Part shown: positions 1 through 64,000 of the stretch, one piece after another
Position numbering within the stretch: position 1 is the stretch's first letter
Layout of the letters: the number at the start of each line of letters is the position of its first letter
Assembly (NCBI GenBank): GCA_044892525.1
Contig: CM097888.1
Coordinates: 38,874,001 to 38,938,000 of the forward strand
Origin: Schmidtea polychroa
Lineage: Eukaryota
DNA: 64,000 nt
Direction: 5' to 3'
Made by a program: the position numbers and the translations under genes
Notes under the pieces: generated by a model
What the model was told of the DNA's origin: nothing
Seen by the model: the letters and a program-made list of their open reading frames with translations, nothing else
Database searches by the model: none

Positions 1-206
1 ATCCAAAAATTTGGCATTGGGCTAATTTCCCTATTTAGATTTAAAATGACAAAATGTTAAGTTTGAGGGGCAAAAGTCACCAAATTAAAAATTTGAAGTC
101 AAAGGTTAAAATCGAGTAATGTGCCAAAAATGGAAGGGAAAGAATAATTATCTTTATTAAATAGCACTGGAAAAATGCATTGCCAAAAATCAATGTTAAT
201 CTATAG

Positions 207-345
207 AAGAGAGCTTGAAGACTATAAATCTATAAATATATCGTTTTTTGATTCACTTGAAAAAGGCTGTGCCGAAAATTCGTCAGTATCAAAAAAAATC
301 GATATATTACTGATTTATAGTCTTCAAGCTCTCTTTTTAATAAAT
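207..345. repeat. Fold-back pair of an unclassified dispersed repeat family
   Basis: Perfect 24-bp inverted repeat 207-230 / 312-335. Related copies at 2731-2871, about 14331-14400, 16123-16210, 20887-20968 and 31750-31872. Confidence 0.8.
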
Positions 346-2674
346 TTAATAAATCCAATGGAAGAAATAATCAATGGTGAAATTGGAAAAAAAAGTTCTT
401 ATAATATAACTGATAATGCAAGTCGTACAAATAATGCACAATTTTTACATCCCGTCTTTACCTGCTAGATCAAATAATTACCAATATGAGTATTTTGAGA
501 TATATTTTACTAAATCATGCATTTTGATGGAAATTATCATTACATATTATAACATTTTTTTTGCAAACACATTGCATCAACGTATTTTATATCGTATTGT
601 GCAAATGATATTTAAAAAACAATTAATAAATACTTTTTTAATTGAAGGTAAAAATCAAAATTAATATTTGTCCCATGTCATTCAGCTTGGATCTTTATTT
701 TTATAATTAGTGAATCTCCTTCAGGCTATGTACCTCTTGATAAACCTTGATATATTTATATTATTTTAATAATTTAATGAAAATCTACAAAGGAAGCTGG
801 TTTCTAGATTTTCCATAAACTTTTAAATCTTTATAAATGAAGAAAAATGATAAAAATTCATTATAATCTATTTTATTTGATGGATTCCCAAGTAAATGTA
901 TAAGAATCAAGATTGTCAAAATAGAGTTGTGAGTTTGATAGAACTGCTTAAATGATGACTTTTAGGGGATGATCAAAACCAGAACCAAAAGGAAATTTAC
1001 TGATGGAAACCAAAGTGTCACAAACTTTCAAAACCTACAAGACCGTGAAATCTCAAAGTCTGATTCAATATTCTTTATTCGAATTTCTACGAAAATAGTA
1101 AAGCCAAATTACATTAAAATTGTCGAAGTTTGTAGATCACGTGTCAGTAATATTTCCAAAGACGTGGAAAAGATTAAAATAAAGACGCATTATTGCTAAG
1201 GATTTTACCGAAATGTATAAAAGACCTTCCCATTAATAATTTTACTCTTTGAATGTTGAGTTAGAAGTTCAATCATCTCACAAGGACAAAACTTAAGATT
1301 TGTTTTATTAAATAATATTTTTATATGTTTTTAAACTTATTGGATTTAAGTAAAACTTTTAATTTCGGTAAATTTTGAGTTAATTAAAAATGACTCATTT
1401 AAATAATTTTGAATAAATTATGATAAAAAAATGAGTTTGTGAAGTTTCGAATATAATATAAATCACGACTTCATATAAAGTTTTATTAAAATAAATCCAA
1501 CAAAATTGATTTGAAATTACCCTAGGTCTGTCGAAAATGTATTTAATAAATATTTTCATTGTAAATTGAATTGATTCTGGAAATATTTATAATTTATAAT
1601 ATAATGTTTTAATTGTAGTCTAAAGTGATTCTGACATGTTGCTTTTTATTTTTTTAATTTCAGATATTCAAACAAATTAATTTTTTTTTATATTTTTAAT
1701 TTAATTTATTTTAAATATATAATTTTTAATATATTGTTAATAATTATAGATATTAATAAAATTCTACTTTCTTATAAATATAATCATAACCATAACAGAG
1801 TTGTTTGCTTTTGATTATCAATAGAAATGTTTTACTGTGAAAAGTTTAATATGAAAAAATCGCAGCAAAGGATTCTTAATTATAATCTTTTTCTGACACA
1901 ATATCGACAGAAAAAATGGTAAAGGATATATAAAAGATATACATTCGATCACATAAAATCCAAATTATTTACTGGGGTATCAAAGAGTAATTTCGATCAC
2001 CACATATTTAGGTTACTGACCCAGCCGACGTCTAGTGTCAAAATTTCAATTTGAAATCACAAATGTAAATTTAGAATTAAAAATTTAATTTTTCAGAAAT
2101 TCACACTGTTAAACATTTGATTTAAAAGTAAAATAATTTAAATATATTTTTCAAAAAAATAAAAAAATCGGAAATAGAAATTAGTACACAAGAATGAATT
2201 GTGCACTGACCCGTTGTACGCAAACAATTAATCGATATTTGAAATTTTATGGCTGAATTAATTCAATTTTTTCAAATAAATTTTTTGATAAATACAAAAA
2301 ATATTGAACACAATTATAAATATTTTATCAAAAAATCTTGATTGGAAATCAATTTTTCTCACAAGAAAAAATAAATTTTTTGATAAAAATCATCAAGGTT
2401 AGTTGAAAACTATTTCAAATTCATCTCCTTAAATTCATCATTAATTATTTACAATGCTCTGAACACTGAAGACACTCAGAATAATAAAAACAATTATTAC
2501 ATGCCAGAAAAAGAAAAGATAACATCATTTCTTAGTTTATCGATATTTTTGCAAATAATAAATTAGATTTTTACATTATAACTATAATTATAGTATAAAA
2601 TGTGGGTTTCTTGGTAGTAGCATAATTTAAATGTTAAATAAGTAAATTATAATAATATCGTTTACCTGTTTACC

Positions 2675-2728
<54 letters not shown>
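2675..2728. repeat. (AAT)18 microsatellite
   Basis: Direct reading. Confidence 0.95.
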
Positions 2729-2729
<1 letters not shown>

Positions 2730-2784
2730 TTATAAGAACTTTTTTTCAAATTTCACCACTGATTTCTTTTCCATTGACATTGTA

Positions 2785-2871
2785 TTTATTAAAAAGCTTG
2801 AATATGAATAGGTAAATATATCAATGATTTTTTGATATATTTACTGATTCATAGTCAAGCGTTTTAATAAA
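2785..2871. repeat. 40-bp hairpin (36/40 paired, 7-nt loop) of the same repeat family
   Basis: Arm 2785-2824 vs arm 2832-2871. Confidence 0.85.
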
Positions 2872-3355
2872 TAATAATAATACTAATAATAATAATAATT
2901 ATTATTATTAAACAATTAAATGATAAATAAACTTATTGCTGCAAAGTATATATTCAATAAAATTAAAATTAATANNNNNNNNNNNNNNNNNNNNNNNNNN
3001 NNNNNNNNNNNNNNNNNNNNNNNNNNNNNNNNNNNNNNNNNNNNNNNNNNNNNNNNNNNNNNNNNNNNNNNNNNNNNNNNNNNNNNNNNNNNNNNNNNNN
3101 NNNNNNNNNNNNNNNNNNNNNNNNNNNNNNNNNNNNNNNNNNNNNNNNNNNNNNNNNNNNNNNNNNNNNNNNNNNNNNNNNNNNNNNNNNNNNNNNNNNN
3201 NNNNNNNNNNNNNNNNNNNNNNNNNNNNNNNNNNNNNNNNNNNNNTAAAAACATAGTTTGTTTTTTGAATTTTAGATATTACAATTCTATTCAATGTCTA
3301 TTGAATAAGTATTGTTATATTTTGTATTAATGGACAATGAGACTAAAACACTAAC

Positions 3356-3750
3356 CTGAACACTAATTAAAACCGCACAGATCATCAACTGAGATTTGGG
3401 AGAAATGCAAGGAGGTCTCTTAGCGGTTTTTTGAGCAGATTCGAATATTCTGGCGATTCTATTTGTCTTAGTTAACAGAGAAGCATACATAACTGAAAAG
3501 CCAAGTCCCAGCAAAATCCTTTGAGTGGCACAAGAAAACACAGTCGGTTTGAGAAGAAAAACAAATGACACCAAATAACAAACTAAACATCCTGAGAGAA
3601 TTAAAAATGACAGCTCACGCCCCGAAGCTCTAACAATTGGAGTATTTTTATAATAATAGAAAACACCCATTACAGATGTTGTAGTTGCAGTTCCAAGAAA
3701 ACTGAGAATCATAGGTATAATAGCTAACCAACCACTGAGCTTCATGTAAT
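3356..3750 (-). CDS. mGluR: mGluR coding exon 4 (TM1-TM4); its 5' end lies in the N-gap 3751-4067
   Basis: YMKLSGWLAIIP...NTPIVRASGRELSFLILSG...LLTKTNRIARIF...RPPCISPKSQL...LISVQ, then donor CAG|GTTAGT at 3356/3355. The TM4-TM7 exons were not found in 1-3355, so they are in gap 2975-3245 or off-window. Confidence 0.93.
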
Positions 3751-4789
3751 NNNNNNNNNNNNNNNNNNNNNNNNNNNNNNNNNNNNNNNNNNNNNNNNNN
3801 NNNNNNNNNNNNNNNNNNNNNNNNNNNNNNNNNNNNNNNNNNNNNNNNNNNNNNNNNNNNNNNNNNNNNNNNNNNNNNNNNNNNNNNNNNNNNNNNNNNN
3901 NNNNNNNNNNNNNNNNNNNNNNNNNNNNNNNNNNNNNNNNNNNNNNNNNNNNNNNNNNNNNNNNNNNNNNNNNNNNNNNNNNNNNNNNNNNNNNNNNNNN
4001 NNNNNNNNNNNNNNNNNNNNNNNNNNNNNNNNNNNNNNNNNNNNNNNNNNNNNNNNNNNNNNNNNNAATAATAATTCTACGCTTTATGCATTTTTATTTA
4101 CGAAATATTTTAACATAGGAATTAATTTTTTTTCAGTAAGAAATTTAACAAAAAAGGTAGAAAACATTTACTGACTCTAATTATTTCTAGGGACAAATGA
4201 CTGTTTACAGAGCGCCACATCAAATAGTCATTAATGTATGATTAATAGAATGACAACTGTATTTTTTGTTTGCCAGCTGATCTGGAGACAGAAATTTATA
4301 GCGTACAGATTTCAAGTTTGTTTAAAAATAATAAAATGTAACGTTTTTTAAAACCAATTTCAGTTTCTTTAACGAATTTTAGTGATATTTAATATGCATG
4401 TATTTTAATAGTGCATTAATGAAGAAATTAGGAAATTATATTTCGTTATCAGAGTATTTATTAGAGCCTATATTTTTGTGAAAAGAAAATTAGAACATCT
4501 GGCAAATAGAGTACAANNNNNNNNNNNNNNNNNNNNNNNNNNNNNNNNNNNNNNNNNNNNNNNNNNNNNNNNNNNNNNNNNNNNNNNNNNNNNNNNNNNN
4601 NNNNNNNNNNNNNNNNNNNNNNNNNNNNNNNNNNNNNNNNNNNNNNNNNNNNNNNNNNNNNNNNNNNNNNNNNNNNNNNNNAGTAATATTTTAATTTATT
4701 ATAATAATTTATATTTGCAAACTTGCAGCCCTTTTGAAGGTCTAACAAATCAAATTAAAGATGTTTATTTTGTTGGGTTTTAGATTACT

Positions 4790-5745
4790 TTGAGTCGGTT
4801 CCCTCTGACTCCTAGTGTTCTTTAAATCAAAACAATGAACGACCCAGCGTATATTGAAACAAAAGGTTCACAATTTATTATCACCACTTTACAATTACTA
4901 ATCAAAGTTCCGTTTGTACGATTCTCCGCTCGGCGTTGATGCTTTGCAAATAGATAATATTCACCTTTTATCCCTTTAGATTCTCTCGACCCACGTTTTC
5001 CTCGGTTTCTGTTTGATTTGATTTCTTGTTCACCTTCCCGTATTCCTAATTCTATTTCTTCTTTTCCCTACTTTCCCTAATTCGTTTTCGCCTTTTCCTA
5101 AGCTCTGTTTCTTCCAACCTTAGCTGAGGCAAAATGCCGATTTTCTCTGATTTTCCCTTTCCTTATATACTCCTCGAAATCAGGATGACAAATGGTTATT
5201 GCCGAGCCAATCTTTCATTTGACATTTGCTCCCACGTATTTGCTTCGGCTGTCACCCATAATGGTCCAACGAATCCAGATAATTAATGGCCCTTCCGGTC
5301 TTCCAACACGCGCTATCTTCTCCTTGCTCTTTTCTAATTAATCATTGTGTCAAGCTAATGGCCCCAAATCTTCCTTCTGTTTGCTTTTCTTCTTGTTTAC
5401 CCAGCTCGGGTTTCCTTTATCTCTCGGGTTCTCCATTGGCTCGGGTTTTCCATTAGCCAATTAATTAATTAATTAATGTTTTCTGTTTTCATACATTTGA
5501 ATGCTTTTCGACCCTTCCTAACCATTTTCTGATAAATCCCTAATCATCATATTGTTGACCATTAGTCCCGTTTTCCCCATTCGATTTCGATGATTTTACC
5601 ATTTATTGATTTTTCTCGGATTTCCGGATTCTTGCCTTTCGTAATTGCTTTTGGCAATTTCTAATACTGCTTCCATCACACTTTCCTTTACTATTGATTC
5701 TGTGCATGATCCCGCTTTTATTCGTCTTTTTTCTTCGCTTACTTT
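4790..5745 (-). pseudogene. Decayed retroelement-like coding relic (purine-rich strand)
   Basis: GC-elevated, with strong A/G bias on the minus strand and many stops. One frame reads GFVGPLWV..EANTWEQ (weak GPF/chromodomain-like). Confidence 0.35.
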
Positions 5746-8700
5746 CTATTTGAATTATTAGCCTATTTTTCATTTAAATTTTATTTTAATTTACGGACCT
5801 CAACAATTTAGTTTTAGTAAATACTGATTTTTAATCACAAAATAAATAATCTGAGTAAAATCGAAAAGTGAGGACTGATCAATGATGAGTTAAAACAAAA
5901 AATATATATAAAGCAATAAATTGTCAATAAATCAACATAAAACAAAATTATTTTCATAAAATACTATCTATAACAAACATTATTATTACAATTTAGAAAA
6001 GATGTTTTTTAAAACATATCATTCTGTGTTTCTTTTTTTGCGTACGTCATTTATGTTTTATAATGTTTTTTAATATATATTGTACATAATTTTGATTTTC
6101 TACATTACTATGCATATTATCATATTTTTTAACATAAAATCTTGTATAAGTTTGGAGATGTTTATTTAAATAAAAAATTTATTATCCTTTTGATAAAAAA
6201 GTATATATATGATTATACTTTTGTGGGTGTATTTGAAGGATGATGCTTAAACAAAACAACAGGAGATAATTAAAATCTGAACTGGAAGATTTGAAATATT
6301 ACTTTATATGATCTTATACTTATACTTTTATATTTAATTTTTAAATGGTTTTTTAAATTTCATTTAATTTCATGTATACTATAGATTAATTTTCTCTAAA
6401 GTACGTTTTACTTTCAACACTCATTTTTCAAAAGTTATTTTTTGTAAAAAGATAGATAAAACAGAAAAAATTGTTTTTCAAAGGAAAAAAACCGATTTAC
6501 AGTAGTAATAAAAATAAATGAAATGTTAAAGTAAAATAAAACCGGATCAAATATGAAATAGTTTAAATATATTTATTATATATTAAATGTTTTAATAAGT
6601 AAAAATTAACCTAATTTATTAATTAAGGAAGTTAAATTTAAGTCAAATATAGAATAATTTTAGAAATAATTTTATAACATAATTTCAATTTTTTGTAAAT
6701 ATCAAATTTATTAAGTTATTTATATTTATTTGACAACAGAAATCAGAGCAAAATTATCCTTTCTCTTTCAATTTTTCGTAATTCTTTTTAATCCATTAGT
6801 TAAACCAAAGATTATTATGAATGGCGTGATTTCATACAATTTCTATTTAACAAATTTTTATTAATTTTATTTTTATCATTTTTTAAAGTTATTAAATAAT
6901 AATTTTATAATAGTGAATGAAATAAATTAATTAAATTAATTTTGTTATTTACTTTTATTTAGAAATAGATTATGTCAAATGTGTACAAAAACAATTTAGC
7001 TGACTGAATAAGTACATTTTGAAATAAAGGAATGTATATATTTATATATTTATATATATATTTACATTTTTCATAAGCAAAATTACAACAAATCCTTAAT
7101 TTAGATCCCTATTTTCCTCTTTTATAGATTTTTAATGACTTAGAAGTTGGCATCATTTTGTCTATGTTAAAGATTCATTTCATATGATATGTTTTTAAAT
7201 AAATATTAATTAACAAACAAACTGCAAACTTACTTCTTTTATATTTTCAGAATTCATTGCTGATTTCCAAAATATATATCCAAAATATATTTCCAAAATA
7301 TATATCCTTTTTACAACGGTACTAAAATCATCTTTTCTCTTTGGAACAATACTGTATTTGAGATATTGTTTCTTTCATAAAGTCAAATAATTACTCTATT
7401 ATTTAAAGAGTCAATCCTAAACCACTGACCTCCTTAAATTTGTTAAATTGTGAAATATATTTCATTTTAACACTGGAACTACCAAAGTTGATTGGTAAAT
7501 TCCAGATATACGTTTAGCATATCATTGAAATTATTGTATTTAAATTGAAATTAAACATTATTTTCAATTACTTGTGTTATATTATAAATCATTATAAAAA
7601 CAATACATAAAAAGCGTTATTAAAAAGTTAAATCCGTCATTTGGACGTATCATTTTTTTCGTAATTCATTTTTATAGTTGTATTTTTAATGATATTTCTT
7701 ACAATTCTCACCATCAGAATTGGTCCTATTTAAAATGAAATTGAATCCATTGCATCAACGACATTTGCCTTGGTTATAAAAGGTGGCCACCATTTTTAAT
7801 AAATTTCCATCTGAAAATTATTGGATAGTTTCAGTTTTGTCACAAGCATATATTAACCCTACTTAGTGTATTGATCTATTCTACATTTAAAATAAATGAT
7901 TTTTGAAACTTCAACTGTTTTGCCTTTTATAAATTTTAATTTCCATACTATTATATAACCTTGTAATTTCCCCATTACAGGGAATGAGCTCGTGCCATTT
8001 ATGCCTAATTTTGATTTATGAAATATTGTTTATTTGCTGTTTTCTAAACTCCCTGCAAATTTCTGATAAAAAAACATTCAAATTACCACTTGAAATCAAA
8101 TTTGCATCATCTTGAATAATTTTTTTAAATTCATCTTCATCGAGATCTGCTTCACATTCATTTTCCATTTTGAAATGATCACGAAAAGTAAATTTAAAAA
8201 TTAAATTTAAATTTAAAACTTTTTTGAATTAATTCCGTTCCTTATCCTATTAAATAATTGATTGGTTTAAACAACACGAAATATCATTTTCAAAATTATA
8301 AACAAAAATTCCAGTAAAAAACAACATAAAAAATTCCTTAATTAACGAAAAATAAAAATAAAATGAATTTTGTAATTTGAAAAATTTGAAATTTAAGTTA
8401 ATTTTAATGAAATATTAAGAAACGAAAAATTTTTAAATATATAACATTTAGTGAATTTATAAAAAAGTCAAAACGGAAAATTTGAAAAAATCAATTGTTA
8501 ATTGTGATAAATCCATAAAAAATTTAATTAAAAATTATTCTAATTCATATAGACTTGCATTTTATGTTAATTTCTTTATTTAATTTAATTTTTTTCTTTT
8601 TCGTTATATAATATTGTTTTTGTGTTAATTTTTTAATAGTTTTGTTTTAATTGGTATATAATGTTTCTTTATTGTTTAAACCAATGAACTAATTAATGAA

Positions 8701-9638
8701 AATCGGAACAAAATGAATTTAAAATGTTTTGGTTAATGCAATACTAATTTAATTTTGCTTTTAATAATAAATTATCTCACAGTTTGAATTGAACTCGAAT
8801 AATTCATGATGATGGGAAATAATAAAGAGCTAAATTTTGAAGCAAATTTATTACTTGATGATTTGATGGATGAAACGAACCAATATGACGATGAGAACTT
8901 GAATATTATTGTTAATGTGCGAAAGAAAGTAAAAGAACGGAATTACAAGTTGGAAAGTGAGATTAGGCGGGGATTTTAAGGTTTTATGTCAAGCAGGATA
9001 CTCACTCTGGAATTATAAAAAGTTTGCATACTTTGAAATATATATATATAAGGGGATCAAATAAGAAATAATATAGATACATAACGGATAGTAATGTCTA
9101 AATATGAAAGCATTGTTTAACCGTATCAATTAGCTATTCACACTTTGAATAATTTAAGAAGTCAACTAATGCAGATGAAACCAACATTGAAAGAAAACCG
9201 AAGTTCATAAGTCCTATTAGTTTTAATATGGTGATAAAGAACTAAATTTTTAAATTATTGCTGTTATTGAAAAATGTTTTATAATAATAACTGTTGTGGT
9301 TGTAAGACTAAAATTATCTTAATAGCAAAATGAAATATCTTGGCAACAGTAAAAAAAAGTATAAATATAAGACAGTATAAATATAAAAATTAATAACTAA
9401 CTAGCTTAATTTATGACAGCCTAATTTAATGTAGAACATTAGTGTATAATAAATGTTTATTTTGCATACTATCTTCATAAATAATGTGTAATAATACCAA
9501 ACTATGCATTATTAAAACAAATATAGACAAAACGAGCTCGTAAACATTTTATAGAGGACTTTGGACGACTAATAGTAATTTTAAACAAAGATAGGAAAAA
9601 TTAAATTAGCAAAACATGTAAATAAAATTTAATCTTAC

Positions 9639-9795
9639 CGTTAAAAGATAACAACCAGTTCTATTTTGGTAAGGCCATTCTCCTTCAGCGCACATTTCGC
9701 ATTTCGTCATGTTCACAACGTATTCATTACTTTTACATAACTCGCACCCCCAACAACATTTGCTTTCTTTGCTATAAATTCGAATTTGTCCGACT
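9639..9795 (-). CDS. mGluR: mGluR coding exon 3 (cysteine-rich NCD3G domain); not in the ORF track
   Basis: Acceptor gcaacag|A at 9796/9795. Translates VGQIRIYSKESKCCWGCELCKSNEYVVNMTKCEMCAEGEWPYQNRTGCYLLT. Donor ACG|GTAAG (157 nt = 1 + 52 codons, phases consistent). Confidence 0.95.
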
Positions 9796-11462
9796 CTGTT
9801 GCGTTATATCATATTATCAATTAATTCAATCATTATTTTGTTTAAATAGATTGTATTAATAAAATATGTTTTCAAAATGAAATTTGTTTAAAGCTATTTA
9901 ATATATAAAATTAAATATCGTAATAAATGAAGGAATTGGATTTGTTGTAATTAAAATTAATAAAATCTTTTTGTGTAAACTTGAATTCAATTGCTAGTAA
10001 ATACAACTGAAATAGAAGTGAAAATCTTGAAAATCTTTTTTTTTGAGAATTATACGTGATTTATTTGCGTTTTGGATTCGTGAAATTATTGCTTACAATT
10101 ATCATCACAAGTATTTTCTATAGGAAAATTAGAAAAAAACAGAATTATGATTTTCTAACAAAATATATAACGAATTTACTATTTGATTTTTAAATTTCAT
10201 AAATATATTTTTTCAAGAAGCAAAGTTTTTATTTTTATTAAAATTATGATTATAATTTACTTTATAATTCAAACAAATCAGAAGCAGAAGTAATGATTTT
10301 CGTACTGATGAATATTATCATATTGTTTATTAGGCCATGTAAAAATTTCAAATTAACAAAAACAAAAAAAAATTGTTTAAATATAATCATTTAAAATAAA
10401 ATTCAAGATTTTATCATTTTCTTTACACGTCAATGTCTGATCATGAAAATTCATTTAAAAAATAATTAATATTAAAATATTAATAACATGTATCTAATTT
10501 ATTATTTTGTTTTTATAATGTTATAATCATTTAGATAAATATAAGTTATTCATTTTTTGAAATTTTTTTTTCATACTTGGGACACATTTCAGTGGGATAA
10601 TAATATCAAGAATTACATATCCAAATCAGGAAATCAAAAATAAGGTTTGCCTGCAAAAGAAATATAAAAACCAAAATGTCGAATGCTTTCTAAATAATTA
10701 TTAAAATATTTATTTGTTTTATATTATTTATCAGATTTCATTTTTTGTAAAAAAAGACTTAAAAGAATTATTATTTTTTTTATTGACATTTAAAGTTATA
10801 AGCAAAGGATAAAGGGAAATGGTTTGGCATAATAAAATGGTTTGAAATAATTGTCGTGGATTAAAAATAATCATATTCAATTGTGTGCTATAGCGAGCCA
10901 TTTGTTAAATTTTTATGATAATTTGCGAGCCTCTTGTTATTTTCAGTTCATTGTTTATGTTGATTATTTATGAACAGATTACAAAAAAGTTTAAAGATTA
11001 TTGTGAAATTAAAAACTGTATGTTTCTTTTCAATTTGCATAGTATTTTTAATAAAAATTGATTATGAATCAGCAAAGATTTAAAAAACATCGATATGTTC
11101 AGAAAAAGGATTTGTATAGGATTTGCAGTTCATTAAAAAAACAAAATTAATTAGAGATTATATCATACAAGGTAAGATAAGTAAATGTATATTGCTCTCA
11201 TTAATTAATACAGAAACCAAAAAGCCAAAAGAAGAAACGCGATATCGGATATCGAAGATTATTCTTTTAATTAAAGTGACTTATATAATATTAATTATTT
11301 TAATATTATTTAATGGTTGTTTAAATAATCAGGATTTAAAGCTCAGATTTAATTTTCAGATAAAATGGATTTAAAATATCTTTCAAATTTTATTTTTATA
11401 TATTCTCACCATTCTAGAAAATTTCTTTATTATTTTTTATATCAAAATTACAAAAGTCTTAC

Positions 11463-11673
11463 GGGCAATCTTCACTGCATATTGATCGGGGTATTTCTTT
11501 TTCTTCGCCTGGCCAAGTTACCTCCGTATTTAAAAAAAGCCCATCGTGTCGAAATTCACCAATATTCTTATAGTAATATTTTCCAGTTGTTTTGTTACGT
11601 ATATAATTATAGATGTTGTACTGGCCCACACTGTCGCCATTGCTGTCAAACGATACCAGGTTTCCATATGAGT
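11463..11673 (-). CDS. mGluR: mGluR coding exon 2 (end of flytrap domain, start of cysteine-rich domain)
   Basis: Acceptor tatttcag|AC at 11674/11673 joins exon 1 in phase to give NNSFT-D-SYGNLVSFDSNGDSVGQYNIYNY...TWPGEEKEIPRSICSEDC-P. Donor CC|GTAAG is at 11463/11462 (211 nt, phase 2). Confidence 0.95.
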
Positions 11674-11825
11674 CTGAAATAGGGGTATGTATAAAATGAT
11701 CAAATAATATTCTAAATAATAATAATTCGTTGTAAATTATATATGCAGCTCCTATTTTGTGATTTATTAAACTTTGACATGTTTGCACTATTTCAAGCTG
11801 CAAAATATAATAAAAGAAAAAAATA

Positions 11826-12032
11826 CCGTATTAGCCCGAATATAACGCGACATTTTTACGTAATATTAATTTTGGTTTAAATTAATTAATTTTTTTGCCA
11901 TGAATATAACCTATGTATTACTTTTAATTACCTAACCAAACGCTTATCTGATTGAATTTCCCTTAATTTTAATTTTTTTATGAGTATTTTTTTTCTAAAA
12001 TTCGGGGTCGCGTTATATTTGGGCTAATACGG
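11826..12032. mobile_element. Tc2/pogo-type (Tc1-mariner superfamily) MITE, 207 bp
   Basis: 26-bp TIR CCGTATTAGCCC(G/A)AATATAACGCGAC with 1 mismatch; TA on both sides. Confidence 0.88.
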
Positions 12033-14075
12033 TAATTAGCTTTTTATTTAGGGAACACACTAATTTATTTATGGGTTGATGATTCTTTTTCACTTATCTG
12101 TGACAAATATTAAAGAAAAAGAAAAGGGACAGAAAACATGGCATTTAGAATTAATATAACGAAAAAAGCATGGACATTTATTGAAAAATGGTCTATTTTA
12201 ATAATTTTCGGAAATACAAAATTTTAATTAAATAAATTATTTTAAAGAAATGTATCAAAATATTTTTTTGAAAAAACTCATTCACCTATATATTGTCTTT
12301 TCTATTAAAAAAATGTTAGAGATTTGTAAGTTTTTATTTTAAATTTATTACTCATTTGTATTCTTTGTAATAAAATTTTAAAAATAGCTAAATATTATAA
12401 AAAATGATCGAGTACAGATTTTTGTTTTTAATACGTAGCAAATCGAAAGTTTTATTTCTAATTTACTCCAATGGCCGGATATTTTTCCTGTTTTCACACA
12501 GTCACACTAAGATGGAATGTTATGACACCTTGACGTCCTTCAAAAATTTTTAACCGTTGTCGAGAAACTTTAAATTTAAATCGAAGTCTGATTTTTTTAC
12601 AACGGATCATCTAAATACATTCGATAATGCATTTCAATAATAATTTTCTTTTCTGCATTTTTAGATCTCTACTTGTTAAAAAGTATAAAATTCAAAAAAC
12701 ATAAATTAAACATTATATAATTATAAAATCAACCATAAAAACATGGTTTCACTATCTTAATTTCACTCAAAACTAAAATTTCAATATGCGTTATCAATCC
12801 TATGAAATATTTATTTTGAATTTATATTAAAATAAGAAAATAACACTAGATTTGACATATCAATATTTTTCAAATTAACCAACTTGTCGTGATCGGATCG
12901 ATCTGAAAATGCATTGTTCTCGACAACGAATCTACTTGCCAATTTTCAGCTCAATTTTATCACGGAAAGTAGGTTAATTTGGCCTCACAAAATTGTCGTA
13001 CCACATACAAACATTAGCGAAGTTAATATAGAGAGTAAAAATAAATTTAACTTTTGTATGCTGTTACGCAGATCATTAAATAAAAATTTGAGTTTTAAAT
13101 TTAAAAAATTTAAAAAATTAATGAAATAGAAATTAATTTTTAAAACTTTTTTAAATAAATATAAATAAATAAATAATTGACTGTTAAAATCTTTACTGAA
13201 AGTTAATGTCGTACTGTTATATACATACAAAGTAAAGAAATTCAAAATAAAATAAGAGGTCTAAGGTGAAATGGATAAAAGGTTTTGCTAAAGACATTGC
13301 AAATATAACTTAATGATATTTTATATTATCTGATTGGCTGAAAATCGATGGCTATATTTTATTAAAGTATTTATAATTTACAATTGAAAATAATTTTTTT
13401 ATAATCGAAAACTTTCTCATTACAAAGATTTTGTAGGAAAACTTTTTTTAACATTTAATTTATTCTGCTAATAAGAAACCATTATTTTCTAGATTANNNN
13501 NNNNNNNNNNNNNNNNNNNNNNNNNNNNNNNNNNNNNNNNNNNNNNNNNNNNNNNNNNNNNNNNNNNNNNNNNNNNNNNNNNNNNNNNNNNNNNNNNNNN
13601 NNNNNNNNNNNNNNNNNNNNNNNNTAGAGAATTTCTAATTTATCTTATTAACGACTTAAACAGACTGAACTTATCTGATTTCACAGAAATAATTAATCAC
13701 AATTAAATTTATAATTAATTTCAGTCAGATTTTCGAACTTGTGGCAAGATCAGAGAAATAGTGAGAAATTTATATTTACGAAAATTTAACTATATTATAT
13801 GAATATTAAATTTTTTAAACCTTTTTCAAAAATGTTTATTTCATTAATTTTGCTTATTGCTGTTAATTTATTAGGATTTCCTTTGTTACCCGATAATCCA
13901 ATGCCGTTTTTTCAGATACATTTTTTTTAAAATTTCTTTAGTTATAAAATCAAGAATTTCTGTAAAGTTTTGTAATAAACTAATGAACATTATGGAAATG
14001 TTAAATAGAATTTAGTTTTCTATTAAATTGACAGGGTATTCCAAGGTATCGATACCAAACTTAGAGAATATAGAT

Positions 14076-14195
14076 TAGCGTTTTTCAACCGCTGGTCCGC
14101 GACCCAATATTAGGCCGCAAAAAAGTAAAATTGGTCTGCGTACACAGAATAGATAGATTTTTGGTCCGCAGTACGTTTTAGGTTGAATAACACTG
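14076..14195. mobile_element. hAT (Charlie-like) MITE, 120 bp
   Basis: Ends TAGCGTTTTTCAACC / CAGTGTTATTCAACC; 8-bp TSD ATATAGAT vs ATTTAGAT (7/8). Confidence 0.8.
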
Positions 14196-17100
14196 ATTTA
14201 GATTGTTTTGAAAATAGAGAAAATAAATGAGAAAAGTATTTTAGTTTTATCTGCTCAGACAATTTTGATATTTCAATTTCTTTAAATAAATGATTTTAGA
14301 TTTTTAGGGATAGACATAAATACAGAGTCAGTCTTTTCCATTGACATTGTATTTATTAAAAACTTGACCATGAATCAATAAAAATATCGATGTTTCGATG
14401 TTATATGTATATATGAATATAATCCTGAAAAGTTTTAACTCTTTAAATATATAAAGTAAAAATTGAGGAAGCTAAAATTCCTTGGGACAAAATATTGATG
14501 CTTTTCTAGCGAATAAATAAATAAATGTATATATATAAAATTTAAAATTTTAAGAGACCTTTAAATCTCAACATGGGTATGATATCTGCATATTATATTA
14601 AGAGTTTATTAATGATATGGGTTTTAGTAATTTTAACGAAATTCTGAAATAAGCAAATAATTTTTTTGAAGTAAGTACTGAAAGAACTTTGAAAATATTT
14701 AAATATGCAAGAAATTTTTAGAATTAATTAATGGCTTGAATGTACAATGATAAGGTGAAAATAATCAGCACCATAAACAAAAGAATATTTCAAAGGAAAC
14801 ATTGTCATCTGTAAATCTTCATCCTCTTACACAGGATTTCCAAACTAGGAATGTTCACACCATTGGTGATGCGAGATAACATTTTAGATTTTTTTATAAC
14901 AATATAAAAAATGTTTAATTAGTATTTTTAAAACATGAACTAAAATCGATGAAAAATGCTTTATGTAGATATATTAGCTCTTAATAATTAAGGGATGCTT
15001 GTCTCCAAAATTTGATGTCATAAGATCAAATCAAAAAATAACCATATTTTTATTTTGGTTTCACGCTTTGAAAAAGAGTCATTTAATTTAAATTGTCTTA
15101 TCAACATGTAATTTTTTATTTGTAATAAATTTTCTTTCTCACATGGCTCCCTTTTTTTATATATTATTAAAAATTGATCATTTAATTTATTTTGATCATC
15201 TTTACTTTTGAAAGTATAAAATAATGATTTCTTGATAGCAGAATTAACTAAATGTTAAACAAGTCAATGATAAAATAAGGCTTTTATTTTACAAACATAT
15301 TTTATTAACTAAATTTTAAATATAAATATTCTTTCACTCGTTCATTTAATCATTAAATTTTAATGAGTCGTTTTAGGCTTTTAAAATTATTTAAAAATTA
15401 AACAAAGCATAATAATTATTAATATAAATTATACTAATTTTACCATATTGTTCTAGACCTTATCAATATTTTGTTTTAATTGATAGAAGTTATATTTTGA
15501 GATTTTAATTTTTATATTCTGTAATTTAAAATTAGTTTATGTAACTTTGATTCCACAAATTCGTTCAGCTTGAATCCTTTTTATTAAATTTACAAGAAAT
15601 CCAGCAATGCTGTTGAGTAATATTATGGTTATAATAGGTTATAATGTGTTGGTGTGGAAGTTCACAGGCAAATCTTTAATAATAAAGTTTAAAGCTTTCT
15701 TTTCAGATTTGTGACATATCCTCCCCGTTATGTAAAATAAATGTAAAATATTGAGTTTATTAAATAATAGTTTAAAACAAACTAAATTATAATAAAAATG
15801 AAATGGGCCACAAAATCTTCTTTGATTGTTAGTTTTTCCTACAGTTGACTTAATTCATGTTTCTCTTAATAAAATATTTATTTGCATTTTAATACGTTCT
15901 TGTACATTTTGCACATCGCATTTCCTTTACCTTTTTATTCTATTTTTCTAATACTCAATTGTATTTTGCCATAATTTGTCTCTATTAACATTCCGGGATT
16001 TTAACCCAATTCTTGAACACTAAATGTTTTATTATTTTATATTTTGAATAATTTTTTGCTAACATGTTTTTTGGTTATTATAGTAAAAAAATAGTTTTCT
16101 AACCTATAGTATTCATATATTCAAAAAAAAGGCAGTGCCAAAAATTCGTGAGTATCAAAAAAATCGATATATTACTAATTTATAGTCTTCAAGCTCTCTT
16201 TTTAATAAATCACAATTGTTAGGATTTAATGAATTAATAAAATATTATGGAATAATTGCCAATGAAATATGTGAATTCCAGCTCCCTAAAATGTTCTCGA
16301 ACTGTGAAGAAAGGTCAAATACTAAAAGCCCTTTAAAAAAGTTTTACATTTAGAGCTAAACTATACCATGTTATTCAGCACAATATAAATAACTCCAAAG
16401 AATAATCTCTTTTGCTACCAAATATTATTTTTTTTCTCGAATAATGATCCTTTTTAATGATCTCTTTTTAACATTATATACTAATTTTTATTAAAAATTT
16501 TTAAAAATTACAAAAAACATAATATTTTTCAAAAATAAAAATTAAAAAATTATTTAGAAATTGTAATTTAATTTAGTTAAAAAATTATTTCACTTTAAAA
16601 TAGAAATGTTTCTTTAATTAGCAGCATAATAGATGATTTGTGGAGATATTGATTATTTTTCTTAGAAAATCAATCAATAATTTTCAATTATTTTGTTTCG
16701 TTGGAACTAAAACAAATCTATCTTAATTTGTAATTCTTTACAACCTGTCAATCAAAAAAATTCAACATCAAAAGAGGTATTGGAAAAATAAAGGAAAAAT
16801 AATTTTATCAAATAAAACTGAAGAAAAACTTAGAAAATGTTTTTATTTAAATTTGGAATTATTAATATATTAATTGATTAAAGAATATTCATTATGAAAT
16901 TAATATTGAGAATTTATTACCGTTTATTTATTGGATTTATCAAAATAACAATGAAAGCTTTGTTTGTTTGAAGAGGCATTGTTTTAAATGATTTCGTAAA
17001 TTCTTTTTTGTTTTAATTTTTTCCATTTTAGTTAACTTTTAAAAAAATTATTTTTATATCTAATATTACGGTAATACTCAATGAACGGGTAGAGGATTAT

Positions 17101-19894
17101 GGAAAAGAAAAGAAGTATGTTCATCTTATTGAATTTAATTGCCAAATAAATGAAAATTCTTAAATATTACCGTTAATTCAAATTTAAAACCAGTTAACAA
17201 TTCTCTTCGACTTTTTTTCCCGGATTTTTCAATTTATTATAAAAACAAATAAAGATTATTTTCCATATAAAATAAAAAACAGATTTGTATTATTACCAAA
17301 ATCATAATCTAATTAATCAAAGTTTGAATTTGTTTAATATTTTGTTTTTAAATTATGTTGGCTTTCTAAAGGTTTTGGTAGGGTTAAAACACTAATCTGG
17401 TTACCCGCGTTTATTAATTAATAACCCAATACCAAAGGTAAATGAAAAACTTTATTTCCACCGAAAAATTTAACAAATTTATGTATAATTTTGACAACTA
17501 ATTTCAATATAAATTTCAATAATTTTACCAAGGACAAACTGTCTTTTATAAACAGACGATGCTTTAGATACTTATCAAACTTTTTCAAAGATAAAATTTT
17601 TTTTTAAATTAACATAAATCGTGTTTGTCAAATTCAGCGGTTCCACTTACCGGATAAAATGATTAATGCAGTCAACAAATTTCTAATTAATTATATTTAC
17701 GTTTTTAGAGCTTTGGAGTCAATGTAGAGGAATTAAATTCGTCTCTTATGTTTCATTTGATAGCTATTTTTATCTCTCCTTCCCTTAAATCAGGATGTCC
17801 AACCTTTTAATGGGCCGTATTGCAAACTTAAATGATTAACTGTGTTGTAAAACTACCATAATATCTTAAGCCTAGACCCTAGAGAATGGTCTCAAAGTCT
17901 TTGAGATTTTAAGGGATAGATGATGTATTTTTTTGAATGTTGCAGCTTTTTTATCATGGACGTGAAGCTCATAGTGCGCTTGCCGGAGTGTGAATTCTTT
18001 AAAAACATCGAATTTCTTTTGTACTATACCCTTAAATTTAATGGGAAAATTACAATACAAAACAAAATCATGTGAATACAGTTTATTTACATTATTACAA
18101 CATTCCAAATATTGTAATCTTTGTATGTTACATCATAAATAGTTTACCTTTTTATTAAAAATCGCAATAAATTTACAGAACAATCCAATATTTTCATTTA
18201 TTTTATAAAAAATTAATTTTGAATAAAATAAATTCCTTTTCATTTAAATTTATTATTTTCAATATTTAAAACAATATAATAAAATATTAAATATAATTAA
18301 ATTGCAATACTGATATAGAATTATAATTCATGAATAACATTTTAAATCTTTTCAATTGTAAAAATTTCTAGTCATTTTTTTTTCCTAATAATTAGTAAAT
18401 AAAAAAATCTGAATTTACTATGGTAACAAATGTATACGTAAACGACAGAAGAAAGCATAATTAAATTTAATAAACTATAATAACTGAATAATTGTTAGTA
18501 AGACAGAAGACTCAAAGAAAAATATTTGTACAAAAAATCGATAATTTCTAGTTTAATTAGTTTTCGCGCAAAAGTCTTAATTTCGTAGAGTTTTAGAATT
18601 CACTTTTTATTGATTATTTATTAGTAATTTTCATTGTTAAATTTCTCTTCTAATTTACAATATTTTAATTTGTTTTAATTGAAAACTTTTGTCAATGACT
18701 CAGAGAACATAAAATGTCGATCATCCGACAGTGATAAATAGATTAATACGCCAATTTATTAGAGAGTGAAATAGGTAAATAAATTCTTTTTTATTAAATG
18801 TTATTCTTCTTTTTCTTTTTTTTCTTTTATTTTCTTTATTCTTCNNNNNNNNNNNNNNNNNNNNNNNNNNNNNNNNNNNNNNNNNNNNNNNNNNNNNNNN
18901 NNNNNNNNNNNNNNNNNNNNNNNNNNNNNNNNNNNNNNNNNNNNNNNNNNNNNNNNNNNNNNNNNNNNNNNNNNNNNNNNNNNNNNNNNNNNNNNNNNNN
19001 NTAAATTGGAAAAAGATTTCAGATTTTGAGTCAATTTTCTAACAGAAAACAATAATCACAAAAGTCTGAGTGAAAAATCCTATTATAAAAAATAAAATTA
19101 AGAATAAAGAATTTGTTTAAACATTACTGATGGGCCAATAGATAACTCGTGTTGTCTGCAAGGCATTCTTAGATGCTATCTGCTGCGATCTATTGGAAAT
19201 ATTTCATCGCTTTAGTTATTGACATCAATCATTATTATATTAATCTTGATATATTAACTCTGAAAGTTTAAGGTAATAAAAAATGTTAGAGAAACTATAT
19301 AAATTAAAAAAGTGTTAGTTTGTTTAAATATTCAGACTTTCTTTTTGTAAATAAGGTATTTGCTTAATTTGTTCTAAATGTGAGAATTACAAAATGGAAA
19401 TTTTGTTCTATAAATGCATACCATAGAAAAGTAATTTCTATGGTTAGAAATGACATAAAGGAATTTAGCTTTGGTCACAAGGAAATTTGAGTGGCTTTTA
19501 AGTGAAAGGATTATCGTGTCAAAAATAAATGCAAGAATTTCAAAGGAAAAATGTGTTAATGAGACAATGGAACATTCTTTATCGGAGTTCTTAGAACTTG
19601 TAGAGAAAAAGAGCATGGTAAAGAATAAATATTGCAATTAGGTTACCAATAAAATTGACAAAATTTGATTAAATTATTGATAAATTAATTTGTGCTAAAT
19701 AATTATTTTTATCTTTTGTTATTGTTTGAAAATTAGACATTTTGTAATTCTTTCTTAAAAATGAATTAATGAAAATTCTTCAATTTATTCATTCTTTTAT
19801 TCACTAGATGTCTCACAACGTGATACGATTTCTAATTATATTTCCATTGAATGGGTATACCCTCCCGACATTTCCATTTGCAATAAAATTATCG

Positions 19895-21131
19895 TTGATC
19901 AAGAAAAATATAAAGCTAAACAAATTGTTTATAAATTAATATAATATTTATAAATTATAGCGACTCAGACAATTAAAAAAACAAAAACATGCTAATAATA
20001 AGTAAATAAATTATTAAAGATGCAAATGCTACAACTGAAAGTTTTGTCTACTTGTTTCCTTATGAAATGAAATGCATCAAATTCAATATACTAATGTAAA
20101 TTATTTGTATAATAAAACTAAATGATTGTTTTAATTATTTAAATTGTTACAATTTTACTGCCATTTTAATATTTTGTTTTAAAATATTATAATACAAAAA
20201 ATAATATTAATACAATTCACATCAATTGAGGATAATTACGTATGGATTTGATTAAATCGACTGTTTGTGGAAATAATATTTGAAACTTGTATTTCTTGTA
20301 TTTTTTCTTAACTTCTAATCATATAGAAAATTCCAAATTAAAAAATTTAAATATAAAATATATTTTCTGCCAATTTAATTAAATTATAGCAATGAAACAA
20401 CCGAAAACAAAATTAAAAAAAAATTATTATATTAATGTACTAATATTTATATAATTGACCAACACATAATTGAAAATGTTTTGTTTTAGAATAAATGTAA
20501 ATTGTATTTTAATGAATTTGATAATCCATTTTTTCAAACATTCTATAACATTTTTTAGTTCTTAATTATTTTGTTTATTTATTATATGTTGTATAATGTA
20601 TATGATGGGTATCATTTTTACTACTCCAATGAACATAAGCAAAATTAGTAAACATTAAATAAATAGCATTTGCATTTACAAGAGACAACCAGTATCACGT
20701 AATGCTTTGAGTCTTGGCTCAAAGGCAACATTTATTTACATAATTTTATGTTCTTCAAAAAAAAATTATAGACGTGGGTTGGTATGTTATTATTGTAGAC
20801 AAAAATAAAAATATAAAATAAAATATATCAATATTTAATAATATACTATATAGGTAAAATATAATTTAGTTATAACTTTTTCGTTTTATTTAATAAAAGA
20901 GCTTGACTATGAATCAGTAAATAAATCGGTATTTTTGATATTCAGGAATTTTCTGCACTGCCTTTTTTAAGTGGATTTGATCAAGATAAATATAAAGCTA
21001 AACAAATAGTTTATAAATTAATTCGCGACTCAAACGATTTAAAATGCAAAAACATGATAATAATAAGTAAATATTATAGACAAATATTAATGCTACAACT
21101 GAGTTTTGTCTATTTGTTTCCTTGTGAAATG
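19895..21131. repeat. Local direct duplication of about 155-175 bp (19895-20069 and 20977-21131)
   Basis: Shared TTGATCAAGA.AAATATAAAGCTAAACAAAT ... ATGCTACAACTGA..GTTTTGTCTA.TTGTTTCCTT.TGAAATG. Confidence 0.85.
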
Positions 21132-23489
21132 GAATATTATGAAACTATATGCCATGTTCTATCATTTCAATAAAAACACTTTTATACTTTTTTGAATTGA
21201 CTTTATACATCCTTTACTAAATTATAAGAATTCTTAGAAAAAGCCTTTCTTGATATAGAACAGTGCTCCGCAACCGGTGTACCGCGAACCCGATCTAGGT
21301 GTGCTGCGGTAAAATTCAATGTATTGGCATTTTAAAATATAAAAATATCTTAAAATTTTTTAATTTATAAATAAATCTAAATTATAATTAATTTTTTTTA
21401 GTCTATTTATATAATTAATTAATTAAGTTTGGGATTTTATTTAACTTTATCATTTTTCGTTAAATTTTCATCTAAATTAAAGATGCATTTAATTTTGTTT
21501 TAATATTTATATTTCATAAAATTTTAAATTTATATTTATTTTTTAGGCAGTTTCACATTTTTAGTTTAAATTTTCACAAATTTTAAGAACTCTATAATAA
21601 ATATTATTATGTTTTTAAACAATCAAACTTTTAAAATTTTAAAATTAAAATCAATATATAATCGTTTTTAATGATTCTTAATGATTATTTTATGATTATT
21701 ATAATAATAGGAAATAAAATATACATTAAAAATGAAATAGAAAATAATTAAAAAATAATTTCAAAAGTATATTGTGTAAATAGCAATTATTTCTGATAAA
21801 TGTAAAATGGATTCTCCTTAATGTAAAAAAATGTAAGAGTAAGAAAATTTAAATTTTGTAGACATGTCTAACTAACAGTATGTGTTAAGCTTTGATTTTA
21901 ATGTTCTTTTTAATTAATTAATAAATTTTTCTATTTTTCTATTTTAGATCAATTTCAAGAAGTGAGTGCTTCATAATAATCTAATTAATTTGGTAGCAGT
22001 GTATTTCTTTAAATATAGAGAAATTTTTACGCGGGAATATAGATCTACCAAGGCCACCTGTTACAAAAAAACCAAAAATATACATATACAAATATACATT
22101 AAGTTGCAATATGGTTTATAACTGTTCAGATTAATAAAATTAATAAAATGTAAATTGCACTATTGGCAGGTAATGCAAAGTACGTTGAGTACCTAGAGAC
22201 ATGTAGTACTCAATATTATTCTAACTTGAAGTGTCTTTATTTGTTTATTATATATGTAATGGATTATTAAAGAAAGAAAAAAGGTCAATGGTGATAAAAA
22301 TAAAAGATTGCATTATCCGTTAAAAGAAATATTAAAATTATAAATAATTTAAAATAACATTAATATTAAATTATAGACAATAAGTGTTTTTATTTATTTT
22401 CAATTAATTAAATATATATTTGAATTGTAAAAAAGACGTTTCATTTAATGGTTAAGATCAACAAAGATTTTTAAAAATTAAATGAATTTTAACGGGAATG
22501 GTTAATGAATATTATTTTGATTTGTTTAATTTAATAAATTTATTGAAAATTTTATTTTTCTCAATCACATTAAAGTAAATGATCATTTTAATTAAATTTC
22601 CAAACGTGACAAAAACCGATGAAATCTACTATATAACTCGAGCATATAGACATATTATTCAATCTTTTTCACAGTTAATTAAATATTTTTAAATATATTT
22701 TTTTCGAAATGAATTAAGATATTTTTCAATATATTCTGGTTAGAAATTTTAATTTATGAAATTCGTTTTTTTTAATAAAAGAAGCATTATTTGAAAACAA
22801 ACATTTCAATTGTAATTCAAAATTTTCAGAAACTTTCAATTCAACATCACAAATACTATCATTCTGCCAACAATATTTATTTCCCAACTTTTCTTCATAT
22901 ACATGAAAATCTCACAAACCGGATGTCATTTTTCACAGATAAAATTTACCTTCGTATTTAATTTATAGCGAAATGGATCATTATTTAACGAATTAGGTTT
23001 ATTAAATATTTAAATATATATCGTTAAAAAAAATAATAAAAAAGAAATAATAAAATAGTTAAAATAATAACAAAAGTAATAATATGGAATTAATTATTAA
23101 AGTACAAAATTAGATATGATTGCAATAAAACAACATATTAAACTCAAATTGTTTGAAAAAATTGGATTTAACTATTTGAACAATAACCTAATTNNNNNNN
23201 NNNNNNNNNNNNNNNNNNNNNNNNNNNNNNNNNNNNNNNNNNNNNNNNNNNNNNNNNNNNNNNNNNNNNNNNNNNNNNNNNNNNNNNNNNNNNNNNNNNN
23301 NNNNNNNNNNNNNNNNNNNNNNNNNNNNNNNNNNNNNNNNNNNNNNNNNNNNNNNNNNNNNNNNNNNNNNNNNNNNNNNNNNNNNNNNNNNNNNNNNNNN
23401 NNNNNNNNNNNNNNNNNNNNNNNNNNNNNNNNNNNNNNNNNNNNNNNNNNNNATTTAATTATAAGATAGCGCCAATCAAACATTCTTTT

Positions 23490-23528
23490 CACAATATATT
23501 TCGACAGTTTTCCTGTCATCATCAGGTG
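23490..23528 (-). ncRNA. Minimal type I hammerhead ribozyme (Penelope pLTR type)
   Basis: Minus strand CAC-CUGAUGA-U-GACAG(GAAAA)CUGUC-GAAA-UAUAUU-GUG. It has an intact core, a perfect 5-bp stem II, a palindromic AUAUAU stem III and a 3-bp stem I CAC/GUG. Predicted cleavage is after AUU (23493/23492). Confidence 0.75.
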
Positions 23529-23789
23529 GGATATAATAACTATGTAAATTAAGGATTTTAAACAAATTTATTAATTATATAAAAACTTTTTTTTTAATAA
23601 AAACATTTAATTATTTTTGAAAATTATAATTAAATTAATATATTATTTTTAAAAATTTTTAAACATTCAAAATTTAATTTAATAATTTAAAAAATTTTAT
23701 AAATTATTTAATTTAACACAAGAATCAATACATAAAATATACAAGAAAATAAATTTTTTAAAAACATTTAAAATACAAGTCTTCACTGC

Positions 23790-24200
23790 ATTCTACACAT
23801 TAAGTTTTGCATTCAATGATTTTATCAACAACGCCTCACAAATCACACGTTCCCAATAATTATCGAAATTTTATAATAAAATTTTAAATCAGACATACCT
23901 ATTTTAATCTTACAGCCCTTATTGTGCTCACTAATATGGGTCAAAGCCTTCGGTCTATAATGCTCTCGAGCTCGAATAAAGAGATGACGGGAAGTCTCTC
24001 CAATGTATGTGGTATTACACCCATTACATGTAAACTGATAAACGAGATCGGAACACAATTCGACCGGAGTTTTTGACTTATTAATGAACATATTGCGTAC
24101 TTTCCATGAAGTTGATACTATCCTATAGTTTAAATTCCCAAACTGCTTTCTTATCTTCTTAATCCTTAAAACCTTCTGAGTATGGCAATACTAACGTAAA
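23790..24200 (-). mobile_element. Penelope-like retroelement relic: RT-EN linker and GIY-YIG endonuclease, frameshifted
   Basis: LVYQFTCNGCNTTYIGETSRHLFIRAREH. An upstream frame reads PYSEGF. A shifted downstream frame reads WERVICEALLIKSLNAKLNV*, a typical PLE endonuclease C-terminus. N-gaps lie nearby on both sides. Confidence 0.85.
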
Positions 24201-26078
24201 TCATCCTTGCTCACACTATTTAATTTATTTGTCTTATCAGTCTCTTTTTCATTAAATACAATTTTTGCAGCAAAAGGCTTAAATTATCACTTTATTGTTT
24301 TAAATAATAAATGCTGCTACAAAGNNNNNNNNNNNNNNNNNNNNNNNNNNNNNNNNNNNNNNNNNNNNNNNNNNNNNNNNNNNNNNNNNNNNNNNNNNNN
24401 NNNNNNNNNNNNNNNNNNNNNNNNNNNNNNNNNNNNNNNNNNNNNNNNNNNNNNNNNNNNNNNNNNNNNNNNNNNNNNNNNNNNNNNNNNNNNNNNNNNN
24501 NNNNNNNNNNNNNNNNNNNNNNNNNNNNNNNNNNNNNNNNNNNNNNNNNNNNNNNNNNNNNNNNNNNNNNNNNNNNNNNNNNNNNNNNNNNNNNNNNNNN
24601 NNNNNNNNNNNNNNNNNNNNNNNNNNNNNNNNNNNNNNNNNNNNNNNNNNNNNNNNNNNNNNNNNNNNNNNNNNNNNNNNNNNNNNNNNNNNNNNNNNNN
24701 NNNNNNNNNNNNNNNNNNNNNNNNNNNNNNNNNCCAGTGTATTAAATTATGTTTATTCTAGTGCCGTCAAAATTTTAATTGAAAAAAAGTTTGATTTCAA
24801 AAGTTCCAACTGCTACAGAAGCAGGAGTTATTAACAGAATTAATAGAAAACAAAAATGCCTAATTTGACAAAATCGTGGAGGATAGAAATTTGCTAATTA
24901 TAATTCATCTGTTTTGTAAGAGAATTGCGAAATTATACTAGCAGAGAAAAGTCAACAGGCAAATTAACAATTAGCGATTCAATAGCGAAATAGCTGATTA
25001 AAATACGGATAAGTAAAATTGTACTTAATAGAAAATTGAATTTTGTTTAAAAATGAATTTTTTTATCATTTTAAACGGCCAAATAAAATTGAATTCGAAA
25101 TATTATCCGAATCGTAATCTGAAATATAATTAATTAATTTATTAAATTCATTATTATTTATATTTTTTTTCGGTTTTCTTAATTTTAATTAAATAAATTA
25201 TTTCAATTAATTAAATGATGTGAATTATATTTGCTGTACTGAGATAGACATATATCTTTTCTATTTATTCTAATGAAAATTTATTTAATTTTAATTCTTT
25301 TTTAAAAATGTAAAGAATTATATGAGAATGAAATGAAATAATGTTTTGTTTATAACTTCCACTATTGTATTTAATTTTTCAAATATTTCAATATTTTCGG
25401 AGCTTGGTTTTTGAATTAACATCATTTTTACATCAACTCGTCTATAATTTTGAAAGAAAAACTAACATTTAGATAAAAGTTCTTTTTTGGCAGTATTCTG
25501 AAATCTGCGTTTATGAAAATATTTTTTGTTTGTTTGATTAAATATTTGATTGGACTTTAGAAAATTTGAGAATTCGAAAAATCATATCACTTACTGAAAT
25601 TTTATAATTGAAATTTTATTTATTTATTGAATTCATATTCTAAATATCAGTAAGTCAATGCAACTTTAATGCAAATAACTGGTTGTTTCAGTCTGGATAG
25701 CGCAAATATCCCGATTTTCAATGAAATCCTAATTGTTTTTGCGTTTATCCGCACTAAATATTAGCTATCAGACTTTCTGTTTTATGGAGGATTTCTTAAT
25801 TCTCGAAAATCAAAAATGTTGAATTTCTCAAAAATAAATTTTCGAAAATTATAAAATAATATTAACATATGAATATTTCCGAAGACAATAATTTATATAA
25901 ACAAATTTTCTTTCAATAAAGACTAAAAAATTAAGCAAATTTACATTATTATTTCTAATATTATAAAATTTAGCATAAGTATGTTCGGAATTGAAATGAA
26001 ATGATCAATGCTGCTTTTATACTGTCGTAGAAAATTCCAGAATTACCTATATAATTGATGCATTTAAACAAAATCATA

Positions 26079-27702
26079 GAAATGTAAAAGTTTCCATAAA
26101 AAAAAGTTTCCAAAAGTTAGTAGACACTATAAAATAGCAATAAAAATATAGTCTTAAAAATATCATATTGTTTCACAAATAGTACCATTTGAAACAAGGA
26201 GAGGATCCTAAGAATTAGTAGAACAAAATTGTTAAAAAAGAAAAAAAATTTCTATCTCATTTCCATACATTTTTTTGCTCACTGTACATGTAAAACTAAT
26301 TTTACTTGAATTTTTGAAAAATATCCATCTTTCAATCGTTTTTTTTGTGACAAGTTAAAACAATTTGCAAATAAAGAAATAATAAAATATAATACTTTCA
26401 AATCGATGCCGGGCTTCCAAAGACTTAATTGAAAAAATACAAACCAATTAATTAATTAATTTAAATTTTGTTAATGATCTATTTTGGAAATAGAAATCTA
26501 ATATCTCTTTATTTAGTGATATCCCAAAAATTGAGAAAGATTGTTGATCAAGCTTGCAGAACCAAAATGGTTAATAATACTGAAATCTGTCCGTTATAGT
26601 CAACAGAGAATTATGTGTCAGTACATCAGAGATGAGAATAATCTAAAATATCATCTAATTTTGAAAGACAATTTATCCTTGGTATCCTTTATATTTTAGT
26701 GTACATACATTTTTAATTGAAGTTTTATATTGAAATCAGTTGTCAAACTTATTCCTGATTTGTGTATTTGTAAGTGAAATGAAATTTGTTATTTCTTTAT
26801 TAATGTATTATTAATAAAAGGACGTATGAAGCCAGATAAGAATAACAACCTTAACCAAACACTTTCATTTACAAATTCCTTTATGTTTTTACCTAGACCA
26901 ATATTTCTGAAAGTTTCTAAATCAAATACGTCATGTATCTGTGTCAAATATTTGATTTCATTGCAATTATTTTTAGGTTTCTTGGTAGCAGAATAAATTC
27001 ACTGTTAAACAAATAAATAATAAGACAATCCTCTGCTGCAAAATATTTATTTAGAAAATTTTTGTTTAAAAAATATTTTTAACCCTTATTAAAGAATTAT
27101 TTGTATTATTATTTGAATTATCTAGTTCTAAATTTTTAATAATTTTCTAGATAATGACTTATCAGTTTCGATTTGTATTTCGTAAAAACATAAAAATATA
27201 AAAAACATAACGATCATCTATAACAGTGGTTCTCAAAGTGTGGGTCACGACCCACGATGGGGTCGTAGAAATTTCAAGAAAACGGAAGATTGTAACTAAA
27301 AAACATTAGGTTGGCTTCAAAATAAAATATTTTTTGAATATAATAAATATTTTATTTTATATTACTATTTTCATCGGCAAAATATTTGCTAGGGTTAATG
27401 AGGTCGCTAAGCAAAAAAGTTTGAGAAGCTCTGATCTATAACATTGTTTCAAAACTGTTTGGATTTTCTTAATTTTTTAACATTGAAAATATATAATTTT
27501 ATTTCATTGAAATGTAAAATGTTTCCATATTATATTTAGTTAGAAATTTAGTATGCTTACATAATAGCAATAAAATATAGTCTTAAAAATATCATATTAT
27601 TTCACAGATAGTACCATTTGAATGCCCACATAAAATTGTGTTGGTATATAAAAGGAGAGGATAGAACAAAATGGTTAAACATGCAACAAATTTCTATCTC
27701 AT
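26079..27702. repeat. Local direct duplication of about 180 bp (26079-26260 and 27509-27702)
   Basis: Shared GAAATGTAAAA.GTTTCCATA ... ATAGCAATAAAA.TATAGTCTTAAAAATATCATATT.TTTCACA.ATAGTACCATTTGAA ... TTTCTATCTCAT. Confidence 0.85.
27224..27433. mobile_element. hAT (Charlie-like) MITE, 210 bp
   Basis: Ends CAGTGGTTCTCAAA / CAGAGCTTCTCAAA; perfect 8-bp TSD ATCTATAA. Confidence 0.9.
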
Positions 27703-28706
27703 GTTACGTGTCTCCCTAAAAATGTTAAAATATCATACATCGTGGCAGTTTAGTACGATATCAAACCTTTTAGTACACACTGAAATGTTTTTTCTATATA
27801 AAAGCCCCATAAAAATATCTATGACATGTTGTATTCAGACTTTTATTAAAATATTTAAAATACAGCACAAGTTTTATGTATAAGACACTATTTTAACAAT
27901 TTAAAATAATTATTTTAATAATTAATGCTTGAATTATTATAATATTATAAATTTTGCGTGACAATAATTTTCTCTTGCTGAAGAAATTTTACCCGACATG
28001 AGTTTGGGGTCTCTATTAAAACGATAATATCATCTTATTTCAAATTCCAGAAATAATTTAAATTTAAATCATACAAATATTTTAAATTAAAAAAAACAAA
28101 TAAACTTTTTTGTGTAATGCTACATAAAACAATAAATGTTCTGTTACATAATCTACATAAGGGAAAATTTAGAAATATTTCCTTAAGTCAGCAAATCCGT
28201 GTTGCAAAGTTAGAGTGCATTTCAGTGATGTCAGAAATGTAAGAGCGATTGAAATATATTCTGGAGAACATTTTTAATTACTTGACAGATGTTAGATTTT
28301 TTACGATATTTATATAGGATTTTCTTTCGTTGAAAATTATTATGAGCTCTACAGATCCAACACTATTCTCTGTTGTTTGCTATGCAAAAATCTCCGTAAA
28401 AATAAAAAAGAAATTATTTTTCTAGTAATATATTATTTCTTTAAATTGAATGTGTGAGTGTAATATGAGATGGAAGAAAATTGGAAGCGATTCTTGGCTT
28501 TGATAGGGAATTGTAGGTAATTATAAATCAACCTTTGTTAGTAGTGTTTTTTATTTATAAATAATGTAATTATATTATTTCGAGTAATAAATTATATTAA
28601 TGAAGAGTAAAATTTTTGCGAGATAATTGATTGATTTTTTTCATTAATCATTCAGATAATTTTATCATTTTATTTAGATTTACGAGATTTAAAGAAACGG
28701 AGAAAA

Positions 28707-28710
<4 letters not shown>

Positions 28711-28794
<84 letters not shown>
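28711..28794. repeat. (TA)42 microsatellite
   Basis: Direct reading. Confidence 0.95.
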
Positions 28795-28796
<2 letters not shown>

Positions 28797-29844
28797 TTTA
28801 GAAATAGTGTTTGTTGTTAANNNNNNNNNNNNNNNNNNNNNNNNNNNNNNNNNNNNNNNNNNNNNNNNNNNNNNNNNNNNNNNNNNNNNNNNNNNNNNNN
28901 NNNNNNNNNNNNNNNNNNNNNNNNNNNNNNNNNNNNNNNNNNNNNNNNNNNNNNNNNNNNNNNNNNNNNNNNNNNNNNNNNNNNNNNNNNNNNNNNNNNN
29001 NNNTTTGTAGATAATGACCTCCCGCAACCAAAACTAGAATTAGTATAAAGTCATGCTGGTTAAAGTACATTGAGAAATATTTAAATAAGATCACTGAAAA
29101 TTTTACTTTTAAAACAACTTTGTTTAAATAAATAAACGCAAAATTAATGTTTGATTCGGATGTAAAACGAAAAAGTGTTCAGTCTTATGTTAGATCTTTA
29201 AGTCAACTTGGACATACTTAGACAATATAGAAAACATTCTTTCGTGTATAAATAAGTTAACTAATTTTAAAAAAAACAATTTCTTTATATAATAATCAGC
29301 TTACTAAAAATGACATTACAATGCTTTGTTATAGCTGTATAGGTTGTCGAGAATTAACATTTAAAAATACGAAAAATTAATTACAAAGCAATTTGAAAAA
29401 AATCAAAATTAAAAAATAATTAATTTAAGTTAATTAAAAATTTGAAAAATTTGAAATTTAATTTAATATGGCTAAGTGGCAAATACAAAGATAATTACGA
29501 ATATTATAATTTTGAATCTATGGGCGTCCCTATGCGTTGTTATATATCAATCATGTCATAAAGGAAATAGAATTCCCGAGCGTAAGTAAAACGTATTTTA
29601 ATTTTAAGGGAATTTAAATAACAAATTAAATTGGCTTGTTTATCTTTTAAATAATTTATTTGATAAAAGTTTCAAGCGAGCATTATTAAACGTAAATTAG
29701 GACGTCTAGCATATTAATAAAAAGGATTGATAGAGTCTCTATTGATTAGAGCAAAATCAGATTGAGACGTACACTTTTAGATGTCTTGTCTGTAGATCAG
29801 ACTGTTAATCATATTGGTGAAATTGCATTGATTGCAATTATTAC

Positions 29845-30363
29845 GGTACTTGTTCATTATCGGGAACCCCAGTAAAAAAAATAATAATTAAACTTTGAAA
29901 ATAACTTGAGTGTGACCAGTACCCTTGTGAGCAATACCCATGGGGGGGGGGGGCAAAATATCTTGTCGAATAAACTCACAGTATACCTTTTGTTTGATAT
30001 ACATATTATAAGGTTTGAAAATTTCGAAGGTTTTTAACCCTTTGAAGGTTATTGACCCACCATAAACCTTCGATGGTCTGACTAAAAATTGCCTCTAAAT
30101 TACCTTTTGTATGAACCATCGTTCAATAAAATCCATTGGCGGGAACTTTTCTAACTTTATTTTCAAATTTTTCAAACATTATAATATGTATATCAAACAA
30201 AAGATATCAAGATATTTTGTCCCCCTATGGGTATTGCTCACAAGTGTACTGGTCACACTCAAGTTATTTTCAAAGTTTAATTATTATTATTTTTTTATTG
30301 GGGGTCCCGATAATGAACAAGTACCTTTTTTATTGCTGGGGGTCCCGATAATGAACAAGTACC
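29845..30363. mobile_element. Long-TIR MITE, Merlin-like, 519 bp
   Basis: About 185-bp inverted arms starting GGTACTTGTTCATTATCGGGA; perfect 8-bp TSD ATTATTAC; terminal about 38 bp tandemly duplicated in the right arm. Confidence 0.8.
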
Positions 30364-32180
30364 ATTATTACTAATTGAGACACTGAACATTTTGTTATTG
30401 ATGTTTTGTCAAAATTTAATGTTGTATTTTATTGTTTTAATATAGAGAATGCGGAATCAGAAATAATTATTTACTTATCAAAACTCTTTAAAAATCCAAC
30501 ATACCGAAATCACAGTGCCACAAATATTTTCCTTCTACAATTGATCTAGTATAGTTGAAAAAGTATATTATTATAAAATAAAAAAGATAAGAATTAATAA
30601 GGAATTGTATGTTTCCAGTAGATAATAATGTCATACCTGAATCACTCTCTGGTAACCCCCCTCACTATTTCATAAATAATAGTAATCGATAAATTTTAAA
30701 TTGTGTAATTACTTATTACTTTAATTATATAATTAATTTATTATTTAATTATTTAAATTCTTTTTAAATATTTTAATTTAATTTGTTATTTACTTTATTT
30801 TATTATTTTATTTAATATAAATTTAATTAATTAATTATTTTATTTAGTAATTTGTATTTTAATAAATTAGTATTTTATTTAATTAATTTTTTTATCACAT
30901 TTATTAATTACGAATATTATTTATATTTTCATTTATTTTTTTTATTTAATTCAATAATCACGTTTTCTTAATTAATTATTCTTATTATTTTATTTATTTA
31001 ATTAAGTAATTTAATTTAATTTATTTATTTATTACATAAATTAATTAATAACATTACTCCAATTTTCATTTATTTTTTTTATTTAATTTAATTATATAAC
31101 CTCACTGTAGATTGAGTACCAAAAGTATGTTTAGTAAAAAAAAAGGTTTAGTGATTTGGATTCAGAAAATGATTCCAAGACTTTTATCTCAGCAATTAGT
31201 TTTTCATAGGATGCTTTGTTTGACTACAAATGGGCTTTGGAAATATTTTCCCTTGTCATAAGTAAAATTATTGAAATCTTTTCCATCTTTTTGTCAAAAA
31301 TCTGTGAGCTTTATTACTTTTCAATAGAAAAATCTATAGTCAAGTTTAGATATTCATATGAAAGAGCAAAGATAGACCTATGGGTAGATTGTTCAGAAAT
31401 TTTTAAGTAAGCTTATTGAATTCAAATAGAACCTTTAAAATATGTAAAAAAAAATTTAACTGCAATGAAAGAAATGCTGAAACTAATTGAAAGCACGTAA
31501 TAATTTAAACTCAGAAATTAAAAAATGCTTCAAATTTTCTGAGCAATTAAATGACGTCAGAAACTTAAGATTAGTAATTAAATTTTGCCGCAAATACTTT
31601 TCAATGTAAGTCATTTGAAACAAAAACAAATTTTTGGATAATTTCAAAATTATACCATTTAAAACAAACAATTTGAAAACTATTTTTAAACGAAAGAAAT
31701 TAACATAACTATTAAATTATTAATTAAATTATTATTAAATTATATATTATTATAAGAACTTTTGATTTTCACCTCTGATTTCTTTTTATTTTCAATTAAC
31801 ATTATATTTATGAAAAATTTGACTTAAAATTGATAAACAAAAACATCGATATCTTTAATGATTCATAGTCAAAAGTAAAAGAAAATGCAAATTTAATTGT
31901 TATTTATGGCACATTTTAATAATTAATAATTATTTATCAATTTTAAATGTAGAATTTGCTTGGATTTTATTAAGTATCTGTACATAAATTCAAAGTTATA
32001 TCAGTTACGAAGAAAGAAGTTATTTTTTTTAAAATACATAGGACACATAAATGATATTAAAATATATTTTTTTAATAATTTTTAGAAAGTCGATAAATAT
32101 TATGTAAATTAGTGAATAACGAAATAATATTTAGATATACTTATTTATTTAAATATACTTATTTATTTAAATATTATTAA

Positions 32181-32260
32181 CCACTTGCACTGGATTGATA
32201 TGCTATGATTGTCAACTGTTATCTGTACGAAATGCCGATCTGAAGTGCATAGAACTTTGT
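32181..32260. mobile_element. Solo left end of a piggyBac-like MITE (same TIR start as the element at 41529)
   Basis: TTAA|CCACTTGCAC; no matching right end found. Confidence 0.45.
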
Positions 32261-32558
32261 GTTGTAAAAGTTGGCAGTTCTATCAACAAGGTATTAATTG
32301 TATACTGTCCGACTTACTTATATAAGTTTACATAACATGTCAACTCGCTACAGATTGCTTTGAACATGTTAATTATTTGACAGCAAAAATGATTAAATTA
32401 AATTATTACATAAATAAGAATACTTCAATATTTTAGGTGATATGGATTTTTAAATTTAAAAATATTTAAAAACGGTCACTTACACACATCAAACATCAAA
32501 TTTATCTAAAATTGCGCATGGCTTTTCTTTAAAATACCTTGTTGTAATGACATCTAGT

Positions 32559-33847
32559 CAGGTCCGGATTAAACCGTCTTAGTGCCCAAGTCACAAACCC
32601 ACATTTGTACCCCTTTTTGCCCGGGACTCTGATCTTTCACTGACCGTGACCGCTGGTATCTTCAATACACCAAACACTACTGAGATGCGTTCTCTATAGT
32701 GGTGGTTGGCGTGTACAGCAATTTCTGACTCACCAATTCATTTACAATTCATGTACTGAATTGCTCATCATTTATGTATTTTGGAAGGTTATTTTAGCAA
32801 TTTTACTAATGGCTTTCAAGTAATTTTTTTAATTTAAAGTAAATTTTAAGACTTGAATTTTAATCCATATGAGATATGAGATCATTATTCAAGTTCTTAA
32901 ATGTTACTTTTAATCAACAGTATAATTATAAATTATTTTTAATTAATTTTCAGGGATTTTTAGGAATTTTATGACATTTATTGTTAAGTATTTTGGAATT
33001 ATTTCGAAAAAATGTGAGTCAGATATATTTTTAATTATAATTAAATAAATCAATCACCAAAATTATGTATTTTTCTAAAAGATTATGCAAAAAAACGCCA
33101 AATATGAATAAAATGATTTTTTTAATTTTTTTTTCTGAACTCATTATGAAGGGCTTCTTTCAGGAAATCAAATCTGGATTGAAAAGACATTGAACCAAAT
33201 TCATCTTCTCTTGATATTTTTATTAAAAATATATTTTTAAAAATTTTCATCCATCTTTTTTTTCTAAAAATTGTCAAAAATAAAGTTATTATAGAAACGT
33301 ATCTCAGCGGTGCATTTCTACGAATCAAAAGTTTGTATGTGTTTTTTAGTTTGTGTTGCGTTTGTGTGCAGTTTTTAATTTTTCTTCCACTTTTCAGATT
33401 TCTATAGTATAACATGTATTTCACTGAACTATAAATGAGAACATCAACGTGAAATCAAAGTATGTATGTTTCTATATTGTAAGATTATGGATTTTTTTGT
33501 TATATTATATAAAACGGTTCTCAGTGGTGTTTGGCGTATTATTGCGTTAGGCTCAGGATTAAGATTAGAGTCAGGGTTAGGGTTAAACACGTATGAATCG
33601 TGAGTCAACATGGTCCGCATTTTAGTCATTTAGGAGTTGTTTAATTTTTCTTGCGCTTAATTTTTAAGCATTTAAGATTGTACCAAACTTGAATGGGAAT
33701 TTTTATTATAATGTATTTCTTCATTTTCATAGCATTTGTTCAATTTTCAGTTGTTTCTGGACCTAAATTTGTTCAAAAAAATTTTTCTTGAGGACTTTTG
33801 GTGCCCAAGGCACGTGTCTTGTTTGCCTAATGGTTAATCCAGACTTT
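32559..33847. mobile_element. Old non-autonomous hAT-like element, about 1.3 kb
   Basis: Ends CAGGTCCGGATTAA / AAAGTCTGGATTAA (3 mismatches in 14); GTGCCCAAG subterminal motif near both ends; TSD only 5/8. Confidence 0.5.
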
Positions 33848-34032
33848 ATTTTAGTGATTAAGAGCAAAATATGAACAGGCAAAGTATTTATAGCCCTGGA
33901 AATGTTATGGTGACAAATTCCACCGATATAGCCGAAAGGGTTAAGGGTTTAGCGTATTTATTACAATTGATTATATCATATCTATTTAATTATTTCAATT
34001 GTTTTAAAACATTGAAAGTTATTTAATTTTAA

Positions 34033-34263
34033 CCCTTTCGCCCCTATTGGGACAATACGTCCCAGAAACTTTCATCATGATCCTACTGGGATATAGGTAG
34101 GGATATAGATATATAATTGGGACTTATTATCCCAGGATTTTCTAGGATATTCAGAAGCGCCACGATTACAAAAATGAGAATATTTCATATTTAGGTCAAT
34201 ATTAACAAGTTCCAATATATAAATTTAGCATAGTGTCATTAGCGGAAAGTCGGTGCGAAAGGG
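34033..34263. mobile_element. piggyBac-like MITE, 231 bp
   Basis: TTAA|CCCTTTCGC ... GCGAAAGGG|TTAA, with internal TGGGA..TCCCAG repeats. A second orphan right end CGAAAGGG|TTAA lies at about 33933-33944. Confidence 0.85.
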
Positions 34264-34561
34264 TTAAAATAAAATTTGTCATTAATAGATTTTCATTTTG
34301 ATAAATAAATAAATCAATAAATCAATAAACCAATAAAAATTATTGAAAAATAATTAGAAAATAAAAAATAATTTGATTAGCAAATGTTTTTTTATTGAAT
34401 GATGTTTTGGATTCGAAATTTATTTAAAAATTTATTTCAATAAATGTAAGACTATAAATGAAAGAACTTTAGGGTATAAAGCTGTCAGAATAGTTTGAAA
34501 TAAATGCACCTTATGTGTAACTCTTTCGAAATTATTCTTATTTTAATAAATAGTCTCTCAC

Positions 34562-36059
34562 CTGTAAAACTATTGTTAATGAGGTCTTTATAAAATTCCA
34601 TTCCATCAATATTATTTAAAGCTTTCACACATTTTTCCAAGACAAAGGGTTTGCATAGTTTGGCTTGAAATCTATCCAATGTATAGGCCACGGCGTATAC
34701 GGCATCATAAACAGACTGGATTTTAGATTCTTGTTTGAAACTCGGCCGTTTACTTGACAAATTGAACATTGTGCACAACTGTTTTCTAGATTTCATGGAA
34801 TTTGACCGTGGAAATCTGTAATCTCTGTAAATTGAATTTCGGTTTTGTTTGTTCAGATCGGTCAGATTTGTGTGAAAGTAATAATAGTTTTCTTTTCCAC
34901 TCGTCATTGACTTAACAGATGATCGAGCGACGCGTATTTTCTGATCAGTGGGAATGCAATCAAACAATTCTTCCCAATATTCATTGAACCATGGATTGTA
35001 GGGATTTTTGTTGTACTTAAGTTGATTGAAATAGATAGTGAAGTCTTTGATTTCCACGGTTTTCACTTCGAATGTAATCGCTCCATTTGCTACATTACTG
35101 TTATTTGTAACGGGCCCATTTTCTTGGCCCCAACCATCACTGGCTATCCATAAGAAATAATTAGAATAATTCATTATTTTCACAGCGTTTAATAAAAGCT
35201 TCGTGTGATCTAATCTAGTAAATAAAACGACTACTCTTGTTTTACTAAATTCCTGATAAAGAGTTTTAACAATTGCTAATAAATCCGAGTGCAAAGGATT
35301 TGGTTTTATCATTTCTTTTGCAGCTATACAAACTCCTAGTTTTTTGCTTTCTTTCCAAAACGCATCAATTCCACTGTCTCCATAATCTCCACTGCTGCGA
35401 ACGGTAGAAACATAGGTCCAATTGAATGAAGCTACCAATTCTGCCATGGCTTTAGCTTGCTGTTGATCCGATGGAAGAGTTCTTGCAAAAATGGGATGAT
35501 CTTTTTTATTACTTAACACAGCGCTTGTTGATGCGTAGCTGATTTGAGGAATATTGAAAAGTCGCAAAAGATTAGCGACTACTATAGAAACTGAAGAGTA
35601 TGAGCCTCCGACGACAGTTCGAATTTTTTGTGTAGCTTTCGTATGCCTCAATACCTCGCTTTTATCTTTACAATAATAATCTGAAGCGTCATTATTGTCA
35701 GACAATGAGGATTTGATAAAATCTAGAGATTGTTGAAGAGCATAAGTGTCTTTTGAGCACGTGTCCAATATTCTAGCACCAATGTTCATATTTGGTAAAA
35801 TATCCGGCCGATTGTTAATTTCCTGAATCGTGAACAACATAGCTTCCAATCGCTGGATTCCTCGATCGGGGTTGATCTTTTTGCAGAGTTCTGTTTCGGA
35901 ATCATGAACTGGAAATAGTCCGCCGAGAATAATGTCCCCATTGTAAATTGCAGACTGATATTTGTTGTCGATTTCAGAAGCGATTAAATTCACAGTGACA
36001 AAAAATGAATAATAAATAACAATAGGTAACTGATTACAGCCAAAAATTCGAAAATACAT
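34562..36059 (-). CDS. mGluR: Metabotropic glutamate receptor, group II-like (class C GPCR), coding exon 1: signal peptide and most of the Venus flytrap domain. Gene model join(36059..34562,11673..11463,9795..9639,<=4067/3750..3356,...)
   Basis: The ORF contains GDIILGGLFPVH, GIQRLEAM, GGSYSSVS, PQISYASTS, ARTLPSDQQQA, GDYGDSG, WIASDGWG, NPWFNEYWE and QESKIQSVYDAVYA. Donor ACAG|GTGAG is at 34562/34561 (phase 1; 1498 nt = 499 codons + 1). The ORF-track tail after FTG is intron read-through. Confidence 0.97.
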
Positions 36060-36136
36060 TAAAAAAATTGAAATCTATTAAATGCAATTGGCGAGTAAAT
36101 ATTGTTTCCTATCTTGATATGAAAGTTCTTCCAGAT

Positions 36137-36160
36137 CTGATATAAAATAGGGAGAAATTT
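36137..36160 (-). promoter_or_regulatory. Candidate splice acceptor 77 nt upstream of the mGluR ATG (5'UTR intron or trans-splice site)
   Basis: Minus strand reads tttctccctattttatatcag|ATCTGG; there is no upstream ATG between it and 36059. Confidence 0.45.
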
Positions 36161-36479
36161 GATGCAATTGGTTGAGAGAGTGGACGAATAACGGATAAAA
36201 TCTAAACAGAAAGGTCTATGATTTCTGGTAAATAGAATTTACTTTAGAAAATTAATATGGTTTAGTCAGAGAAAAATATACATTAATAAAATAAACTATT
36301 AAATAATGCATACTTTTTCATTCAACGTCAGATGTAGTGACTCAGGTATACATTTTGCATGTCTGTCTCAATTTCAATTTATTTTCCTCTATTGCTTTTT
36401 TATACATATACATATATATTATGAGTTTATTAAACAGGTTTACAAATAATGTTTGTTGTTAAATTTTAAGTTTTCTCTA

Positions 36480-36523
36480 CATCATCAACATCATCATCAT
36501 ATTATTATTATTCATATTATTAC

Positions 36524-36578
<55 letters not shown>

Positions 36579-36590
36579 AATAATAATAAT
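36480..36590. repeat. Compound (CAT)n-(ATT)n-(AAT)n microsatellite upstream of mGluR
   Basis: Direct reading; the ATT-to-AAT switch at about 36575 is self-complementary. Confidence 0.9.
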
Positions 36591-37230
36591 TTTGTTTAAA
36601 AGATAAAAATTACAAAACCTATTACTTTAAAATTATAAAATATTTAGTAAAAGTATATTGATACTTACTGCAATATAGCTGTGACCAAAATATAAGAAAC
36701 ACGAAAAATTATAATTTAATATTATTATTGCCAAAAAACAGGTTCTAAAAACTAGACTTTGGACAGTCAAATGATATTTTATAAAACTATCTTTTTACTT
36801 TATTTTTACTTTATCTCTGTTTTTATATTTCACATGCAACACTCAAAATATCTGTTAAATTTTCAATGAAAATTGTTTTCGCTCATTTTAACATTTATTA
36901 TTATTTATTGGTTCTTGTTGAAGGGGTATTCTTTAGATTACTTTTTACTACATTATAACAAAATTCATATTTAATCCTTAGAAATTTGACTAATTTAATT
37001 TATCGTCATTTATAAGAAATATATGAATAAACCCTACCAAAATTTTTTTTGATTTAAAAACTTCTGCACAATGAAATGGATTATTCGCAATCATGTTGTG
37101 TGGTATTTGTTTAATTTCGTGATCTTTGATCAACGTTTTACAAATCGTAGAGCAGTTATGTCAAACACAGTCCCTACAAAGTTACATGTGGCGATCGGAT
37201 TAGGTTTTTATGCGTTTTTCTAATTATATA

Positions 37231-37235
<5 letters not shown>

Positions 37236-37308
<73 letters not shown>
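37236..37308. repeat. (TA)n(TG)n compound microsatellite
   Basis: Direct reading. Confidence 0.95.
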
Positions 37309-37577
37309 TACAGTTAAAGTATACATTTCTAGTTCAGTGCTTCTGATCTGGGGCCCTAGGGCCCAAGCTTTGCCAAGTTGACTTTTCGTTTGGGCAATTT
37401 CGAAATTAATGGATTTTTAAAATTTGATAAATCATATTTTTTCTCAAGTATATACGTCTTATTTTAAGTATATTATGATAGAAACAATTTCTTAACACTG
37501 AAGATATAGTTCTAACCAAGATCTATAAGCAAAATTGAAATTTTTAAGTAAAGGCTTGTAAAATAATTTGTTAATTA

Positions 37578-38953
37578 TAGGATTTCCAAAAACATTTAAT
37601 CCTTTTCCAAAAACATTTAATCCTTTTCCAAAAATCATTTAATCCTTTTCCAAAAATCATTTAAAAAATTTTGTAAAATTAAACTTCATATACTATTTTA
37701 AATGCAGTAAAGTTTATATTTATATTTTCCCGCCTTTTTTGCGATTATTTACTGAAAGATTTTTGATTTTATGGTTACATACGAGGATTAAGAGGTTACA
37801 TAAGAGGTTATATAAGAGGAAACGACTAACAAATGAAATTAGAGATTTAATATGCTCAAAATATGCGGCATTAAAGTCTATTTCCCAAATTGCCGAGGAG
37901 TTGGATTTGAATCCCAAGACTGTAAGGTCAGTCATACGGGTCCAACAAGAGACCGGTAGAACCCATTCCGCGATGAACAAGACAGGCAGGAAAAAGAAAG
38001 TCACTCCTGAAATATCTGAGTTCGTGAAGAACCAAATTGATGACGAAGTTTCAATTACTCTGGAATCGTTAAAAAATAAGATTTCCGAGCATCTTGATTT
38101 GAGTTTATCGAAAAGCACGATCAATAACATGATTGATGCGTTCAATTACTCTATTAAACGAGTAGTACTTGTTTCTGCCGCACGTAATACGCCAGAAAAT
38201 ATAGCAAAACGTTTTGAATATGCCGGAATCTTTACTCAAATTCCACAAGATAGTTTAATTTTTTTGGATGAATGCGGTATTAGTTGTAGCATACGCAAGT
38301 CGCACGGTCGCAGTTTGAGAGGAACTCCTCCAAGAAAGACCGTGAGATCAATTAGGAGCCAGAACATTTCGATATCAGTAGCAATAGCGAAGAATCGGGT
38401 TTATTTTTTTGAGAACAGTTTAACCGCCTATAACGGTGAAAAATACGGAATGTTTCTGTCGAATTTGATGGCTAAACTTGCGGAAGACCGCATTTACAAC
38501 AGGTGTTTTGTACTCGATAACGTTCTTTTCCATAAAATGACTACTATCAGGGAGCTAATTGAAGGTCAGGGCCACAGGGTGTTATTTCTTCCGCCATACA
38601 GTCCACAGCTTAATCCAATCGAGGAAGTTTTTTCGAAATGGAAGGGACTTATTAAAGATGCAAACAGTGACAGCCATGAACAATTATTAGCCGCGATGCG
38701 AACATCGGTATCACAAATAACGGGAAGTGATTGTGAAGGTTATTTCTCAAATATGATGAGGTATATCGTAAAGGCGTTCAATCGCGATGAATTTTAGTAA
38801 ATTTCAGGCTTGGTGTAATATTCATTAGTATGATATTTTATTATATGATTAAATGTTCTGTATGTGGATTAAATGTTTTTGGAAAAGGATTAAATTTTTT
38901 TGGAACAGGATTAAATGTTTTTGGAAAAGGATTAAATGTTTTTGGAAATGCTG
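37578..38953 (+). mobile_element. IS630/Tc1-mariner DD34E DNA transposon, 1376 bp, TA target duplication, about 89-bp composite TIRs
   Basis: TA at 37576-77 and 38954-55. Left end TAGGA+(TTTCCAAAAACATTTAATCCT)x4; right end reverse complement CAGCA+(same 21-mer)x4. Encloses a single transposase ORF. Confidence 0.93.
37739..38797 (+). CDS. DD34E transposase (HTH plus DDE_3-type catalytic domain); true start codon uncertain
   Basis: SISQIAEELDLNPKTVRSVI HTH, GRKKK linker, FLDECG, VLDNVLFH and LPPYSPQLNPIEEVFS; 34 residues between D2 and E. No internal stops. First in-frame ATG is at 37973. Confidence 0.93.
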   Translation: MRLFTERFLILWLHTRIKRLHKRLYKRKRLTNEIRDLICSKYAALKSISQIAEELDLNPKTVRSVIRVQQETGRTHSAMNKTGRKKKVTPEISEFVKNQIDDEVSITLESLKNKISEHLDLSLSKSTINNMIDAFNYSIKRVVLVSAARNTPENIAKRFEYAGIFTQIPQDSLIFLDECGISCSIRKSHGRSLRGTPPRKTVRSIRSQNISISVAIAKNRVYFFENSLTAYNGEKYGMFLSNLMAKLAEDRIYNRCFVLDNVLFHKMTTIRELIEGQGHRVLFLPPYSPQLNPIEEVFSKWKGLIKDANSDSHEQLLAAMRTSVSQITGSDCEGYFSNMMRYIVKAFNRDEF

Positions 38954-41478
38954 TAATTCAAAAACTGGGATAATTTGACTTTTAAACTCTATTGTTGGGG
39001 ACATAAAGCATAACATGATGAGAATAACTGATGTAGTTGATGTTTGCTTCCACTAACTGTTTCAGTGAAAGTATACATGATTTTAAATAGTGCATGCTTT
39101 ATCTAGTTAATGAATTTATTGGCAAGTGAGTGTATTTTGAGGGTATTTAAACATGTGTCTCAAAAATCTTAACTTTTACTAATCCTAATCAGTGGGAGTC
39201 AATGATTTTAATTTTTTTTCCTATTTTTTAAAATGTCTTTTAATGTGGTGAATGAAAATTTCCAAAATGACGATTGCGGCTTTAATTGAATTTCTATTGG
39301 ACACCTTAGAATAGCAAACAATGCAATAGTGAAACCATCAGACATAAAAGGTAAAGAAATTAAAATTCCGCTTCAAGAGTTTATTCCAATATTGGAACAA
39401 GTGTATTTTTCAAAATAAGCCATATTTGTATATTTTTAGGTTAATCACCCTTTTACTTATAGTGTAAACAAACTTGTCTGCTTTTGCACTTTTTTTATGA
39501 AAATAATAAATAAAAGTAAATTTGAGAAAACTTTTTAAAAAAATTAGTTGACAAAAATTGAGTTACAAGAACAGAGAAAATATTTATCCGACGAAAGTTA
39601 CTAAAATAAAATTGTTTTTCAGATTCATTTTTACAACATTTTTCTTCCTTTCTCTCTCTATCACTCCAGTCTTGCTGGTGTTACTCGTGCAAAGCGCTGG
39701 AATTAAAAGATAATGATAATTTGTTTATAAATTTTGGAAGGAAAATGAAGCTTCTCTGACATAACGGTTTTACCTGCAAATAAAAAATCATTCTCTGTGT
39801 TCTGATATCATTGACGAAACACGGTTGATACCACCGGTTTATATGGCCTCATTTACAATAAATAGTGAAAATTTAGGAACGGCATTTCTAAACATCACTA
39901 GGTGTCAGAAGTGACGAGCAAATATTTATAAGTAGTACGTGTGGATAATTTCAATAATTACGCGAGAAAACAAATTTTTCAGGACAAAGTGGTTACGTAA
40001 CAAGGACCAAAAAGCCTTGTATTGTATGGCATTTTTTCCATTTGTTATGATAAATGATTAGCGAAGAACGACTGTTTCATACTATCATGCAATAGAATTA
40101 ATCCTTATCGTTACATTAAAGTGTTTTAATAAGTTTTTTACCCCTTGATATCTTCGCGCTCTTCAACAGAATTCCTTGAATGACGAGGAGCCTTGATGAT
40201 CACATAACATCAAATTATATTCACTTATAAGTACTTCGTAGAAATCATCGCTAAAAGGAAAACTCATCAAAGAAGACAAAATTTATTAAGATATTATTCG
40301 AAATGAATAAGAACTACTTGATTCGGGTTCTGTCTTGAAAGAACTCATTGACACTTAAAGTCTTTATACCTGAAAAACCATTAAATTAATTAAGAATGTA
40401 TTCAAGTTTTCATGAAAACATATTGGGTTTGGTAAATTTTATTCGAATAATCTACAAGATGTTTTTGTTCAACCAACAATTTGTGAAAGCAAACAACGAC
40501 CATTAAAACAAAAAATTGTAAATTGGGGTTTTCATATTGCCATTTTTGGAATGAATTAATAATTTACTAATCCTTATTCAACTGTCATTGAGACAAACCA
40601 AATAAAATACTTTCTGTAAACATTATATATATGAATAAACTTCATAAATAAAATTATTTTATTCGCATTTGAATAGAATAAAACAAAACAAATATGTATG
40701 CAAATTTTAAGGAAATTTTCTCTATCCTAAATGATACAATGAAGAAAACTTGACCAACATTAAAAGCAATTGAATGTTTAAGTGTCTAACGTTTCGAGTG
40801 TGTGACTGTCAAAAACCTGTAGATTTAAACAAAATAATTACTACGCAGTCGGATTTATAACTATGTAACTTGATGAAAATATTTGCACGTCAACTCAATT
40901 TTGCAACAGTAATATAAAATTTTAAATAAACTAGAAATTCACAATTTTATTTAAATTTTCAATTTAGAATATAATTTTAATAATCTTTATTCGATAGTTT
41001 TTTTTATGAAAAATTTTCCATTAATTTTCCATTTTAAAATCAAATTTCCCATCTTAGTGGTAATCAATAAGGAAAAATTTTAATGATTTTTTTAGAAATT
41101 ATCCATATAATAGATATTGGCAGCGCACAATTACGGTAAATGGATTTTAATTGGTTAACTTTTATGATGGCATGCATCACATGTTTTAAAATAATATTCT
41201 ACGAGTTTTAGAAGCAACTTTCGAACACATTTAATGATTCCCAATTCGAATAAACAAATGTTAAATAATTCGAAACGATACAACTATGTTTACTTAGATA
41301 AATATCAAGTAGTCGTAAAATTAATTTTGATTTGTGAAAATACCTCCACATGTAATGGAATAAACAAAATGAATTTTGTAATAAAATTTTCGAAAAAAAA
41401 AAAATTAATTTTAATAAGAGTTAAATATCATTTAATTATAAATAAAAATAAGAAATATTTACACGTAAAATTATATTA

Positions 41479-42400
41479 CAGAGAACCCTCGATTAACGCG
41501 GGTTCGACTAGCGCGGAATTCGATTTAACCACTTGCGCTATATTGACGTCTTGATGATTTTTTTCAGAACTGCAAGTGACGTGTATACCACGTCGATAGT
41601 ATTTTTCGCAAAAACAAAAACGACGTGTTTGCAACGTCGGCTGACAGGCGGAACGTCATTGTTGTTGTGAATAATTATTTATATTCGTGTAAATCTTTTA
41701 TGTAAGACCCTACCCTCGCGCTAAGCACTGGTCAAACCTCTGAGCTCGCTGACGCGGTGAGGCGTCGATGCCTTACAATACTTTATATAGTAGAGCGCGG
41801 CTCAGCTACCGAAAATTAAATCATAGAGCAAGTGGTTAACGCGGTTTATAGTTCGCTACCAAGCATCAATTAGCTCGAATCAAAGTTTTAATCAGCGTGA
41901 CAATCTGGCAAAAATTTCGATAAAAACTAGAACACTAAATTTTGCATAGTTTAAAAATAGCTCTAGAAACACACACAACTGGTGCGTTCATATAATTTCA
42001 TTATGGTAACTTTAAATGTTTGTTTATGTACCTATTTTTTTTATTCTTCATTAATAACTACGCAACTGGTGTGTTCATAATAACTTTTTTTTCAAAATGT
42101 GTACAGTGCACATATATGCATATTGTATGTACTAGAAATTCTTTCTTTTGCAAGGAAATGGTATTTATTTGTGTATTTTAATAAAATTTTGCCGCAAATA
42201 TATATTATTATCCTTTGTTTTTAATCTATGGTACGCTAAATAGCGATAAAAATTGTACTTAAAGAAATGTTGGTTGCTATTCTGAAGGACTTGGATCGAA
42301 TTATAATTTTTCACATTGCTTATTAACTTCAAATAACGCGGTTTTGATTAACACACCGTTTTTCGGGAACCAATTAGCCGCGTTAATCAAGGGTTCACTG
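41479..42400. mobile_element. Tigger/pogo-like non-autonomous element, 922 bp including a nested insert
   Basis: TA|CAG(A/T)GAACCCT(C/T)GATTAACGCGG TIRs with TA TSD. Confidence 0.88.
41529..41835. mobile_element. piggyBac-like MITE, 307 bp, nested in the Tigger-like element
   Basis: TTAA|CCACTTGC(G/T)CTAT TIR (12/13 match) with TTAA on both sides; internal GACGT repeats. Confidence 0.88.
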
Positions 42401-43062
42401 TATAATTAAAAATCGTTTTCTATTTTGAATAATGATGCATTTATTTATGTTAGTATTATCATTAAACTTTAACAGCATTGATGATAAACATAAAATGGAA
42501 CCCAGTGCCCACAGAATTTAGTTTGACCCCTACAAAATGTTTTGGTTTCTCAGCAACACTCATAAAAAAGCTACAGTAATAATGATATTTTTATCACTTA
42601 TTATAAAAATACAAATAAATAAACAAATAATTTAAAATACTCAAGCATTTACAGTTGCATGATTGCAGTTCTAATAAATTTTAAATAAAATCTAACTATT
42701 TTATTGTATTAAATATATACAGGACCGCTTCTAGCTGAAATTGGCCGCTCTCATTAAAGCAAATGTTTTATACAAAATACATTTATGTAGCTTTTATGCA
42801 ATATAAATAATGAATACTGAAGTAACAATTTTCATTTGACAAAGTTTCCTAATATTTATAACATTATCAATAGGATTGTATTATATAATACATCAATAAA
42901 ACTACAGACAAAAATCACAAAATCTGACCTATGATAAAGGTTATTAGTTATTAGGTAATATTATGTCATCGAAATATGTTAATTAATTAATATGTTAAGT
43001 AATTTATTTCGTTAGTGAAATCAACTATTTATTCAAATTTATTTTCTATGCATATAATCTAG

Positions 43063-43093
<31 letters not shown>

Positions 43094-43096
<3 letters not shown>

Positions 43097-43567
43097 CGCC
43101 GTGTTGTAACTTTTGGGGGCCCTGTGCAGAAACTAAAAAAATTTGAATGTATGTATATGTTTTCAAACTATGTTCGTTAACACAAATTTAATTTGAAAAG
43201 TGAAAATTACAATTTATTAAATATATAAACGAATCGTTAAACCTAAAATTAAAATAAAACTTATTTCTGTTTATAACTTTGAAATAATATTACTTTTCAC
43301 TAATAAGACGATATAATAAACAAACAGAAGATAACAATTTGAAGCAAAAACAACTGAATTATTAGGTATATTTGTTTCAAATTAAATCGTTGCCAACTAG
43401 ATTTTTTTGAAAGTTAAACGAATTTTGAATTTTCAAATTTTTTTTTCTTTCAATTCGTAGTAATTTATGGTATTGGAGAAGTTTTTCTAATGTATTTAAT
43501 ATTTGGGGCCCCTCAAAAATAGGGGGCCTAGTGCGATTGTACTTGTTGCACTTGCGATAGTACGGCG

Positions 43568-43570
<3 letters not shown>
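43094..43570. mobile_element. hAT-like MITE, 477 bp, inserted in a (TA)n microsatellite
   Basis: Perfect TIR CAGCGCCGT / ACGGCGCTG; GGGGCCC subterminal motifs; (TA)n on both sides. Confidence 0.82.
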
Positions 43571-43643
<73 letters not shown>

Positions 43644-46523
43644 CTAAGGCACTTGCTCCCTGAATTTCCCAAACCATTCTATTTTTCGATTAATTTAAAC
43701 ACATTTTAATAGATGCACTCAAACAATGTTGGAAAATCTAAAGACAAAAAAATTTAATTTAGAGAGGCTTCCTGTTTTTTAATGTTATTAATTATATCTG
43801 GAAATCAATGATTTCAAATCATCTTATTTGTATAAAAACTTTCAATATTAACTGACGTTCTGGTTATAAAAAAAGTGTTCTATTTTGTAAATTACTGAAA
43901 AAAAGTTATATTTTGTAAAAAAGTCCCATTTCGTATAATGCCCCAAATATTTATTATAAACATGCATTTTTTTTCAACTCTCTTCCCCCTAGAAAAAATG
44001 TCTACTTAGTAAAAATAATATTTTTGCCCCCTCCCCCCCCCCCTCCTTGGAAAAATTCCTGTGGACACCGTTGTACATACATATATTCCAGATTGCAAAG
44101 AAAACCAAATAATATGTAATACTTTAGTAGAAGAATAAATCTTTCCTGAAATGGTGATAGACATAAGACCTTAATTATATAAAAGTTAATTTTGTAATTT
44201 TCTTTTGCATCAAGTATTGGGCGTTATGATGTTTCTAATTAAAACGGTTTTAATCTTCCTTGGGCGAAGAATTGTAATTTCTGGGAAAGGTTAATTAGCA
44301 TCATATTTTTGGTAATTTAGTATTGTCAATTAATTTGTAAAAAAATACATCATTATAAATTTCATTAAAAGTCAAACTTTTCGAATTTTTGGCAGTTGTT
44401 ATTAATTTTATTTTACAGGATTTTATTATTTATCTACTTTTTTAAAAGACTTTTAATTATAAATGCTGTTTTTTAATTATTTAATGAAAAGACATGCATG
44501 CAAATCTAAACTTGACTGTTGCATATAATACATAAACAAATATTATGCATTAAACAACAACGTAATACATTCGTTGAAAAAACAATTTTCAGCAATTAAG
44601 CCACAAATATTATTATTATGACCTAAAATTAAAAATTAAATTATAAATTATTATGACCTAATAGCTTTGATTCTACCTTTTTATTTTGTCTGGTTTTTAT
44701 TTGACTGTTGAGATAAATATGATTTTTAAGTACTTGCCAACGATATGCTGAAGCATAAAAATATAGATATATTTATCAAATATTAATGAAAAAACAACCT
44801 TCTGTTGATTAACCTTCTAACCGAGTATCTCACGATTTACGCATGCAGCATATACTGGTTTAATTATACGCATCCCGCGACTTTGACCAATTTAATTTAT
44901 GAGGAAAACCTGGATTTAACATGGGGCCTGGGTTATTACTCAAAGCACTATAATATTCCTCTTTATAAAAAAACCATTATTATAATCTTATCCTCTGCAT
45001 TTGAAATATATGCTGAATGAAAGCAAAAAGAGAAATATTCAGCCGAAAAAAGTACAGCATTAACTATTTTTCTGATTAGATTAAAAAAATTATTTCATAA
45101 TAGTAATTGACAATTAAAANNNNNNNNNNNNNNNNNNNNNNNNNNNNNNNNNNNNNNNNNNNNNNNNNNNNNNNNNNNNNNNNNNNNNNNNNNNNNNNNN
45201 NNNNNNNNNNNNNNNNNNNNNNNNNNNNNNNNNNNNNNNNNNNNNNNNNNNNNNNNNNNNNNNNNNNNNNNNNNNNNNNNNNNNNNNNNNNNNNNNNNNN
45301 NNNNNNNNNNNNNNNNNNNNNNNNNNNNNNNNNNNNNNNNNNNNNNNNNNNNNNNNNNNNNNNNNNNNNNNNNNNNNNNNNNNNNNNNNNNNNNNNNNNN
45401 NNNNNNNNNNNNNNNNNNNNNNNNNNNNNNNNNNNNNNNNNNNNNNNNNNNNNATTCTAATAATGTAACTGATTTATTTTTACTGAATATTGTGAAGTTA
45501 GAGTTGAAAATCGGTATTCTTCCTTTATGTAATTGGATTTTATGCTAATATTTGTTTAAATATTATCAAGAATAGCTAATCATTGAAGAAACTTAATAAA
45601 GACCACAATTTTGAATAAAATATAAATTAAAAGAATCTATGAATTCTTTTAAAAAATAAAATTAAACACCATATAAAAAGAATTTTAAAAATAATGTTTT
45701 TATTTTTCATGTTTTGTGATGATTTATTTTTTAATAATTTTAATAATTTAAATATGCAATTAAATGAGTCTGTTTATAAATAGCCGTAAGAATCTTTTAG
45801 TGTATTTATAATTAAATAATTTACTTTCGTCTGAATGGAGACATTTACCCATTTGTATTAAGAGAATCTGCATGTCATTCCCAATGCCAATACTTTTCCC
45901 TATTGACATTTGATTGTCAAACAATTTTCCACTTATTTTTTGACTAGTTTTCACTATTTTTTTAGCAAACATCATAAATTTATACTTTTGAAAAGTTTTA
46001 AATAAATTTTAAAATATAAAAATTACTTTTTAAAATATGTTAAATTTGCTTGAGTCATTTTAAACCGGTTCTTTTTTTATTTTAAATTATTGAATTTCAA
46101 TTTACTTTTCGAATTGAATGAAAATACGTTTTTTGTGATAAATACTGAGATATCTATCGTAATATGAATTATCAATGAGTTCTCCCAGCATTCTGTGTCT
46201 GACAGATGGGAAATCAGTAAACAATGAATCAACACCAGATCATCTCAAATTTCCAATTCTTCTATTTCATATTTCATTTCTTAGATTTTATTTGTTTTAT
46301 TAATTCAATCCATTTGTTTTATTATGAACCATAATAAATCTTCACAGATATAATATTGANNNNNNNNNNNNNNNNNNNNNNNNNNNNNNNNNNNNNNNNN
46401 NNNNNNNNNNNNNNNNNNNNNNNNNNNNNNNNNNNNNNNNNNNNNNNNNNNNNNNNNNNNNNNNNNNNNNNNNNNNNNNNNNNNNNNNNNNNNNNNNNNN
46501 NNNNNNNNNNNNNNNNNNNNNNN

Positions 46524-48825
46524 CTTTTTCAATTACCGGTAATTCGGTAATTTATGTGGAAAAAACCGGTAAACCGGTAAACCGGTAATTTACCGGTAAT
46601 TTTGAGAGTATTTTAGTTAGTTGATATTTTATTCAAACTAATTACTTATAATATGTTTTATAAAATTCAAGTCAGTTATTTTATTAATTCATAATCATAA
46701 CATTATAATATATAAAAAAAAGTATAAACGCAAATTAGAAAAAAATTAAAACTTCATTTCAACTCTTGATATTGATTAAAATACTGCCTTAAAAACACAT
46801 TGTGTTTAACGTGTTATCATTTAAGCTCGACCTCAACTTGGTGCAGATCAGACCGGCTGCTGAAAACGCGCGCTCCGATTCGACACTTGTCGGTCGAACA
46901 GTCAACAACATTTGAAATGCTTTCTCTAAATATTTACCTCGGATGTTCTGTTCTTGGAAAAAGTCCATTTCCTTTTTAATAATGTTTGCTAATCCTTTCA
47001 ATGGTTTTGTTGTTTTATAGAATATTTCATAATTATCATCGTCATTTCTTATTCTTACATTAATTACATTTGGATCATGGAGATAGTGCAAAATATCTGC
47101 ACAAATGTTTCTCCTTTCTTTAATACGTATAATTAGAGATTCTTTAAGTTCTTTACTTAGAAGTGTGTTTTGCACACTAAGCTCATCTAACATAAATTTC
47201 ATTGTTATATCTGAAACATATAAATTAACGTCTTCTCGACATAGTGCTTCCACAGCAAGTTTTACTGGTTGCAATGATGCAATTATATTTTTAAGTAAAA
47301 CAACTTCATTTTCGCTGAAACTTAACTCGGATTTAATGTCGATTAAACTTTTTCTTATTGCACTTTCAACTTCGCAGAATCTCTCTAGCATTGCACAAAG
47401 ACTATTCCATCTGGTATTTGAGTCTATGATCAAGGATAGCTCTTTGTTAAATTCTTCCTTAATATGCTTCTGTAAATTGTCGTTCTTTGTAGGGGATCTG
47501 CGAAACAATACAACAACTTTTCTAATTTTTGTTATTAGAGGACTTATTTCTTCATGTTGAACATCAATACAAGTGAGTACCGTATTAATTACTTCAAAGC
47601 CCACTTCATCTTCTTCGGAAATGCCTTCTTCACTTTCTAAATCGGTTTCTGTTTCATCCACAATACTTACTTCCTCTATATGAATATCGCTCATGTCTTT
47701 TTTACGATATAAAACATTAATGACGGCTAGCTGAATGCCGTGTGCTAAACACAATTGATGATTAGCATTAATCAACGAACCTACTTTCTTCATCACCGAA
47801 GCACCATCAGTTGTTATTGAAAAAATGTTGTCTAAAGTTAGTTTGAACTCATTTAACTTATTTTGCAACAGCGTTATACATTTATCAGCTGGCATCGAAC
47901 CATGTACTCTCACAAGACCCAAGTTCCAAAAGCGGTCATTTCCATGAACGTTTATGTTCATATATCGTCGATTCTTAACAGACGTCCACTCGTCAAACGT
48001 CAAACTGAATACACTATTATTAGCTTTTCGGTTGGATAAATCTTCAACCACTTGTTTGCGAATTTTATCCCCATAGTCCATTACAATTTTTTTGATCGTA
48101 TGGGAAGATCTTGGTACTTCTTTATTATATTTAGCTTTAATTAGTACTCGGATATCGTAGGATGTGGCAACTCTATAAAACGGTATATTATCTTTTGCTG
48201 TCAAACGCGCGAGAACAGCTGGAAGTGAATCATCAACCTTTTTTATAAAGAAATTTGATATATTATTGTTTGTAGTGCTAGCGATGACTTTGTTTGTAAT
48301 TTGACTAGATGATGCCATATCACTCTCGTCATCTTTTCTCTTCAATAGATTAATTTTATGCTGAGATTTAAGATGGGCATGCAAGCCGCTAGTGCTACCA
48401 CCAACACATTTAATCGGTTTTGCACAACTATTGCAGACGGCTTCATTCTTATTTGTTTCTTTGAAATAGGTCCATATTAAATTTGTACGCATGATGGCTA
48501 AAATATTTTTTGGTTTTAAATAACGAATAAATTAGTATTTTTTGTATTACCTTACCTTTATTAAATTTTATGAGACGTTCTATTATATTAAAAAAAAATT
48601 GATATATTTATTATAAATTATATACTGCATATAATTATTAATTTTAAATATTAAATTCAACTATTTACTTATAAAATAGTATGCACGGAACGGAACAAAA
48701 CGATAAATATTGTATAATATAAAGTTTAAATTTTTACCGAAAATACCGGTAACAAATAATGAATTTACCGGTTTTTCGGTAATGAATTTTTTAGCAATTT
48801 ACCGGTTAACCGGTAAATCGGTTAA
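46524..48825 (-). mobile_element. hAT transposon with ACCGGT-rich subterminal repeats; both termini fall in N-gaps
   Basis: Clusters of ACCGGT(AA) at about 46535-46600 and 48736-48825 bracket the transposase. Gaps at 46360-46523 and 48826-48968 hide the TIRs and TSD. Confidence 0.88.
46789..48492 (-). CDS. hAT-family transposase with BED zinc finger; extreme C-terminus apparently frameshifted
   Basis: WTYF..AVCNSC..STSGLHAHLKSQH (BED finger), LTFDEWTS, ITTDGASVM, CLAH, TRWNS and RPTSVESERAFS (dimerisation domain). Confidence 0.93.
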   Translation of the reverse strand: MRTNLIWTYFKETNKNEAVCNSCAKPIKCVGGSTSGLHAHLKSQHKINLLKRKDDESDMASSSQITNKVIASTTNNNISNFFIKKVDDSLPAVLARLTAKDNIPFYRVATSYDIRVLIKAKYNKEVPRSSHTIKKIVMDYGDKIRKQVVEDLSNRKANNSVFSLTFDEWTSVKNRRYMNINVHGNDRFWNLGLVRVHGSMPADKCITLLQNKLNEFKLTLDNIFSITTDGASVMKKVGSLINANHQLCLAHGIQLAVINVLYRKKDMSDIHIEEVSIVDETETDLESEEGISEEDEVGFEVINTVLTCIDVQHEEISPLITKIRKVVVLFRRSPTKNDNLQKHIKEEFNKELSLIIDSNTRWNSLCAMLERFCEVESAIRKSLIDIKSELSFSENEVVLLKNIIASLQPVKLAVEALCREDVNLYVSDITMKFMLDELSVQNTLLSKELKESLIIRIKERRNICADILHYLHDPNVINVRIRNDDDNYEIFYKTTKPLKGLANIIKKEMDFFQEQNIRGKYLEKAFQMLLTVRPTSVESERAFSAAGLICTKLRSSLNDNTLNTMCF

Positions 48826-51800
48826 NNNNNNNNNNNNNNNNNNNNNNNNNNNNNNNNNNNNNNNNNNNNNNNNNNNNNNNNNNNNNNNNNNNNNNNNNNN
48901 NNNNNNNNNNNNNNNNNNNNNNNNNNNNNNNNNNNNNNNNNNNNNNNNNNNNNNNNNNNNNNNNNNNNGAATTGTTTATCATTTATTATCATTTATATTA
49001 TTTTTATTTTATTTTTAAAAATAACTACATTGAAAATTGTCTTGCAGATTTTGCCGAAGATAATTCGCTCTGCTCTTATTTGTAATAAGAAAATTATAAA
49101 AGGTGTTGACGAATAATTGCACATAGATCATTCTGAAATTATATGTAATTGGTAAATTAAATTACAATAAATATAATAAATTTTAATATTATGTTTAGAA
49201 TATATTTATAAAAGTAATATTAGATTATTAAATCGAATTGTGAATTTATATAAATATAAAGTTTCATTTTATAAAAATTTCTTCCCAACAAAAAATGAGT
49301 AAAATTGGATGAAGCAAAAATATTTCTTATTGACTCTTTCAAATTTAGATTTTCTTTCAGAACATCTTTCCATTCTCAGCTTTGAAATTAGATTATAGAG
49401 GATATCTTTAGAATTTTGGATGTTTAATGCAATCAACAAATTTATTGGAAATGTCGATAATTGTCAGTGGAAAAACTCAAAATTTCTCGTAATTTGATTT
49501 TATCAATATCTCATTATTTCAAGTAATTTATATTTTAAAGAAATTTCGCCTATTCTAAAATTCCTAATAAAAAGAATCATTTATTACATTTAAAAATTTT
49601 AACAAAAAATCATATAAATTGCAAAGTTATTCATATATTTNNNNNNNNNNNNNNNNNNNNNNNNNNNNNNNNNNNNNNNNNNNNNNNNNNNNNNNNNNNN
49701 NNNNNNNNNNNNNNNNNNNNNNNNNNNNNNNNNNNNNNNNNNNNNNNNNNNNNNNNNNNNNNNNNNNNNNNNNNNNNNNNNNNNNNNNNNNNNNNNNNNN
49801 NNNNNNNNNNNNNNNNNNNNNNNNNNNNTTAGTTATCTTTCGGTGGGAATTTTTTTAATTTTTTTAACGCGGAAAACCCAATAAAAAATTAAATGCGATT
49901 AAATTTTAATTAATAATTAAAATTAATTAAATTAATTAAAAGCAACAATTCAATTAGAAAATGAAACATTTTCAATAATTAACTTTGACAAGATTAAAAT
50001 ATAATAAAAATAGAAAAATTCGAAATAATTTTATGACAAGCTGATTATAGTATGTATCGAATGATATATAATTCGTTATATGATGACAACTGACATTTTC
50101 TATGTTTCTTTTACTGTTAACTGCCGAGGAGAAAATTAAAAAAGTGACATTTTATAATTTATATGTAAATCTAGTACGACAACTGGTTCATGGACATTAT
50201 ATATTATATAGGCAAAGCATTTCAGTTTGCATAACTTTTTTGCTATTGAATGTTCATAGAATAATGTTTTTAATTATATGTCAAATATAACAATGTTGGT
50301 TAATGAAACCTTAGTAGACTTTTTATTTGATCCTTAGAACTTATTTATGTAATAGTGATTCAAAGTTCAATAGACATGATATATTGTGACTATGTTCACA
50401 AGTGAGCGTTTTAGATACACTAATACCCAGCTTATCGTAAAGGATACATTTCAAATTTTTTAAAAGATCTACAAAGTTAAAAGATCTACAAATCCTTCGT
50501 TGATTTTATGAAATTCTTCGAAATACAAAAATAATACAAAGGTTTGAAAATAGAATAACATAAATATAAATAAATTTTAATCACAAGTGTGTTTTCATTG
50601 ATGAAAATAATTTTAAACAAAAATTCTTTTTTTTACCTTTTTAGTTTCTTCCTTTACAAATTTGTCGTAGACAGATAACACATCACTAGTTTTGCACTTT
50701 ATTGTCATAGTTTATTGAAATTACCTCTTTTTTAATTACTTAATTGCTAATTTGAGCTCATGCTTTTCTTTAATGTCATCTTCACATTTTTTAATTGGCT
50801 GGTCAATTAATATTTTTTTTATTTTTGAGTAAAGTTACGGTGAAATAGTGTTAAATTGGATATTACTGTATTTGATTCGCAGTTAATTTATTTGTCAGAA
50901 AATTCTAGTGATTCAAGACCTCAACTTTTATTTTTTGGAATACTTAAAAATTAGTTTTCAGTCGCCAATTACTTCCACCGACATTGGAAGGCAATTAGAA
51001 AATATTCAAAGATGAAAAAAAGATAAATGATAGATAACTTTGATGACCAAATATTTATAGCTTTTTCACTAACACTGCTACATAAATGAGAACAAAATTA
51101 ATTCAAATGAAAAGATATTCTAAATTGGTAGTAAAATACATAAATTATTTAGCTTCTAACGACGGAGAGTAGTGCAAATAGATTCAAACAAATAAAGGTC
51201 AACGATACTGACATTTTTTTAAATCATTTTTTGAATAAATCTAAAAATTTCTTTATTTAATTGTTTAAGTTTNNNNNNNNNNNNNNNNNNNNNNNNNNNN
51301 NNNNNNNNNNNNNNNNNNNNNNNNNNNNNNNNNNNNNNNNNNNNNNNNNNNNNNNNNNNNNNNNNNNNNNNNNNNNNNNNNNNNNNNNNNNNNNNNNNNN
51401 NNNNNNNNNNNNNNNNNNNNNNNNNNNNNNNNNNNNNNNNNNNNNNNNNNNNNNNNNNNAATATAATATATAAAATCTTTATTCATTTGTATTTAATAAT
51501 AAATATTCAAAACGGTTTTATTAAATTATCATTAGTATTTTTCAGCTTGAAATGAAGTAGGTTTTTAAATAAAATCTTTGCAAATATAATCAAAGAATTA
51601 AATAATAATTGAAGAAAATGTAAAGAAAAAACTACTTCCGTTTTGTCTAGCATTTTTATCAAATTTTCAACAAGCAAGTCTTTATATTTTTGCTAATTTA
51701 AATGCAAGCTGCTGTTTGAAACTGAAATGTTATAATTATATTTACTATCCCACTGTTTAAAGAGGAATAAATCTGAATCAATAAAACTAAATTGAATATT

Positions 51801-54800
51801 TTGTAAATTTATATTTTTGTCAACGGCGCCATGACATTGGATAATAAAATTTAACATATTTATTTTGTTTTAAAATTATAGCATTCTGAATAAATTCAGT
51901 TTCCTTATTTTCAAGTCTAATAAAACAAACTGCTGACTGAATCTTAACAAGAAAAAATGAAATAAAATTTAAAAATAATTAAATATGAATAAGAAAGAAG
52001 CTAAAAGTATTTATAGGTAAAATAGTATGTGAAATAAATAAAAAATATCTAATTATTTATTATAGCGTTTTTTCCCGAAATTAAACATTGATTAACATAT
52101 TGTTAATATATCATTATTTTTAATATATTAAAAAATGATGGGGAAAATATTTTTATCTAGAATTGGACAACTCTACTTTGATCTGTAGAAAAAAGACGAT
52201 AAAACATTGTAAGATATATTTATAAAATATTTTTGAAGTTAATATTTCTTCAGATTTTCAGATATTTCTCTACCTTTCGCTACCTTTTTGCCAAGGTGAA
52301 GATCTGTCTATTTAAGATTTATTCATTAAAATACAAAACATTAAATTAAAAAGGAATTAATATTTTCATAGAATTACAGAAAATGACAAGATTCAGCTTT
52401 AATTAAAAAACTATTTTATCTATGTACTATTTCTTTCCTATTTGTATTAAAACAAATATATGTCTTCATTGATTACTTTATTTGTTTATAGTTAAAACTA
52501 TATTTGACTTACATCATATCGAAATAATTCTAATTAATTTCATAAAATTCCTAAAAAACACCTGAAATTTAATTAAAAATAATTTATATTATAAATGCTG
52601 CCTAAAAGTAATATTTAAGATCTTGAATAATGATCTCATAATTTATAAAATCAAAATTCAAGTCTTAAAAGTTACTTAAAATTCAAAAACTTACTTTAAA
52701 AGGATTTTTAAAAATTGACAAAATGAAGTTAAGTAATAATTGCCACATAAATGGTGAGTCGACTCAACTGGTGTGCACATCAACGTATATTATAGACAAT
52801 GTTCAATTTCGGAATTAGGTGTATGTCTACTATTTAAGTGATAACTATTCCACTTGTGTTATGATTATTTAGCCATGGTTCAATACGTTGATGTTGGCGA
52901 GCTACCCCATATAAGGTTTCACGTTGCCAAATTCCTTTTATTGGGTTAATATTTTAAGCAGAGAAATAAGAATAGCAATTTGAAGATAAGTTTGAAATAT
53001 GAGTATCCCTTAATTTTATTAAAATATTTAACTATATCTTTGATATTTTTTTATTTATGCTAATTCTTTCAGACAACTTAAAATGTTAAACAGAAAATGT
53101 TGATGAATTATTGGATTGTTATAGTTAATACTCTATTAAGTGAATTTTTGACATCAGAAATCTGGTTATACATCTCAATATTTGAAAGTAGCAGAGTAGG
53201 ATTAGTGTTTATTCTTACTTAACACAAATTTTTGGTAATTTGTCAAATGACACTGTAAATGGCATTAGTGATTTTATATCAAATTAAAAGATATATTAAA
53301 CTATAGTCGAAATTTAAATAAAAATAAATGAAATTCAAAAGACAAAAACAAGTAAAAGATGACAAAAAACGACAAAAGATTTTACTGATAGAAATAGCAA
53401 GATTAATTTAGTAGTAAAATATTTATAAAATTTAAGCAAATTAATTAATAACATTAGCATAAAGTCGATTATTATATGAATATAGTTAGATCATAATGAA
53501 AAATATTCATATTATAAATTTTTCATGATGTACAGTTTTGTAATACATTATACATCATTTGTANNNNNNNNNNNNNNNNNNNNNNNNNNNNNNNNNNNNN
53601 NNNNNNNNNNNNNNNNNNNNNNNNNNNNNNNNNNNNNNNNNNNNNNNNNNNNNNNNNNNNNNNNNNNNNNNNNNNNNNNNNNNNNNNNNNNNNNNNNNNN
53701 NNTATTTTATTACTGCTCAAGTAACAGCGAAAGAAGATATTAATAAATTTACAATGCTAAGTCATTAAATAGTGACGCAGATTGTATAGCAGGTTTCAAT
53801 TGAAATTGACAAGTAATTAATAATACCTGTTTTATGTACTTTGACCCACACAATTACCTAACTATGGTTTCCATAGGATAAGACGTCTTTATTTCATTGT
53901 CTACACACTTTTGCAGACATATATGTTGTTGGGGATAATATAAAATCTCACAAAAACTAAATAGAATAAGGGTAAAAATCAATAAAATACTAAAATTAAA
54001 ATTGAAAATTAATATTGAATAGGTATGGTTGAACTCCAAATCACGAGACAAACCCAAAAATAATAATAAATTAGTGAGCCGTTTCAAGAGATGGTTATAA
54101 TGAATAACAAAGTAATTAAAATTAATTACATCGCTAATGGGAAAACCTTTCGTTGATTTTATATTATTATATCTGTATTTGTCTTATTATTTACCATTCA
54201 TACATACCCATGTCCCTCAGACTACGTTAATTTATTAATTTTGACTTTAGATATGTTTTGCATTTTACTAATATATATACAAAGATCAATTTTCTCATTA
54301 TAATAAAAATAGAAATTTAAATTCAATGTTTTAAGAAATGAGTTCAATTTGAATTTCCGATTTGAAATTTAATAAAATTTTAAATATGATTTTTGAAATA
54401 TTGCTTTTGATTTTTATTGGTAATTTATCTTTAATTTATAAGTATTGGATANNNNNNNNNNNNNNNNNNNNNNNNNNNNNNNNNNNNNNNNNNNNNNNNN
54501 NNNNNNNNNNNNNNNNNNNNNNNNNNNNNNNNNNNNNNNNNNNNNNNNNNNNNNNNNNNNNNNNNNNNNNNNNNNNNNNNNNNNNNNNNNNGTAATGAAA
54601 TCAAAGTGGAAAATTGAAAAACAGTTCTTAGGATATTATTATTTATTATTATAATGATTAAAAATTGAATGTAAAATACCATTTATAAATAACTAGAATA
54701 TATTCTAGAAATAATATTAATAATTTCAAATTTCCTATTCTACTTATTACTGAAAATAAACTAAATTATTGGTTATTTAAAAAAATGATTAAATTTACTG

Positions 54801-56339
54801 CAAGTTGAAATGATATTTCATTTTATTCGATTTTGTATTTTATTAATTGAAATTTTTTATTTTCTAATGATAAAAATAATTATTCTTGAAATTGCATTTA
54901 ATTATTCAGAATAGATATGAAAAATCTTCTAGATATAATTTTCATGTTTTTGAAAAGTCCCAAAATTCTATTTAATTTTTCCGTATATTGTATAATTTAC
55001 AAAAATATTTTGCAATTATATTTTGAAAGATTAATTTTTTTCTTGGTAATATTAAGCATTATAAAAAGTTTTTTTTACAAAATAAACTAATGATTGTGTA
55101 ATTGTAATTGAAAAATTAAAATCCTTACTATAATAAAAAATAATACAATAAAAAAAATCAGTGAAAATTAATTAAAAGTCAGCAAAATACTCAAAGAAGA
55201 ACATTTTGAAATTTTATTTAAGATCTTAGGAATTTATTATCAATGTCTTACAAATAAATTTTTCAAAACTTATTAAAAGTTTTGAGTAGATTTTAAAATG
55301 AACCATACATAACTTTATTTGAAAACTAAAAATTTAGAAAAGTTCTTAAACTCACGGATAAAAGCCACGTCCCAACGTATGTATATTACACTCATTACAA
55401 AGAAATCTTTGAGCGAGAATTTCTTCTCCTAGCTGGCAGTTAAAATAAACCTTCATTTTAAGGATTCAAAAACATAAGATCTTACTTAATCGAATTTTTT
55501 GTTTGAAAATAATTGTCGTTCAATTCATGTCAAATTTGAACGATTGATCAGCTGGAAAAAACAAACACAAAAAAGACACATAAAATCTAATAAAATTAAA
55601 TATAAATATCTGTAAAACCTGCAAGAAAAATCTATTAGTAAACTAAGCCTAATATTGATTTAATATTTATAATATTTTTCATTTAAAATAATTTCTTTCC
55701 AAAATCAAAATAGGTGTGAAAATAAATTAAGTATAAAATAATCATTTCTCAAATAAATTAAATTCTGTCCTGTTTCCATTATGTTAAAAGCATTTTCAAA
55801 CAGACTCACTGTCAGACATATTAAAACAAATTCTGTTAAAAATAAATTTTGAAATAAATATATTTTATTCATGTAGTCTATTTAAAATCTGAGAATAATA
55901 ATTAAACAATTAAATTTCAATTATTGTGATTTTTTATCTAACATTGCGGTCTGTAGAGTAATAATTAATTTTAATGTTAATTTTTCATTTAATATTGTTA
56001 CGCCACGTTGCAACAAATAAGATACATCTGCAGCATTTTATCTTTTACTAATAATTTCATCGACTTCAAAATAATGTACTAGATAATTATTTGGTAACTA
56101 TTAGGGCAGAGTGAGGAATGTAATATTCAACCCAAATAAATTAAGGTCTAATTAATTTATATATAGAAAAAAACACTTATTTCAAATAAGGATAGATATT
56201 AGACTCGACCGGCATGAATTATGTAATACGCCAATCCCTCGAATTGCGCGATACCCATTTTATGCGGTCATTAAAAATAATATTTTTTTAATAAAATCAA
56301 ACATATTTGTTGGCAAGTGTCTCTCAAATAATAATGATG

Positions 56340-56657
56340 AACCAAATAAATTTACGTGTTAAGACATTTCTGAAATTATACAATTGACCAGTAACTTAAA
56401 AAATAAGGTTTTGGCCATTGATCCTGATATCGACCGCGCTGTTAAATTTCAGCGAGACATTAAAAGCCTTTGCGCGCAATACAGTGAAATTTACAAAGAT
56501 TAAAAAAAACAAAACACAAAAATTGGTTATAGACTATTTAATAAGACGAGAAGAAGAGCACGCTGCTGGATTTGAATCCGATGATAGTAGCGATTTCGAG
56601 CCAACCAAAAAGAAAAAATTGGTTGAATTAGCAAAAAGTGGTGAGAAGGCGGAATAA
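56340..56657 (+). pseudogene. Relic of the C-terminus of a pogo/Tigger transposase
   Basis: FTC*DISEIIQLTSNLKNKVLAIDPDIDRAVKFQRDIKSLCAQYSEIYKD*, then frameshifted TQKLVIDYL...SDDSSDFEP. This fits the DP..R...Y.EIY..KK..Q C-terminal pattern of Tigger. Confidence 0.65.
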
Positions 56658-57094
56658 TTAAATTACAATTATTCGTTTTAATATACCTTTTAACTATGAG
56701 TATATTATAAATTTTACAATTTAAAATTTAAATGTCGATTTTTTAAAAAAATGATCGAAGTCACGGAATGTATAGAAAATTATTACAATCATTATGGTTT
56801 CACGGATGAGAAACAAAAGTCCGAAGGTTATTAAACTTTTTAAATCGAGAAGCTGTCAGCCGTTTTCCTTGGCGTTTTCTTAGCTTTGGACTTGTTTTGC
56901 TGATTTCTGACTTCCGTTACCAAAACGTATAAGGTGGTCTTTCCGTTTGTATTTTTATTTTTGATTTAAGAATTTTTAGAAGAATTTGTTGATCTTTGCC
57001 AAAAGGAAGTCATTTATTTTACTATCAGATGAAATTAGGTATTTTAGAAATTGCTTTCTTAACATAATCTAATCTATGCATTTCAATGAAATGA

Positions 57095-57300
57095 GTAATT
57101 GAAGACGGTATTGTGTTATAAGATAAACTTATGTATGATGAATCTATTCAATTTTCACAAAGATGAAACGTTAATTTCAGATATCGGTTGGATTTATCCC
57201 ACCTTGGTAAAATGGTATCGATGTTGTAAATGAAGATGTAAAGAAAGTTTTAGCAAACTGAGAGCCCAACGATAATATTCATACAAAACATGAATTAGAG
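57095..57300 (+). pseudogene. Decayed Ty3/gypsy integrase N-terminal (HHCC) region
   Basis: Across frames: IEDGIVL* ... LDLSHLGK ... NEDVKKVLAN*EP, resembling DGIL...H.GHLG...DV...V..C..C. Confidence 0.4.
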
Positions 57301-57808
57301 GATGAGCGAAGTAGATGAAAATTATTCAAAAATGGCTAAAAGAAATCGAAAGTTTAAATTTATGAAGTGAAAATGATTTACATTACAGAAGTGTTACTGG
57401 GGTTTTAACTTCTAATAGTGAAACAGGAAGTGTTCAGTTTTTTTAATGTTTACATCATATTTCATGATCAAGAAAATGTACTTGACCCAAATTTGGAAAA
57501 GTTGAAGTTTGAATTAGCCNNNNNNNNNNNNNNNNNNNNNNNNNNNNNNNNNNNNNNNNNNNNNNNNNNNNNNNNNNNNNNNNNNNNNNNNNNNNNNNNN
57601 NNNNNNNNNNNNNNNNNNNNNNNNNNNNNNNNNNNNNNNNNNNNNNNNNATTACCTAAACAAGTCACTATAACCTTGATATTTGATGACTGATGCTGGAA
57701 TGTTTGGGTGTGGAATGAATTGAAGTAAGAAAACCGGGATGTTTAGTTGATTAATAATATTCCAATTTTAGATTATGGAATAGGAAGCAATATAAATAAT
57801 GTTGCAAT

Positions 57809-58519
57809 TAGAGTTTCTGGACGTGACTCGACCTGAACCTGAATCCATTGGTAATGATCTCAAACCCCGGATCCTGGATCCGGGTTCTAAATGCACAACT
57901 TCGGTTACCTATAATTTCAAGTTTTAAAATAAAACAACTTTTGTAAAAATCAAAATGCATTATTATATTTAAATTGTTTTAACTGTAATTAAAGAATAAA
58001 ATTAATTAAAATAGGATTTTACTTGTTTTCATGCATGACCTTTGATAGGGAAATGTGGTTTTGCATACCTCAGTGAAGTGCACCACTACAACGCTATAAT
58101 TAGACTCTAGAATAGATTGATTCCAGACTAAAAGATGGGAAACACATCGGTACCAGTCGAAATCGAGTGTGTGTTGGTAAATCCAACATCTGGCCTAAAT
58201 CGAAAATCAGAGTGCGAAAAAATCCCTCCAAGTTTATTTTTGTGCATGACGAGTGGAGATTCGCTATTTGCCCTTCCACTGAGCAAAATTTCATAAATAC
58301 GTTCATATGCTTGTATAGTTGACTCAGTTTTTAGATAATTGGTTTTCAATATTATAAGTTATTGTTTTTTAACATTATTTGCATAAATTTAATTAAAATT
58401 AATTTTTAAAATTCGGATTTTTTTTAATATAATAATTTTGGATTAGAATCCGCTGGCTTTCTAAAATATTGGACCCAGTATCAACGAGTTTCAAAAGATC
58501 GGATTTATCAGAAACCCTA
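57809..58519 (-). mobile_element. Internally deleted hAT element with a transposase dimerisation-domain remnant
   Basis: Ends TAGAGTTTCTG / TAGGGTTTCTG; GGATCCGG/CGGATT subterminal motifs. ORF 58128-58349 contains EILLSGRANSES...GGIFSHSDFRFRPD. The TSD is not preserved. Confidence 0.5.
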
Positions 58520-59134
58520 ATTTTATTTTGAATTTTAATAAATAAATATTTTAATATAATTAATCTTCTAACAATAATAATAATAATAATTACTTTAAAA
58601 TTTTATTTAAATTTAGAAAAATATTATTTTAATTCTGTCAAATATTTAAGTGACAACATATAATTTCAGAATGGTTTTAATTAATAATGTTAAATACAAA
58701 TATTTTACAATTTAACTAACGAGAATAATCTCGATCAACTGTTTTATGGTTATTTAATAATTATTTAGAAAAATATTATTTTAGAAAAAATTATTTTTAT
58801 CATTTCGATTTAACAAACAGCAAAATAAAATTATTATCCTATTTGATGTAATATTTGTAATATCTAAAATAAGACTTTTCAATAATAATTTTTACCTGAA
58901 TTGAAAGTTAATTAAACATAAAATATTTTATTTGTGTACTAGAAAGCCAACAATACAAATAATAATATTTATTAAATTTCGCTACGAGCAATATCGCACT
59001 TCTAATTAGAAATTGACACAAAATTTATAAATGATGACAATAAAATTTATTTCTACCAACAGAAAGTTTTTGACTCACAAACAAAAATTAAAAATATGAA
59101 TTTCCTTTACAATATAATAATTTTGCAACAATTT

Positions 59135-59250
59135 TTATATCCATTTTCTACAGCATGTCAACAAATGAATAAATGTTTTTCTGAACGTTCTGTTACAGAG
59201 TGCATAAAGCATCGGGTTAACCGTTGAATTTATGTAGCACAACCAATATC
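59135..59250 (-). CDS. mAChR: mAChR coding exon 2 (TM7, helix 8, stop); not in the ORF track
   Basis: Acceptor ttattaag|GA. Phase-1 join gives [38 protein letters not shown] (116 nt). Intron 59251-61773 is 2523 bp. Confidence 0.95.
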
Positions 59251-61773
59251 CTTAATAATAAATAAATTAGTAAATTTAAAGAAAAATAATTAAGCTTTTT
59301 ATAAATTTTTAGAAATATATTTTTGCATAATTAGTTAAAATGGTCAAATAAAGAATAAAACGCGAATGGAGTTTGAATGATGTAAAAAAACATGAACAGT
59401 CAAATATAGAAACACTTTTAGATAACAGAAATTGTATAATTTTAAAAATAATTTTTAGCAGTTTCATTTTCAAGTAATTTTTGTTAGTTATTATTATTGG
59501 TAGCAGCATAAGTTAAATGTTAAACAAGTAATGGATAAGATAAGCCTTTTGCGGCAAAGTTGATATTGATTGAAAAGATTTTCAATTATTAGATAATCCT
59601 TTTCAATTAAAAAAAATTGAAAAGAATTATTTAATAATCGATATTTATTTCCTTTAATGCAAACTTTGCAACATACTTTGCACGTTTATATTTATTTAAT
59701 ATATTTATTATGATAATTATTATTAATAGAAGTTGTTAATGTATGATAACTTCTATAATATGACCTTATAAACTTATTAAATAGTTAATTTGTTTTTATC
59801 AGAAATTTGTTTAGCCCAACCGAGTCACCTGTAAAAATACTGTGATTGTATGATAAATAATACAAAGGAAAATAACAATTACAATATCAAATTACTTAAT
59901 CAACAGAAATTGAAAAAATTACTTACAATGATTCAAATTCAGTTTATAAGCATAATACATGATAAAAGTTCCGAATAGATGTGGGGTATAAGATGATATC
60001 CTTTAAATTCTTTTTAATTTCGCTAGCGATTATTAATTGTTCTATTTCCTTTTGAAGTTTCTTGGTACTTTACTGATTCTTTCTTATTTGCTTTGTATTG
60101 ACTTTTTTTAATTCAATTTTTTATTTTATGAATATTTCTATAGCGATAGTAAATAATTGCTATATAGTTTTTATAAAAATATGAACTCGCTACAAATTCT
60201 AATCTTAAACAAAAAAAATTAATATAATACTACTCTACAGAAATCTATACTTGTAATGTTAATAGTCCAAAAATTTCATCTTAATTAAAATATTTTTTCT
60301 TCATTCAATTAAAATGTTTTTTTTATTATGCCATTAGTGTAATTTCATTCTTTTAAAAATTAGAAATTGATCACTTTTAAAATTCTGACTAAATTATGTC
60401 ATTTTTACTCTTCATGCTTTTTTATCCATCTAAAATTTAAATTCTAAATTATATTTAAAGTTCTTTGGTTCAAGTACATTATTCAAACTCTGTCTGTACT
60501 TTATTGTTGAATCGAATATGAGCCCTTTCAATTCTATGATCAAATTTACATGTTGAAAGTATCATGACCAAATTAATCCAAACATATATATCAAATTCAT
60601 TAAATAAATTTTTATTATTGTCACAAATACCGATTTAGTCATTGCATGTTTTTTCTTTTGAATTTCACATTTAAAATCTTTTTGCTCTTTTGACCTGCTG
60701 AATTTTGACAGGTCACTGTTACAAAAAATAAACAGATGTAGCTGTAAAATTCCAAATTGCAAAATTTCATATTTCAGCAAATATAAGGAAAATATTTTAC
60801 TTTTATACGCATTGATTTATTATCATTTTCTTTTTCCCAATTCTTTTTTTTCAGAAAAGAAATTAATACTTGTTTTATATTTATTAAATGCAGTTGTTTT
60901 AATGATGATATTTAATATTTTTTTATTTTAATAAAAGATCAAAATTTTAATTTTAAGCATCTCAAATTTCCGGCCTTACCTTTATCAAGTGTAATATTTT
61001 GTGTTGCGTAGAATTAAATTTTTGATCTTTTATCAGAATGAAAATAAATGAAATACAGAAAATATAAAATAAATCAAAGCTGGCTCAAAAGATAAAAAAA
61101 TAATGGAAACTTTTTAAAATCCTAAATAAATTTTTGGTATAATTATTAATTATTCACGCAAATATGTAATAAATATATATATATATGCAATCAAAAGTAC
61201 TTAGAAGATATTTGAATTTTAATCATTTTTAACAATTTTATTAAATTTAGTTTGATCTAAAAATTTCAATAATTAAAATTATAATAAATATTATTAAAAT
61301 CACAGGAAAATTTTTAGATATAAATAATATATTTAAAAATCGGAATTCTTTATTATTTTGGGGTTTTAGTATATTAAAATTCAACACACAGATAAGTTTG
61401 AATTTTTATAATATAGGTTTATTGAATTTTTTATATTATAAATTTTATTATTCCACGTAAACAGGCGTAGAACCGGATGTATTTTCCATTTGTGCTGTGG
61501 TTCTGACTATTTGCCACTAAAATTTATGTGTGTATCTTCTGGCAGTGTTCACATTTGTTTGCCTATTGCGGAATTAATATGGAAATGGTGTATACACTAA
61601 TTTCACTGGTCATATGTGACTTGATGAAGGCAGACCAAAATAAACGAATAAGAAAATTGTTACTAAGTAGGTCATAATAAAATCTTTAAATTGAAATTTA
61701 GACAAGGTAAAGCTAGATGAAAAGAAATATAACAATTGATCTCAAAACATTATTATTATTTTTATTATCTCAC

Positions 61774-63028
61774 CGATATTGTACAATGTTTTCCCTATTG
61801 GTTTTTTCAATGGTGGGTAGAAGGCATTGATAATTGTAAAGACGTTGTACGGAGTCCAAGTGATAATGAACACAAGTAAAATTGCACTGAGTATCTTAGC
61901 AGCTTTTTTGTCTGGTTTGTGTATTCTTTTCCGATGGACGCAATTGTTCACCAAAATGACCGAATATGAATCACTCCTGTTAGAAATAATTGAGGGTTTA
62001 TGTATTTTTCGGTGGCAGTCGATTTCATTGATGTCCGATGCAAATGACTGTGAAACCGAATTTATCATTTGAGATTTCAAGTTTTTTTCATCAGGAAGAA
62101 ATGTAATTGATACGCTTTCTTTATCAGAAATTCTTTCCACGGAATTTGAAACAGTTTTCATTAACTTTGTATTTGTCCTCAAAAAACGAGAGCTATCTTT
62201 AGAAAATCTGTGATTTGTAAACCTTATAACCGAAGGTCTTTGAAATAAGGAAGCCAACGATATTGACCTAAAATATTCTCTAGAATGATTCATTTTATTT
62301 AAATCTTCAGTTGACGGACATGTGACCCTTTGCCAAAATTTTATATGTTCAGATTTCTCACATAACTGTATATTTGAAGATCTACTAAAATTTGTTTTAA
62401 TCAAAGTTCTTGTTTGAGTAGTGCGATAGATTTGAATGTACAAAACTGCTATAATAATCGTTGGTATAAAATATACCAATGACGATACCAACACAGTAAG
62501 TATTGGAAGGAAGAATAAAAATTGAACATAACATTCACCGAAGGGTATGGAATGACTTTTAAACATGACTGGAATCACATTGATTAATGGCACCCATATC
62601 AATGCTGATACGATCCAGGCGCTAACGATCCATTTGATTACTTTTTTGTTCGTTCTTTTTATTCTATAAGATATTGGACTCTTTACTGACAAATATCTGT
62701 CCAAAGAAATTATAAATAGATTAGCGACAGATGCGTTTGAAACTGTGTAATCAACTGTTAGCCAAATATTACAAATTGTGTTTGAAAATGGCCATTTGTC
62801 GAGAATCAGAAATGTTGTATAAAGAGGCATTGAAATAACTCCAATGAATAAATCGGAAACAGCAAGAGATATGAGAAAGTAGTTACTGAGAAATCGCAGA
62901 CTCTTTTTGTAACAAAATCCAACAATGACCAAAATGTTTCCAGCAACAGTTATGAAAATTACAATAAAACTTAGGAAAGAATAAATAATTATCTCTGTCA
63001 GATTTAATTTCTGTGGAGACGAAATCAT
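61774..63028 (-). CDS. mAChR: Muscarinic acetylcholine receptor (class A GPCR, A-type/M1-M3-M5-like), coding exon 1 (TM1-TM6). The N-terminus may extend into the adjacent gap
   Basis: GNILV, SNYFLISLAVSDL, WLTVDY (D3.32), SNASVANL, LDRYLSV, ECYVQF and KKAAKILSAILLVFIITWTPYNV (N6.52). Donor ATCG|GTGAG is at 61774/61773. The frame is open (TCA TCA) upstream of the ATG up to the N-run. Confidence 0.96.
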
Positions 63029-63514
63029 TGATGAANNNNNNNNNNNNNNNNNNNNNNNNNNNNNNNNNNNNNNNNNNNNNNNNNNNNNNNNNNNNNNNNN
63101 NNNNNNNNNNNNNNNNNNNNNNNNNNNNNNNNNNNNNNNNNNNNNNNNNNNNNNNNNNNNNNNNNNNNNNNNNNNNNNNNNNNNNNNNNNNNNNNNNNNN
63201 NNNNNNNNNNNNNNNNNNNNNNNNNNNNNATTAATAATTACTACTTTTATATCGGCTTCCTGTCACCTAAAGCGAATATTATATTTTTACTTAACAAAAT
63301 TTTTATAATTTAGTTTTATTATGAAAAAATATACGTAGGTGGCGTTTTAAATCCTAAAATATTATTTCAAGTAAATTTAATTATTTTAAACTATTTATAA
63401 TAGTGTGTTTTTGTTTTCTAGTTTCAAAATATAGAATGGGTATACTAGCTTTTTATTAATGCTTAAAAAATTATTATTCTTTTTATGTTTTATTTTTCAT
63501 AATAAATAATATTT

Positions 63515-63625
63515 TTAACATTCGTGCTATTGGATTGCATCTATATTTTATTATTCCAGTTACAGCATCCTCTGAAGGATTACTCAAACCGTTTACATTT
63601 ATTTTGGAAACTTATTTTAAATAAC
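63515..63625 (+). pseudogene. Relic of a hAT (Tip100/ZMYM-like) dimerisation domain
   Basis: FNIRAIGLHLYFIIPVTASSEGLLKPFTFILETYF resembles FPNI.IALRIYLTIPVT.AS.ERSFSKLKLIKTYLR. Confidence 0.45.
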
Positions 63626-64000
63626 TTCAATGGTTTAAATAAATTTTAAAATTAAGTACAGGATAGCCCAGGGTACAGTACTATCCAAAATCTATGGTTT
63701 TGTACTGAGCTCTAAATAATATGTCCAAGATAAACATAGGATATTGCAGAAAAGTAAAGAGTCTTGAACTTTAAAGATTCCATCGATCCCTAGGTAGGAC
63801 AATTTATCTTTCACAAATTTTAATTTCTATGGATTCTCAGATTTTCTAATAAACCAAGGCTTCACATTCGATATAAAAAGCAGGATTCTAATGAAACTGG
63901 AAATTATAGAATACTTCCTTACCTTCCTTTCTTTTTCAACATTTCCGGTAGTCTAACATCTAATTTGTTTTTCTTCAATGTCTTTAATTTTTTAAAAATC

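Follow-up and report, generated by a model that had tools for sequence, protein, structure and literature searches.

Background

Canonical hammerhead ribozymes are universal in canonical Penelope-like elements (PLEs), where their function is unclear (PMC8557442). Canonical PLEs are defined by an architecture in which a reverse transcriptase is followed by a GIY-YIG endonuclease (PMC4209133, PMC8557442). The motif described here lies in a stretch of 64,000 nt of DNA from Schmidtea polychroa (the window; contig CM097888.1 of assembly GCA_044892525.1). It resembles the minimal hammerheads of metazoan PLEs (Cervera & de la Pena 2014, PMC4209133) in its type I topology, its full core, an unpaired nucleotide between A9 and position 10.1, a G10.1-C11.1 pair, and a helix III that is short and palindromic and so points to action as a double hammerhead (dimer). 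Also shared are the position in a repeat 3' of the reverse transcriptase-endonuclease (RT-EN) gene and a high sequence variability with compensatory changes. The published hammerheads are mostly solitary and stand next to truncated elements, and here, too, a single copy is visible beside a truncated element. Helix II of the window motif has 5 bp and helix I 3 bp, versus 7-8 bp and 4-5 bp in the families of Schistosoma mansoni; with its 6-nt palindromic helix III the motif is closer to the variant class of Drosophila, rotifers, shrimps and mosquitoes (PMC4209133). In the published experiments a single PLE minimal hammerhead gave no detectable cleavage, and dimeric or trimeric constructs had low activity, mostly at non-physiological Mg2+ (PMC4209133).

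Poseidon PAc of Anolis carolinensis likewise carries a hammerhead in its pLTR that is not self-sufficient for cleavage (PMC11167929), and the window motif may be comparable in this respect. The PAc motif lies where pLTR and ORF meet, overlapping the start codon of the ORF, and its dependence on the protein of the element was demonstrated. It cleaved only with this protein and was dispensable for insertion in vitro, and no RNA-seq reads started or ended at the presumptive cleavage site (PMC11167929). In the window and its relatives, in contrast, the motif is located roughly 70-270 nt 3' of the endonuclease stop.

Intronic ribozymes of amniotes offer a further comparison. The hammerheads HH9 and HH10 have stable monomeric folds and are conserved at orthologous positions. 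The HDV-like CPEB3 ribozyme is highly conserved and cleaves as a monomer within minutes (PMC10919898). Like these ribozymes, the window motif is located in sense orientation in a long intron of a neuronal or receptor-type gene, and could in principle break the continuity of the intron during transcription. Unlike them, it has a helix III of 1 bp as a monomer, has neither loop-loop contacts nor an Rfam match, and lies in a decaying transposon remnant. According to experiments cited in PMC2995048 and PMC10919898, slow intronic ribozymes leave splicing unaffected and only fast ones abort it.

Animal non-LTR retrozymes (PMC7229834; bioRxiv 10.64898/2026.07.22.740005) also contain type I hammerheads related to those of PLE pLTRs, and many of their copies are monomeric and many intronic. 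For the hammerhead-bearing retrozyme copies of Xenopus, which are PLE derivatives, the intronic share is about 43%. Retrozymes are non-coding tandem units with canonical hammerheads and circular RNAs. The window motif is instead attached to an endonuclease-coding remnant, and no tandem non-coding unit is visible in the readable sequence.

Location and host gene

The host gene is mGluR-like (group-II-like). Four exons, all on the minus strand, were located by tblastn with a flatworm mGluR of 913 aa (P0019). The parts that enclose the motif are:

34562..36059, minus strand: mGluR exon 1, coding part, with the ANF_receptor ligand-binding domain (Pfam, E=9.8e-65)
11674..34561, minus strand: intron 1, 22,888 nt, GT at 34561-34560 and AG at 11675-11674 (tblastn, splice-site reading)
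11465..11673, minus strand: mGluR exon 2, end of the ligand-binding domain, 3' bound approximate (tblastn, acceptor site)

The codon split across the intron 1 junction restores residues that are found in relatives, and a later exon encodes the 7tm_3 domain (Pfam). Homologues of exon 1 are named mGluR2/3; the closest named ones are flatworm mGluR2/3-like proteins with about 49% identity, a likeness that makes a platyhelminth host probable. The hammerhead is in sense orientation, nearly at the midpoint of intron 1; from the predicted cut site it is 11,068 nt to the 5' splice site and 11,818 nt to the 3' one.

Structure of the hammerhead motif

The motif comprises 39 bases. Its parts, given on the minus strand, are:

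23490..23528, minus strand: minimal type I hammerhead motif (PLE min-HHR; sequence read, descriptor, family covariance model, covariation)
23526-23528 paired with 23490-23492, minus strand: helix I, 3 bp (sequence read)
23519-23525, minus strand: core C3-A9 (sequence read)
23518, minus strand: extra U after A9 (sequence read)
23513-23517 paired with 23503-23507, minus strand: helix II, 5 Watson-Crick pairs with a 5-nt loop (sequence read)
23500-23502, minus strand: G12-A14 (sequence read)
23494-23499, minus strand: helix III, a 6-nt palindrome that contains A15.1 and U16.1 (sequence read)
23493, minus strand: H17, a U (sequence read)
between 23493 and 23492, minus strand: predicted scissile bond (sequence read)

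The catalytic core is complete, with C3 U4 G5 A6 N7 G8 A9, G12 A13 A14, the A15.1-U16.1 pair and H17 all read directly at 23525-23519, 23502-23499, 23494 and 23493. U 23518 is unpaired between A9 and position 10.1, and G 23517 with C 23503 forms the closing pair G10.1-C11.1. Together with the palindromic helix III, the extra nucleotide after A9 and this closing pair make up the three published hallmarks of PLE minimal hammerheads (PMC4209133), all of which are present.

The Penelope-like remnant

The motif is preceded on the same strand by a degraded piece of a PLE, of which the following parts were recognised:

23793..24194, minus strand: relic of a PLE RT-EN gene, reduced to its C-terminal GIY-YIG endonuclease region (search with the 743-aa RT-EN ORF of the related element L006 by tblastn, homologues)
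23529..23792, minus strand: spacer from the endonuclease stop to the hammerhead, 3' UTR or pLTR (Tandem Repeats Finder, alignment with the spacers of relatives)
23621-23716: AT-rich tandem repeats, period about 39, 2.4 copies, with nested shorter periods (Tandem Repeats Finder)
23453..23489, minus strand: pLTR sequence 3' of the hammerhead, running into an N stretch (alignment with relatives)
23194..23452: N stretch directly 3' of the relic, 259 nt
24325..24733: N stretch directly 5' of the relic

A stop-free stretch at 23846-24190 (minus strand) contains the PLE-type endonuclease motif block. Its main open piece of 115 codons showed no premature stop, and the endonuclease-like frame ends with a stop codon at 23795-23793, 264 nt before the motif and on the same strand. 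When the 743-aa RT-EN ORF of L006 was compared with the window by tblastn, only its last ~136 residues were matched, within 24194-23796 and in more than one frame; no other match was found anywhere in the window. No RT-like reading frame was seen at 24734-27800, beyond the upstream N stretch. The remnant gene is thus broken by one 5' truncation, with the whole reverse transcriptase gone, and by two frameshifts, one of which rests on a segment of only 10 residues. A single ORF with reverse transcriptase followed by GIY-YIG, as in an autonomous PLE, is not present, and the copy is a relic. Pfam reported no family at E<=0.01 for the endonuclease piece of the window, so its identity rests on the homologues and on L006. 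A candidate linker upstream of the endonuclease at 24194-24283 was suggested by likeness by eye, and was dropped when BLASTP gave no alignment.

The spacer of 264 nt is longer than the roughly 70-145 nt of the relatives because of the AT-rich tandem repeats. A conserved block that the spacers of relatives have in common was not recognisable in the spacer of the window copy by alignment. The window as a whole has 25% G+C and is interrupted every 3.8 kb or so by an N run (17 in all, 128-409 nt long). Two of these bracket the relic exactly, and therefore neither end of the element is visible.

The original prediction had been made from the letters and the open reading frames of the window. Its reading of the minus strand from 23528 to 23490 was reproduced letter by letter, and an intact-looking minimal type I hammerhead is indeed present. 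The distance of about 265 bp from the GIY-YIG stop at 23793 on the same strand was measured as 264 nt, and N runs were found at both of the places named as gaps. The placement in sense orientation inside a 22.9-kb first intron of mGluR was borne out by the minus-strand exons and the 22,888-nt intron.

Related elements

All copies used for comparison come from other assemblies or sources, none from the same genome. Four homologous proteins of the endonuclease piece (P0001-P0004) were found in public assemblies with 44-56% identity; the block of endonuclease motifs does not vary between them. In L006 there is an ORF of 743 aa that matches RVT_1 (E=2.4e-9) and, below the threshold, GIY-YIG. A hammerhead on the same strand was present in all closer relatives (47-60% identity) with enough downstream sequence, namely L001, L003, L005, L006 and L007, at roughly 70-250 nt after the end of the ORF or match. 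In L002 the hammerhead copy (537-582) is partly deleted and is without helix III, the cleavage site and the 3' strand of helix I. The deletion falls between two short GAAA repeats; it looks like a slippage-type event and would inactivate the motif.

Three further elements outside the training set of the family covariance model were also matched by it. In L122 the match lies about 73 nt after the stop of a 673-aa ORF, in L123 it lies 5' of a full ORF of 775 aa and thus in the upstream repeat, and in L124 a match after the ORF is accompanied by two inverted copies. The hammerheads of L124, on a 225-kb contig of GCA_949826985.1, are:

3536-3581, minus strand: hammerhead
6325-6370, plus strand: hammerhead
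10013-10060, minus strand: hammerhead

A PLE ORF of 727 aa in L124 is flanked by two identical minimal hammerheads of opposite orientation, and the third, which is diverged, follows 3.6 kb further. pLTRs on both sides and inverted truncated copies are arrangements described for PLEs (PMC4209133, PMC8557442), and L122-L124 agree with these.

The more distant elements L009, L011 and L013 (37-46% identity) gave no match to a CUGANGA scan or to the model in more than 350 nt after the ORF, and L125 (35% identity) gave no model match at E<=0.1. L010 and L012 have too little downstream sequence for this comparison, and L008 ends inside the match. The association of endonuclease and hammerhead is thus shown for the closer relatives only. 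A match of 23.5 bits in the coding sequence of L007 and L008 is without helix II and was taken as chance.

In L006 a calmodulin-like EF-hand ORF (about 2540-2807, minus strand) and in L007 a ribosomal-protein-S12e-like ORF (1470-1736, plus strand) were seen near the 3' end of the element, both identified by eye only. These host ORFs limit how far the element can reach: its 3' end should be no more than roughly 120-190 nt beyond the hammerhead.

In the otherwise AT-rich tail 3' of the window hammerhead there is a short box with G+C (TGGC, then G or T) at 23468-23475 (minus strand). The box recurs within about 30 nt after the hammerheads of L001, L002, L005, L006, L007, L122 and L123, and in L005, L122 and L123 its reverse complement follows 20-30 nt later. 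This suggests a conserved hairpin, and by analogy the box may correspond to the stem-loop or 'tail' where reverse transcription of the Anolis element starts (PMC11167929). A possible partner arm in the window copy would fall in the N stretch.

Covariation and motif searches

In a MAFFT alignment of 7 sequences, 97.1% of the cells were paired and 7 of the 11 pairs had changes on both sides, versus 31-58% paired cells in slid controls. In an alignment of 11 distinct sequences, which was fitted to the model and so leans towards it, 97.1% of the cells were paired, 9 of 10 pairs were compensatory and 32 cells had changed on both sides (slid controls 24-55%). Helix III was paired in all cells (100%) of the relatives, its palindromy being kept through changes on both sides, and the column of the extra U was invariant among the aligned relatives. 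Covariation and an association with other Penelope copies, both of which the original prediction had called for, were thus found, in related elements from other sources. With this homology and covariation the motif is placed in the 3' non-coding tail of a PLE, as the proposed assignment to a Penelope-like pLTR had it.

The window was also searched with a full descriptor of our own, which asked for the core with C3-G8 or U3-A8, with or without a bulge; for 4 bp or more in helix II and 2 bp or more in helix I; and, after GAA, for a palindromic helix III with A as its first base, and H17. It gave one match in the whole window on both strands. In 300 dinucleotide-preserving shuffles the mean was 0.05 matches per window in the relaxed form and 0.003 at the observed stringency. 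A loose core-only pattern gave 3 matches versus 0.88 expected, and 3 were reached in 4 of 100 shuffles. The thermodynamic folding of the motif is unremarkable (z = -1.56), a modest score that is expected because the motif is a minimal hammerhead.

Models of the Hammerhead_1 type had been recommended for checking the motif. No hammerhead family of Rfam 15 was found, either in the whole window at the gathering score or in 23453-23700 at E<=10; there is accordingly no match to the canonical type I models (Hammerhead_1 and related), in which the loops of helices I and II have tertiary contacts. The homologous motifs of five related loci were missed by Rfam at E<=10 as well, and the silence therefore reflects the insensitivity of these models to the minimal class, not a defective copy. 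A family covariance model built from six motifs, with the window copy in the training set, scored the motif at 62.8 bits, and the next best hit in the window at 14.4 bits.

When a sequence-only hammerhead pattern was run against IMG/VR, at least 108 viral contigs were matched, with a complementary helix II in 94 of the 108. These matches are dominated by few G+C-rich families with a phage-type look and, by eye, a longer helix III, and were set aside as unrelated to the element of the window.

Folding and search for a partner copy

As a monomer the motif has a helix III of 1 bp with a 4-nt loop, a helix I of 3 bp and no loop-loop contacts. By nearest-neighbour energies, which say little on the tertiary folding of hammerheads, the hammerhead-compatible fold has -7.1 kcal/mol versus -9.3 kcal/mol for the minimum free energy (MFE) fold, which is a different one, and closing helix III in the monomer is costly, raising the value from -7.1 to -1.8 kcal/mol. 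On the same scale, the double hammerhead was put at -16.4 kcal/mol, versus -18.6 kcal/mol for two free monomers and -20.4 kcal/mol for the MFE fold of the dimer. A stable active fold as a monomer, as in functional intronic ribozymes of the HH9/HH10 and CPEB3 type, is thus not predicted by these energies.

No second hammerhead was found in the readable window by the strict descriptor, by a search allowing 3 mismatches or by a filter-free covariance search, in which the best other score was 14.4 bits. Comparison of the relic with the window by blastn gave AT-rich low-complexity matches only.

Interpretation

The motif is very probably the usual minimal hammerhead of the tail of a canonical PLE with a C-terminal endonuclease, located in a dead insertion that is 5'-truncated and frameshifted and that has the sense orientation of the mGluR gene, about halfway along its intron 1. 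It would be transcribed passively, most likely without relevant cleavage and without a role in receptor expression. In an active element the motif would stand in both flanking repeats of a tandem transcript. Two copies could join by their palindromic helices III to give a double hammerhead with swapped domains, or folding could be helped by the element's protein; the RNA would then be cut 3' of H17 and the transcript of the element processed. The double-hammerhead route is taken from the literature and carried over to this PLE family. The window copy, in turn, would be transcribed within the mGluR pre-mRNA and removed with the intron. Cleavage at a relevant rate is most likely absent because the motif is a lone monomer with the short helices I and III described above and no loop-loop contacts. 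The intactness of the motif needs no selection, because at about two indels per ~400 nt of coding remnant a motif of 39 nt mostly escapes damage. An intact motif beside a degraded spacer and ORF is expected by chance, yet it is also what selection would produce.

Two other origins of the motif were weighed. That AT-rich DNA matches the hammerhead core here by chance might be argued from the loose core-only pattern, which is not rare (3 matches versus 0.88 expected, reached by 4 in 100 shuffles), from the modest fold z-score and from the silence of Rfam. The full descriptor, however, is expected just 0.003-0.05 times per window, the motif has the position and strand that a PLE endonuclease remnant would predict for it, and relatives have homologous motifs that show compensatory changes; chance is already refuted, with practically no probability left to it. 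The motif could also be one unit of a tandem array, either of a partial-tandem PLE or of a non-autonomous retrozyme-like element, with the other units in the N stretches next to it, and such an array could form a double hammerhead in cis and release a small linear or circular intron RNA. Insertion as a partial tandem, with a hammerhead in either repeat, is typical of PLEs, the relatives have hammerheads 5' and 3' of their ORFs as well as inverted pairs, and an N stretch starts only 37 nt after the motif. Against such an array, the element ends in relatives within roughly 120-190 nt after the hammerhead, nothing PLE-like was seen beyond either N stretch, and 259 nt is short for a further unit that includes a hammerhead. 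An array is accordingly improbable, though the least so among the alternatives to a solitary PLE hammerhead.

It had also been proposed that the sense hammerhead cleaves the mGluR pre-mRNA in intron 1, by means of a partner copy hidden nearby or supplied in trans; PLE protein from active copies may be added as a further means, and receptor expression would be lowered or tuned by such cleavage. The motif has an intact core and the sense orientation, and the polymerase has about 11.8 kb of intron still to cover once the motif is made, so that a ribozyme would have minutes for cleavage. An influence of intronic ribozymes on splicing has precedents, such as that of CPEB3 (PMC10919898), and a PLE hammerhead can be activated by the protein of its element (PMC11167929). 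On the other side, no partner is visible in the readable window, and the relic is truncated, frameshifted and without a reverse transcriptase. A double hammerhead in trans, with six A-U pairs in helix III and three pairs in helix I, is not energetically favoured. Minimal hammerheads of PLEs are poor cleavers even as dimers (PMC4209133), and splicing stays intact with slow ribozymes (PMC2995048, PMC10919898). The neighbouring sequence of the element is decaying, and such motifs are commonplace in introns. Co-transcriptional cutting of the intron, the one part of the original prediction that did not hold up, is highly unlikely on this balance. An effect of the hammerhead on the mGluR transcript is likewise unsupported and very unlikely. 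Slimmer again are the prospects that a lone sense PLE minimal hammerhead, halfway along a 22.9-kb intron, is switched on in vivo, be it by partner RNA or by PLE protein that live copies elsewhere provide, and cuts the nascent mGluR transcript enough to modulate receptor output; if it were true, transposon-derived minimal hammerheads would be protein-gated switches of host genes.

With the motif taken as the remnant of a PLE tail, the observation and the assignment to PLEs are, judged by the sequence evidence, correct; what is gained for a well-described class is a further copy and a further small family whose covariation is good. Minimal hammerheads in the tails of Penelope-like retroelements are already known in their thousands, and this copy joins them. 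The motif marks a transposon relic that is wholly missed by Rfam-based annotation, and its fixed position 3' of an endonuclease remnant allows such motifs to be distinguished from chance. It would bear on the use of these ribozymes to the element or to the host only if cleavage, or conservation at the intron position, were shown.

Other features of the window

Three further uninterrupted or single-ORF genes were noted outside intron 1:

37739-38797, plus strand: uninterrupted ORF of 352 aa with DDE_3 and HTH domains (Tc1/mariner-type transposase)
46789-48492, minus strand: uninterrupted ORF of 567 aa with zf-BED and hAT dimerisation domains (hAT-family transposase)
61742-63028, minus strand: single-ORF rhodopsin-family GPCR of 428 aa (7tm_1, E=2.7e-49)

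The Tc1/mariner-type ORF is located about 1.7 kb upstream of the mGluR start codon. For the hAT-family ORF, no gene with the exact sequence was on record in a public collection by exact-protein look-up. The rhodopsin-family GPCR lies upstream of the mGluR gene on the same strand and has a long third intracellular loop.
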